A stretch of DNA of 64,000 bases, from the IMG/VR virus record IMGVR_UViG_3300043464_002149. The stretch is one strand, 5' to 3'. Below the pieces are notes generated by a model that was not told the DNA's origin, made no database searches, and saw only the letters and a list, made by a program, of their open reading frames with translations. This DNA comes from a virus (Duplodnaviria > Caudoviricetes). Position numbers and translations under genes: made by a program. Below are positions 1 through 64,000 of this stretch, in pieces; position 1 is the first letter of the stretch; each line of letters opens with the position of its first letter.

Positions 1-781
1 CAGAGGTTCTTATATCACCAGTTGTTGTATCAATTTGGAAATTACCTTGTCCAATATCAAATTTATTACCATCAAATGTTAAGTTAACACTGTCTTCTAA
101 TAATCCACCAGTACCAACAAGAACTAATCTATTATCTGTTAGACCTGTTACAGTAACTGAACCATTTAAAATAGTATTACCTGTAACATTAAGAGCACCA
201 CCTAAATCGGTTGTGCCAGAAACTTTTAAATTATTTGAAATATGAACATTTGAACCAGATATTGTTGAACCTGTGATATTAGTAACATTTAAATTACTAC
301 CAGTTAATGAAGTAATATTACCATTCGTTGTAGTAAGTGTTGCACCAGTTAAATTTGTTACATTTGCATTACTACTTGTAAGTGAAGTAATATTTGAATT
401 TGTGCTGGTGATTGTAGTTCCAGTTAAATTTGTTATTGTAACATTACTAATGGTATTTCCCTCAATATTACCAGTAAGGTCTAATCTAGCATTACCGTCT
501 TTACTAAGAATATAAAGAGACTTATTACCTGACGCATAAAATGGTGTCCCATCAACTACTGAACCGTGTGAACCAACTGTAATTGTTGGAGCCGCAGCAC
601 CTTGATAAATCTTTGAAACTGATCTATAAGCGCCCGCCACACCTTCTGTTTCACCCACAAAAAGAAAAGGACCATTAAGGTCACCTATTGATCCTGTGGC
701 TACTACAAGTTCAGAAATTCTGGCTGTAACATCTTTTAATTGGGTAATACTACCTCTTCTGTGTTTAATTATTTGTGCCAT
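1..781 (-). CDS. Tail-fibre/virion protein with Mtd_N-like start (MAQIIKHRRGS...), truncated by window edge; not in ORF track
   Basis: Manual translation from ATG at 781: MAQIIKHRRGSITQLKDVTARISELVVATGSIGDLNGPFLFVGE..., open to position 1, Thr/Asn/Ser-rich beta-fibre-like repeats; TATTTAT motif upstream. Confidence 0.75.
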   Translation of the reverse strand, partial: MAQIIKHRRGSITQLKDVTARISELVVATGSIGDLNGPFLFVGETEGVAGAYRSVSKIYQGAAAPTITVGSHGSVVDGTPFYASGNKSLYILSKDGNARLDLTGNIEGNTISNVTITNLTGTTITSTNSNITSLTSSNANVTNLTGATLTTTNGNITSLTGSNLNVTNITGSTISGSNVHISNNLKVSGTTDLGGALNVTGNTILNGSVTVTGLTDNRLVLVGTGGLLEDSVNLTFDGNKFDIGQGNFQIDTTTGDIRTS

Positions 782-826
782 CTTTCTTTTTTAATTGTTT
801 TATTTATATAAATACTTTATTTTTAA

Positions 827-1564
827 TTAGAAAAAGCCGTCACCACAGTCGATGACAGAATTTTTATTACGGTCACTTAGTGCCCCTAAATTTTCTATCA
901 CTAACGATGCTGAGACTATTTGGCTGTTAACAATATTTTTAACTATTGCCATAGCACCAGATACCGTTAATGTGTCTTTATCATGTGTTGTTTGAACTAA
1001 AGTAGTGCCACCTTCAACTTTTAGGTCGCCTATAATTCTAACCGAACCACTCATTAATATTGTTGAACCGTCATCAGAAACCCTAGAATTTACTAAAGTT
1101 CCGCTTGGACCAGCTTTTTGTAAATAATCAATAGTACCAGTACCACCTAACAATAAAGGAAGTTCAGACCCTAAAGGACCGGCGATCCACCTGTCATTAG
1201 CTGAATCCCATAAAAATGAACCTGAAATTGTGTTTGGCGCGGTTGGATCTTTTATTAATAGACCACCAAAAGCAGCTGAACTACCGTTTAATTCTACGAT
1301 ATTGTCACCTATGGTCACAACATTAGATTCAACGGAAGTTGTTGTTCCTTTTACTGTAAGGTTACCACTAACAACCAAATTACCTGGTATATCAAGGTCA
1401 CCATCAATACTTAAAGAGCCGGAACTATATAAATTTTTAGCATAAACCGCTTCTAAGTAATTAGAACCGGGTCCACCCAATATAACCAAAGAAGCTGATC
1501 CACTAGAGTTTAATGGAACGTTTTGGGTGTCTATCTGTAACCAATTTATCTGTTGTAAAGGCAT
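827..1564 (-). CDS. Virion structural/fibre protein
   Basis: GNLTVKGTTTSVESNVVTIGDNIVELN motif typical of phage fibre proteins; TATTTAT upstream. Confidence 0.6.
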   Translation of the reverse strand: MPLQQINWLQIDTQNVPLNSSGSASLVILGGPGSNYLEAVYAKNLYSSGSLSIDGDLDIPGNLVVSGNLTVKGTTTSVESNVVTIGDNIVELNGSSAAFGGLLIKDPTAPNTISGSFLWDSANDRWIAGPLGSELPLLLGGTGTIDYLQKAGPSGTLVNSRVSDDGSTILMSGSVRIIGDLKVEGGTTLVQTTHDKDTLTVSGAMAIVKNIVNSQIVSASLVIENLGALSDRNKNSVIDCGDGFF

Positions 1565-1611
1565 GTAAAAGTAAAGTCTTTTACATAAATACTTTTATTA
1601 TGGTTCTTCGC

Positions 1612-1641
1612 ATAAAAAAGGGGAATTTTTTTAAATCCCCC
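1612..1641 (-). terminator. Intrinsic terminator after glutaredoxin
   Basis: Minus strand GGGGATTT-AAA-AAATTCCCC followed by T7. Confidence 0.8.
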
Positions 1642-1652
1642 TTTCATTTTTT

Positions 1653-1925
1653 TTACAGATATTTTTTTATTTTTTCTATTGCTTCTTCTTTAGTGTTAAA
1701 ATCCCTCCCCGCAACAAATATTGGCCCAGAAAGGGTTTGAGGATCTTGTAAATAAACCGTTGGTAATGCATCTAGGTTTGTTAGTTTGATAACCTCGTCA
1801 TAAATTTTTCTATTTTTATTAACCTCAAACTCATCATATTCTATTCCCTGTTTGCTTAATTCTTCCTTTAATACTTTACAATGAGAACAGCCATTAATTG
1901 TGAATATGTTAATAGAATAACCCAT
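1653..1925 (-). CDS. Glutaredoxin / NrdH-like redoxin
   Basis: CSHC active site, ALPTV cis-Pro motif, 90 aa. Confidence 0.8.
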   Translation of the reverse strand: MGYSINIFTINGCSHCKVLKEELSKQGIEYDEFEVNKNRKIYDEVIKLTNLDALPTVYLQDPQTLSGPIFVAGRDFNTKEEAIEKIKKYL

Positions 1926-1926
1926 T

Positions 1927-2232
1927 TTACAAATCGTTTAATATTTTTTTATAGAATCCATCTGAATTAGCTCCACTTGATCTATCTATCAATTCTCCGT
2001 TTTTATATATTATAACCGTTGGTACAGATCTAATACCCATTTTCATTGAATGATCTGTGTTTTCATCAACATCAACAGATACAAATTTTGCATTTGGGTA
2101 CTCTGATTCTAATGCTGTTAGTCTAGGCATTAAAGTTTTACAAGGGCCACACCACTTGGCGAAATAATCCACCAAAACAACTTTGTCTTGGGTTAATAAT
2201 TGTTCTACAACATCTCCTGATACGTTTTCCAT
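1927..2232 (-). CDS. trxA: Thioredoxin
   Basis: WCGPC active site, GIRSVPT, 101 aa. Confidence 0.92.
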   Translation of the reverse strand: MENVSGDVVEQLLTQDKVVLVDYFAKWCGPCKTLMPRLTALESEYPNAKFVSVDVDENTDHSMKMGIRSVPTVIIYKNGELIDRSSGANSDGFYKKILNDL

Positions 2233-2235
2233 AAT

Positions 2236-3306
2236 TTAAAATCCTATTTTACTTGTTTTTTTATTTGACGATTTATGAACCTCAACATCTACATTATATA
2301 TATCTGCTAAAACCATTCCTTGGTCCGATATAAAATCTTTTTTTAGATGTTTTAATAGTTTATTTGTTTCTTCGATTGATAATTTATCAAACTTATGTTC
2401 TGCTATCAATCTACCCTTTCTTAACAGTGCTTGATCAATTCTCTCCCTTTTCATATTAAAGGTAGCAATCACTTGGATATTCAAACAATCCCCCAATATA
2501 CCATCGGTTAGGTTTAATAAATTGGAAACCCCGGATGCTGAACCATTACCTTCTCTATCTGAGATTACTCTTTCAGCATCCTCAATAATAAGAACAGTAT
2601 TTCTATGATCCATTAAAAATGGTATAATACTTGGCTCAGATAACATCTCAGCCATTGATGGTGGAATAAATAAAATATCTTTATCCTTAACCAATTTTGT
2701 TAAGTACTTTATATATGACGTTTTACCAGTACCTGGTTCGCCATGTAATAAAATAATACCTTTATCGTTTGGTTTATTTAATCTTTTTACAATAATATCG
2801 TGTACTTGTTTGAAGTCTTCACCATAGTTAAAGATCAAATCAATATCCGGAACAGCAAGATCATACTCTTCAGTATCTAAATGTCCCATTTCACTTTTAA
2901 CAAGATTGATATTTGCTTTTTTCTTATTCTTCGCAAATTTCTTAATCTCATTAAAATTTATTTGCTCTTGTAATTCACCTTCAGTAATATCATAGAAAAA
3001 ACTAAGAATAATTAATGGGTTTTTTTCTGTGGTCTTACCATGCGAAAAAGACACAAACATTTTTCTTTCGTAGTTCACAAATAAACGTTCAGACGAATTC
3101 ATCTCACGGTTTGAAAGTTCGATTCGTGAGATCTCAGAAAAATCATGACTTTTAAAATACGCTATGATATCGTGTGAATACGTTTGCTTATATGAATGTT
3201 TAGATGGGATTGAATTGAAATGAATCAAAAACATCTGTTCTATCGGAGCTTCATTTCCGTAAGATGTTTCATATAAACTATAGTTTTGTGGATACTCTAT
3301 CTTCAT
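2236..3306 (-). CDS. AAA+ ATPase (BCS1-like/ATPase_AAA core)
   Basis: Walker A GEPGTGKT, Walker B LIIEDAE, second region of homology IDQALLRKGRL. Confidence 0.85.
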   Translation of the reverse strand: MKIEYPQNYSLYETSYGNEAPIEQMFLIHFNSIPSKHSYKQTYSHDIIAYFKSHDFSEISRIELSNREMNSSERLFVNYERKMFVSFSHGKTTEKNPLIILSFFYDITEGELQEQINFNEIKKFAKNKKKANINLVKSEMGHLDTEEYDLAVPDIDLIFNYGEDFKQVHDIIVKRLNKPNDKGIILLHGEPGTGKTSYIKYLTKLVKDKDILFIPPSMAEMLSEPSIIPFLMDHRNTVLIIEDAERVISDREGNGSASGVSNLLNLTDGILGDCLNIQVIATFNMKRERIDQALLRKGRLIAEHKFDKLSIEETNKLLKHLKKDFISDQGMVLADIYNVDVEVHKSSNKKTSKIGF

Positions 3307-3344
3307 GTATTAAATATACATGAAAAAAATCATAAAACAAAATG

Positions 3345-3638
3345 CTAATTCATTGAAGTTGGGGGGAAATCTTTAAAAAACATAAAAAGGCCATCTTCGC
3401 TATAAAAAACGTCCTGTCTGCTAACAGTAACAGCTAATATTGTTTTACGTAATAATTCAAATTGCTCTCTGGTTAACTCTGGCTGCCCATTATCTTCAAA
3501 GTTTTTTTCAGAAATAATAGTCAGATGTTTATAAAATTCATCGACGTCAGAGTTACCAATGAAATATTCTCTTGCTTCATTATTTGAGTTTAAATAATTT
3601 TTTACCTTCTGTAAATAAACAAGTATTTCTGTCTGCAT
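3345..3638 (-). CDS. Hypothetical protein
   Basis: 97-aa ORF abutting neighbours in operon. Confidence 0.6.
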   Translation of the reverse strand: MQTEILVYLQKVKNYLNSNNEAREYFIGNSDVDEFYKHLTIISEKNFEDNGQPELTREQFELLRKTILAVTVSRQDVFYSEDGLFMFFKDFPPTSMN

Positions 3639-3640
3639 CT

Positions 3641-4162
3641 TTAAACTTTTGATATCTGTTCAATACTAACCTCAACTATAGTATCTCGTCCAAAAACTTT
3701 AACATTAAGTTGAACTTTATCATTATAGATATGGCTAACAACCCCATTAAATGACGCAAATGGGCCTTCATTAATAACAGCGTTTTCTCCTATCACGAAT
3801 TTAATGCTTTTACTTTCTTTGTGTTTTTCTAACAGTTCGTCTTTTAAAATTTTATTGATATCGTCTTCGCTCATTCTTCTTGGTTTTTTGTCACCAAGCA
3901 TACCCATAACCGCCGGAAATGCCGCAACCGTTTTTAATTGGTCTTCAGTTAGCTGATTTTGAGATTCAAAGTAAAGGTAGCCATTATATATGATTTTCTC
4001 TCTAGAAACTTTCTTTTTTCTAAGAACCACGAATTCTTTTTCCATAGGGCAGACAAATCTATCAATAAACCCAATCTTGCCCAACCCAATTTGTGTGTTG
4101 AATTGTTCACTTAGTTGTCTTTCCTTACCGGGCATCACCTTTATTACATACCATTTAGACAT
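3641..4162 (-). CDS. nusG: NusG-family transcription elongation/antitermination factor
   Basis: NGN start KWYVIKVMPGKE, GYLYF, and KOW C-terminus GPFASFNGVV...VKVFGRDTIVEV. Confidence 0.9.
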   Translation of the reverse strand: MSKWYVIKVMPGKERQLSEQFNTQIGLGKIGFIDRFVCPMEKEFVVLRKKKVSREKIIYNGYLYFESQNQLTEDQLKTVAAFPAVMGMLGDKKPRRMSEDDINKILKDELLEKHKESKSIKFVIGENAVINEGPFASFNGVVSHIYNDKVQLNVKVFGRDTIVEVSIEQISKV

Positions 4163-4238
4163 ATTAGTTTTTTTATATAAATATTTATTTTTTTATCCTA
4201 ACATTAATATAGGGATAAATTTCAAAATAAGCAAATGT

Positions 4239-4267
4239 TTGGTTTTTAGGAAAAAATTAGTTATAAT
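4239..4267 (+). promoter_or_regulatory. Sigma70-type promoter for plus-strand island
   Basis: TTGGTT-N17-TATAAT, 5 nt before ATG at 4273 (leaderless-like). Confidence 0.6.
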
Positions 4268-4272
4268 TAAAT

Positions 4273-4425
4273 ATGTCTTGCACGAGTTGTAAAAAAAAGA
4301 AGTCATTTATCGAAGAAAAGGAAGAACTGTTATCAGGTTTTAATAGTTCTGCTATTGGATTTGCTATAATTTGGTCTATTTTGGCTCTATATGGGCTTTA
4401 TTCTTTAATTATGTTATTTGTATGA
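4273..4425 (+). CDS. Small CxxC single-pass membrane protein (50 aa), not in ORF track
   Basis: MSCTSCKKKKSFIEEKEELLSGFNSSAIGFAIIWSILALYGLYSLIMLFV; its TGA overlaps next ATG (ATGA at 4422-4425). Confidence 0.75.
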   Translation: MSCTSCKKKKSFIEEKEELLSGFNSSAIGFAIIWSILALYGLYSLIMLFV

Positions 4426-5072
4426 GTAAGGAGCCAAAATATATGATCGTTGTCATGTTGAATAAAAAAAGAAAAAAAGTTCTTTATAAAAGCAACAGGA
4501 GAACAACCATTAACGAATACTGGAGAGAGTGTAAAACACAAAAAAAACCCCCATATTGTGCAGAAAATAGGGGTAGATCAAGAGCTAAGTTAAACTTTCA
4601 TTTAATGCTCGTTTATCCCAACAATAGATGGGCAAAAAACGATGAGAAATTTCATATTACTGATCATTTAGGTAGAAGCCAGGAGGTTTTTATTGAAAGT
4701 GATGACTATAGAATTAAGGAAATTATTCCTTGGTGGGAACCTGAAAAGATATATGACTTTCAGCAGAAAAAACACATCTATTTTGAAGAGATGTTCGATA
4801 TTATTAATAAAATATCCGAGTATGCTCAAATCTTCACACTTAATAATAAAATTTTTGTACAGATTGATGATGATGTCACTGTGTATAAAAACAAAAACCT
4901 CAACGATACGCAGAGGTTATTTACATTATTACAATCAGAGCTGTTAAAAAAGAAAAGAACAAACTTTATGTTTGTTAAGGATGTTACATCGTATCAAAGA
5001 AAATTACTTTATGATATATTAGAACCGAAGGGGTTCTCTAGAAATGAGTTGTTTAGGCATTACTCATATTAA
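4422..5072 (+). CDS. Hypothetical basic protein (start revised from 4371 to 4422)
   Basis: MSKEPKY start is translationally coupled to upstream small ORF via ATGA. Confidence 0.7.
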   Translation: MSKEPKYMIVVMLNKKRKKVLYKSNRRTTINEYWRECKTQKKPPYCAENRGRSRAKLNFHLMLVYPNNRWAKNDEKFHITDHLGRSQEVFIESDDYRIKEIIPWWEPEKIYDFQQKKHIYFEEMFDIINKISEYAQIFTLNNKIFVQIDDDVTVYKNKNLNDTQRLFTLLQSELLKKKRTNFMFVKDVTSYQRKLLYDILEPKGFSRNELFRHYSY

Positions 5073-5292
5073 ACACAATATTAACATCACCAATTCTAAT
5101 GTTAAATGTATTTTTGGGTCTTTCACTCATAAATCTGCCCTTAGTTTCAACCATTTTATAAATTCGAAAGAATTCATTTTCAGGCACTTCTAATACTAAT
5201 GTTTGACTTTTTGAGTTAACATTAATTTTTTCTAATAGGTCGGATACAATTGCTAGCTGATTAAAAACATCACCTTTTTTTTCCATAACCAA
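5053..5292 (-). CDS. Hypothetical protein
   Basis: 79-aa ORF, convergent 20-nt overlap with plus-strand gene. Confidence 0.6.
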   Translation of the reverse strand: MVMEKKGDVFNQLAIVSDLLEKINVNSKSQTLVLEVPENEFFRIYKMVETKGRFMSERPKNTFNIRIGDVNIVFNMSNA

Positions 5293-5473
5293 AAATTATA
5301 AGTAATTTATCCCATATAGATATTTTCTTTTTTGGTTTTTGAATAAACATCTGGGATTTATCGAGTGACTTAATTTCTTTTAGTTGGTTTTTTTTGTGTT
5401 CCAGTATTTCCTTCTTGTCCTTCTCCATCTCTTTCGAGAGCCAACTCATCCCCTGTTGAATCTTCTTGTCCAT
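5270..5473 (-). CDS. Hypothetical Lys-rich protein with hydrophobic C-terminal patch
   Basis: 67-aa ORF; fills 5270-5369 which no other ORF covers; 104-nt overlap with upstream gene. Confidence 0.6.
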   Translation of the reverse strand: MDKKIQQGMSWLSKEMEKDKKEILEHKKNQLKEIKSLDKSQMFIQKPKKKISIWDKLLIIFGYGKKR

Positions 5474-5843
5474 TTTCAGTGATAAAATTTATTTCTTTCA
5501 ATTTATGTAACGACTCATGTTTGAATAGGGTTTCTAATTCTCTAACCTTTTCTTTAAAAAGTCTTTCCTTTTCTTCCAATTCAATATTAAATTTAATTAT
5601 TTCTTCAGCACATATCCTGGCGGTATCATAACCGTCTTGTGTAGCTAATGAAATAACAGATACTAATTGACTCTTATCATTCTTATCTTGAACTTTGAGT
5701 TGTAGCGATTTATATTGCGATACAATATTTTGTATGTTCTCTAGTCTCCAGGTTGTTGGTATCCTTAGATCTAAACTAACGTTGTCACTAATCTCTCTTA
5801 GAGAAAAGAAATATGGCCTTAAATTTGAAATTAATTCGTACAC
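5370..5843 (-). CDS. Hypothetical protein with coiled-coil C-half
   Basis: 157-aa ORF in operon. Confidence 0.65.
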   Translation of the reverse strand: MYELISNLRPYFFSLREISDNVSLDLRIPTTWRLENIQNIVSQYKSLQLKVQDKNDKSQLVSVISLATQDGYDTARICAEEIIKFNIELEEKERLFKEKVRELETLFKHESLHKLKEINFITENGQEDSTGDELALERDGEGQEGNTGTQKKPTKRN

Positions 5844-6025
5844 TATATTGTAATTAAAAATGTTATTATAAAAGATACTGCAACGTAAATTAACATTTCA
5901 GTAATTTTATTTATTGTCATTGGTTTCGGATTATCGCTTCTTAGCATCATAATAAATTCAACTGCATATCTCAGTAAAAAAACAATACTAAAAACGAAGA
6001 AAAATAAACTAGTTATCTTGATCAT
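5843..6025 (-). CDS. Small two-TM membrane protein
   Basis: Two hydrophobic segments in 60 aa; coupled to neighbours. Confidence 0.6.
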   Translation of the reverse strand: MIKITSLFFFVFSIVFLLRYAVEFIMMLRSDNPKPMTINKITEMLIYVAVSFIITFLITI

Positions 6026-6197
6026 GATTCTTGATTTCGTCTAATATTTCTTTTCTATATACACCAATAAGGGCTTTAAGCTCCTGCGCGTGTTTTCTAG
6101 CTCGAATAGATGCACTTCGATTACCCTTGATAAAAACTTTTTGGGTATCAACAGACATTTTTTCAACTAAGTCTTTTATTTTTTTTAATGTTTCCAT
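6009..6197 (-). CDS. Hc1-family histone H1-like nucleoid protein (short Bacteroidota-type)
   Basis: KGNRSASIRARKHAQELKALI...YRKEI matches the GNKAAGxRARK...L....K..RK pattern of Hc1-family proteins. Confidence 0.75.
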   Translation of the reverse strand: METLKKIKDLVEKMSVDTQKVFIKGNRSASIRARKHAQELKALIGVYRKEILDEIKNHDQDN

Positions 6198-6269
6198 TTT
6201 TTAGATATTTTATCTATAACAATATAAATAAAAATATCCAGTTTTTAAAGCCAAAAACGAGATTTTTTT

Positions 6270-6722
6270 TCACTTTTTGATATTTGCTTCTAAAATCTTA
6301 TAGATTTCAGTAAGCATATCTAGCTCGGATCTGGTTTTTCTGTAGTCGAATTGGAACAGTTTTGTGAAGTATTCTTTGATTCTGTTGTTGGAGCTATTTT
6401 CGTTTAAATAAAAAGCTTCGTAGAAGAAATTCCATAAATAATCGCGGTGTTGACCGGATTCTCTGAATCTAATTGATTCTTTTTCAAAGTTTTTGATAAC
6501 CTTGTTCCAACACCAATTAAAATGATTTTTTTGTTCTTGTTCAGTAATAATAACATCTGGACCTAGATAGGTTTCATCTATTGTATCATGTAGAGAAAGA
6601 ACAAAATCGTGAAATAATTCGACTTTCTCTCGTATGATATTATACGCTTTATACCAAACTTCTATTTGATTACGGAAATTTTCAGATGCAATAAATTCTA
6701 AATAACTTTCGTCCTTTTTCAT
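6270..6722 (-). CDS. Hypothetical protein
   Basis: 150-aa aromatic-rich ORF. Confidence 0.65.
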   Translation of the reverse strand: MKKDESYLEFIASENFRNQIEVWYKAYNIIREKVELFHDFVLSLHDTIDETYLGPDVIITEQEQKNHFNWCWNKVIKNFEKESIRFRESGQHRDYLWNFFYEAFYLNENSSNNRIKEYFTKLFQFDYRKTRSELDMLTEIYKILEANIKK

Positions 6723-6773
6723 ATTACTTATATACCTTTAATATAAGGATAAAAGAAATGAAAAAAAAGAGAG

Positions 6774-8054
6774 TTATTGAGTTTTCTTATTGTAAGAAGC
6801 CATTTGTTTCATTCTTTGAATTTCTTCAGAAATTATGTTTTCAGCTACTTGTTTAGATTCCTTAACTTCTCTTGAGGGTTGCACATCTTTTTTGTACATT
6901 GGCATGTTTCCCTCTTCTTTATCTTTTCTCTTAACCTTTTTAATAATTTTTTCACCTAACTTACTTGGGACAACATTTGCAGCATCTTGTGAATTACCCA
7001 TTTTGCTATCTCCTTTTAATGCCATTTCATGTCTGTCCTGCGCTTCTTTTGATGGATCTACATCATAGATTAAATCTTCTAATCCACCACCTCTGTGATC
7101 AGCAACTTCTTCAGATTCTTTTTCATCCGCTCTTCTTGCTTTTACTTCCCCACCAATTTGATTTGGAAATTCTGGATTATCGTTACCATCAAAATTTAAA
7201 TACTCTTTGATCTTTTGTTCAACATCAGATAATGCTTCATTATTTTGTGAACCACTTCCTTTGTGTGACTTCTCATATGTTTCCATACCTGGAACAGCTT
7301 CACTTACCATCTTTTTGATAAGGCTTACTAATTCCGATTCACTTAAACGAATTGATTTTTTAGACTCATACATACTATCTCCACATTCACAGATTTCCTT
7401 ACCACATTTTTCACATGTTTCCCCTTCTTCCATAGAATTACTACCACATTCATAACACTCTTCTTCTCCCTCCTCAACATCAAATTCTTTCCCATCAACA
7501 GTAAATGAATCATCACCATCTTCTTTCGCTTTAGCTAAAGCACCAGTAAATGCGTTACCTTCTTTTGGTTCTGTTTTCTTTACTTTAATTTTAGATTTTA
7601 ATTCTGGCATATCATAATCCTCCAAAATTTCAAAAACACGACTTGCTGGAACTTTCTCACCATACATTTCACATAATTCTTCTAATGCATCTTGTGCATC
7701 TGGTACTACATCACCAGCTTTTTTAGCTAATTTTAATACTTGTTCCATTGTAAAATGGCCCTTATGTGTTGATTCGTTCATATTTTTCATGTTTTCTAAT
7801 TTTTCTGACATTTTATCTAATTCTTCAAATGATAATTTTTCACCAGGCTCAATTATTAATTCTTGATCTGGATTATCTTTTTTATATGTTTCTAAGGCTT
7901 TTTGAGCTTCTTCTTCAGTTTCAAACTGTTCAATAGGTTCACCTTGTTTATTCTTAATAATATAAACCTCATCTGAAATCCCTTCCAGAATAGCTTTTTT
8001 TATTTCTCTGGTAATTGATTCTTTTATAATATTTTTTAATTCTTCGGTTTTCAT
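6774..8054 (-). CDS. Acidic putative head/internal virion protein
   Basis: 426 aa, Glu-rich; GNAFTGALAKAK and LSESELVSLIKKMV segments; short Cys cluster (CYECG, CEKCG, ICECG); TATTTAT upstream. Confidence 0.55.
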   Translation of the reverse strand: MKTEELKNIIKESITREIKKAILEGISDEVYIIKNKQGEPIEQFETEEEAQKALETYKKDNPDQELIIEPGEKLSFEELDKMSEKLENMKNMNESTHKGHFTMEQVLKLAKKAGDVVPDAQDALEELCEMYGEKVPASRVFEILEDYDMPELKSKIKVKKTEPKEGNAFTGALAKAKEDGDDSFTVDGKEFDVEEGEEECYECGSNSMEEGETCEKCGKEICECGDSMYESKKSIRLSESELVSLIKKMVSEAVPGMETYEKSHKGSGSQNNEALSDVEQKIKEYLNFDGNDNPEFPNQIGGEVKARRADEKESEEVADHRGGGLEDLIYDVDPSKEAQDRHEMALKGDSKMGNSQDAANVVPSKLGEKIIKKVKRKDKEEGNMPMYKKDVQPSREVKESKQVAENIISEEIQRMKQMASYNKKTQ

Positions 8055-8055
8055 A

Positions 8056-8991
8056 TTAAATAAATATCTGTTTAATCTGATTTATTACCAATCTCTCAAC
8101 TTCTTTAAATGGTAGATTGTATTTGATTGCGTTTTCTTGAATTGCTTTATCTAAATCTTGAGATTCCAATAATTCTAAAACATTTTTATCCCCTTGATTA
8201 CAGTATGGGAATTTTTTACATTTATCAGCTATTTTAACAAACTTACCACCTGGACCGCCCCACTTCGGAAAATTTTTGTCTTTAACTGCCCTTCCTTTAT
8301 AAATCGTATCTGGGCCACCAATACTTAATGGGTTTTTTCTACCTTTTGTACCACCAAATAAAGGAACATCATATGAACCAGAAGAACTACCATCAGTTAC
8401 TTCGTCAATCTCTTGTTCTTGTTCGGTCATATTATGTATCTTGGTTATATGTTTCTTTTTAATAACTTGACCAAAAGCTGGAGCGCTATAAGCACCAGAT
8501 GAATCACCACCTGTCATTTCTTTCGCTTCTATTTTTTTCTTTTTACCCTGACAATGTGCTTTCTGGCTAAATCCTTTAGGGTTATTACAGTCAATCGAAT
8601 CTTTATATTTTTTAGTCCACTTTTCGTTCATTTCTTCTCTATTTGAAAGGTCAACAACCCATAATTTAGGGTTTATTCCGTTTTTAATTAGACCAGCTAA
8701 TCTAGTGTTACCACCCAATAAATCATAATCATCTTCAGAAAACTTTACAACAATCGGAATTTCAATTCTACCTTTTTCAAAATCCCTTTCAAATCTATCT
8801 TTCTTTTCTTGTTCTAAAGAATCATAATCTAAATTAACGTTGTTTAAAACGTCTTTAATCTTTTCGTAATTAGTTATAACAAAATTTTGACTAGCGAGTT
8901 CAAGCCAACCTTTTCTCCCCATCTCTTCGAATTCAGGATAACGAGCCGCTTCATACCACTCCCTATTAAAATTAGGTTTTACATATTTCAT
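8056..8991 (-). CDS. ParB/Srx-like domain protein with short modular C-terminal motifs
   Basis: PIVVK...YDLLGGNTRL resembles ParB-like PIxV..Y.LIDGxHR; then KWTKKYKDSIDCNNPKGFSQKAHC module. Confidence 0.55.
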   Translation of the reverse strand: MKYVKPNFNREWYEAARYPEFEEMGRKGWLELASQNFVITNYEKIKDVLNNVNLDYDSLEQEKKDRFERDFEKGRIEIPIVVKFSEDDYDLLGGNTRLAGLIKNGINPKLWVVDLSNREEMNEKWTKKYKDSIDCNNPKGFSQKAHCQGKKKKIEAKEMTGGDSSGAYSAPAFGQVIKKKHITKIHNMTEQEQEIDEVTDGSSSGSYDVPLFGGTKGRKNPLSIGGPDTIYKGRAVKDKNFPKWGGPGGKFVKIADKCKKFPYCNQGDKNVLELLESQDLDKAIQENAIKYNLPFKEVERLVINQIKQIFI

Positions 8992-9230
8992 TACTTAACG
9001 TTCTTTAATGCACTAACCCAGAAGTTATTTCTGGTCCATAAAGTTTTATATAGTTCAACAACAACTTTAGTGGCTAGATCAACGATCTTATCATCTATTT
9101 TTTTTGTACCTAATTCTTTTTGAATTATCTTAACCACAATGTCATTAGCCTTGGTTGTATCAAGGAAATCTTTAATCTCCTTTTTTACAATCTTTTCAAT
9201 CTCTTTTTTATCATCATTTGTTAATGCCAT
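8991..9230 (-). CDS. Hypothetical protein
   Basis: 79-aa ORF coupled to neighbours. Confidence 0.6.
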   Translation of the reverse strand: MALTNDDKKEIEKIVKKEIKDFLDTTKANDIVVKIIQKELGTKKIDDKIVDLATKVVVELYKTLWTRNNFWVSALKNVK

Positions 9231-9232
9231 TG

Positions 9233-9727
9233 TTAGTTATTTTTTCTATTGTTCATTATTTCAATTACAACATCTTCAAACGTATGTTGGAATTTTTCCA
9301 ATTTGCTAATTGTCTCAACAGTTTCAGCCTCAATTTTTAGCATATTAGCATTTAAATATAAACCTCTTTCGTTACCAGCAATAAGAACAAAACTTAAATC
9401 ATTTTCAATGGTACCATCAAGTCTAACTGAATCAACATAAACATTAAAACCTTCTTCAAAATTGGCTAGCTCACTTACTTGTGACTTAAAATTCTGTATT
9501 AATTGATTTAATGATCCTTTTTCTTCTTCAGACAACGAAAGGTCTTCTTGATCTGTACTATGGATTTTTACTTCCACATTATCGTTAAGAACAAGGTTAA
9601 ATAATTTTTCATCTTCTTCTTTTAGGATGCTCTTTGATTTTACATTTTCATTAAGATTTCTCATTGTATTGAGCATCTTTTTTATAGAATCATATCCTGG
9701 GTTCTGTTTGTGTAACATTTTCTTCAA
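9233..9727 (-). CDS. Hypothetical (putative virion) protein
   Basis: 164-aa acidic ORF in operon. Confidence 0.55.
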   Translation of the reverse strand: MKKMLHKQNPGYDSIKKMLNTMRNLNENVKSKSILKEEDEKLFNLVLNDNVEVKIHSTDQEDLSLSEEEKGSLNQLIQNFKSQVSELANFEEGFNVYVDSVRLDGTIENDLSFVLIAGNERGLYLNANMLKIEAETVETISKLEKFQHTFEDVVIEIMNNRKNN

Positions 9728-10313
9728 ATATATTAAAATTAAACGATGGGTTTATATCTGTATAAATATCGGAGAAATTCGATTTACTGACTATTCCATT
9801 GAAGTTTTTAGCGTTCTCGAAGAATCCGGAAGATGGGACAGATTGATAAGGTATATCATAATGAGCACAAAGTAACAAACATAGGTCTGCTAATGCGTTT
9901 AATTGCTCTTTTGAATAGGTGTCCCAGTAGAAATACCCTCTCCAACCTCTTAGATGTGGTTCCCCTCTAAAAATGTCGTTAATCCAGTTACTGTAGGTTC
10001 CCATGATGGTGTTCTTGTTTAACCACCCTAGATTTTCAATAGCAATTTTGATTTGTTTTCTATCAACAGAGCTTTCACCAAAGGTTTTGGTCATGTAATC
10101 AGGCTCAATTAATTTGTAGATTTTACCAGTTTTGGTGATACAAAAATGAGGTATATCCTCATACTTTCCTTCCCTTCGGTATTTTAACATCTTAATAAAA
10201 TCGTCAATTCTCCTTTTGGTATCATAAAGAAGAATTTGGGTTTTATTATATTTTTTCTTTTTGTGATTTAAGTTTTTTAAATCAAAAGCTTCTGCGCCTA
10301 GAATTTCTAACAT
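9690..10313 (-). CDS. Amidase_2-fold N-acetylmuramoyl-L-alanine amidase-like protein, Zn ligands degenerate
   Basis: PHFCITKTGKIYKLI, IAIENLGW, YSKEQLNALADLC, GIVSKSNF...TDINP motifs of phage amidases. Confidence 0.7.
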   Translation of the reverse strand: MLEILGAEAFDLKNLNHKKKKYNKTQILLYDTKRRIDDFIKMLKYRREGKYEDIPHFCITKTGKIYKLIEPDYMTKTFGESSVDRKQIKIAIENLGWLNKNTIMGTYSNWINDIFRGEPHLRGWRGYFYWDTYSKEQLNALADLCLLLCAHYDIPYQSVPSSGFFENAKNFNGIVSKSNFSDIYTDINPSFNFNIFEENVTQTEPRI

Positions 10314-10629
10314 TTCTTTGGAATGTTTTATTGCTTATTATTGGTTGCGATTCTTCTATATTTCCATCTTCCCAATATAAATCATCCGGCGTATCGCTTG
10401 GCGTAGCTGAAGGAGTAAACGTCTCTGTTGGCGTTTCTGTTGGGGTTTCTGTTACAGTTTCTGTCGGTGTAGGCGTTGGTGTAACAGTTTCTGTTGGTGT
10501 TGGTGTGGGGGTGCTAGTCTCTGTTGGACTAGGTGTTGGCGTCTCAGTCGGTGTTGAAGTTGGTATTAAATCGGGGGTAGACTGAGGTGTTTCTGTAATA
10601 AAAAGTGTCGTTATGATTTTTTTTTTAAG
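10282..10629 (-). CDS. Start-less PT-rich reading frame; probable -1 frameshift extension of 10611..11783
   Basis: 115 sense codons with no ATG ([33 protein letters not shown]...RNSRRRSF*), bounded upstream by TGA TGA immediately before A10 run. Confidence 0.65.
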   Translation of the reverse strand, partial: LKKKIITTLFITETPQSTPDLIPTSTPTETPTPSPTETSTPTPTPTETVTPTPTPTETVTETPTETPTETFTPSATPSDTPDDLYWEDGNIEESQPIISNKTFQRNVRNSRRRSF

Positions 10630-11783
10630 TCATCATCCTCGTCTTCCTGGATATGATCTCGCCAAAAACTATCATTATTTATCTCTTGAAATTCCTCTTC
10701 TCTAGGTATTGAATTGTCAATATTATATTTCTGCACTTCTTCAACAGCTTCAAACGGTACTGGCACAGTTTCTTCCGGTTCAGTAACCTCCTGTCCTTCA
10801 TAAACCTCAATAGTGTCTTGGACAGTATTTTCCGTATTTAGATCTATAGCGTAAAAATTTTGTTGTTCTTCCTCTTCGGTTGGTTCTATTGTAGAAACAA
10901 TCTCATCGTCTGTATCAAGTTTTCTTTCATATTCATCTTGATTCATTTCCATGACTTCTTCATCTGATAATGCTGGAACAATAGTTTCAACTTCATCTTT
11001 TACTAATGGATTATCAAATGGTTCATTATATAAACCTAATTCTTCATCTAATCTCATCATTTCACTGAGGATCTCATCTATTTTTTCTTTAGATGGTGTT
11101 TCATTTACTTTAGGTTGTTCTTGAACATTTTCTTTATATTTTTTGGCAGCTGCTTTTAACGCATCGTTAGGCTCAGGTGGATTTTCAAAATATCTTTGTA
11201 GAATTTCTAAATCTCTTTCGGTTAATTTAAGCCTAGCAGATTCATCAGCAAGATCAGCATTAATTATATTGTCTTGTATTTGTTTATCAATACTAGGTTT
11301 AACATCTTCTTTTAATCTGTCTTCTTCTGTAAATTTAACTAACATATGTAAGAATGATAATGAAATCATCGGTAACATACCGCCAGCAAATAATGCTAAA
11401 AATCTTTTGTGACCAACAAGATTTGTTGGTTCTACACCCATGAACTCTAACAATGGTGCAACAAGGTCTACCCAATCTTTAAATGATTGTGAATTAATAT
11501 CAATAAATGAATAAGCAAAAAATATGTTTCCAATAAACTGAACCAAAGTAACAATAGCAAATGGGAAGTAAACCTTTCTACCCATGTCAGCAGATATTGC
11601 AGCTAATGCTGATAACGCAGCTATTTCAATACCAATAGATAGGTATAATGCCCAACTTACTGGGTTTGAAATACCGTACCATATTGTAACGTGTGATATT
11701 GAAACTATCGCCACGGTAATGATAGGTACTAAAAACGCTGTTATAATTAGCGTTTTATAATTTTTGTTTATCCAATTTTTCAT
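10611..11783 (-). CDS. Multi-pass membrane protein (DUF2637-like N-terminus) with long acidic tail
   Basis: About four TM segments in first 150 aa (VSISHV..., GGMLPMISLSFLHML), then Glu/Asp-rich region. Confidence 0.6.
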   Translation of the reverse strand: MKNWINKNYKTLIITAFLVPIITVAIVSISHVTIWYGISNPVSWALYLSIGIEIAALSALAAISADMGRKVYFPFAIVTLVQFIGNIFFAYSFIDINSQSFKDWVDLVAPLLEFMGVEPTNLVGHKRFLALFAGGMLPMISLSFLHMLVKFTEEDRLKEDVKPSIDKQIQDNIINADLADESARLKLTERDLEILQRYFENPPEPNDALKAAAKKYKENVQEQPKVNETPSKEKIDEILSEMMRLDEELGLYNEPFDNPLVKDEVETIVPALSDEEVMEMNQDEYERKLDTDDEIVSTIEPTEEEEQQNFYAIDLNTENTVQDTIEVYEGQEVTEPEETVPVPFEAVEEVQKYNIDNSIPREEEFQEINNDSFWRDHIQEDEDDDLKKKS

Positions 11784-11784
11784 A

Positions 11785-12078
11785 TTAATATTTACCCAAC
11801 TCTTTTGTCAATGTTGTTATTTCCTCATCAATTTTTGTTTGACGTTGAACATCTAACATTTTTCTGTCGGTCGCCTGGATCATTCTTTTTTCAGACTTAA
11901 GCCCTTCGATTTGTAAAACAATATTCAATTCTTTCTTTGTGTATGTCGAATCTTTAATTGTTTTAATCTCGTTTTTTATTTTAGTTATCTCTCTAGTATC
12001 ACTACATCCTTTAAAGAATGTTAATAAAGTGATGGCTAATACAATAACAGTAAAATTCGATTCAATAAACTTTTTCAT
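11785..12078 (-). CDS. Membrane-anchored/possible lipoprotein
   Basis: N-terminal hydrophobic helix ending FFKGC, then coiled-coil. Confidence 0.55.
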   Translation of the reverse strand: MKKFIESNFTVIVLAITLLTFFKGCSDTREITKIKNEIKTIKDSTYTKKELNIVLQIEGLKSEKRMIQATDRKMLDVQRQTKIDEEITTLTKELGKY

Positions 12079-12080
12079 TT

Positions 12081-12890
12081 TTATAAATATTTTAAGAGAG
12101 AAAAGCTTTCATTTCTAAGCTTTTTTATTGCTTTATCTTTTAGTTGTCTAATTCTTTCTTTAGTGCAACCAAATTCTTCACCCAGGTCGTCTAAATTCTT
12201 TTCAGTACCTGTTAAACCAAAATAACCTTCAATAATTGCGCTCTCTCTTTCATCCAAGAAAGACATCATGTACTTGATTCTATGTTTTAGATCCTCAGCA
12301 CTATTAGCCATATCTTCAGGAGACGTAGCGTTTGGGTTTGCAATTATTTCAAGTAATGTGTCACCTTCTTCATTTATTTCTCTAAATAAATCAATAGTGG
12401 TTGGAATCCCTGTCAATGGAACTTCTCTGTACTCAAGATAAAAACCATCTTCATTTGATGCTTCTTCTTTTTTCTGTCTTTGTGCTTCTTGAATTACATT
12501 TGATGGAATTCTTATTGTTCTAGCATACTCATTCAATGAATAAAGTATTTGTTGTTTTATCCACCAAACAGCATATGAAATAAATTTAAAGCCCGATGTG
12601 ATATCATAACGTTCAATCGCTTTGATTAATCCTATGTTACCTTCGGAAATTAAATCCGAAACATCAAGACCTTGATTTTGATATGTCTTAGCAATTGAAA
12701 TTACGAATCTTAAATTACCCTTGACAACCTCATCGGTTAATTTCTGTCGCTCCGATTTCGATAAATTCTTTTCTTTGAGTTTGAGAAAAATTTCATTTTC
12801 TCTCTCATGAGTTATCACTGGGATTTTTTTGAGATCTTTGATGTAATAGTTGATCTCATCTGTTCTTACGATTGGAGCGGTCTTTTTCAT
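12081..12890 (-). CDS. Sigma-70 family RNA polymerase sigma factor (RpoD/RpoH-like, no region 1.1)
   Basis: GNLRFVISIAKTY, DLISEGNIGLIKAIERYD, KFISYAVWWIKQ, region 4 TKERIRQL. Confidence 0.93.
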   Translation of the reverse strand: MKKTAPIVRTDEINYYIKDLKKIPVITHERENEIFLKLKEKNLSKSERQKLTDEVVKGNLRFVISIAKTYQNQGLDVSDLISEGNIGLIKAIERYDITSGFKFISYAVWWIKQQILYSLNEYARTIRIPSNVIQEAQRQKKEEASNEDGFYLEYREVPLTGIPTTIDLFREINEEGDTLLEIIANPNATSPEDMANSAEDLKHRIKYMMSFLDERESAIIEGYFGLTGTEKNLDDLGEEFGCTKERIRQLKDKAIKKLRNESFSLLKYL

Positions 12891-12936
12891 TTGTTAAAAG
12901 TAAAAGGTTTGTTTAGCTAAAATAAACAAAAAAAAC

Positions 12937-13377
12937 CTATTTACCAAATTCATCAAGAAATTTTTTTTCATCTTCCGTTAAACTCTCCATTCCTTGATCT
13001 TGTATCTTTTCTAAAATGTCATCTAATTCAAACTTTTTGTTTAACTTTCTAATTGAAACCTTAAACGCATCGTGTGAGGAATTTTGTGGTTTGAAAATGA
13101 ATTCCCTAAGTGCTTCTGGTATTTCGGCCCAAAAAACATTCTCCTTTTCAAAAATAAAATAAAATCTAATATGTTCTAAATCTAGAAGCTTTTTTAAGTC
13201 TTCTATAAGGGTTTCTTTATCTTTTTCGCTGTCAAAAATAATGATACAGTTTCCGAGGCTTTCTATGACATACTTGACCCCTGATTCTGAAACCTGAGTA
13301 AAATGTTCCATGCAGAAGAATTCTAAGTCTTCATGATCCTCAAACGCCCCATATATAAAGAGTATGTATGATTTCAT
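12937..13377 (-). CDS. Hypothetical protein with DUF6576-like C-terminal helix pair
   Basis: LDDILEKIQDQGMESLTEDEKKFL resembles the xDxILDKIxxxGxxSLTxxEKxxL motif. Confidence 0.55.
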   Translation of the reverse strand: MKSYILFIYGAFEDHEDLEFFCMEHFTQVSESGVKYVIESLGNCIIIFDSEKDKETLIEDLKKLLDLEHIRFYFIFEKENVFWAEIPEALREFIFKPQNSSHDAFKVSIRKLNKKFELDDILEKIQDQGMESLTEDEKKFLDEFGK

Positions 13378-13410
13378 AGTTAACGATAGGTAATATAAAA
13401 TGAAATAAAA

Positions 13411-14058
13411 CTATTTCTTTTTCTTTAGGTTTATCTTCCAATAAACCCCACCACCAACATATGGCTGAAATTCACCAGTTAAACCGTTCACAACCGTGTT
13501 ATTAACCCCAGCTGATACTTTGTATAATCTATCGTTTTTATCCTTTAAAATAAAGCCTAAACCCATTAATCTCACAACATTAAGCCTGTCAAAGTTTGCA
13601 TCAAACCCAAAGTACATTTGAGTTTTTTTGGGCTCCAGGGTGTAAATCGTGTCTTTAACTACTTTTTGTTTAACTTTTGCATCAAAACTCCTAGACAAAA
13701 CTTTATTTTCACTAATGGTTTCTTTTAATTCAATAACACCTAAACCGTTAGGTAATGTTAAATTATCATTAGTTTCAACTTTTGCATAGTAATTCTTAAG
13801 AATTGCTGCACTATCTACAGAGATTAGTACGGTGTCGTGTACAGCATATGGTATTTGAACTTCATATGGTACATCAACTTCGACCTCAACCAGTGAATCA
13901 ACGAAAATGGTATCATGCACTGGATAAGGTACAGAGTCAATTATTTGATGGTACTTAGTTCTATTGGGGATTATTCCTTTTGGGTTAATTGCTACAATAG
14001 CTGTTGTTGCTATTAATAGTATTATAATAATATTCCTAATATCTAAGTATTTTTTCAT
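13411..14058 (-). CDS. Membrane-anchored envelope protein (spanin-cluster member)
   Basis: N-terminal TM, VHDTI/VHDTV repeats, beta-rich C-terminus ending in aromatic strand (YVGGGVYWKINL). Confidence 0.5.
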   Translation of the reverse strand: MKKYLDIRNIIIILLIATTAIVAINPKGIIPNRTKYHQIIDSVPYPVHDTIFVDSLVEVEVDVPYEVQIPYAVHDTVLISVDSAAILKNYYAKVETNDNLTLPNGLGVIELKETISENKVLSRSFDAKVKQKVVKDTIYTLEPKKTQMYFGFDANFDRLNVVRLMGLGFILKDKNDRLYKVSAGVNNTVVNGLTGEFQPYVGGGVYWKINLKKKK

Positions 14059-14059
14059 T

Positions 14060-14476
14060 TTATTTAAGTAATAACATTGAAGTTGCGATTATCCCAACAA
14101 AAGAACCAACCTTATATAAAAAGGTCTTTCTTCTTTGTCCTTTTAGTTCTTTTAATAAACTTTCCGATTTAGATCTTTCTAAGTCAAATTGTTGATCTTT
14201 TTTGGTGATAATCAATTCAAGATTAGAAATCTTTTGATCTTTAAGTGTGTCTTTTTGTTTAAACAAACCTATTTGTTCGTCCTTAAGACCGATAACCTTA
14301 TTTAATTCCTTGATTTCCTCAACTGCGCCATCACCTTTTATTAAATCTTTAATTACCAGTTTTGCAACAGGTACCTTTAAAGGAACTAAAGTATCAATAT
14401 TGGTCTTTGTAACGGTCTGTGAAAAACTTTTCAAGGTCACTAAAGTTATAATTGTTAACAGAATCAATTTTTTCAT
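14060..14476 (-). CDS. Exported coiled-coil protein with C-terminal TM (spanin-like)
   Basis: Signal peptide MKKLILL...SFS-Q, heptad coiled-coil, C-terminal hydrophobic helix. Confidence 0.55.
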   Translation of the reverse strand: MKKLILLTIITLVTLKSFSQTVTKTNIDTLVPLKVPVAKLVIKDLIKGDGAVEEIKELNKVIGLKDEQIGLFKQKDTLKDQKISNLELIITKKDQQFDLERSKSESLLKELKGQRRKTFLYKVGSFVGIIATSMLLLK

Positions 14477-14738
14477 GTGTTTGTGTTTTAATAATTGTTA
14501 TGTTTTTACTAACGTTATTGATGTCTCCATCAAGATTATCGATTTCCTTATCGATAGTTAAAATTTGTTGGGTTAAAGCTGTGTTTACGTCTTGTATAGA
14601 ATCAATTTCAGTTTGAATCGAATCTATCTTAGCATTATATCCAGCAACATCAGTTCTGATACTGTGACCTTGAAAAATGCTATAAGCGGCCAAACAAACT
14701 ATAATACCCAATAAAATGTTTTGTTTATTAATTTTCAT
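14394..14738 (-). CDS. N-terminal TM coiled-coil protein (i-spanin-like); start revised to 14738
   Basis: MKINKQNILLGIIVCLAAY then long heptad repeat; TATTTAT upstream of 14738; 83-nt overlap with next gene. Confidence 0.55.
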   Translation of the reverse strand: MKINKQNILLGIIVCLAAYSIFQGHSIRTDVAGYNAKIDSIQTEIDSIQDVNTALTQQILTIDKEIDNLDGDINNVSKNITIIKTQTHEKIDSVNNYNFSDLEKFFTDRYKDQY

Positions 14739-14757
14739 ATATAATAGCTTTCTATAT

Positions 14758-14787
14758 AAATACAAAGAGGTCGCAAAAAGCGACCTC
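14758..14787 (-). terminator. Intrinsic terminator ending the 14814..15581 transcript
   Basis: GAGGTCGC-TTTTT-GCGACCTC then TTTGTATTT on minus strand. Confidence 0.8.
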
Positions 14788-14813
14788 AAGTAAGACCTTG
14801 TGATTAGTTATTG

Positions 14814-15581
14814 TTAGTATTTTGTTCCGCAGTGTGGACAGAACTTATGGTTATCTTTTTTACGTTTCGCACCACACTCTGTGCAATAAACGACCAAATC
14901 CTCTATAACAAGCGGTCTGGTTGATTGTGGTTTAATTTTCCACCAATTCGTCTGAAATGGGAAAGTATAAAATGACGAGTTATCATATGTGAATGATTGA
15001 CTTGAATTTGATCCCTTTTCCACTCTACCAGTTTCAAGGCTCCTTAATGAGTTTGTGTTAACAGTCCCACTAGTTAACGAAGTGTTGTAAAAGGTACTTG
15101 TACTTGATGTGGTAAATGTTGCGTTACCATAATAAGGACTACCGGTTGTTGTGCTTCCCCAACCAAAATTTGGATTATTAATTGTTACAGTACCACTATT
15201 AAAATTATATGATGATGTTTTTACCTCATCATAGAATTTAACAACCACATCACCATTATTAGCAATAGCTTGTTGTACTTCCTCATTATTCCCATTTACA
15301 ACGTATGTTTCAAACAAAAACTTCTTTGCCTCATCAAGGTATCTTTCGAGGAATACGCGTTCACCAGGACGAAGAATAATACCATTACCGATGGAATTAC
15401 CGTTCATCTCGATTTTTGCTAAAACTTTATTTTGTGTGGGATTGTAAAGTTCGATTTCGAACTCATCACCGTTGTTAAGATATACGGTGTCAATGTGCTG
15501 TTTTAATCTTTGTTTACCTTTGGTAATGAAAGATTGTGGCACAGCAAAACCAGTTGTGTTAACTGAAATTCTTCTGTTCAT
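14814..15581 (-). CDS. Hypothetical protein: beta-rich domain, Ser/Thr/Asn insert, C-terminal double-CxxC zinc ribbon
   Basis: YCTECG...FCPHCG at C-terminus; own promoter and terminator. Confidence 0.7.
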   Translation of the reverse strand: MNRRISVNTTGFAVPQSFITKGKQRLKQHIDTVYLNNGDEFEIELYNPTQNKVLAKIEMNGNSIGNGIILRPGERVFLERYLDEAKKFLFETYVVNGNNEEVQQAIANNGDVVVKFYDEVKTSSYNFNSGTVTINNPNFGWGSTTTGSPYYGNATFTTSSTSTFYNTSLTSGTVNTNSLRSLETGRVEKGSNSSQSFTYDNSSFYTFPFQTNWWKIKPQSTRPLVIEDLVVYCTECGAKRKKDNHKFCPHCGTKY

Positions 15582-15678
15582 TTCCTTATATTTTTTTTGT
15601 ATTTGAACCCGAATTCGCTGGTATCAATTCCAACTCAAATGCCACAAGGACACTTCCGATTCAACCACAAGGTCTAAT
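15582..15678 (-). ncRNA. Structured 5' leader RNA (cis-regulatory candidate)
   Basis: GC-richer island; long hairpin 15640-15601, short hairpin ~15654-15639, 5' strand 15675-15663 complementary to 3' UTR 14805-14793. Confidence 0.6.
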
Positions 15679-15682
15679 AATA

Positions 15683-15711
15683 AGTATATAAAAAACATAA
15701 AAAAAAGGAAA
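15683..15711 (-). promoter_or_regulatory. Sigma70-type promoter for leader + zinc-ribbon gene
   Basis: TTTCCT-N17-TATACT, placing +1 at about 15678-15675. Confidence 0.5.
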
Positions 15712-15727
15712 GTTAAAAACCTTCCTT
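15699..15727 (-). terminator. Intrinsic terminator after clpP
   Basis: AAGGAAGG-TTTTTAA-CTTTCCTT (one G-U) followed by T-run. Confidence 0.7.
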
Positions 15728-15755
15728 TTTAAAAAAAAACGTGAATACAACTAAC

Positions 15756-16430
15756 CTATTTTTTCTTTTTAACAATTTCATCAATAATACCGTATGCTAA
15801 TGCATCTTCAGCAGATAACCACAAATCTCTAGATGCGTCTTGCATTACTTGCTTTCCATCCTTATCACAATAACCACCCAATAAATCAAAAAGTAAATTA
15901 TTAAGTTTTTCCCATTCAATCATATCGATCTTAGCATCTTGAATGTTCCCGTGAAATCCACCACTGGATTGATGCAACATGGTTCTAGAAAATCTAAGAG
16001 ACCCTCTTTTACCTTTTGTTCCGGCGCCTAATAAAATAGACCCCATCGAAGCTGCCATTCCTGTATTAATTGTTCTAATATCAGATGTAATGTATTCCAT
16101 AACATCAACCATTGATAGACCAGATTTAACTGAACCACCTGGGCTGTCAATGTGCATGGTAATATCATTATTATCTAAACTATCCAAGAACATTAACTGA
16201 GCTTGAACAACAGTTGACATGTGATCGTTTACCTCACCTGCCACCCAGATAATTCTTTCCATCATTAATCTACTGAACACATCCATTACTGTTACATTCA
16301 ATGATCTTTCCTCAAGAATGTATGGTGTTAAACTGCTCTCAATATTTTTATTGAAATTGTGTAAGTCTAAAGAAGAGATTCCTCTATCTTTCGCATAAAG
16401 ACCAAAATGTCTTAAATCTTTTTGATTCAT
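15756..16430 (-). CDS. clpP: ATP-dependent Clp protease proteolytic subunit
   Basis: DVFSRLMMERII, IDSPGGSV, GMAASMG (Ser), MLHQ (His), RDLWLSAEDALAYGIIDEI (Asp). Confidence 0.95.
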   Translation of the reverse strand: MNQKDLRHFGLYAKDRGISSLDLHNFNKNIESSLTPYILEERSLNVTVMDVFSRLMMERIIWVAGEVNDHMSTVVQAQLMFLDSLDNNDITMHIDSPGGSVKSGLSMVDVMEYITSDIRTINTGMAASMGSILLGAGTKGKRGSLRFSRTMLHQSSGGFHGNIQDAKIDMIEWEKLNNLLFDLLGGYCDKDGKQVMQDASRDLWLSAEDALAYGIIDEIVKKKK

Positions 16431-16455
16431 ATAATTAGTATTTCAACTGTATAAG

Positions 16456-16463
16456 CAAATATA
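16456..16463 (-). promoter_or_regulatory. TATATTTG, matching Bacteroidota housekeeping -7 box TAnnTTTG, upstream of clpP
   Basis: Exact match ~26-33 nt upstream of ATG; no clear -33 TTTG at canonical spacing. Confidence 0.4.
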
Positions 16464-16505
16464 GTTAAAAGTGACCAATAAAAAAAACAATATTGTAAAA
16501 TATTT

Positions 16506-17327
16506 ATGAATATGCTTAAATTTAAAAATGTAATTAATGAAATGATGGTTAGTTCCCTTCCTAGTCAAAAATTATTAAGATGGTTTCTAGATAGGGTTGA
16601 TCATACTTTTGTTTTTTTTGATACCGAAACAACTGGTTTGGATAGAAACCCATCTGATAAGCCGATTAACCAGTTGACACAAATTGGCGCCATTGCAACT
16701 CAAATCAATGGTGAAACATTACGTTTTTTTGAGTTGGATAGATTTAATATAAAAATTAAATTAAATGATGATTTGAGGGGCCAAATGCAAGATGAACCAG
16801 ATGCCCCAGAAGATCCTGAAAGCCCTGAATATAAAAAATGGTTGTTTGGTACTAAAAAAGGTATTTTAAAGTATAACCATTATGATTTAGAAAATTCTGA
16901 ATCTTTTGAAGAAGAAAGAGAGGCACTTAAAAAATTCGAAGCATTTTTAAGAAATTATGATAATGTCACTTTAATTGCTCACAACGCACCGTTTGATTTA
17001 AAATGGATAGAATTTCACGAAGCATTTAAGGATAGCACTGACGAAATAATCGATAGTATAGATTTCTTTAGGAATTTTTTCTTCCCAATATTAGGTATGT
17101 TGGCTAGAGACAAAGCTAAATACCAATATAAGTATGATCAATTTAAGTCAACTAGTAATGACAATAAATCAGCAGCACTAGGTAATATCGCAGCCGGATT
17201 TGCAGATGAGGTAAACCAATTAAAAGCAAAATTAAAAGGTGCTCATGATGCTGTTGTCGACTGCGAAATAACCGTGGATGTGCTTGAAAAGGGGTTATTG
17301 ATGGTATATCAACATTTAAATGATTAA
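16506..17327 (+). CDS. DEDDh 3'-5' exonuclease (DnaQ/epsilon-like); true start may be 16512
   Basis: FFDTETTG (ExoI), IAHNAPFD (ExoII), HDAVVDC (ExoIII). Confidence 0.88.
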   Translation: MNMLKFKNVINEMMVSSLPSQKLLRWFLDRVDHTFVFFDTETTGLDRNPSDKPINQLTQIGAIATQINGETLRFFELDRFNIKIKLNDDLRGQMQDEPDAPEDPESPEYKKWLFGTKKGILKYNHYDLENSESFEEEREALKKFEAFLRNYDNVTLIAHNAPFDLKWIEFHEAFKDSTDEIIDSIDFFRNFFFPILGMLARDKAKYQYKYDQFKSTSNDNKSAALGNIAAGFADEVNQLKAKLKGAHDAVVDCEITVDVLEKGLLMVYQHLND

Positions 17328-19657
17328 CTAATCCCTTTTGAAATATAATCAATCGAAGAAACGTTTTCCTCTTTTTTAACCATGATCATGTTATCAGACC
17401 AGTTCCTAATCAATGGATTGTGTGAGATAACAAAGATATGTTCAAAGTAGTTTTTGATTTTTTTAAAGAACTCACCAACCATATCTAAATTCTCATCAGC
17501 AATTTTACCAAAGACTTCATCCATAACAACAATATTTGGTTTAGGTAATGAAGATACTTTAGTAAGAACGCTTCTTAATGCTAATGACGAAATTGTTCTC
17601 TCATAACCAGATCCAGAAGTTAATGGTTTAACAACTCTTGTTTCAGAATCAATCATGAGAAATTCTAATTCGTTTTTATCATTAATGTTTAATTCTAAAT
17701 TGAAGTAGCAGCTATCTGAAAGTAATCTACTTAGTTCTTGATTGATAAGTGGTATCATGTTTTTCAAAATTGTTTTTGAAATACCGTTTTTACCATATGT
17801 CATTAAGTAAACCTTAAACACCCCTTGAAGTTCTTCTTCCGCTTTAATCTTTGTGATTAACTCGTTACAAAGTTTTATCTTTTCCTCCATTGCTGTGATA
17901 TTCATTTTGTTTCTTTCAATTGTATTGTTCGAAACACGTATATCAGCATTAACAGTTTCTAGTTTAGTTCTAAGAGACAATAACTCACCATCTATTTTTT
18001 GATTTTCATCTAACTTCTTTCTGTTATTCTCATAGTTATCTAACTTGGCTTGTTTAAGATTGATTTCTAAATCCTTTTGATCCGCTTCGAGTTCATAACG
18101 AGCCTTTCTAAGTTTGTTTCTCTCATAATTGTCAAACTCAGACTTAAGTGATTCAAACCCGTCTGATTGCTTTTTTAAAGCGTCAAGTTCGGCTTGTTGT
18201 TCATCAGCACCAGAAGATACTTCCTGAATTTCTTTTTTTAATTTTTCAATCTCGTCAGTGTGATCAACTTCATCCAAAGCTCTTTTACAAGTTGGACAAA
18301 TTTTACCCTCTTCTAATTGCTTAACAAGTTTTTCTTTCTCTGTTTTTGTATGTTTAAACGCAACAATTAATGAATAAACATCACCCATTTTCTCCTTCAA
18401 TACTTTGTGATCATCTTCACTATAGTATTGAGAAGGTTCTTTAACATCAATAGCCTCTGCATTTCGTTTGCTAGTTCCTTTTTGTGTCTTTAAATCTTCA
18501 ATTTCACGTTGAAGAGATGTTGGATTAGTTCTAATTAATTCTTGATCAATATCATTTGATCTTAAGCCTAGAATTAATTCTCTCCTGTCTTCTAACTCTT
18601 TTAATTTATTTGCGTAATCAACTAAAAGATTAGTGTGTTCAAAAATATCATCTTTTGAGTTTTCAATACTATTGTTACTTGCTTCAATGTCTGCTTCAAG
18701 TTGTACAATATTATTAGTATTGCTAATTAATTTTCTAGACCAATCGTTATAGATCTCTTTACAGATTTCTTCTTTTTGTTTTAAACTTTCCAAACCTAAA
18801 AACTTAGTAAGGATTTGCCCCCTAGCTGTTGGTTTAGATTCAATCAATTCCTCTAGGTTATAACCTGTAGTAAGAATAGTTGATAAGAAATCTTCTTGAG
18901 TACCAATCGCCGAAGCAATAAAAGTTTCAGTTTCTCTTCTCTGTTCTCCGGTTAGATTTTCTAATTCACCATCTTCCTTTTCTTTATAGAATTCTAAATC
19001 ACTTTTAACAGTGTACTCACCAGATCTTGATTTCTTTCTAGTCAGTGTTCTAGATATCACATAGTTTTCACCATCGATTGTGATGTAACCTTTTACAATT
19101 ACTTCATCATCGTCAGTAAACTTATTAAAAATCTCCCCATTGGTTTTTGTTTTAGTTGTTGCATTGAAGAACAAAAACATTAATAGATCAACACTAGATG
19201 TTGACTTACCACCAAAATTTCTAGGATTAGATTCAATAACAGTAATACCATTCAATTCCGTAAAGTCGATTGAATTGTCTTTACCAAAAGAAAGAAAATT
19301 AGAAAATTCTACTTTTTTGATAAACCATTTGTTGTATCTTACTTTATTCTCATTGATCTTATCGATTTGAGAATTAACACGATTATCTAACCTATCCAAT
19401 AATTCCCATTTGATATTGACTTTGTTTTCACTTAAGAAATCCTTCATCAATGTTTTCTGGTACTGGTGGTCCAATATGTTGTCAGTAACTTCTAGAGTCT
19501 TAAGCTTGGTATTCTGTTTTTGACTAAGCGTTTTTGTAATAACCTGTACATGTGTTGCATTATACTTGTTTTGAAAGTATGTTTTAACACGTTTAATTCT
19601 TTCAGGGGTGAAGTTTTCTGCAACGTCTTCCCACTCAACTTTAATAAAAGGATTCAT
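17324..19657 (-). CDS. sbcC: SbcC/Rad50/gp46-like recombination ATPase with ~110-aa N-terminal extension
   Basis: FSNFLSFG, Walker A NFGGKST, coiled-coil with CPTC zinc hook, signature GSGYE, Walker B VMDEVFG, VISH. Confidence 0.9.
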   Translation of the reverse strand: MNPFIKVEWEDVAENFTPERIKRVKTYFQNKYNATHVQVITKTLSQKQNTKLKTLEVTDNILDHQYQKTLMKDFLSENKVNIKWELLDRLDNRVNSQIDKINENKVRYNKWFIKKVEFSNFLSFGKDNSIDFTELNGITVIESNPRNFGGKSTSSVDLLMFLFFNATTKTKTNGEIFNKFTDDDEVIVKGYITIDGENYVISRTLTRKKSRSGEYTVKSDLEFYKEKEDGELENLTGEQRRETETFIASAIGTQEDFLSTILTTGYNLEELIESKPTARGQILTKFLGLESLKQKEEICKEIYNDWSRKLISNTNNIVQLEADIEASNNSIENSKDDIFEHTNLLVDYANKLKELEDRRELILGLRSNDIDQELIRTNPTSLQREIEDLKTQKGTSKRNAEAIDVKEPSQYYSEDDHKVLKEKMGDVYSLIVAFKHTKTEKEKLVKQLEEGKICPTCKRALDEVDHTDEIEKLKKEIQEVSSGADEQQAELDALKKQSDGFESLKSEFDNYERNKLRKARYELEADQKDLEINLKQAKLDNYENNRKKLDENQKIDGELLSLRTKLETVNADIRVSNNTIERNKMNITAMEEKIKLCNELITKIKAEEELQGVFKVYLMTYGKNGISKTILKNMIPLINQELSRLLSDSCYFNLELNINDKNELEFLMIDSETRVVKPLTSGSGYERTISSLALRSVLTKVSSLPKPNIVVMDEVFGKIADENLDMVGEFFKKIKNYFEHIFVISHNPLIRNWSDNMIMVKKEENVSSIDYISKGIS

Positions 19658-19702
19658 ATCTGTTAAAGATAATTGTTTTAACTTGAAATTAAAAATTTTT
19701 TC

Positions 19703-20017
19703 TTACTTAATTCGGCTTTCTTCAAAGAATTCAACGACACCGTTGATTGCCCAAACAACACCACATGTAAACACACCATCAAAAAAGATAGCAGGTAACC
19801 AGTGAATGTCCAGAATTAGTTCAGATGGTCCACTTAAACATATGGATAAGAAAAACCCAACCCATGTTGAAGTACACATCATGCAACCTATTAATTCGCC
19901 AAAGAACTTGGAATTTCTTTTGATCCACTCTCTTGGTGTTTCAAAGATCGATCCGTAAACTAAAATTGTTGACATCCCATATCCCATGAATGCCCATAAA
20001 AATAACATTGCTCCCAT
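19703..20017 (-). CDS. DUF1360-like small membrane protein
   Basis: GELIGCMMCTSTWVG resembles the G.LlsCpwCt.vW motif; hydrophobic. Confidence 0.6.
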   Translation of the reverse strand: MGAMLFLWAFMGYGMSTILVYGSIFETPREWIKRNSKFFGELIGCMMCTSTWVGFFLSICLSGPSELILDIHWLPAIFFDGVFTCGVVWAINGVVEFFEESRIK

Positions 20018-20028
20018 AATTTTAAATT

Positions 20029-20529
20029 TTATTCATCATATAGATTATTCAAATCACTACCTTTTAGATATTTTGCTTTATTCATTTTTTCTAAAGCATT
20101 TGTTATCTGGGATAGTTCATTTTTTAATTTTTCATTTTCTTCTTTTATTGTTTTAAGCTCCTCGTCATTAATGATTATTTTTTCAACAGGTACTTCTTTT
20201 ATCACCTCTTTAATAATCACTTGTTTTTCTCCTTTGACTTCAACCGGAACTTCCTTGATTACTTCTACAATCCTTTCAACTGGAACTTCTTTTATTACTT
20301 CAACAGTTTTAATAACCTCAACAATCTTTTCTACCGGTATTTCTTTTATAACCTCCTTGATTACTTCAACATCTCTACCCTTGGCTGTTGTTGGTGTCTC
20401 ACCATATTTTTCAATAGTGAAACCTCTTTGAAATATTTTTTTAGCAGTCCCTTCAATATCACTAATCTGATTTATTTCACAATATTTTATGAATTCATCA
20501 TCCAGCGTTAACGAGTTCTTCTTTTTCAT
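20029..20529 (-). CDS. Protein with tandem (K/V)EVPVEKI-type repeats and C-terminal coiled-coil
   Basis: EVIKEIPVEKIVEVIK, EVIKEVPVERIVEVIKEVPVE, EVIKEVPVEKII. Confidence 0.65.
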   Translation of the reverse strand: MKKKNSLTLDDEFIKYCEINQISDIEGTAKKIFQRGFTIEKYGETPTTAKGRDVEVIKEVIKEIPVEKIVEVIKTVEVIKEVPVERIVEVIKEVPVEVKGEKQVIIKEVIKEVPVEKIIINDEELKTIKEENEKLKNELSQITNALEKMNKAKYLKGSDLNNLYDE

Positions 20530-21313
20530 CTTGGATGTTGTTTATATCTGAAATTGTGAAATGCATGTATGGCTGATTATTAGGTAAATCGAAGAAATCA
20601 TATTTTTTACTTTCCATGTCATAGATACCATAACCATGATGTTTAACGGTCTCACCAAAATTCTGTTGAATCAATGAGCCTACCATACTAGCTAAACCTC
20701 CTCCAGGTAATTTAAATGTTTGTCTTTTGTGAATATCACCACATAGAAGTAAATCTAAACCAACAAAATTTAAACGATCATAACCATCTTCGAATTTAAA
20801 ACCAAGATCCGTTGACATACCTTGAATAGCTCCGTGAAATAAACCAACTTTAAATTTACCATCAGCTTTAAAATCTGGTCTCTCATTATGTTGATATAAT
20901 GAGTAGACTACCCAGTCAATATTCTCGTCAGAGTAAACCCCTTTGTCTTTATAATAAACAATATTATCATTGTTCAATAATTCAACAACAGGTGTTATAC
21001 TATCCAATCTCTGAACGTTATTTTCTAAGAAGTCATGGTTACCAGGGATGATAACAACTTTACCATAATTGGTTAATTCTCTCAAAAACCAACTAGTTAA
21101 AAGAAGTTGCTCATTCGAGATATTAATTTTTTGATGCGCGATATCACCCGCAATAACAATTCTAATTTCGTTGTGCGATATACCTTCATCTGCCCATTCT
21201 AAAAATTTAACACCGATTTCTTTCAACAATTTTTCAAACTGTTCTTTATACAAATCATGCAACTGAATTGTACGAATATGAAGATCAGCAATGTGTATTA
21301 TTTTCTTTATCAT
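20498..21313 (-). CDS. sbcD: SbcD/Mre11/gp47-like metallophosphoesterase nuclease
   Basis: HIADLH, IAGDIAH, PGNHD, FHG, GDIHKRQ, GSLIQQNFGE. Confidence 0.9.
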   Translation of the reverse strand: MIKKIIHIADLHIRTIQLHDLYKEQFEKLLKEIGVKFLEWADEGISHNEIRIVIAGDIAHQKINISNEQLLLTSWFLRELTNYGKVVIIPGNHDFLENNVQRLDSITPVVELLNNDNIVYYKDKGVYSDENIDWVVYSLYQHNERPDFKADGKFKVGLFHGAIQGMSTDLGFKFEDGYDRLNFVGLDLLLCGDIHKRQTFKLPGGGLASMVGSLIQQNFGETVKHHGYGIYDMESKKYDFFDLPNNQPYMHFTISDINNIQDEKEELVNAG

Positions 21314-22077
21314 TATGCAACATATTTAAACATATCCTCAATTTCTTTACGCATATCAGCACACTTAAAAACTTTATAAGTGTCATTACCTTCAAATAAC
21401 CAAACAAAATATAAATCACCAATTTTTAAGTTAGTGTTTTTCTCAATAATATATTTGTATAGACTGGTTTGAAGACTGTATGTATTATATTCACATTCAT
21501 CTAAATGTGAAATTGGTCTTTTAAATCTATTACCAAAATCACTCTTGGTATTGATCGCTTTATTTGTTTTCCAATCCCATATTTGAATTTGGTTGGTTTT
21601 TTTATTCCAAAATAATTGGTCAATCATACCACAGATACCCAACTCTTCATCACCAATAACAAATTCACTTTTTAAAGGAATTAAGTTTGCTTTACTATCG
21701 TTATAAAAATTATCAAATAATTTAACACATTTATCATATGCCGGTTTAACAATGTCTTCACCAAAACGATTAACCGCAATTGATGGATCGTATGGAAATA
21801 TTTTATTATTCCAGTGGTTTTCAGCATAATCGTGAACAGCACTACCTTTAATTGTACTGTAATCTCTTTTGTGATCCCATTCTGCTAACACTTCTTCTTT
21901 AATCAATCCGTGTTTGTTCGCATACTTTGTAGCCTGACCATCACTGTCAAATTTGTTTTTAAATTTTCCAATAAATGTTGTTGCTGATGTCAAAAGTTTG
22001 TCACCAATATAATAATGGTGTGGTTCATCATGATACTTGATGTGATCAAACTTGTTTAATTCTAATAGTAATTCCAT
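21313..22077 (-). CDS. PD-(D/E)XK (RecB-like) exonuclease
   Basis: GSAVH, GICGMIDQL, IWDWKT, YSLQTSLY. Confidence 0.82.
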   Translation of the reverse strand: MELLLELNKFDHIKYHDEPHHYYIGDKLLTSATTFIGKFKNKFDSDGQATKYANKHGLIKEEVLAEWDHKRDYSTIKGSAVHDYAENHWNNKIFPYDPSIAVNRFGEDIVKPAYDKCVKLFDNFYNDSKANLIPLKSEFVIGDEELGICGMIDQLFWNKKTNQIQIWDWKTNKAINTKSDFGNRFKRPISHLDECEYNTYSLQTSLYKYIIEKNTNLKIGDLYFVWLFEGNDTYKVFKCADMRKEIEDMFKYVA

Positions 22078-22078
22078 A

Positions 22079-23017
22079 TTAATCTAATTGTATTTTTTCT
22101 AAATTCTGAAAATCACCTTTTAAATCTGCGATATCTTTATCCATTGGCATTTTAACAACCCAAACTTTTAAAAATAACTTACCAGTATTTAACTTATGAT
22201 ATAATTTTTGTGCATCTTCCCACGCATCTCCATCTAAAACAATCACAATTTCTTTTGCGTTTGCATATAATTTAGAGTAAAGAAATTCACCCATAACTTT
22301 ACCAAGCATCGCAATAGAGTTGTCAACAAAAATACTATCAAAAGCACCTTCAACCAAATAAACTGTTTTGTTCCAATCTATTAATTGTTCATTAAAGATG
22401 ATAGTTTCTTTTTGTACATCTGGGTTCTTATACTTCATCTTAGTTTTTGTTAAATAAGATCTTGCAATGAAGTAATTTAATTTACCATTTATATCATATG
22501 ATGGAATAATAATCCTATTAGCGAATAATCCATCAAATGCGAATCCAATATTATGTTTTTTTAACATATCATCGGTGATGTTTCGACTTTTTATGTACGA
22601 ATATGCCTGTCTATAGTGATGTGTTAGTTTCAAACCCATACTAGGATTTAAAAATGGGATGAATTCTTTTGGAAGATTGGCAATTTTTGTCACTTTTTGT
22701 GTTTGCTCAACATCTTCTGGGCGCATCAGTTCATAAAATTGTAACTGTTTCTTTGTCCCATATCTTTTTACAAGCCTGTGTAAATTGCCGTGAGTATCAT
22801 GTGTTTCCCCACATGACCAACACTTGTATACCCCAATTCTATAATTAATTTCAAGGTTTCCTTTGCCGTCCCCCTCATCTAAACCCTTGATTTCGTGAGA
22901 ACAAACGGGGCAATCAAAGGATATTTGACCTTTGTAGTCGTTGTGCATTTTGTAGTTACCAAGAATATCTTCTAGTAACTCGACAATTTGTTCGAAATCG
23001 GTGTTTATTGTAGTCAT
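22079..23017 (-). CDS. DnaG-type primase (Zn finger + TOPRIM); start revised to 23017
   Basis: CPVC...CWSC zinc-binding domain, RIIIP, VYLVEGAFD, LDGDA. Confidence 0.88.
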   Translation of the reverse strand: MTTINTDFEQIVELLEDILGNYKMHNDYKGQISFDCPVCSHEIKGLDEGDGKGNLEINYRIGVYKCWSCGETHDTHGNLHRLVKRYGTKKQLQFYELMRPEDVEQTQKVTKIANLPKEFIPFLNPSMGLKLTHHYRQAYSYIKSRNITDDMLKKHNIGFAFDGLFANRIIIPSYDINGKLNYFIARSYLTKTKMKYKNPDVQKETIIFNEQLIDWNKTVYLVEGAFDSIFVDNSIAMLGKVMGEFLYSKLYANAKEIVIVLDGDAWEDAQKLYHKLNTGKLFLKVWVVKMPMDKDIADLKGDFQNLEKIQLD

Positions 23018-23044
23018 ATGGTAAATATAAATAAAAAAAACCAT

Positions 23045-23120
23045 AAAAAAAAATCCCCGAAGACACCACTCTCCGGGGAACCAACCAAAATGTAAATAAA
23101 TTTACATTCCCGCCTACATT
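23045..23120 (-). ncRNA. Candidate stand-alone small RNA (~70-75 nt)
   Basis: Promoter TTGATA-N17-TATATT (23153-23125), hairpin AATGTAAAT-TT-ATTTACATT, 9-bp terminator 23078-23055 + T9; no ORF. Confidence 0.5.
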
Positions 23121-23149
23121 ATTAAATATAATATAAAAAAGACTTTTTA

Positions 23150-23353
23150 TCAAACATTAGTTGCCATTTTTTCTTTAGTCTTCTTTTCTTTCACAATACC
23201 GATTGGATAATAAGCTACATTATCGATAGAAATTGAGCTTATTTTGTTACCAGTGTTTTGATTTGTAACATTAATTCTTTTAGTAATACTTGTATCATAG
23301 ATCACACCTTCTAATACAACTTTTCCGTCAGCCATTCTTTTTACTTTTTTCAT
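23150..23353 (-). CDS. Hypothetical protein
   Basis: 67-aa ORF 3 nt after ruvC stop. Confidence 0.55.
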   Translation of the reverse strand: MKKVKRMADGKVVLEGVIYDTSITKRINVTNQNTGNKISSISIDNVAYYPIGIVKEKKTKEKMATNV

Positions 23354-23356
23354 TTT

Positions 23357-23959
23357 TTAATCGTTTTCTTTTAACATGTTTATATAACCAATAACAGCTG
23401 TCGCAGCATCTGCCATATCATAGTTCTCTTTTTTTAAACTTCCTGTTTTACCATACAACCAAGTAACTTCAGTACAAACCGCATTCACGTGTTCCCAAAT
23501 AACATGCTTCTTATCAATATCTTTCGGATAACCACCGAATAAAACATTTTTACCCTTACCATTATCACCAACTAAATCAGGGAATGCAAATTTTCTTGCA
23601 TTGTATGTTGAAATAAAAGTAGGGACAATACCTAACACATCATAAACAGCCTTACAAATCATTGTATTATAACGAAGTAGCGTTCCGACAGTGTAAACAT
23701 TATTAGAATTTAATAAAGGTTCTTCAATAATGACTTTAACAATACCTAGATTTTTGTATTCTTCTAGGTGGTTTTTAAACGCATCCGCCTTTTTCATCAA
23801 TTCCTCTAATTTGTCTTCTGGTTGTGGTTTTACCTTTGGTGAAAAATGAGTTAATTCCAATAATTTTTTACCAGTTAGGTCAAATATTGCCCAACCAATT
23901 GTCTTGGTTGAAATATCTAAACCAAGAATTTTCGATTTGTTTTTGAATTTAAGATCCAT
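23357..23959 (-). CDS. ruvC: RuvC-like Holliday junction resolvase
   Basis: ILGLDISTKTIGWAIFD, VIIEE, DMADA. Confidence 0.82.
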   Translation of the reverse strand: MDLKFKNKSKILGLDISTKTIGWAIFDLTGKKLLELTHFSPKVKPQPEDKLEELMKKADAFKNHLEEYKNLGIVKVIIEEPLLNSNNVYTVGTLLRYNTMICKAVYDVLGIVPTFISTYNARKFAFPDLVGDNGKGKNVLFGGYPKDIDKKHVIWEHVNAVCTEVTWLYGKTGSLKKENYDMADAATAVIGYINMLKEND

Positions 23960-23966
23960 AAAACAA

Positions 23967-23995
23967 ATTATAAGGAAAAATAAAATTATTGTAAA
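23967..23995 (-). promoter_or_regulatory. Near-consensus sigma70 promoter upstream of ruvC
   Basis: TTTACA-N17-TATAAT. Confidence 0.7.
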
Positions 23996-23999
23996 CCCT

Positions 24000-26114
24000 T
24001 TAGAAGTCTATTCTAACAGAAAACACCTGATTACCCGTTCTTTCTAGTGGTTTTGCTAATTTACCGCTAACTAGAGGCTCTTTATTTTCATTTAATAAAG
24101 CAATCTCTGTTATTCTTTTTGGTAAACCAGTCACATAAGTTGGGTTTTGTGTTGTTAAAAACTGAGTTCCTGGTAAATTCACCATAAAGTTCATAACTTC
24201 AACATCAGTTGCTCTTGTTAATTGAATCGCGCCTGGAAATGGTTGTGAATCCCCAAATTGTGGTAATGTTGGTTGATCAACATTAGGTAATGCTCCAAGA
24301 TATGTTTCAATATCATATGGAGATGCTGTGTTGTACATATCACCAGTTATAACAAATTGATACCCACACATATTTGTTTTAGATATTAAATTACCTACAG
24401 TATGACCAGATATTTGAGATGTTAAATCAATTATCTTCCACCCGTCAGAAGAAGGTTGGTTTCCTGTTTGAACAACTTGTACTAATGCATAAAACTTATT
24501 TGCAGTAAATCCAGTAAAATATGATGAGTCGCTTAAAAATCTAAAATCACCTGTTTCAAATCTAAATCCAATATTTGAATTTGTTGTTCCTGTAATTTCA
24601 CCATAGTAATTGCAATGCATACCATTTCTATATGTGTCTCCAGTAAATTGGAACATGTATGTAACCCAAGCTGTTTGGCCTGTTAATACAACCGGATCTA
24701 AATCATAAAACGTTGGTAAGTCAACTGGTACTGTATTAAATCTTGGTGCTGGTAATGTATATTTTCTATTTGATTTATATTCAAGTACTGCAACTAATTC
24801 TTGGTCATCAAACACAACAATTTTTTTATCTACAAATACTTTACCTACACGAACACCTTGTTCATCTAATAAAAATCTAAACTTAAGATTATTACTATTT
24901 GGTTTTGTATTTTTTGTTGATGAAACATAATAGTCTGTTGTATCCATTACAAACTTTGCTCCGATTGTTGTGCCAGTATTTCTATGGTAGAATACAAATG
25001 GAATATAAACTTCAAAATGATTTATATCTGAAACTAATTCATCTGGATCATATGTATAATATTCGTCAGTTGAACTACTACCGATATAATCATCATATTT
25101 AAAAAATCTTTCAGGGTCATTGACAATGTCCCCCAATTCTGAATAATGAATTACCGCAATACATCTTTGATTTACTGGTTTTACATCAACTCTTTCACCA
25201 AATGAATTTGTGTATGATGTTGGATTGGTTATTGTACCTCCTGTTAAATTAGTAAATGTTTGTCCTGAATTAGATGTATACCCTAGATATTCTTTTAATG
25301 ACGCAAATTGTGTACCAGTATATCCACTAAGTGTTTCATCTAATGTACCACCACCCACATCCATACCTGCTGGTCTTTGTGTCCAAATTGTTTCTAATGT
25401 CCAAGGATCATGTTGTGCTAAATTATCAACCGGTAATGGTGAACACACACTTGAACCTGCTGGTGCTTCTGGATATTCTAAACCACATTTATTACAAACA
25501 ACTTGTGCATAGCCAGATTGTGTAGATAAATTTGGCATTGGTCTATCAAAAGTTAATTCTGTTGCACCAACATTTGTTATTTTATAAACTAAACTTTGTG
25601 AAACACCACTGATTACATAATTTTCACTTACAAATTGATTTTTAAAAACTATCGTTACAAATTGACATTGTGAAAAACCTGTTGCGTTAGGTACAGATAA
25701 AATATTAGTACCATCAACTTCAGATAAAGCTATTTCTTTTACTAAACATTCAACAGTTGTACCAGTACATGGACTAGCATTATATGGTTTATAATTTGAA
25801 ACAAATCCAGCTGGACCCATTGCATTTTTTAATGTTGTTGTAATAGATTGTTCGATCGCATTACCATAATTAATTGTATCGTTAGCCGCTAATAGATATG
25901 GGTATTTAATATGTTGATCACCATCCATTGGTGATAATACTCTTTGTCTTGGGGTTGAGCCTGTTCCTGTAAATCCACTAAATGCGTAATCAAATTCAGA
26001 ATCACCTACCTGAAAATATTTTATTACGAAATTACCTTCGGCAATAGATTTTCTACCCTTTCTGGTTATCCTTGCGGATAAAAACTCTGAATTATTACTA
26101 TTTAAAAAGCTCAT
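24000..26114 (-). CDS. Virion/baseplate-fibre attachment protein
   Basis: N-terminal ITRKGRKSIAEG...FQVGDSE and C-terminal ITEIALLNENKEPLVSGKL resemble two halves of tail-collar (P2 gpH N-terminal-like) fold. Confidence 0.55.
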   Translation of the reverse strand: MSFLNSNNSEFLSARITRKGRKSIAEGNFVIKYFQVGDSEFDYAFSGFTGTGSTPRQRVLSPMDGDQHIKYPYLLAANDTINYGNAIEQSITTTLKNAMGPAGFVSNYKPYNASPCTGTTVECLVKEIALSEVDGTNILSVPNATGFSQCQFVTIVFKNQFVSENYVISGVSQSLVYKITNVGATELTFDRPMPNLSTQSGYAQVVCNKCGLEYPEAPAGSSVCSPLPVDNLAQHDPWTLETIWTQRPAGMDVGGGTLDETLSGYTGTQFASLKEYLGYTSNSGQTFTNLTGGTITNPTSYTNSFGERVDVKPVNQRCIAVIHYSELGDIVNDPERFFKYDDYIGSSSTDEYYTYDPDELVSDINHFEVYIPFVFYHRNTGTTIGAKFVMDTTDYYVSSTKNTKPNSNNLKFRFLLDEQGVRVGKVFVDKKIVVFDDQELVAVLEYKSNRKYTLPAPRFNTVPVDLPTFYDLDPVVLTGQTAWVTYMFQFTGDTYRNGMHCNYYGEITGTTNSNIGFRFETGDFRFLSDSSYFTGFTANKFYALVQVVQTGNQPSSDGWKIIDLTSQISGHTVGNLISKTNMCGYQFVITGDMYNTASPYDIETYLGALPNVDQPTLPQFGDSQPFPGAIQLTRATDVEVMNFMVNLPGTQFLTTQNPTYVTGLPKRITEIALLNENKEPLVSGKLAKPLERTGNQVFSVRIDF

Positions 26115-26136
26115 ATCTTTGTATTAATCTTTTATA

Positions 26137-27453
26137 TTATATTGATTGACAACTTCCTGCTGAACTGAAATAACCAGCATTAGATGGGTGGAACACTTGT
26201 TTTGTTTGGCCATCATAACATAACCAATAATTATTTCCAGTACCAAGTCCGGTTAATCCTGATGCGGTATATGTTGTTGCGTTACAGAATGTTGCAGATG
26301 GACTACCTAAATCAAAAGTATATGCCGTTCCTGAAGAACATTGTGACGATGATGGTTTTGTTGATGAGATAACTAGGTTTGCGAATGCTGTATTGTTAGG
26401 TGCTGATGCACAAGTAACATTATAGTCTTCGTTTGTTGACTGATCTGGACCAGAACTATCACCAACTAATATTGCATAATTACCATTTGTTAAACCTGTA
26501 ACAGTTCCATTATCTGATTGATTTCCAGTTGGGAATCCTTCAGGCCCTGAAATAATTGACCAGTAATAACCTGAACCAGTTCCACCACCAGTAATGTTAA
26601 CCGTTAATGTACCAGCATAGTTAGTACAACCAGTTGTTACTGTAAATGTTAATGGTGTTGCTGACGCACAACCAATAGTTACTGACCACGCATCTGATGG
26701 ATTAGGTGGATCAGCATCTGGGTTAGCTGGACCTACATCAACACGTAATTCATAAGACATACCTGCTTGGTATTCAAACGTAAATGAACCTGAACCATCA
26801 GGATCAGTTAAACTTCCAGCCGTACCCCAAGGTCCTGCATATGTATTATCAGATCCAACCCAACCGCTATTTGCTACTAACATACTATTTCCATAAATGT
26901 TAAATCTATTTGGTCTGTCATTACCAGTGTATGTTATCGTTATAGTGTCACCATCGGTAGCATCAGATAGATCCAAATACTTAGTTTGTGTTGTAAATGT
27001 AGAAGGTGTATATGTATCCGATACAGTATCACCACATCCATATGTTACTACTGTTGGAGTGGCTGTTGGTGTAGGTGTAGGTGTTGCAGTTGCTGTTGGC
27101 GTAGATGTTGCAGTTGCAGTAGGTGTTGGTGTACCACTACTTGTTGGTGTAGGTGTTGCCGTTGGTGTACTAGTCACAGTTGGTGTTGGTGTCGCAACAG
27201 CTCCCGGTAAACCAGTGATCGAAATACATTGTGTTGTTCCTGAACAGCTTCCACCATCAACTTTAACAAATAAACTTACAACATTATCCGGTATTCCTGT
27301 TATTGTTTTTGGAAATCCAGATACTGCTTGTGATGTAACTAAACTAGAGCAGCCACTACCACAAGACGCACCTGTACAACCTGATATTGATACAGTTTGT
27401 CCTGTAATTCCTTTACCTATTGTTCCTAAATCTACTGAAGCGCTAAATGCCAT
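26137..27453 (-). CDS. PT-linker virion surface/fibre protein
   Basis: Cys-rich N-module, Pro-Thr linker, beta-sandwich-like domain, one SprB-like repeat. Confidence 0.6.
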   Translation of the reverse strand: MAFSASVDLGTIGKGITGQTVSISGCTGASCGSGCSSLVTSQAVSGFPKTITGIPDNVVSLFVKVDGGSCSGTTQCISITGLPGAVATPTPTVTSTPTATPTPTSSGTPTPTATATSTPTATATPTPTPTATPTVVTYGCGDTVSDTYTPSTFTTQTKYLDLSDATDGDTITITYTGNDRPNRFNIYGNSMLVANSGWVGSDNTYAGPWGTAGSLTDPDGSGSFTFEYQAGMSYELRVDVGPANPDADPPNPSDAWSVTIGCASATPLTFTVTTGCTNYAGTLTVNITGGGTGSGYYWSIISGPEGFPTGNQSDNGTVTGLTNGNYAILVGDSSGPDQSTNEDYNVTCASAPNNTAFANLVISSTKPSSSQCSSGTAYTFDLGSPSATFCNATTYTASGLTGLGTGNNYWLCYDGQTKQVFHPSNAGYFSSAGSCQSI

Positions 27454-27483
27454 ATCTTATAAATATTTATTTTATTTTTTTAA

Positions 27484-28656
27484 TTAATCTGATGGTAATA
27501 ATTCACCACCGCCACCTCCGGTCCCACCGCCGCCACTTCCGCCGCCACTTCCGCCGCCGCCAATTCCTCCATCACCACTATCTGTTGGTGTTGGTGTTGG
27601 TGTAACGGTTGGTGTTGGTGTTGGTATAATACACAAAGAATGGCCAGCTGTTAATACGCCATACGAATCAATTGATACTGTTTCGGGCTGGCAAGTACTT
27701 TCTTGACCACAATCTACAAATGAGGATGTTGTTATATCAACATAATTTGATAGTTGACCTGCAGTTATTGTTATATCAAATTGATCTGGTGATTGAGTAC
27801 CATAACACAAGTTTCTAGTGGCGTAAACACGTGCTGTTACATTAACAGACGAAGTTGCACTTAATGTGGCGGTAACTCTTGTAGTTGTAACATTATATGG
27901 GCCTTGATTTAGACAATTTATTTGAGTATAACTATCTGATAGACTAATACTTACACAACCACCTTCTGTTGTTTGTGTTACCGTTGGTGTAGGTGTTGGG
28001 GTTACTGTTGGCGTAGGTGTTGCAGTTGCTGTTGGGGTGCTAGTTGCTGTAGGTGTAGAAGTCGCAGTTGGTGTAGACGTACTTGTTGGTGTTGGCGTAG
28101 ACGTACTTGTTGGTGTTGGCGTAGACGTACTTGTTGGTGTTGGTGTTGATGTTTCACCTTCTGTAACTGTTGGGGTGGCTGTTGGTGTAGGCGTTGGTGT
28201 AGGTGTGGCAGTCGGTGTAGGGGTAATAACCGCTTCATATACTGATGAACCATTTTCAAATACACAATCTACTGTAGGTGTAGGTGTTGGTGTAGAAGTT
28301 GGTGTTGGTGTTGGTATAAGATATGATGATGTTCCACCAGTAAATAAACAACAATATATACAATCATCATAAATTTCCTGATGATTTGTAAATATGTTTT
28401 CAATTATATAATCACCAGTTACCGTGTCTAATATTTTAAACCAATATTGTGTACTATATGAAGCATTTGTAAATGTTATAGGATTTGTATTATAATAAGA
28501 ACCATCAGAACTTGCTTGATATGTTGTACCAGAATTTGGGTAATATGTATAACCAGTTGCTACAACAGATTCGTTACCTGCTGTTGCCCCAGTTTTATAT
28601 AACAACTTAAATGGGTTTGGTGAAACAATACCTTTTAATTTTAGATTTAATCCCAT
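27484..28656 (-). CDS. PT-linker virion surface protein with Gly-rich tail; start revised to 28656
   Basis: Three PT tracts, three 24-bp perfect repeats near 28075-28140, poly-Gly C-terminus; TATTTAT at 28668-28662. Confidence 0.6.
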
Positions 28657-28688
28657 ACTACATAAATACAACTTTAATAAAATATAAA

Positions 28689-28717
28689 TAAAAAACCCCT
28701 CGTTTTGAAGGGGTTTT
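28689..28717 (-). terminator. Intrinsic terminator (possibly bidirectional)
   Basis: AAAACCCCT-loop-AGGGGTTTT flanked by A/T runs. Confidence 0.75.
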
Positions 28718-28739
28718 ATTAATTATATTTAAATCACCT

Positions 28740-29318
28740 TTAAAGATTGGAATCTGAGTCTATTACTAATGCAACATAGTCTAACCCACTACTAGCTTGA
28801 ACGGTATGTGTGTATTGATTAGTACCTCCAACCGAGCTAGGACAAGTTGATGAACCGTTACCTGCCATTGGATATGTGTCTTGGCTAGTAAACACAACAC
28901 TATCATTTAAAGATAAACCTGAGATTGTTCCAATTAATCCACAATTTGATGGTAATGGGGTAACTACAATCAAACTAAATGATTGACCGCCATTAACAGT
29001 ATAAGTTATTGTTGCATTTTGTGGTGTAATATTTAAATCTTTACCATAAACTTCTAGGTCAACACCAGTTGATGGGCATATAATACCTGTTTCCCAAGCT
29101 TGTGTAGTTCCAGCGCATTCGCCGCCACTTGTTATTGTACCACCACTAATGTTATCATAAATTGTATTAATTGTTACACCTGTTGCTAATTGTGATTTTG
29201 TTGCACCAGTTACCAACCAATAAGTACTACCATCGCAAGTTGTACCTGAAATGTTAAAAGGCCCAGCAACATATGTTGCTCCTGTATAAAGTGAGTTTAG
29301 TGTGAACGTAATTTCCAT
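28740..29318 (-). CDS. Virion surface protein, paralogous N-module
   Basis: AGPFNISG N-terminal module shared with neighbours; Ser/Thr/Gly/Cys-rich. Confidence 0.55.
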   Translation of the reverse strand: MEITFTLNSLYTGATYVAGPFNISGTTCDGSTYWLVTGATKSQLATGVTINTIYDNISGGTITSGGECAGTTQAWETGIICPSTGVDLEVYGKDLNITPQNATITYTVNGGQSFSLIVVTPLPSNCGLIGTISGLSLNDSVVFTSQDTYPMAGNGSSTCPSSVGGTNQYTHTVQASSGLDYVALVIDSDSNL

Positions 29319-29371
29319 TGTTTTTTGTTTTTAATATAAATATCTGTTTATTTCAATTTATTTTATTTTTT

Positions 29372-32300
29372 TTATACTTGTGCACCACCTCCTCCGCCGG
29401 TACAATCATTACATGAAGTCCATACTGTTGAATACGATCCATCCGTTAAATGTGTCGCCTCTTGATCACATGTAGTACCAACATAATAATCTACTTGTAA
29501 ACACACATTATTTACTTTAACCGCTTTAGTTCCACCTAAGAATGCGCTAACCAATAAATCTGGTGATGTCATATAACCAACTAGATTATTGGTACAATTA
29601 ATTACTTGATACTTGTAATAAACCGCTTCATCCGCTAATACCGTAATTCCACTATTAGTCACACAACCATTAGCATCTGTAACTTCAACACAATAACCAC
29701 CAGACGTTAATCCTGTAACATTTCTACTAGTATCACCAGATGTGACATTTGTATATGTAGCTATTAATGTTCCGCCGCATGTTGTGTATGGCGCCGATTC
29801 ATCTTCATATAAACGATACGTTTTAGGCCATACACCACCAGTTGATGAAATTGTTAAGCTACCAGCACTTGGGTTTGCACATGTTGGATCAACAGCATTA
29901 GTTATTGAAGCACTTTGAGCTGTTGGTTGTGAAATTCCAACTTCGTATACCGCAACACAACCTTGTGAATCTTTAATATATATGCTATAAAGATCTGATG
30001 ATAAATTACTAAATGTTGTTGGGAATGATAGATAATTAGATCCATCAATTGAAAGCGTATAAACCCCGCTATTACCACCTTGAGGGCTTGATACCGAAAT
30101 TGAACCGTTTGAACCACCATTACATGTTACATTTGTTTGTGTAATAGTTGCACTTGGCGCACTCTTAGTCATATCAACAGTTATTGTTGAAGATTCGCAA
30201 CCAATAGTATCTCTAGATTGGAAAGTATGTGATGTGGCACTTAAATTATTAAATGTTGCATTGCTTGTCCAAGATCCAGAATTTACTCTATATTGATATG
30301 AACCATTACCACCAGATGCTGTTAATGTTACTGAACCATTACTTCCATTGTAACATGTTGTATATGTTATTGAAGAAGTTCCAACTGTAACTTGTGATGG
30401 TACAGTAATTGTTGCTGAATATGTTTGTACACAATCGGACCCATCTTTAATATAAATTGTATAATCGCCACCAGAAAGTGAACCATAATTTTGAGGTAGA
30501 CTAGCGTATGTACCACCAGCATTTAATTTAGACTGATATCCCGAACCAGCCCCACCTGTTCCATTTGAGACAGTAATTAAACCAGTACCCCCAAAACAAT
30601 TAGGATTACTAACATTCACTGTTGCGTTCGGTGCCGATTTACTCAATGTTTGTGTTGTAGTTGCAATACAACTATTGGCATCTGAAATATATAAAGTGTA
30701 TGTACCTGTACCCAATCCAGTAAACGAAGTTCCAGATTGATAATTTACACCATTTTTTGAATATACATATGGTGAAGTTCCTCCAGATCCGCTAACCGTA
30801 ATTGATCCGTCTGAACCATTCCAACATGTTGGATTTGCTGACGAACTAACACTAATAGAAAGCGCTGATGGTTGTGTAATTGTAACAGAAGTTGATCCAA
30901 CGCAATCATTTGCATCTTTTGCATATATTGTGTATGTACCAGGACCTAATCCACTAAATTCTTTTGGAATTGAGAAATAATTTATACTATCAATTGATGT
31001 TGTATATGGATTACCAATTCCTCCTGTACCTCCAGTTACTGTAATTGATGTTGTACCACCATTACAAGCGATATTATTATATGATACAGTAGGTGAAGGC
31101 GCTGTTCTATTAATGTTTCTTGCAATTGTATCTGTACAATCATTTGCATCTTTAACATATCCTGTATAGTTTCCATTTGGTAAACCAGTAAATGTACCAC
31201 TTGATTGATAGTTAATACCATCAATAGAATATGCATATGGTGGTGTACCACCAGTACCATGAAAAGATACACTACCATCACTTAAGTTATAACAAGATGG
31301 TGGCCAGTTATTATCACCAAAACCGCTGGCAACAAGAGGTGCTGCTGGTTGAGTGATTGTTATGCTGTACGTATTTTCACAATCAGAACTATCTTTAACA
31401 TAAATCGTATATGAACCCGCAGCTAAACCAGTATATGTTCTCGATGTTGTAATAACTTGATAAGTTCCACCTGAATTTAATTTTGTTGCGTATGGTCCAC
31501 CTTGTCCACCAGATAAACCAGATACTGTAATACTACCAGTTGATAAACCATAACACCCAACATTAACTTGTGATGTTGTTGCGGTTACTTGTGTTCTGTT
31601 TAATGTTACTGATGTTGATCCAGTACAACCATTATTATCTTTTGCATAAATTGTATATGAACCATTTGCTAGATTACTAAAAGTTGTTCCTGTTTGATAT
31701 GTTGATCCATCTTTTGAATATGTAAATCCAATACCAGATCCACCAGATGCTGTTGATACTGTAATGCTACCATTGGTACCACTAAAACAAGTTGGGTTTG
31801 TACCACTTGCACTAACAGATACGGTATTTGGTTCTGAAACAAATACACCCGTACTACCAACTTCACCATACGAATCTTTTGCATTAATTGTATATGAACC
31901 CGAAGTTAAACCGCTAAATGTTGTCGATGATTGATAATTTATTCCATCTTTTGAATATGTATAACTTGCAGTTCCTCCGGTAACACCTGAAACGGTTATA
32001 ACACCGTTTGATCCGCCGTTACATGTTACGTTTGTTGTTGCGGATGCAGATACCGATATTGTTACATTCGTTATGTCAATATAAATTACTTGGCTATGCG
32101 TCAAGCCGCCGGCATCCATACTACTAACTTTTATTATGTAAATGCTTTTTGTTTCATAATTAAAAACTGCTTTAGATTTTAAAGATGTGCCAGTAATAAT
32201 AAAACTGTTATTATCTGGATATGTTGATGTATCAACTAGTGAATATGTAAAAGTATCTCCAGCATCAGGGTCATCCGATGATAACGTCCCAATTGTTGTA

Positions 32301-33403
32301 CCTGTTGGCACATTTTCAGAAATTGAAGCCGAAGACAAATATATGTATGTTGGCGATTCATTAACATTTGCAATAGGTACTGTTACCAAACCATCATATG
32401 TTAAACCACCAGAATCTGTTGTTCTTACATTTATTGTATAATAATTTTTTTCTTCGTAATTGAAAATTTCTTTTGATGTTAGTGTTCCTTCAGAAGTTAA
32501 ATTAAATTTATTATTATCTGGATATGAAAAACTATTAATTAATTGATATGTAAAAGTATCACCACTATCAGTATCTAATGTTGATAAAGTACCAACTGTT
32601 GTTCCTGTTGGACTATTCTCTGATATAGATCCATTAAGATTAATACCATATGGTGCTTCATTTACACTAGTAATATAAATTGTAAAAGTTTTATCATAAA
32701 ATAACCCACCTTGATCTGTTGATCTAATTGAAATTGTATATGATGATCTAGCTTCATAATTAAATGATTGTGATGCTCTTAATGAATCATCAGAAATATT
32801 AAATGAAGACCAATCTAAAGTTTGATTAATAGCATATGTGTGCGTATCACCAAATGTGTCAGAAGTAGTTAATGTACCAATAATCGTGTTTATTGAATTA
32901 TTTTCATTAATGGTATCATTACTTAAATAAATATCTTGTGGCGCCGTGTTTGTTGGTGTCGGGGTTGGTGTTGGGGTCGATGTTGGTGTAGGTGTGGCTA
33001 AAATCACATCAATATCAAATGTACACGTTGGTGTAGGTGTAGCCGTTGGGGTGGGTGTTATTGTAGGTGTCGGAGTGCTAGTCGCTGTTGGCGTTGATGT
33101 AGCTGTTGGTGTAGACGTTGCTGTTGGTGTAGATGTTACCGTAGGTGTTGGGGTTGGTATTGGTAAAATATGTGTATCTGAAATTGAACAAGCAAGATCA
33201 GTATTGTATAATATTATTGTTGTAGCTTCGTTTGGTACCAATACAGAAACACCCTCTATTAATTCACTATATGTTAAACCTGTTGCTGGTAGTGAACTTG
33301 AATACAAATCAGCATAGTTACTAGGATTTACTGAATCATAGTAAACATTATATGGTCCTGGGGCGGTTCCTGATGTTATTGTTACATTAAACTGTCTAGC
33401 CAT
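29372..33403 (-). CDS. Adhesin-like virion protein: PT linker, 3 cadherin-like repeats, ~10 SprB repeats
   Basis: APxxIxLS..xI.EN...GT.IGTL...D.D..FNYE...Y.I.(V/I)R.TD.GGL x3; C..GxxG.ITV...GG...Y.YS.DG..YQ...F.GL..G.YTI..KD x10. Confidence 0.85.
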   Translation of the reverse strand: MARQFNVTITSGTAPGPYNVYYDSVNPSNYADLYSSSLPATGLTYSELIEGVSVLVPNEATTIILYNTDLACSISDTHILPIPTPTPTVTSTPTATSTPTATSTPTATSTPTPTITPTPTATPTPTCTFDIDVILATPTPTSTPTPTPTPTNTAPQDIYLSNDTINENNSINTIIGTLTTSDTFGDTHTYAINQTLDWSSFNISDDSLRASQSFNYEARSSYTISIRSTDQGGLFYDKTFTIYITSVNEAPYGINLNGSISENSPTGTTVGTLSTLDTDSGDTFTYQLINSFSYPDNNKFNLTSEGTLTSKEIFNYEEKNYYTINVRTTDSGGLTYDGLVTVPIANVNESPTYIYLSSASISENVPTGTTIGTLSSDDPDAGDTFTYSLVDTSTYPDNNSFIITGTSLKSKAVFNYETKSIYIIKVSSMDAGGLTHSQVIYIDITNVTISVSASATTNVTCNGGSNGVITVSGVTGGTASYTYSKDGINYQSSTTFSGLTSGSYTINAKDSYGEVGSTGVFVSEPNTVSVSASGTNPTCFSGTNGSITVSTASGGSGIGFTYSKDGSTYQTGTTFSNLANGSYTIYAKDNNGCTGSTSVTLNRTQVTATTSQVNVGCYGLSTGSITVSGLSGGQGGPYATKLNSGGTYQVITTSRTYTGLAAGSYTIYVKDSSDCENTYSITITQPAAPLVASGFGDNNWPPSCYNLSDGSVSFHGTGGTPPYAYSIDGINYQSSGTFTGLPNGNYTGYVKDANDCTDTIARNINRTAPSPTVSYNNIACNGGTTSITVTGGTGGIGNPYTTSIDSINYFSIPKEFSGLGPGTYTIYAKDANDCVGSTSVTITQPSALSISVSSSANPTCWNGSDGSITVSGSGGTSPYVYSKNGVNYQSGTSFTGLGTGTYTLYISDANSCIATTTQTLSKSAPNATVNVSNPNCFGGTGLITVSNGTGGAGSGYQSKLNAGGTYASLPQNYGSLSGGDYTIYIKDGSDCVQTYSATITVPSQVTVGTSSITYTTCYNGSNGSVTLTASGGNGSYQYRVNSGSWTSNATFNNLSATSHTFQSRDTIGCESSTITVDMTKSAPSATITQTNVTCNGGSNGSISVSSPQGGNSGVYTLSIDGSNYLSFPTTFSNLSSDLYSIYIKDSQGCVAVYEVGISQPTAQSASITNAVDPTCANPSAGSLTISSTGGVWPKTYRLYEDESAPYTTCGGTLIATYTNVTSGDTSRNVTGLTSGGYCVEVTDANGCVTNSGITVLADEAVYYKYQVINCTNNLVGYMTSPDLLVSAFLGGTKAVKVNNVCLQVDYYVGTTCDQEATHLTDGSYSTVWTSCNDCTGGGGGAQV

Positions 33404-33417
33404 TACCTATATAATTA

Positions 33418-36400
33418 TTAATTTTGTACATTACAAAGAGATAAATTGTATCCCAAAGTATTCAAAGCGTTTATTATTGTGTCAGCATAATATTGTGCTG
33501 TAGATCCTGCTGTTACATCTGACACCCATGTTACCTCATTCTTATCTGATAAACCATTTGTTCCGCTATATGCGTTTGTTCCGTTTTTAACCGCTTGGAT
33601 AAATTGTCTAAACCCATCATAACTATTTGGACCAGTGTTTACTCTGAATATAATACCTCTATAATAATTACTATTTGGAACATTATCTAGTGTATTTCTA
33701 AATGCTGATATATCGGTACTATATTGACCTGCTCTTACGCTAGTATTAAAGGAACTACCATCTGCATTATATGGTGAAGATTCATCTTGGAATACCAAGT
33801 TTATAACTTTAGTTGTTGTTTGTGTTGTTCCTGTTGTATTCATCACATAGAACGTTCTTTCTGTACCTAATGATTTACTTGAGAAATTATTAACAGTTAC
33901 ATTTTGATCATACTTAGCATAATTTCCATTATAGAATTGCACTAAACAATCTCTAAGTATTGTATTTCTCATTGTTTCTAATGGTGACAATGTACTGTTC
34001 ATAGATCCCGAATCATCAAACCAAATGAAAATTTGTGTGTTTTCATCTATTTGAATTGGCGGAACCTCCTCAACTGCTGCATTAAATGAACAATCAGGTG
34101 TTGGTGTTGGTGTAGGAGTATCAGTAGCCGTTGGCGTTGGTGTACTAGTCGCCGTTGGTGTAGGTGTTGGTGTAGACGTTGCTGTAGGTGTTGGTGTAGC
34201 CAATGCTATATCAATGTCAAATGTACACGTAGGTGTTGGCGTCGCTGTTGGGGTCGGTGTTATTGTTGGTGTAGCGGTTGGTGTAGGTGTACTTGTCTCC
34301 GTTGGTGTTGGTGTACTAGTTTCAGTTGGTGTAGGTGTACTAGTTGGTGTTTCAGTTGCAGTCGGGGTTGGTGTTACCGTTGCAGTTGGTGTTGGTGTAA
34401 CCAATGCTATATCAATATCAAATGTACAAGTTGGTGTAGGTGTTTCAGTTGGTGTTGCGGTCTCAGTAGGCGTTGGCGTAGGTGTTTCAGTTACGGTTGG
34501 GGTTGGTGTACTAGTTGGCACTGGTGTAAGTGTTGGTGTCTCAGTTGGGGTTGGCGTAGGTGTTGCTGTTGGTAACACAACATCTATGTCAAATGTACAT
34601 GTCGGCGTTGGTGTACCCGTAGGTGTTGGTGTAGGTATGATTACATCCACATCAACATCAAACGTACACGTTGGTGTAGGTGTTGCTGTTGGTGTTGGTG
34701 TAACGGTTTCTGTTGGGGTTGGTGTTGGTGTAACCGTTTCTGTTGGTGTAGGGGTTGCCGTAGATGTGCCAGTTGGCGTAGGGGTTGGTAACACGACATC
34801 AATATCAAAAGTACAAGTTGGTGTAGGGGTTCCCGTTGGGGTTGGTGTAGGTATAACTACATCAACATCCACATCAAACGTACATGTTGGTGTAGGCGTA
34901 CCTGTCGGGGTTGGGGTTGGTATGATTATATCTACGTCCACATCAAATGTACAAGTTGGGGTTGGTGTTCCCGTCGGGGTTGGGGTTGGTATGATTATAT
35001 CTACGTCCACATCAAATGTACAAGTTGGGGTTGGTGTTCCCGTTGGCGTAGGTGTTGCCAACATAATGTCAATATCAAACGTACATGTTGGTGTCGGAGT
35101 GCCTGTAGGTGTTGGTGTAGGAATAATAATATCAACATCCACATCGAAAGTACATGTAGGTGTCGGTGTTCCCGTTGGTGTTGGTGTAGGAATAATTATA
35201 TCCACATCTACATCAAAAGTGCAAGTAGGTGTTGGTGTTCCTGTTGGTGTTGGGGTTGGTAATATAACGTCAATATCAAACGTACACGTTGGGGTTGGTG
35301 TTACAGTAGTTGTAGGTGTAGGTGTCGGTGTCGGCGTTGGAGTGACTGTTGGCGTCGGTGTAGCTGTCGATGTTGCAGTTGGTGTTGCTGTAGGTGTCGA
35401 AGTAGCTGTGGCAGTCGGTGTCGGGGTTGGGGTTACAGTCGGTGTTGGTGTTGGAACAAATATTGGATAACTGTCTCCACATGAAACCGCCGGTGTAATC
35501 ACACCACATTCTGTTGTATAATTTCTAATAGGATCTTCAACTGGTGATGTACAACATATTTGATCAGTATAGAATTGACTTATATTTTCATTTAATCTAT
35601 TAAATTTATCATAGGTATGTTGTGCTAATATTTGTGCACTATCATTACCATTAAAAATAATTAAGTTCTGTGGTTGTGTTCCATTAACATTTATATTGTA
35701 ATATAAATTATTTTCACAGTAATCTAAATTAACAGCAACAACCTCTAATAATTCACCTTTTTCGGTAATTAAAAAATCACCAGTATCGTAATAATCAGAA
35801 GGATAATAACAACAAGGCTCTTCTTTACTCTCCGGTTTTAATTGTAAAAATTCTGGAGATCTAGAATCAAAGAAATAACCATCTCTTTTTGTTACTCTAT
35901 ATTGTGTTTCATCAACTTCTTTATTTGTGTAAACTCTTAATTTTGTTGTCGGTAAAACTTCAATAACAACTTGAGCACCATTTACTGTCATAGCAGTAAT
36001 TGTACTTTTTTTAACCGACCCTAAACAATCAATATCGTTTATTGTGTATGTTGAATAATCATAAGAAAATGAATAATCATTATTTTCATTTGCATATTCA
36101 AATATACTTGATGGGAATGTTGAACAGCTTAAGTATGTTGCTCCTAATACAATATTTCCGTTAACTAAGTCTTTTACGTTCTTTCTAACTAAAGTCCCAG
36201 CGGATATATAATTTGTAATATCTGCAGGTGTTGTTGAACCGTTGATTGTAGCACCGCTAACAACTAAAACTTTAGTATTGTGTTTTAAACCATAATTAAA
36301 ACTATTTCTATATTGTACTTTTGGTACTAATGTATATCCAGTATTAACAATTAATGGATAATCTGGATTTTCAGTTGGATATTCAACATATCTAAGTGAG

Positions 36401-39400
36401 AGTCCTTCTATTTTTACTTTTTTATCACAGTTAGCTGCATCGGTAAAAACTAAATCAATAACATCATCTTCTCTTACGTTAGTTAATCTAAACTTACAGT
36501 TCTCATTAAGAACTAGTGAAAGATTTACATCAGGATATATTGAACTATAACCACTATAAATGTTATTACCAGGTGTACAATTTCTTTGTACATAAATTCC
36601 CCAACCATTATCATTTCCAGATTGTACTGTTGCACCAGTAACGGTAATGATAATATCTGAAATAACTTTACAAGTCGGATAACCACTATATGTGTGACAA
36701 ATCGTTTCAAACTGTAAATCTAAATCACATTTTGGTTCTGTATATTTGTAATCAACATCAAAATAGAAATCTAAATTATCTTTAACTAAACATTCACCAG
36801 AAGAATTTGTGTGTGCAATAAATTTAACTTTCTCAATACCATCACTATCTGTGAAAAATTCATGAGATATTAATTGTGTATATCCACTAGTGATTGCTGT
36901 TGTTGGAACATAAGTTGGTGTATTAAAAGCACTACTTTGTGTTTCTGTTTGATTAATTTGGTTAACTAATGAAGTTATTGCGCTCTTCCAAGAGGTTTTG
37001 ATTGTCGTTAAATCTAAATTAATCCAGTTTTTATATTCACATACAAGTGGTATCTTACTTGATGAGGATGTTAAAGTTGTACAACTTTCATTTACTGTGA
37101 ATCCTGTACCAAATAGTGTACTACCAGTTAAATTAACTTTAGTTGTTCCACTATAATCAGCACCATCAATATCAATGTGTAGCGTAAATGTCACACCACT
37201 AAATTCTATTAAACCTCTTAAGTTATCTGGATCACCAAGTATGGTTTCAAGATCTTCTTCAATAACTGTTTCAAAATTAGGATATAGATTTTCAACAACT
37301 TCTAATGGTTTACATGGTTTTCTATATGAAAACTTAGGTCTACCAAAAATATTATTCTCTATTAAATTTCCACCCATCCATAAGGTTGTCGATGGAATTA
37401 TTTGTTCCAACACACTAGACCAATATGGACTCATCTGATTAACGAAATCAGATGTTGAAATCATATCATATGTTGTGTATCCAGAAGCTGTTAATTGATT
37501 TAAATAATCTTGATATACATCTTCTAGTGTGATATAATTTTTCTTATACTTTACTAAATTTGAATTAGTGATTTGATTAGAAAAAGTATTTTGTAGATAT
37601 TCTGCAAACGTAAAACCAGTTTGTGGCTCAAGGCTATTAGTACCAAAAGTAACTTCTAATTCTCTGGATTTTCTCCAAATATCATAGTTAATAGCATTAG
37701 CCGCCGAAACAAATACGTTTATGTTTTTTCTGTTAAGAATTAAATTAGATAAATTTTCATCTTCTAATATTTGACCCTGTACATTATCTATTTCACTATT
37801 AATTGTGAAACCATAATCCAAACCAGAAAGTGTTCTATAAACATCAAAATAATCCTCACCATATGAATATGGTTTTGATTTTGTTAATAATGTTTTTGTT
37901 CTACCTGTTATAACTGATGATTCTGTATCTAAGATATCAGAAGATCTATGATCTAATGATACATTTGACCAACCAGATCCCATTTGGAAAAATATATTTT
38001 CCTGATTAGTCGTTGGGGATTTTGGTAATAAAGAAATATCGTTTACAGGATAATCACTTATCTGGTTATTTGTTGTTAAACCAGTTAATGATGATAATGT
38101 GTATGTGTATGTGCTACTATTAAAAGTTACACTATTACTTACTTGAATATTATTTAAGGTGTTTGTAATATCATCTAATGTAGATGATGGTAACGCACTA
38201 TTAACTTTATAAACAAATTCATCAATTTTAACCATCGGTTCCGGAGCACCGATGAACTTTAAGAAAAATTCAATACTGCTTCTGGTTCCTTTTGATTTAT
38301 ATATAAAAGCTAAGTTAACTAAAAGTCTTCTATAGAATTCTAATTCAGCATCAACTAAATTCTTACCAATGGATTGACCATCATATGTCACAGAAGATGC
38401 ATTATAAATTTGTTCTTCTAGTGATTTTTGATCAAATAAATTAATTGTGTTTAAACCAAGAGTGTTTGCTAGATTTTTAAGAAAAACATCTGGGATGTTA
38501 TCTATTGAATCATACGTAACATTTCTCATGTACGCAATATTATCAATATATGATTTTACTTTATCAAAGCTTTGACCATATAGTTGGAATATTTTGTCTA
38601 TTTTTTGATCTTCAGTATCGAATTCAAATAACTGTGGTGCAACTAAAAATCTTGTTACTAAATTAGATTTATAATTGTCAATCTCTGTCGCTAAGTCATT
38701 TAATCGAGTAAGATATTCATCAAACTTTAATCCGGTAATTTGTATATTGTATCCATCAGATGATGTAGGCCAATTTACTAATACTGAAACTAGTTCTGTT
38801 TTTGATTCATCTAGACTTGTTTTTGGTACAGTAAATCCTGCTTGGTATATCGGATATGTATCTCTATTTAATAACGTTTGTTCAAGATCATCTAAACCTA
38901 AGTAAAACTCTTCAACAACACTATCATTAGGTCTTAAAATAAAACTATCTGAATATGTTGAACCGGTAAAAGGTTTTCCGGTAACAGATAGTGTAACTTG
39001 ATTAAAACTATCAGGTTTTATGTAATTGCTTACATTATAGTTTTTACCATCAACAATTATGATATATTTCTTATATGAAGAAAATAGGTTTCTAATTTTA
39101 TTTTCAGAATTTATTGCTTCATTTGCTGTAGGCTGTATTAAAGCAATATCAAATGGATTAAAAAATCTACCAATTTGTACTGTAAATGATGTTCTATTTG
39201 TTGTAGGGTTGTATGTGATATTTTCTGCGGTATTATCAGTTACAACTGAAAGCGCGTCTTTATCAATTAAAATACCACCCGGGAAATTTTTGATTATTCG
39301 AGCAATAGAAACTCTAATTCTTTCTCTTAAAGAACCAAATAAAGATTTAGATGCATCTTTTTTGTTTGTATTAAATCTTACCGGTCGTTTCTTACCATCA

Positions 39401-39636
39401 GATTGTACAACTGTTGTAGGTACATCCTCTTCTATTTTAAGATTTTCAAGAGTTATAAAGTCTGAAAATGGCGCAGTTTGGAATTTTTTAGAGTCTTTCT
39501 CTGGCACAACCCTATCTAACGCAAAGTTCGTATTAGTCAATTGACTAGTACCGTCAGTAATTTGTCTTCCAACAATACTGTCGCTAAACGTCTCAAAACC
39601 ACTAGCTGCTTGACTCGGAACTTTTCTTTTTGCCAT
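33418..39636 (-). CDS. Giant baseplate-wedge (gp7/P2 gpI-like) protein with repeat stalk and C-terminal vWA domain
   Basis: LKNLANTLG...[18 protein letters not shown] tail-I motif; CTFD-PT repeats; [16 protein letters not shown] motif near C-terminus. Confidence 0.75.
34075..35470 (-). repeat. Coding tandem repeat array (63/69-bp units; TCTFD(V/I)D...[11 protein letters not shown])
   Basis: 12 CTFD units plus one CSFN; perfect 69-bp tandem duplication at 34904-35043. Confidence 0.9.
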
Positions 39637-40553
39637 TATTCTGTAATATCGTCAAAGTTTAACGTTTGGTCTATATCAGTCCTACCTTCACGAATTTCAT
39701 ATAACGTCTCATTAAATTCGTCTTTAACTTCATATAGGTTAAACTGTTTATAAATGTTATTAGCGCCATCATAAATGGTATAGATACCTGAAGATACCGC
39801 CTTACTTTGATTACCATAAAGGGCAAGAGCAAGTGTTGAAGCATCATGTTCAACCATTTCAACCTCAATAGTCGTTGGATTAAAGTAACTGTTTGTTAAA
39901 ATAATCTTTTGTAAAGGTTGACCAATAAAAGGAACCGTATTAGGTTTATTAGTTGGCGCAGAGGATGGGGTAACAGTTAAGAACATCAAATTCGTAGGCG
40001 AATCTGAATATCTATATCTAACAGATTTTTGTGTAGTATTTGTTAAATTTGTTGTTATTGGTTCACAATAAAAAGAAGATGTCACTATTTTATAAAAATT
40101 AGGTACTTTCTTATTATCGCTAACACTTATATATTCAACTCTATATCCAACTAATCCCTGAGGAATAAATTTTGATCTATCTTCTGTAGTAAGATTACCT
40201 AAATCAATAACAATCCCTCTAACAGACGGTAAAGAAGCAAGAACACCACAATCTGTGATTGATGTTCTAATTTGTTTTGGTCTTATATGTAATGTGTATA
40301 TTCCAATTTCAGAGAAAGCTGAACTTTCTAATCTCAAATTATACATACCACCCAAAACTTCCACATTTGGTGCGTTTGTGTCATCTGTAGTGCTTGAATT
40401 ATGATACAAGGGTGATAATATAGTAGCCGAATCCAACTTTGATATCGTTGAATCGGTTGTCGCCCCTCTATCAGCAGCATAATGAAGTAGTATTTCTACA
40501 TCCTCTGGTGACACATCTGCTGGTCTTATTGTTCCGTAACTTCCTACTGCCAT
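39636..40553 (-). CDS. Putative baseplate/virion protein
   Basis: 305 aa in structural block, TATTTAT upstream. Confidence 0.55.
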
Positions 40554-40577
40554 AGTATTTTATTAATAAATATAATT

Positions 40578-41837
40578 TTATTGTTTTTTTACTACGAAAA
40601 AACCATTTCCGTAGATATCTAATTCACCTAAATTATCAATTTCACCTAATCTTAAATTAAATTCTGAAACACCCATCTTACCTCTTTCAACAAATATGTC
40701 AGAATAAACTTGTGGTTCAGAAACAAAACCTAAAAAATGTTCGTTTCTGGTTAACATTTTATTTGTCACATATTCTACCGCAAAGTCAGTACTTGAGTTA
40801 TATGATGTAAATCCGGTTGTTCCGTTTATAATATGATTTGGGACTTTTCCAGTGATATAAGTGACACCGTCAGAACAATCATAATAATCTAAACCATCAA
40901 CAGTATATTTTGAACAAGTTAATGTGGTGCCGGGTAATGACGTGGATGTTACCCCACTATATGTGTTACCACCATATAATTTTTTTTCTATTATTCTACT
41001 TTTACCTGCGGCAACAAATGTGAGAGATGATGGTGTTTTTGTTGATCCTGATAGAGCCACCCCATAATCTGTGTATGGGAATGTAAACGATAATGTACCC
41101 AAACTAGTCGGTGTACCAATTACTAAAGGTAATTTTATTGTTCTAGAAAGTGTTTGTACTGTCCACGGACTATTCATTGTAATTGAAATAGTTTTATTTC
41201 CAGCTGTTGAATATGTTTTTGTAACATTACCAAGTATCGTAATTGAAGAAGTTGTACTATCTCCCCAGTTAATCTGAAAAGTAGCGTCAACAACTCTTTT
41301 TAATGTATTTGTATTCGTTGTATTATAAACTGTAATTGTATTTCCACTAGCTTTATATGTGAAATTACAAAGTTGTTCTACTTGATCTATTTCACCATCA
41401 AACCCAACCATTACACCTAATTCATCAGATTTGGCATTTAATGTTATAGGTATTTCATAATCTGGGTATGCTGCAGATTTATTTTTTCCTATGTTTACCC
41501 ATAAAGTTCCATTCCATCTGTAATAATAACCTTTATCTACCCAAGTAACAGCTTCAGGTTGTTCAACCCAAAATGTTGGTTGTGCTGATGGTATTTTATT
41601 TAAATTTGCTGCTACTAGTGATTTATAAATTTTTCCGTTATAATAAATGGTGTCGCCGGCATCGTATGTAATATCACTATACCATTTAACATCCATTACT
41701 GTCGTTCCACTAGTAGGTGCTGTTGTTGCGGACCAAGGAACTAATTCTAAATTACGATCATACCAATATTGACCCGCATTGTATAAAACAACCGATAATA
41801 TATTTTTTTGTAATATTTCGTATTTATATTTTTTCAT
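40578..41837 (-). CDS. Virion protein with CBM5/12-like and PKD-like modules
   Basis: WYSDITYDAGDTIYYNGKIYKS...P...FW; FQINWGD...KTYSTAGNKTISI. Confidence 0.6.
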   Translation of the reverse strand: MKKYKYEILQKNILSVVLYNAGQYWYDRNLELVPWSATTAPTSGTTVMDVKWYSDITYDAGDTIYYNGKIYKSLVAANLNKIPSAQPTFWVEQPEAVTWVDKGYYYRWNGTLWVNIGKNKSAAYPDYEIPITLNAKSDELGVMVGFDGEIDQVEQLCNFTYKASGNTITVYNTTNTNTLKRVVDATFQINWGDSTTSSITILGNVTKTYSTAGNKTISITMNSPWTVQTLSRTIKLPLVIGTPTSLGTLSFTFPYTDYGVALSGSTKTPSSLTFVAAGKSRIIEKKLYGGNTYSGVTSTSLPGTTLTCSKYTVDGLDYYDCSDGVTYITGKVPNHIINGTTGFTSYNSSTDFAVEYVTNKMLTRNEHFLGFVSEPQVYSDIFVERGKMGVSEFNLRLGEIDNLGELDIYGNGFFVVKKQ

Positions 41838-41839
41838 TT

Positions 41840-42673
41840 TTATAATTTAAATGCAGTACCATCTACTAGATCACAATCTGTGTTAATTCCTCTGTTTATT
41901 TTATAACTATGATCAGTTCTTCTGAATGTAACCTGAAAATAAAAATCATTAACATCATCAACTGTGTCACTAAAATTCATTTCATAAAACTTAATTGGAT
42001 TAGCTTTCGTACCCACTCTTTCCCCGTTAACCAAACCAGAATTATCAATTGTTAGATCTTTATTTAAAAATCTTGTTGTGGTTCCATCTTCAGCATTAAA
42101 AAATCTAGCAGTCATAAAAAATGTCAAACCACTAAAAACTGTGTTGTCACCAAACCAAAACAAATACATGTTTTCGGTGTTTTTGTAATTATTACCATTA
42201 AAAACAGGTATTTTAATTCTATCTCTTAAGTTGACATCAAAAACTGTTTGACCTAATGGAATTGATAAATTCTTAGCAAACACTAATTTTTGTGTTTCTC
42301 TTTCTCTAGTTGTATAGAATTCTAATCTAAAAAAACTATTAACGGCCTGTTTTAATAGTTTAGCATTCTCTCTTGGACTTATTCCTATTAAATCATAATC
42401 TAAACCATTATCATAATCTCTTGGGGATTGGTTATTTAAAAAATAAAAATAATACCAAATATCACATTGAGTATCAAAAGCATTAGCTGTTAATCCGCTA
42501 TATGGTTCATGAATATACCTTATCGTTTCATAGTTTTCAACTGGGTTAATGATAGATCTTAAAACATCCTCTTGATATTCTAAAAAATTTTCTTCCCAAC
42601 CAGCATTAGTTCTAAAATCCGTTTCTGGATTAAAAATTAACGATTTATCAGTATTATTAAATAATATATTCAT
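41840..42673 (-). CDS. Putative virion protein
   Basis: 277 aa, tightly packed in structural block. Confidence 0.55.
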   Translation of the reverse strand: MNILFNNTDKSLIFNPETDFRTNAGWEENFLEYQEDVLRSIINPVENYETIRYIHEPYSGLTANAFDTQCDIWYYFYFLNNQSPRDYDNGLDYDLIGISPRENAKLLKQAVNSFFRLEFYTTRERETQKLVFAKNLSIPLGQTVFDVNLRDRIKIPVFNGNNYKNTENMYLFWFGDNTVFSGLTFFMTARFFNAEDGTTTRFLNKDLTIDNSGLVNGERVGTKANPIKFYEMNFSDTVDDVNDFYFQVTFRRTDHSYKINRGINTDCDLVDGTAFKL

Positions 42674-42674
42674 T

Positions 42675-44450
42675 TTAACAGTTTATATCTCTGAATCCTT
42701 TGAATCCATTATTTTTATTATTGTATTCTTTTTCATTTATGAAATAAAAATTAAAATCAGTTTTAACATAATGTTGACCATTTATGAATGGATAATCTGT
42801 TCCATTACCCTCATCATCAATAAATCCATGATCATATAAATCCCTCCATTTCCATAATTTTTCATCTGGAAAATATCTAGCATTATCTGGTAAGTCTAAG
42901 ATGTTATTAGTGTTAAATGTTTCAACATATTGAGACATCTGTCTTAACTTAACTCTATAATGTGGTTGATATAATAATCCCATTTTATTATTCGCCGAAA
43001 TTGTTCCGCCAAAAGTACTAGTAGGTAAATTTTGATCATGATCAAAAATTGTCAATGGTTGTACAATCTTATGTAAGGATTCTGATATTATTCTTTCTTT
43101 TAATTCAGATGGGTTATATTCAACAAATGCACCAGTTAAAATGGTGTTAACTGGGGTTGTAACACCAGATGTAAACGTAATAGTACTGCCACTTTTTGTA
43201 AATGTTGAACCGCTTAAATTTGTTTCTAATGCTGTTGTTCCACTAAAATGGTTATCAATCCAACCGTCATGTAAATGAAATTTATACCCAACTTTAGGTG
43301 GGTATTCAAAATAACCAGATCCGTTTTTAAATAAAACCGTAACATAAATTTCTGATGGGGTATAACCAAGATTGTTTGTTAAACCAGTTAAAATAAAACT
43401 ATTTTTAAAATCATATATTAATGATTCTGGTCTGTTTCTTTCAACAAGTACATCGTTGTTACCCGCGCTATCTTCAAATAATAATTTCTTTTCATCTTCA
43501 AAAATCGGTGATTCAAAACCAGCTTTATCTAAAATTAAATCGGTTGATGAAGTTAATATTTTATGTTTATGTACATAATATGTTGAAGTCGTACCACTAA
43601 TATTCCTATCATTAATACACCTTTTGATTGTTATTAACTTAGGTATTGTTGTACCACTAAACTGTTGCTTATTTAAGTTTATAACATACTTCTCAGAATC
43701 ATACTTATCATCACCTAAACTTGATACAGAATACGTAACACCGCTAATACTTGAGATCGATGATATTATAACAAATTCTTCTTCACTGATGCCATGAGGT
43801 ACCGGTGTTGTTAATTTATAATATGTTGGTTTTTCTTCAACCCTACATGGTATTCCACTACCGGCATTAAATTGTATATGTGTTATTTTATCATTGTTAA
43901 ATGCTGTAGACCCACTAAGAGTATATGACATTGTGAAACCAGTATCGTGACCACTAACATAACTTAAATGAAAATTCCAATTATGATATGGTGCATTCAT
44001 GTTAGTGATAACCTGATGCTTGTTTCTTGGTTTTGTTGGTTGTGAAAATGTTGGTGTGTATGTGCCATATGTACTTCCACTAATTGCTGGAATGTTTACA
44101 TCTTCTCTATATGTGTCGCGTCTTATAAATGCAAATTCGTCATATGGTAAATAACCTGTATTGTCACCGCTAGCGCCATCACCAAATAAATAAAGATATT
44201 CAGCTAGATTACCATATGGTGTTGTACCACTATACATGTTTCTAAAAATCATTTTTAGTTTACCATATATCTTATACTTCTTACTTTGAGCTCTTTCGTA
44301 ACTAAAATGTTCCTCTAAATCTAATACAATAGAGCGGTCACCTTCTCTTAATAATTCCTCACTACTTTCTAGACCAATTCTTGTTGATAAATCAACAGCT
44401 GGCGATTTGTGGTACCTTAGTTCTGGTAATATGATTGTTTTCTTTTCCAT
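42675..44450 (-). CDS. Putative baseplate/virion protein
   Basis: 591 aa, many (S/T)GxT motifs, coupled to neighbours. Confidence 0.55.
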   Translation of the reverse strand: MEKKTIILPELRYHKSPAVDLSTRIGLESSEELLREGDRSIVLDLEEHFSYERAQSKKYKIYGKLKMIFRNMYSGTTPYGNLAEYLYLFGDGASGDNTGYLPYDEFAFIRRDTYREDVNIPAISGSTYGTYTPTFSQPTKPRNKHQVITNMNAPYHNWNFHLSYVSGHDTGFTMSYTLSGSTAFNNDKITHIQFNAGSGIPCRVEEKPTYYKLTTPVPHGISEEEFVIISSISSISGVTYSVSSLGDDKYDSEKYVINLNKQQFSGTTIPKLITIKRCINDRNISGTTSTYYVHKHKILTSSTDLILDKAGFESPIFEDEKKLLFEDSAGNNDVLVERNRPESLIYDFKNSFILTGLTNNLGYTPSEIYVTVLFKNGSGYFEYPPKVGYKFHLHDGWIDNHFSGTTALETNLSGSTFTKSGSTITFTSGVTTPVNTILTGAFVEYNPSELKERIISESLHKIVQPLTIFDHDQNLPTSTFGGTISANNKMGLLYQPHYRVKLRQMSQYVETFNTNNILDLPDNARYFPDEKLWKWRDLYDHGFIDDEGNGTDYPFINGQHYVKTDFNFYFINEKEYNNKNNGFKGFRDINC

Positions 44451-47400
44451 TATTCAGCACTTGTAAAGGCGCCCTTATCGCCAAAATATTCTATAAATTT
44501 ATCTACACCAGTTTTTCCAACTCTCAATCCAAAATAAAACATAAACGGTGTTGATAAAATTTGTTTATTTCCAGTATAGTAGTCTTGTGTTTTTCTGATT
44601 ATAAAATCATCAGTAAAATCCCAGCTCTGCGAATGCCATGTTCCACCATTACCATATCTAGTATATAATGTACCGGTTAAAGGTTCAGCTATAGTTCCAC
44701 TGGTTACATATAAATAAGTAAATCCTGGATACTCAGAATCAAAGTTAGTATGTGAGTCTACGGTAGAGATTTGATCAAATTCAATATCGTTAGTTGCATT
44801 TCCTGTATTAACTGTTAAACCACTAAATGTATATGTCATAGGTAATAACAAATACTTGTCTGATGGATCACTTGTTGAACCTGTCAAATTATATGCATAT
44901 GTCATCCCCTGTAATGGTTGAACTTCAACATTACTATAATCCCAAGATTGTTTATCCATTTGGTTAGTTGCATAAGAACCAAATCCAGTACCCTTTTTAT
45001 TCCATAAATAAAATGGAACTCTTTGTGATGATTCTGTTAATCTACCTGGTTCATTTAAACACGCTCTAATCCTTTCACCATCGTCATCAAGATATAACGT
45101 AACAGGTAATGGCCCATAGTTTGCGTTTCCGTTTTTGAAAACACTTGGATATACTTCTGGATCTAATATTTGATATGAATAACCAAGATATCTAGGATTT
45201 TGTAAATCAAACTCTTCTATACCAGCTTCGTTATTGATAGATATAAGTTGTAATATATCCCCATCCAAAATTTCATTTGTATATGTAAACCCAGTATTGT
45301 CAAAAAATTGTTCTAATTGGAAGTCGTTATTACTAACATCCATTCTGTAGTTAATTGCTAAACCTAAAAGTTCACCAAAGCTTTGAAAAGATGACGACCC
45401 TATTGATCTACTAACTGAACAGTTTGGATCTAAAGATGGGTCTGTACATATTTCTTTTATAAATTCATCTCTAGGGCCTAAATCAACTATGGTTGTTGGC
45501 CTACCAAGTCTTTTAAAAGAACCTTTAGTTTCACCCCAACTACTTTCAGAAACATAGGGTGATGATCTATAATAGAATTTATCTTGTGGACCAACATATC
45601 TAATAACATCTCCACAATATTTTCCTTTTTTACCTTTAAATAAAAAGAAATATAAAGATCCAGATAACCAGTTATCAACAAAAGAATAATTTACAATACC
45701 ACCACAAAATAATTTACCAACTCTTTTTCTTCTATAATATTCTCTCAATATTTCCCAAACTCTTGTTGTTCTTTGTGTACCTGGAACTATTGTGAATACG
45801 CCGTTTTCAAACTCGGACATACCACTTCTAGTAAATCTATCATATTGTTCACCTTCAAAAGAAGGTATTAATGGTACCCCACTACTATTGTAATATTTAA
45901 TATCGGCAGATAATGTTGAACCGTATGTCCTAAGACCTTCGCCATATAATGTGCCGGTAATATTTGTTGCAACAACACTTGTTGTTCCTAAAACATAACT
46001 AGCTGGTGAAATCGTACCTGTCCAACCATAGCTAGTATAACCAGTATTAGGATAATACCAGCTAACCAAAGCTTCGTCATATGGTGTATCATATATATCA
46101 CAACCTTCTTCAACTGCATCTGTTATTGGTAAGTCGATAGCTTCTTTATCAGTTGTACTTCTTATTGTTAATGTATATGAACCAGGTTCACCAAAAAGAA
46201 CACCATCATCTTGAAATGTTATAGATGTATAGCTTATGGTATTTCCACTAACATCTGTTACGGGGGTTCCAGAAAATTGAGTACTTAAAGATGTGTTACC
46301 ATATGTTTCACTACTTAATTGATAATCTGATTGATTGTTAATAAAATACAATATACCGTCACCACCTGTTATTAAAGCAGCACCTAACGCTTCTAAATCT
46401 TCACCAGGACAATCACCAGTTGTGTCTGGTACAAATGTTAATGATGTTACAGATAATGTTCTACTATTTTCAAGATAATCACCGGTAATAGTTACACTAC
46501 CAACAGAACAAAAAGAACTAGAAGAAGCGTCATCTTGAAGTTCTGAACCTAAAGTGTTACCACCGTTACATTCTTCACATTCTGGATAATTTATTAAATA
46601 TAATCTTCTTTGACCATTTTCTTGTGCTCTAAATGCCGCTTTTTTTATACTTCTCGCTAATTGTCTAATAGGTCTAAAATCAGCAGCGTCTCCAATCGTA
46701 AATAATAAACGTACTAAAGAATTTGTAAACGTTAATGTTAATAGATTTATTAAATGTTCAATAAATAATAAAACAGAAGAAATTAATAATGAAAAAGTTC
46801 TATTTCGTTTTCCAAAATTTACAGGTGGTGTAACTATTTCGCTAGAACAATCCTCTTCTTCTGGTGGTACAATCTCTTTAATACCAACATATCTGTCATT
46901 TGTAAAAAACGTACTATTATAATGAATATTTTGAAAAGATGATACAGTATAAACTTTATTATATGTCATCCTATAAAAATAATCTCTAGGATAAAATTGC
47001 CCAAAGTCATTATATAAAATACCTTTATCCGGATCTGTTGATACTGCGCTTGTAGGATAATCACTCCAGGTAGTTGAAAAGGCATATGATTTATCTTTTT
47101 CTCCAGAATATTCTCTTATATTAGGAACCAAGAAGCTAGCTGTTTTTCTTACTCTTTCATTTCCGCTATCATCTAAACTAAAACGAAATCTATAACACGC
47201 TGCCGTTGCCACACCTTTATTTGGATCATTGGTTATTTCATTTTCACCAAACTCATTTGTGTATATAAATTCAGAATTCATTGGTACTGGTAAAACAAAA
47301 CCACCATCCTCTGAAATATCTTCATCGATTTCGTATATTTCTAATATTGGTCTATTTTGTGAATCCTTTTCAGCGGTGAATCTAATTGCCTCAATTGTTC

Positions 47401-48265
47401 CAGTTTTTGTGGTTAAATCACATTTTCTACCCATTTTTCGTCTAGGCTGACAATTTTTGTTTAAAGAGTTACTACCCTTATCGGTGTATGTACCGCCAAT
47501 TAAAAATGCTTTAGGTTCTATATTAACCCCTTGATCAGATAAATCAAAATCTGTTCTACTTATACCAATTTGACACAAATCTATGTTACCCCAAAAAGGA
47601 TAAACATCTATTGTTCTATCAAATGAAACAATTTGTGGTAAAGAATCTAAATCTTTTGATGCTTTATATGAATAGGTGTTTTTAAATGAATCGACACCCA
47701 TTCCTTGTCTAATAAAATCGTAAGGTCTTAATGAAAAACAACCTATGTCTGATAAATCAACATCAACGTGGATTGTTTGTTCCCCTAAAGGAACCCCCCA
47801 AATCATGAAATCGCCAGAACTGTTAGTTTTTACTGTGTATTTGTAATATTTTTCAAAAACTTCAAGGTATTCTTCTCTTGAAAGAATGTCACCTTGATCG
47901 GGGAATGTTCCGGTTGGCTCATGACCTCCATGTTGTTTTCTAGATGGTAAAAGATTATATCTATAACCATCTTCATTTTTGTCCTGAGCTAATTTATATG
48001 GGTATAATGATGATATAACGGGATCGTTTTCATCACTTTCTTGTAACGGAATGAATATAGAAACTCTCGCATTCGGAACCCCTAATCCATTATTAACACT
48101 TATTCTACCACAAACAACACCATAATCAGCACATAAAGACGTGTATACATCCTGTTGAGTGAATTTTAAAGATAAGATCTCTAAAAGATCATAATCCTGT
48201 TTTAACTCAACAGTTACTTTCTTATCCCCATTTAAACTGGTGTTGATTCTATGTTTTTGTATCAT
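44450..48265 (-). CDS. Large baseplate/virion protein with carboxypeptidase-regulatory-like beta-sandwich N-terminus
   Basis: VVCGRISVNNGLGVPNARVSI...TVKTNSSGDFMIWGVPLGEQTIHVD; immediately downstream of gp6-like gene. Confidence 0.55.
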   Translation of the reverse strand: MIQKHRINTSLNGDKKVTVELKQDYDLLEILSLKFTQQDVYTSLCADYGVVCGRISVNNGLGVPNARVSIFIPLQESDENDPVISSLYPYKLAQDKNEDGYRYNLLPSRKQHGGHEPTGTFPDQGDILSREEYLEVFEKYYKYTVKTNSSGDFMIWGVPLGEQTIHVDVDLSDIGCFSLRPYDFIRQGMGVDSFKNTYSYKASKDLDSLPQIVSFDRTIDVYPFWGNIDLCQIGISRTDFDLSDQGVNIEPKAFLIGGTYTDKGSNSLNKNCQPRRKMGRKCDLTTKTGTIEAIRFTAEKDSQNRPILEIYEIDEDISEDGGFVLPVPMNSEFIYTNEFGENEITNDPNKGVATAACYRFRFSLDDSGNERVRKTASFLVPNIREYSGEKDKSYAFSTTWSDYPTSAVSTDPDKGILYNDFGQFYPRDYFYRMTYNKVYTVSSFQNIHYNSTFFTNDRYVGIKEIVPPEEEDCSSEIVTPPVNFGKRNRTFSLLISSVLLFIEHLINLLTLTFTNSLVRLLFTIGDAADFRPIRQLARSIKKAAFRAQENGQRRLYLINYPECEECNGGNTLGSELQDDASSSSFCSVGSVTITGDYLENSRTLSVTSLTFVPDTTGDCPGEDLEALGAALITGGDGILYFINNQSDYQLSSETYGNTSLSTQFSGTPVTDVSGNTISYTSITFQDDGVLFGEPGSYTLTIRSTTDKEAIDLPITDAVEEGCDIYDTPYDEALVSWYYPNTGYTSYGWTGTISPASYVLGTTSVVATNITGTLYGEGLRTYGSTLSADIKYYNSSGVPLIPSFEGEQYDRFTRSGMSEFENGVFTIVPGTQRTTRVWEILREYYRRKRVGKLFCGGIVNYSFVDNWLSGSLYFFLFKGKKGKYCGDVIRYVGPQDKFYYRSSPYVSESSWGETKGSFKRLGRPTTIVDLGPRDEFIKEICTDPSLDPNCSVSRSIGSSSFQSFGELLGLAINYRMDVSNNDFQLEQFFDNTGFTYTNEILDGDILQLISINNEAGIEEFDLQNPRYLGYSYQILDPEVYPSVFKNGNANYGPLPVTLYLDDDGERIRACLNEPGRLTESSQRVPFYLWNKKGTGFGSYATNQMDKQSWDYSNVEVQPLQGMTYAYNLTGSTSDPSDKYLLLPMTYTFSGLTVNTGNATNDIEFDQISTVDSHTNFDSEYPGFTYLYVTSGTIAEPLTGTLYTRYGNGGTWHSQSWDFTDDFIIRKTQDYYTGNKQILSTPFMFYFGLRVGKTGVDKFIEYFGDKGAFTSAE

Positions 48266-48325
48266 ATTAACTATAAATAGAAACTCATCAATTTTCCTAT
48301 AGAAAAAAGATAAGTAAAAAAGACG

Positions 48326-59223: not shown

Positions 59224-59460
59224 TTAATCTTCCCAACTTATCATGTAATCGTCATATGTACCCATAAAAGAATTTTTAGCGGTAACCGTATAACCATATA
59301 CATTTCTTAATTCGTTTGCCATTGATTCGTTCATATGGCTATTACCAACAAGAATTCTATATAGACCTTGTGAAGTAGCACCGGTAACTAATGAGTTAAT
59401 ATATGAAAGAGATCCGGTTGTAGTATTTGAAGCTGATAATGCTGCTGACCCTGATATCAT
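59224..59460 (-). CDS. Hypothetical protein
   Basis: 78-aa ORF in operon. Confidence 0.55.
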   Translation of the reverse strand: MISGSAALSASNTTTGSLSYINSLVTGATSQGLYRILVGNSHMNESMANELRNVYGYTVTAKNSFMGTYDDYMISWED

Positions 59461-59474
59461 TTTTTAAAATTGTT

Positions 59475-59855
59475 TTATTCTAATGTAAGCAAATAAGCTA
59501 ATTTATTAATTGATCCTAACATCTCATCTCTAAGGTTTAAAAGATCTGAATCTTTTTCTTTTGACAATTCATTATTAAACCCTATAAGTCTATTTTTTGC
59601 TGTTTGTAAAAATTCGACAATATTAAGATCCGTAAGATTCACCATTTGGATAGTGTCTGTAGAGTTATCTAAAGTAAATCTACCGTGTTTACCCATACAA
59701 ACTTCAACATATTCATCAATAAGACCTCCTAGTGTGTCATAAATGTCACCAAAAGCCATATGTCTAGCATAACCTTTAGTTTGCCAATGTAATATTTTAA
59801 ATTGAAATTGTAAGCCTAAAAAAAAGTTTACATTAGAACTCAGATTGTTGTTCAT
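59475..59855 (-). CDS. Ferritin/Dps-like four-helix protein (DUF5856-like)
   Basis: KILHWQTKGYARHMAFGDIYD...IDEYVE, LLNLRDEML...KLAYLLTL. Confidence 0.75.
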   Translation of the reverse strand: MNNNLSSNVNFFLGLQFQFKILHWQTKGYARHMAFGDIYDTLGGLIDEYVEVCMGKHGRFTLDNSTDTIQMVNLTDLNIVEFLQTAKNRLIGFNNELSKEKDSDLLNLRDEMLGSINKLAYLLTLE

Positions 59856-60471
59856 CTTTATATGGATTAAAACTTTGTATTAAATGTTCTTTTGAATAAT
59901 TTTCAACTTCATTTTTTGTCAAAACATATTCATTTTTACCGCTAGCTCTCATTTCTTCTTGTTTATGAGTAAAAAACTCTTGTGGTTTCTGGCTGAAAGG
60001 ATATGAATCCAAAGAACGCATTTCTAATTTTTCCTCTGGGGTTGGCGGTTTCATCTCTTGAACCTTTGTACCCAATTCGTCAATTTTAGATAATATCGCA
60101 TCCATATTAGTTAATTTAGATTCTAAATCATCTAATTTACTAAATACGGTATCCATTTTTTGGATTACACCATCATGTTCCATTTTAGAACTTTCAAGTT
60201 CATTCTTGATGTTTTTAGTCATATTAACTAAATCTGTAACATCAACTTCTTCAGTTTCGCTCATTTCTGGGCTATCTGGTAATGGTGCTGGTGGCATCGC
60301 TGCTCCCATTTCTGGACTATCTACCGGCGCATCTGCTGGTGGTAAATCACCACCTGGTGCTGGAGGTAATGGCGCAGGCTCTGCTTGCTCATTGATTACA
60401 TAGTGCTTAGCAGCATTTCTGTTGATTTCTCTAAATCTATTTACTTCCTGTATAAGTTTTTGTTCTAACAT
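59833..60471 (-). CDS. Putative head/virion protein with Pro-rich linker and coiled-coil; start revised to 60471
   Basis: MLEQKLIQEVNRFREI start follows upstream stop by 4 nt. Confidence 0.55.
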   Translation of the reverse strand: MLEQKLIQEVNRFREINRNAAKHYVINEQAEPAPLPPAPGGDLPPADAPVDSPEMGAAMPPAPLPDSPEMSETEEVDVTDLVNMTKNIKNELESSKMEHDGVIQKMDTVFSKLDDLESKLTNMDAILSKIDELGTKVQEMKPPTPEEKLEMRSLDSYPFSQKPQEFFTHKQEEMRASGKNEYVLTKNEVENYSKEHLIQSFNPYKDEQQSEF

Positions 60472-60475
60472 AGTA

Positions 60476-60673
60476 TTAGTCTTGTAATAGTTGTCTACCG
60501 TCTTCGGTAATGTATTTTTTATTAATTCTTTCAACAATTCCGTCTTTTGATCTGATTACATAACATTCACCAGTTTGTAAATCACATTCTTCTCTTTCCA
60601 TTTTATCATTTGATACTGTTCTTGAAACTTTTGGTTGTAAGAACTGATCAACCGCTTTGTTTAACTTTTCCAT
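60476..60673 (-). CDS. Small hypothetical protein (ECDLQTGEC motif)
   Basis: 65 aa, TATTTAT upstream. Confidence 0.6.
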   Translation of the reverse strand: MEKLNKAVDQFLQPKVSRTVSNDKMEREECDLQTGECYVIRSKDGIVERINKKYITEDGRQLLQD

Positions 60674-60725
60674 AGTGTTAAAATATATTACCTATAAATA
60701 CATCAATATTTATCTTTTTCTTAAT

Positions 60726-63700
60726 TTATATCTTAATATACTTGATATAAACAACATCACCTTCCACTAATTTTAGTTTTCTCATTAATGTTGGGCTAAG
60801 GGCTGCACCAAATTTACCATAAGTAGCATCACTGATACTTGGTCCATTATGAATAGGCCCCTCAAATAAACCAGCATTTGGATCTACACGTGTTTCTAAT
60901 TTATATTCTGTACCATTTTTTGGTGAATAGAAAACCGTATCATATTCAAAAATGGTTTCTTTATTCTTGTTTGTTACATTCGCTCTAATTGAATAGTTTT
61001 CATATAGTTCGTTAATAGTTGAAAGTTTAATAATCTTATTAGGGGATGCTTTCCAAGAACTTACAAGCGATAAGTCAGCCGGTGAACCATCTTTTAATGG
61101 TGTGTATTTACCAGCCCCTAAAACACAAACTTTAGTTCTTAACCATTCTTCATTCTTATGCGTTATTAACTGAATATATTGTTCAGGTTTACCGTCTATT
61201 TGTTGTCCGTTATAAGGTATTAAATCAGTAAACAAGAAACCAGATTTTTTAACTATATTATTTAAATCTTCTCCTCTTTCAGGCGCTCCCGGATCTATTG
61301 TAAATGATTTATTATCAGCAGTTGTTAATGTTTTAACTGATGTCTGTAACTGATTTGCTTGTTGTTTTTTCTTAACAGCAGCAGAAAGTATTCTACTAAA
61401 TAACGGTCTATAACTAGACATGAAGCTACTTTCAAGTGAAGGTAATGAGCTACTTGAAATTCTAACCCCAGTAAATGTTGTTTCGAAGGTACCCTGTTTT
61501 ATCGAATGACTAACATCAAATACCAAATATGTACCCATAAACATTGGTACATTTGCTAAATAAAAATACATGGTTGGCTGTATCATTGCGTTACCCATAC
61601 AAGTAACAGTACATTGATATGATGCTGTTTTGTAAATGTCGAATAATCCAATATCAACAGAATGGCTACCACCACCACCTTGTGATCTAGCTAATCTCTC
61701 TTGAGCTAAAGCACTCTCTGTTGTATTTTTATATGTACTTTGGTCTAATGAGATATTTTTAAATATGTTTTGAGCTTGGTCTCCAAAGTTTATCTCAAAC
61801 GAAACAACTCTATTTGATTTCGACAAATCCGCTTCCATGAATATTTTTGGTTCAATAAGAAGTGGGTTGCCGTTTGGATTTTTAATATCAAACCCATCAT
61901 TTTTAAATTTATATTCCTTACTAACTCTTGTCATATCAAGATACTGTGACGTTTTGTTAATATATTGAAGAATAATTTTTGGTGACGATTCTTGATAATC
62001 CACATCTAAGTGTGTACCAAATAATGTTTTAGCAATATTCTTGGAAGGTAAAATTTTCTTTTTGTTTCCAGAATTTGTTCCATAAAAATTAACATACGCT
62101 GGTAAAGGTCTTAAATCAAAATTAGTACCCTGAATTAATAACGAAACGGCGCTATATAAATCTATTTTAATATTTTTTTCGTCCGCAAGTGAAATTAGGC
62201 GTTCTAAACTAATATACGCCTCATCACCAATATCTCTATTTGCTCTATCTAAGAATAAGAACTCATCCATTAAACTTCTTTGACCAATAGCATTACCTGA
62301 TATCCATTTATCATTAAATGATTTGAAGAATTGATATAAGTCTAATAATGTGGTTTTGGTTTCATTAAATCCATGATATATTGTAACCTTACCTTGATTT
62401 GTTTCTTCTTTTAGATCTGTGAATTTTCTAATTAAATTACCTAAGTATATTTCACGTCTATTGATTTGTGGTAAAACTAATTTAGATTCCAAATAATTTT
62501 TAAAATCAGTATAGTTCGGGGAAAAGCCTGGGGTATCTTGTATTTGAGATTTAACCCAGCCAGCATATATTCTGGCTAGCTCTCTATGCTCATATATGTT
62601 TTCTGGTGTTACTTCAATATCACTTATTTGGAAAAAGTGATGATATAGATTAGTACTAATACCACTATAAGTTGCACCTGTAATATTTTGACCAACGTAT
62701 AATTCAATTAATTTTTGATTTGCTGTTGTTAACTGTGATGAATTAAATGAGTTTACTGTGTAAGTTTTAGTTCTACCAACATACCCAAATAAAACATAAT
62801 TATCGATTTGTCTTGGATTACCAATAGTTACTTTGTCTAATGCCCTAGTGTTTAAAAGTGCATTTGTTAGTTCTTCTAACTTTTTAGTTTGGTTTTCTTT
62901 TATTTTAGATTCATAACCCTCGGTATTAAAGTCTATACCATCTTTAGAAATACTTGTTATCTCTTTTAATAAACTTTGGAAAGAACCATAATCTATCGTT
63001 TCTCTTTTAGTGTCTAGATCTAAATCAAGTGACGCAAACTCAATAAACATTTTTTCAAATTCGTCTAAGATGTCTGGACCAAAAACAGCGATTAAATCCA
63101 TTACACGTTTTTTATTTCCGTTTAATGAATATTCATCGTTTATGTTTTCAAATTTCTCACCATAATTGGGGAAATATGCTGTAGAATATGATGGATTTGT
63201 TTTTAAACTATTAGAATCATATATAATTCTAAATGAATCTTGTGTTAATGGATTAAAGTTATTAACTATATCATCAATTTGATTTGCATTAAATGAAGGT
63301 AATAGTGTATAGCGATTATCCTTTGCTGAAAATTTAGAATTGTCAACTAAACAAGTAAATGTATTTCCAGAATTGTTAGTTGGTTTTGATATCACAAATT
63401 TAGTTATCCCAGATGTTACAGATGCTGAATATTGAGTAGCAGAAATTGCTGCTAATAGTAAACTACTTAAACCAATACTTTCTGTTTTTGTAAAACCTTC
63501 AGGATTGTAAAAACTATATCCATTAACAATTTGTGAATATAATCCATGATAATAAGGATATAGACCGGTATATAAATTACTGTTATATGTCGCTCCTGTT
63601 ATTGTATTTGTTATTCCGGTTTGATTTGGTGTTGTGTTTCCAGTTAAATTAAATAGAACATTTTTACCGTTATCAAAAAAAGTTGATCCACTAATTGGAA

Positions 63701-64000
63701 TTGTTGCTCCACTTATAATATCAAAATTATCAACTAGATTCCTTTTGTATCTATGATATTGTGCCCCCCATTTTAAAACTAAATGATGTGGGATATAATG
63801 TGTAGCACCAACTTCTTTAAGTAATGCAAACATAAATGTTTTCTTACCATCAAAATCTACAACATCATGTAAATCTTTATAAGGTAAAGAATTTAATAAA
63901 ATATATGCCGAACCAACATATCTACCTTCAGAACCACCCTTTAAAAAGTCATCATATAACTGTTTATGGAAATATGGCGTGTTTAATAAATTTCTAGTGA
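60726..64000 (-). CDS. Very large baseplate-hub-like protein (gp27/gpD-type motif), 5' truncated
   Basis: Frame is open from 63998 into listed ATG at 63833; YQCTVTCMGNAMIQP...GTYLVFDVSHSI...FETTFTGVR hub motif. Confidence 0.65.
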   Translation of the reverse strand, partial: TRNLLNTPYFHKQLYDDFLKGGSEGRYVGSAYILLNSLPYKDLHDVVDFDGKKTFMFALLKEVGATHYIPHHLVLKWGAQYHRYKRNLVDNFDIISGATIPISGSTFFDNGKNVLFNLTGNTTPNQTGITNTITGATYNSNLYTGLYPYYHGLYSQIVNGYSFYNPEGFTKTESIGLSSLLLAAISATQYSASVTSGITKFVISKPTNNSGNTFTCLVDNSKFSAKDNRYTLLPSFNANQIDDIVNNFNPLTQDSFRIIYDSNSLKTNPSYSTAYFPNYGEKFENINDEYSLNGNKKRVMDLIAVFGPDILDEFEKMFIEFASLDLDLDTKRETIDYGSFQSLLKEITSISKDGIDFNTEGYESKIKENQTKKLEELTNALLNTRALDKVTIGNPRQIDNYVLFGYVGRTKTYTVNSFNSSQLTTANQKLIELYVGQNITGATYSGISTNLYHHFFQISDIEVTPENIYEHRELARIYAGWVKSQIQDTPGFSPNYTDFKNYLESKLVLPQINRREIYLGNLIRKFTDLKEETNQGKVTIYHGFNETKTTLLDLYQFFKSFNDKWISGNAIGQRSLMDEFLFLDRANRDIGDEAYISLERLISLADEKNIKIDLYSAVSLLIQGTNFDLRPLPAYVNFYGTNSGNKKKILPSKNIAKTLFGTHLDVDYQESSPKIILQYINKTSQYLDMTRVSKEYKFKNDGFDIKNPNGNPLLIEPKIFMEADLSKSNRVVSFEINFGDQAQNIFKNISLDQSTYKNTTESALAQERLARSQGGGGSHSVDIGLFDIYKTASYQCTVTCMGNAMIQPTMYFYLANVPMFMGTYLVFDVSHSIKQGTFETTFTGVRISSSSLPSLESSFMSSYRPLFSRILSAAVKKKQQANQLQTSVKTLTTADNKSFTIDPGAPERGEDLNNIVKKSGFLFTDLIPYNGQQIDGKPEQYIQLITHKNEEWLRTKVCVLGAGKYTPLKDGSPADLSLVSSWKASPNKIIKLSTINELYENYSIRANVTNKNKETIFEYDTVFYSPKNGTEYKLETRVDPNAGLFEGPIHNGPSISDATYGKFGAALSPTLMRKLKLVEGDVVYIKYIKI

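What the first reader, a model, noticed from the sequence alone, without database searches (positions are those of the whole stretch)
14758..15711. Stand-alone gene whose mRNA 5' end base-pairs with its 3' end (panhandle transcript)
Seen: the first ~15 nt after the predicted promoter (AGACCUUGUGGUU, 15675-15663) are complementary to AAUCACAAGGUCU (14805-14793), which sits between the stop codon and the terminator hairpin. The 13-bp helix spans ~870 nt and encloses the leader and whole ORF. Its only non-Watson-Crick position is G-U on the transcribed strand, which favours RNA pairing over a DNA inverted repeat. The unit has its own promoter, leader, ORF (unknown beta-domain plus zinc ribbon) and terminator. 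Known: 5'-3' long-distance pairing controls translation of type I toxin mRNAs (hok fbi/tac, H. pylori aapA), and tmRNA encloses an ORF in paired ends. Inference: an undescribed RNA-gated expression module, or an RNP in which the protein binds its own closed mRNA. This is my best candidate for a novel system in the window.
Basis: partly seen in the sequence, partly recalled or inferred. Interest (0 to 1): 0.8.

Follow-up and report, generated by a model that had tools for sequence, protein, structure and literature searches.

The report
Phage mRNA with paired ends
A gene of very large freshwater phages is made as a messenger RNA whose first bases pair with the bases just after its stop codon, next to a conserved Y-shaped leader. 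The pairing has been kept by matching mutations in dozens of related phages, so it is a real, selected RNA structure, but its purpose is still inferred.

Summary
AGACCUUGUGGUU(G) at 15675-15662 pairs with (U)AAUCACAAGGUCU at 14806-14793, giving 13-14 bp with G.U pairs only on the sense strand. The helix lies between a predicted promoter and an intrinsic terminator and encloses a ~95-nt leader and a 255-aa ORF.

Within one genome the helix is only borderline above chance (about 1.4-2.6% of random segment pairs). The real evidence is comparative. About 67 distinct homologous loci from huge-phage contigs fall into three clades with completely different arm sequences, and each clade keeps the complementarity. 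Compensatory changes occur at 3 of 11 pairs in clade 1 and 5 of 12 in clade 2, and clade 3 has several distinct arm versions. Cognate arms pair far better than swapped arms.

The leader is a three-way junction (a closing helix plus two hairpins) that covaries in all clades. In clade 1 it is more conserved than the coding sequence (94% against 74-81% identity). Rfam has no match.

The protein is an Ig-like beta-sandwich plus a zinc ribbon, of unknown function.

My best reading is an RNA-level closure of the mRNA ends, of the hbs type, that protects the message. It probably also keeps the 5' arm off a weaker decoy partner at the start codon.

The same scan already found this gene family's panhandle on another genome (e1-5322297). 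I reached the same verdict independently.

The parts
15683..15688 (-). Predicted -10 box TATACT. The transcription start is predicted about 7 nt downstream, at A15675.
   Evidence: Read from the sequence. TATACT or TATATT is conserved at this place in all clade-1 loci, with TTTACA 16-17 nt upstream in many. The simple sigma-70 scan did not list it in this window because the -35 is weak. The start is inferred, not mapped.
15662..15675 (-). 5' arm of the end-to-end helix, AGACCUUGUGGUUG.
   Evidence: It is invariant or compensated in 31 clade-1 haplotypes. The duplex with the 3' arm is -19.1 kcal/mol.
15603..15664 (-). Three-way-junction leader. P1 is 15664-15654 with 15613-15603, the P2 hairpin is 15653-15639 and the P3 hairpin is 15634-15617.
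   Evidence: RNAalifold on 22 clade-1 leaders finds 7 pairs with compensatory changes. Clades 2 and 3 have the same architecture with 7 and 9 compensatory pairs. The covariance model R1 finds a single copy in the window at 110 bits. Rfam has no match.
15582..15602 (-). A-rich spacer and pre-AUG box UAUAAGG (15590-15584), a weaker alternative partner of the 5' arm (CCUUGUG).
   Evidence: The leader-only consensus fold pairs columns 5-11 with 96-102. The duplex is -6.8 kcal/mol. Cognate pairs are more stable than cross-clade pairs. An SD-like motif occurs upstream of only 1 of 50 ORFs in the window.
14814..15581 (-). ORF of 255 aa: Ig-like beta-sandwich (about residues 10-120 plus strand 210-218), disordered N/S/T-rich linker (124-186), conserved ETGRVEKGS motif and a C-terminal zinc ribbon.
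   Evidence: The fold searches gave only generic Ig/MSP-like matches with Z of 6.2 or less. Homologues occur in Lak and other huge phages.
14793..14806 (-). 3' arm of the helix, UAAUCACAAGGUCU, 7-8 nt after the stop codon.
   Evidence: It is present 5-23 nt after the stop in most relatives, although the downstream sequence is otherwise unrelated.
14758..14787 (-). Intrinsic terminator: 8-bp G+C-rich hairpin (14787-14767) plus a U tract.
   Evidence: scan_promoters_terminators. Relatives have different terminator hairpins at the same place.

Best explanation
This is an RNA-level feature of a monocistronic huge-phage mRNA.

Structure. The first 12-14 transcribed nucleotides pair with a segment of the short 3' UTR that sits just upstream of the terminator hairpin, so the message is closed into a panhandle around its leader and ORF. 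Directly 3' of the 5' arm the leader folds into a conserved three-way junction.

What is shown:
- The two arms, and the leader helices, are kept complementary by compensatory substitutions across three deeply diverged clades.
- Both arms lie between the predicted promoter and terminator.
- The panhandle is part of the predicted minimum-energy fold.

What is inferred:
- Closure hides the 5' end next to the 3' hairpin and so protects the mRNA from end-dependent and leader-directed RNases, as shown for the 14-bp 5'/3'-UTR helix of B. subtilis hbs.
- Closure also holds the 5' arm away from a weaker, decoy-like partner at the translation start. Complete transcripts would then be both stable and open for initiation, while nascent or 3'-damaged ones would be neither.
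- The three-way junction is most likely a binding site for a protein or the ribosome. That is a guess.
For: Presence and position of the helix.

Clade 1 (31 arm haplotypes):
- 95% of cells are paired.
- Compensatory changes occur at 3 of 11 pairs: G-C to A-U at p-2, G-C to U-A at p+6, and A-U/U-A at p-3. Position p+7 shows G.U, A-U and G-C.
- 0 of 1000 column shuffles reach the observed pairing or covariation score, and slid registers drop to 27-47% paired.

Clade 2 (12 haplotypes; arms AGCUGUUCG / CGAACAGCU):
- 94% paired, with 5 of 12 pairs compensatory.
- Cognate arms have 0.67 mismatches against 2.45 for swapped arms, 0 of 5000 permutations.

Other arm versions:
- Clade 3 has several further versions, for example AGUUAACUC/GAGUUAACU, AUCGUGAUUGA/UCAAUCACGAU, UUAACCCGU/ACGGGUUAA and ACGUAAUUAAU/AUUAAUUACGU.
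- L002 has UCUCACUUUGUU/AACAAAGUGAGA.

Across 67 distinct loci:
- The cognate best helix averages 11.8 bp against 7.9 bp for cross-clade pairs, and 64% of cognate pairs exceed the cross-clade 95th percentile.
- The 5' arm always starts about 86-109 nt before the AUG, right after a -10 box. The 3' arm always lies between the stop codon and unrelated terminators.
- The sense-strand G.U rule gives a longer helix than the antisense A.C rule in 44 loci, and a shorter one in 13.

Folding and conservation:
- The panhandle is in the MFE fold of 21 of 21 full-length transcripts tested. In the window, forbidding it costs 11.8 kcal/mol.
- Clade-1 identity is 94% for the leader and 91% for the 3' UTR plus arm, against 74-81% for the CDS and 43-58% for the flanks.
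- Leader helices covary in all clades, and the leader is homologous across clades.

Other support:
- RNA-library contigs of four freshwater studies cover the unit but not its flanks. This is weak evidence.
- Decoy partner at the start codon: cognate dG is -7.0/-5.4/-4.8 kcal/mol against -3.6/-2.8/-2.1 cross-clade. The arm:arm duplex is -19.1 kcal/mol.
- Precedent: hbs.
Against: - No transcript ends were mapped. Promoter and terminator are predictions, and in this window the -35 is weak.
- The contigs in RNA libraries cannot show ends, and DNA carry-over is not excluded.
- The covariation counts are on related sequences, so the number of independent events is much smaller than the number of loci. 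Clade 1's core helix is nearly invariant.
- The G.U over A.C bias is only modest once inheritance is allowed for, roughly 12 against 6 events by eye, so RNA versus DNA is not settled by it.
- About a dozen loci lack one or both arms (L003, L057, L047/61/62, L108/111, L041/97, L042, and the Lak phages). The helix is therefore dispensable in some lineages.
- The start-region decoy pairing is weak. Z against shuffles is about -2 in clades 1 and 3 and -0.75 in clade 2, and it appears in few MFE folds of 3'-truncated transcripts.
- No functional data of any kind exist for stability or translation.
Confidence: 0.55

Rival explanations
1. 3'-end-dependent translational licence, the reverse of hok logic, is the main function. 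In nascent or 3'-truncated RNA the 5' arm pairs with the translation start region, which is a degenerate copy of the 3' arm, and blocks initiation. Once the 3' arm is transcribed, its much stronger helix captures the 5' arm and frees the start site, so only complete mRNAs are translated.
For: - The leader-only consensus fold of clade 1 pairs CCUUGUG with UAUAAGG just before the AUG, and L064/L065 show a matching double change.
- In each clade the start region resembles that clade's own 3' arm: CACAAGGUC and UAUAAGGAA; GAACAGCUA and GAAUAACUA; AGUUAAUUACG and AGUAAUUAUG.
- Cognate arm:start duplexes are more stable than cross-clade ones.
- The arm:arm duplex is -19.1 kcal/mol against -6.8 kcal/mol for arm:start.
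- The AAGG box is the only SD-like motif among 50 ORF starts, so it is probably not there as a ribosome-binding site.
Against: - Support is weak in clade 2 (z -0.75) and absent in L043 and L053-59.
- L063 and L037 break the terminal pair.
- In MFE folds of 3'-truncated transcripts the 5' arm pairs with the start region in only 3-4 of 21 loci.
- A/U-rich start regions pair loosely with any G/U-rich arm.
- There are no functional data.
Confidence: 0.25
2. Autoregulatory RNP. The encoded protein binds the conserved three-way junction, closed by the panhandle, and represses its own translation, as T4 gp32 or ribosomal proteins do on their leaders.
For: - The leader and the ORF are inherited together across all clades down to about 30% protein identity.
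- The leader sequence is more conserved than structure alone would need, at 94% identity.
- The protein has a zinc ribbon.
Against: - Clade 2 proteins carry a SHOCT-like tail instead of the zinc ribbon yet keep the leader.
- The Ig-like fold gives no hint of RNA binding.
Confidence: 0.1
3. DNA-level inverted repeat. The arms are recombination or protein-binding sites, either an invertible ON/OFF segment or the terminal repeats of a mobile gene cassette, and not an RNA helix.
For: - The arms are a 12/13 inverted repeat in DNA flanking a gene whose neighbours differ between phages.
- Short inverted repeats flank invertible segments in Bacteroidota. This is from my own knowledge, not tested here.
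Against: - The promoter and terminator lie just outside the repeat in every locus, and the arms sit exactly at the predicted transcript ends.
- All of about 67 loci have the same orientation relative to promoter and terminator.
- No recombinase or transposase lies within about 7 kb.
- The arm sequence changes completely between clades, with no co-varying DNA-binding partner in sight.
- Mismatches favour G.U on the sense strand.
- The motif occurs nowhere else in the window, unlike PeSL-type cassettes.
Confidence: 0.05
4. Chance complementarity with no function.
For: In this window, 1.4-2.6% of random segment pairs reach 13-14 bp, so one such helix per window is expected.
Against: The helix is conserved and shows compensatory change in three clades and about 55 loci.
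Confidence: 0.02

Closest known systems
B. subtilis hbs mRNA 5'/3'-UTR interaction (Braun, Durand, Condon 2017, PMC5737220)
   Same: A roughly 14-bp long-range helix between the 5' UTR and the 3' UTR of one monocistronic mRNA with a structured leader. In hbs the helix modulates RNase cleavage in the leader and thereby mRNA stability.
   Different: - Here the 5' arm is at the very start of the predicted transcript, and the enclosed ORF is 0.77-1.0 kb.
- The element belongs to a phage gene family and is backed by family-wide covariation rather than by experiment.
- The leader is a three-way junction unrelated in sequence to the hbs leader.
- The host is probably Bacteroidota-like, with different RNases and no SD use.
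- No functional data exist.
S. aureus icaR mRNA 3'UTR-SD pairing (Ruiz de los Mozos et al. 2013, PMC3868564)
   Same: The 3' UTR of an mRNA pairs with its own 5' UTR and controls expression.
   Different: In icaR the 3' UTR masks the Shine-Dalgarno region and creates an RNase III substrate, which is repressive. Here the 3' arm pairs with the 5'-terminal segment about 95 nt upstream of the AUG. It resembles the start region rather than being complementary to it, so it would act as an anti-repressor if it acts on translation at all.
hok-family type I toxin mRNAs (fbi-tac 5'-3' pairing; from my own knowledge)
   Same: The 5' end pairs with the 3' end of the full-length mRNA, and the 5' element has an alternative internal partner that decides whether the mRNA can be translated.
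   Different: - The ORF is a 255-aa soluble Ig-like protein, not a small membrane toxin.
- No antisense RNA or overlapping leader ORF was seen.
- The predicted logic is the reverse: closure would be the open, translatable state.
PeSL promoter-early stem-loop cassettes of T4-type phages (Arbiol et al. 2010, PMC2839356)
   Same: Phage genes with variable neighbours, each bracketed by its own sigma-70-like promoter and stem-loop terminator.
   Different: PeSLs are direct repeats present many times per genome, and they act through DNA recombination. Here the repeat is inverted, is unique to one gene in the window, lies inside the transcript and covaries as a helix.

Membership tests
mRNAs with a 5'/3'-UTR long-range helix (hbs type) | Complementary segments in the 5' UTR and the 3' UTR of the same mRNA | tested here: met
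   13-14 bp at 15675-15662 / 14806-14793. Duplex energy is -19.1 kcal/mol. The helix is in the MFE fold of 21 of 21 full-length transcripts.
mRNAs with a 5'/3'-UTR long-range helix (hbs type) | Pairing maintained by selection (conservation with compensatory change) | tested here: met
   plus the arm versions listed.
mRNAs with a 5'/3'-UTR long-range helix (hbs type) | Both arms lie on one transcript (mapped 5' and 3' ends) | tested here: inconclusive
   Promoter and terminator motifs bracket the arms in all clades. RNA-library contigs cover only 14794-15622 and cannot show ends.
mRNAs with a 5'/3'-UTR long-range helix (hbs type) | The helix changes RNase cleavage or mRNA half-life | not testable with these tools
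   Needs mutants and a rifampicin chase.
icaR-type 3'UTR anti-SD pairing | The 3' UTR segment is complementary to the ribosome-binding region | tested here: not met
   The 3' arm pairs with the 5'-terminal segment. The pre-AUG box UAUAAGG has the same sense as the 3' arm CACAAGG.
hok-type type I toxin mRNA | Small hydrophobic toxin ORF of about 30-60 aa | tested here: not met
   The ORF is 255 aa with a beta-sandwich plus zinc ribbon and no predicted membrane segment in the model.
hok-type type I toxin mRNA | The 5' element has an alternative partner that controls translation | tested here: inconclusive
   Pairing of the 5' arm with the start region is weakly supported and appears in few truncated-RNA folds.
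tmRNA / tRNA-like ends enclosing an ORF | tRNA-like domain formed by the paired ends, with a tag ORF | tested here: not met
   ARAGORN finds no tRNA or tmRNA in 13000-17500. Rfam has no match.
Invertible DNA segment (inverton) | Site-specific recombinase encoded nearby | tested here: not met
   Pfam scans of ORFs from 6774 to 23044 show ClpP, an exonuclease, SbcC-like, a sigma factor, a phosphoesterase, PD-(D/E)XK and primase, but no recombinase.
Invertible DNA segment (inverton) | Both orientations found in natural populations | tested here: not met
   All of about 67 assembled loci have the promoter before the 5' arm and the terminator after the 3' arm. DNA reads were not examined.
PeSL mobile regulatory cassettes | The same promoter/stem-loop repeat occurs at many sites of the genome as direct repeats | tested here: not met
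   There are only two exact copies of the arm motif in 64 kb, and they are inverted. The leader model hits once.
Any Rfam 15 family | A covariance-model match at or near the gathering score | tested here: not met
   The best hits in 14600-15900 score 10-21 bits, far below gathering, and none lies on the leader.

The most novel reading that the evidence does not exclude
The element is an mRNA integrity checkpoint for a host that does not use Shine-Dalgarno pairing. The translation start region is a weakened copy of the 3' arm. The 5' arm toggles between the two, so only transcripts that still carry their 3' end are translated, and those transcripts are also shielded at both ends. The ORF-interrupted RNA core (5' arm + three-way junction + 3' arm + terminator) may in addition be a platform bound by a phage or host protein.
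Probability: 0.25. Interest if true: 0.85.

Novelty: new variant of a known kind. Interest (0 to 1): 0.68.

Why it matters
Long-range pairing between the two ends of a bacterial-type mRNA is known from only a handful of single genes (hbs, icaR, hok), each established by experiment in one organism. This case is different in kind of evidence. One gene family of huge phages shows the same architecture in three deeply diverged clades, with many natural compensatory mutants and several natural losses.

That amounts to a ready-made mutational series for asking what closing an mRNA does. It also defines a new covarying three-way-junction leader, absent from Rfam, in phages whose hosts appear not to use Shine-Dalgarno sequences. 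In such hosts, control of start-site accessibility is poorly understood.

If closure stabilises or licenses the message, the module could also serve as a portable expression element.

Tried and rejected
- **Whole-flank duplex energy.** RNAduplex over the whole flanks was dominated by poly-A/poly-U pairing with the upstream terminator and was uninformative.
- **First covariation script.** It anchored on the second CCTTGTGG copy in the P2 loop and gave wrong registers. This was fixed.
- **Partition-function folding.** Folding all loci timed out, so MFE folds were used instead.
- **Known RNA genes.** Rfam and ARAGORN found nothing.
- **Hammerhead reading of the junction.** The leader has the topology of a type III hammerhead (P1, hairpin, UGAG, hairpin, GAA, P1'), but the CUGANGA core is absent and no Rfam hammerhead model scored. 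Rejected.
- **Protein function.** Pfam finds only a weak zinc ribbon. PHROGs, NCBIfam and PADLOC find nothing useful. Foldseek, VIA-align and the ESM Atlas give only generic Ig/MSP-like folds and viral hypothetical clusters.
- **Lak phage and other distant homologues.** L001, L004-L006, L041/L097 and L042 show no convincing arms. The leader model does not hit the two Lak loci searched, L004 and L005.
- **Relatives of L001.** A scan of viral contigs found none.
- **Metatranscriptome contigs.** They cover 14794-15622 but give no ends. The parts without cover are not evidence.
- **Panhandles as a general habit of this phage.** The other nine terminators have only A/T-rich partners, no better than reversed-sequence controls.
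- **The window's own genome.** It is not held.
- **Catalogue of 10,006 viral structured-RNA candidates (PMC10690425).** Its supplement is not held, so I could not check whether the leader hairpins are listed there.
Full report
**Observation**

On the minus strand, AGACCTTGTGGTT (15675-15663) and AATCACAAGGTCT (14805-14793) are complementary over 13 positions. The single non-Watson-Crick pair is a G.U on the sense strand, and a further G.U extends the helix to 14 bp. These are the only two exact copies of the motif in the window.

The 5' arm follows a TATACT box by 7 nt. The 3' arm lies 8 nt after the TAA of a 255-aa ORF (15581-14814) and 5 nt before a G+C-rich hairpin with a T run (14787-14767).

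In this A+T-rich window, 1.4-2.6% of random segment pairs of the same size and spacing reach 13-14 bp. A reader who scans a whole window should therefore expect about one such helix by chance, so the single-genome evidence is weak. Among the ten terminator-like sites in the window, only this one has a G+C-containing partner next to a promoter-like site.

**Where the window comes from**

- The window has 32% G+C and encodes ClpP, an exonuclease, an SbcC-like ATPase, a sigma-70-family factor and a primase.
- The ORF has tblastn matches at 32-39% identity in Lak megaphages and other 460-735-kb uncultured phages.
- The DNA is held by many lake-water metagenomes.
- Only 1 of 50 ORF starts has an SD-like motif, as expected for a Bacteroidota-type host.

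**Comparative test**

Scans of viral contigs gave about 67 distinct homologous loci.

*Clade 1* has 60-84% protein identity to the window, plus more distant members L063-L066, L088 and L116.
- The whole leader from the 5' arm to the AUG is nearly invariant, and the 3' arm sits 5-12 nt after the stop.
- The sequence upstream of the -10 box and downstream of the arm, including the terminator hairpins and the neighbouring genes, differs between loci.
- Mean pairwise identity is 94% for the leader and 91% for the 3' UTR plus arm. It is 81% and 74% for the N- and C-terminal coding parts, and 58% and 43% for the outer flanks.
- The diverged members carry compensated arms. GACC/GGUC becomes AACC/GGUU, GUG/CAC becomes GUU/AAC, and the G.U position is also seen as A-U and G-C.

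*Clade 2* comprises L007 and L043-L060. Its proteins are about 33% identical to the window's and end in a SHOCT-like tail instead of the zinc ribbon.
- The arms have a different sequence, AGCUGUUCG / CGAACAGCU, at the same two places.
- Variants include AUAGCUGUUAU/AUAACAGCUAU, AUAGCUGUUCAA/UUGAACAGCUAU and AGAUGUUCGC/GCGAAAAUCU.

*Clade 3* comprises L105-L118, which have canonical TTGACA-N17-TATTAT promoters. It has still other arm pairs, for example AGUUAACUC/GAGUUAACU, AUCGUGAUUGA/UCAAUCACGAU, UUAACCCGU/ACGGGUUAA and ACGUAAUUAAU/AUUAAUUACGU.

*L002* has a perfect 12-bp pair, UCUCACUUUGUU/AACAAAGUGAGA.

**Statistics**

| Measure | Clade 1 (31 haplotypes, 11 pairs) | Clade 2 (12 haplotypes, 12 pairs) |
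|---|---|---|
| Cells paired | 95% | 94% |
| Pairs with changes on both sides | 3 | 5 |
| Column shuffles reaching the observed pairing or covariation score | 0 of 1000 | 0 of 1000 |
| Pairing with slid registers | 27-47% | 26-44% |
| Mismatches, cognate arms against swapped arms | 0.52 against 0.83 | 0.67 against 2.45 |
| Whole-arm permutations that do as well as cognate arms | 0 of 5000 | 0 of 5000 |

Across all loci, the cognate best helix averages 11.8 bp against 7.9 bp when a 5' zone is matched with the 3' zone of another clade. 64% of cognate pairs exceed the cross-clade 95th percentile. These counts are on related sequences, so independent events are far fewer than loci. The repeated replacement of the whole arm sequence between and within clades is the strongest point.

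**RNA or DNA?**

Four points favour RNA:
- In every clade the 5' arm starts right after the -10 box, 86-109 nt before the AUG. The 3' arm lies between the stop codon and terminators that are otherwise unrelated, so both arms sit at the predicted transcript ends.
- Non-Watson-Crick positions are mostly G.U on the sense strand. The sense rule gives a longer helix than the antisense rule in 44 loci and a shorter one in 13. After allowing for inheritance the bias is only about two to one.
- The adjacent leader is itself a covarying RNA structure.
- The panhandle is part of the minimum-energy fold of all 21 full-length transcripts tested. It contributes -19.1 kcal/mol, and forbidding it costs 11.8 kcal/mol.

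Four points count against a DNA inversion switch or a mobile cassette:
- No locus shows the opposite orientation.
- No recombinase lies within about 7 kb.
- The arm motif has no further copies in the window.
- The repeats are inverted and lie inside the transcript, unlike PeSL cassettes.

RNA-library contigs from four freshwater studies lie on 14794-15622 and not on the flanks. They cannot show ends or exclude DNA carry-over.

**The leader**

RNAalifold on each clade gives the same architecture: a closing helix P1 enclosing two hairpins, followed by an A-rich stretch and the AUG. There are 7, 7 and 9 pairs with compensatory changes in clades 1, 2 and 3.

A covariance model built from clade 1 finds one copy in the window (15578-15675, 110 bits). 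It also finds weaker matches directly upstream of the ORF in L116, L041, L002, L108, L003, L053 and L111, so the leaders are homologous across clades. Rfam has no match. The junction lacks the hammerhead core.

**Alternative partner of the 5' arm**

In clade 1 the leader-only consensus fold pairs CCUUGUG with UAUAAGG just before the AUG. This box is the only SD-like motif among 50 ORF starts.

In each clade the start region looks like a weakened copy of that clade's own 3' arm. Cognate arm:start duplexes are more stable than cross-clade ones, at -7.0/-5.4/-4.8 against -3.6/-2.8/-2.1 kcal/mol.

The effect is modest. Z against shuffles is about -2, -0.75 and -2 for clades 1, 2 and 3, and the pairing is rarely seen in MFE folds of truncated RNAs. 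I therefore treat a 3'-end-dependent licence for translation as a secondary, partly supported idea.

**Natural losses**

- L003 and L057 lack both arms.
- L108 and L111 keep a 5' arm but have a replaced 3' UTR.
- L058 has a replaced 5' region but keeps the 3' arm.
- L102-L104 carry a homing-endonuclease-like ORF directly upstream of the gene and keep the 3' arm.
- The Lak phages show no clear arms.

The helix is therefore not indispensable.

**The protein**

AlphaFold gives an Ig-like beta-sandwich (residues 10-120 plus strand 210-218), a disordered N/S/T-rich linker and a C-terminal zinc ribbon, with mean pLDDT 70. The fold searches return only generic Ig/MSP-like matches with Z of 6.2 or less, plus viral hypothetical clusters carrying Zn-ribbon or SHOCT tails. 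The family libraries add nothing. The function is unknown.

**Comparison with what is known**

- The closest case is the 14-bp 5'/3'-UTR helix of B. subtilis hbs mRNA, which limits RNase cleavage in the leader (PMC5737220).
- icaR differs because its 3' UTR masks the SD (PMC3868564).
- hok shares the 5'-3' pairing and the idea of an alternative partner, but not the gene type.
- An IGR-based catalogue of viral structured RNAs (PMC10690425) may include the leader hairpins. I could not check this.
- Earlier notes of this scan show that the same family was found and followed up on another genome with the same verdict (e1-5322297). My analysis was done independently before I read that note.

**Verdict**

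The interpretation as an RNA panhandle is well supported, at about 0.85. Its function is inferred: end protection with or without a translational licence. It is a new variant of a known but rare kind.

Noticed in passing
L102:1-573 (also L103, L104): In three clade-3 relatives an ORF with repeated FSEESKQKMSEAK-type motifs and a ...YGFIWKYKNLKK end, which looks like a homing endonuclease, abuts the start codon of the gene where the leader should be. The 3' arm (AGTTAATTACGAT) is still present after the stop.
   Followed up: partly
window 12081-12890 (-): Phage-encoded sigma-70-family factor (Pfam Sigma70_r2 and r4), 2 kb downstream of the unit. It could be the factor that reads the conserved TATACT-type promoter.
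   Followed up: no
window, all ORF starts: Only 1 of 50 ORFs of 120 aa or more has an SD-like tetramer at -18..-4. This is consistent with a Bacteroidota-type host that does not use Shine-Dalgarno pairing.
   Followed up: partly
window 15642-15649 (-): A second copy of CCUUGUGG lies in the loop of leader hairpin P2 and could also pair with the 3' arm. The loop is variable in relatives (CCUUGAGG, CCUCGUGG, CCCAGAGG), so this alternative register is not conserved.
   Followed up: yes
L047, L061, L062 (gene end near 1963-1966): These clade-2 genes end in TAG with no 3' arm or terminator behind it, and coding-like sequence continues. This may be a fusion, a read-through or a recoded stop. Lak relatives need TAG=Q (code 15) to read the gene.
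   Followed up: no
L007 and L043-L060 leaders (alignment A3, columns 20-55): The AUG inside helix P1 of the clade-2 leader opens an upstream ORF of about 11 codons. Clades 1 and 3 have no AUG there, so it is probably incidental.
   Followed up: partly
L045-L048, about 40 nt before the promoter: In several clade-2 loci the gene just upstream also ends in a CPxCG zinc ribbon, while the clade-2 protein itself has a SHOCT-like tail. This may mean domain shuffling between neighbours.
   Followed up: partly
window 15702-15730 (-): The ClpP gene (15756-16430) has its own 13-bp A/U-rich terminator hairpin, whose U tract overlaps the -35 position of the unit's promoter.
   Followed up: no
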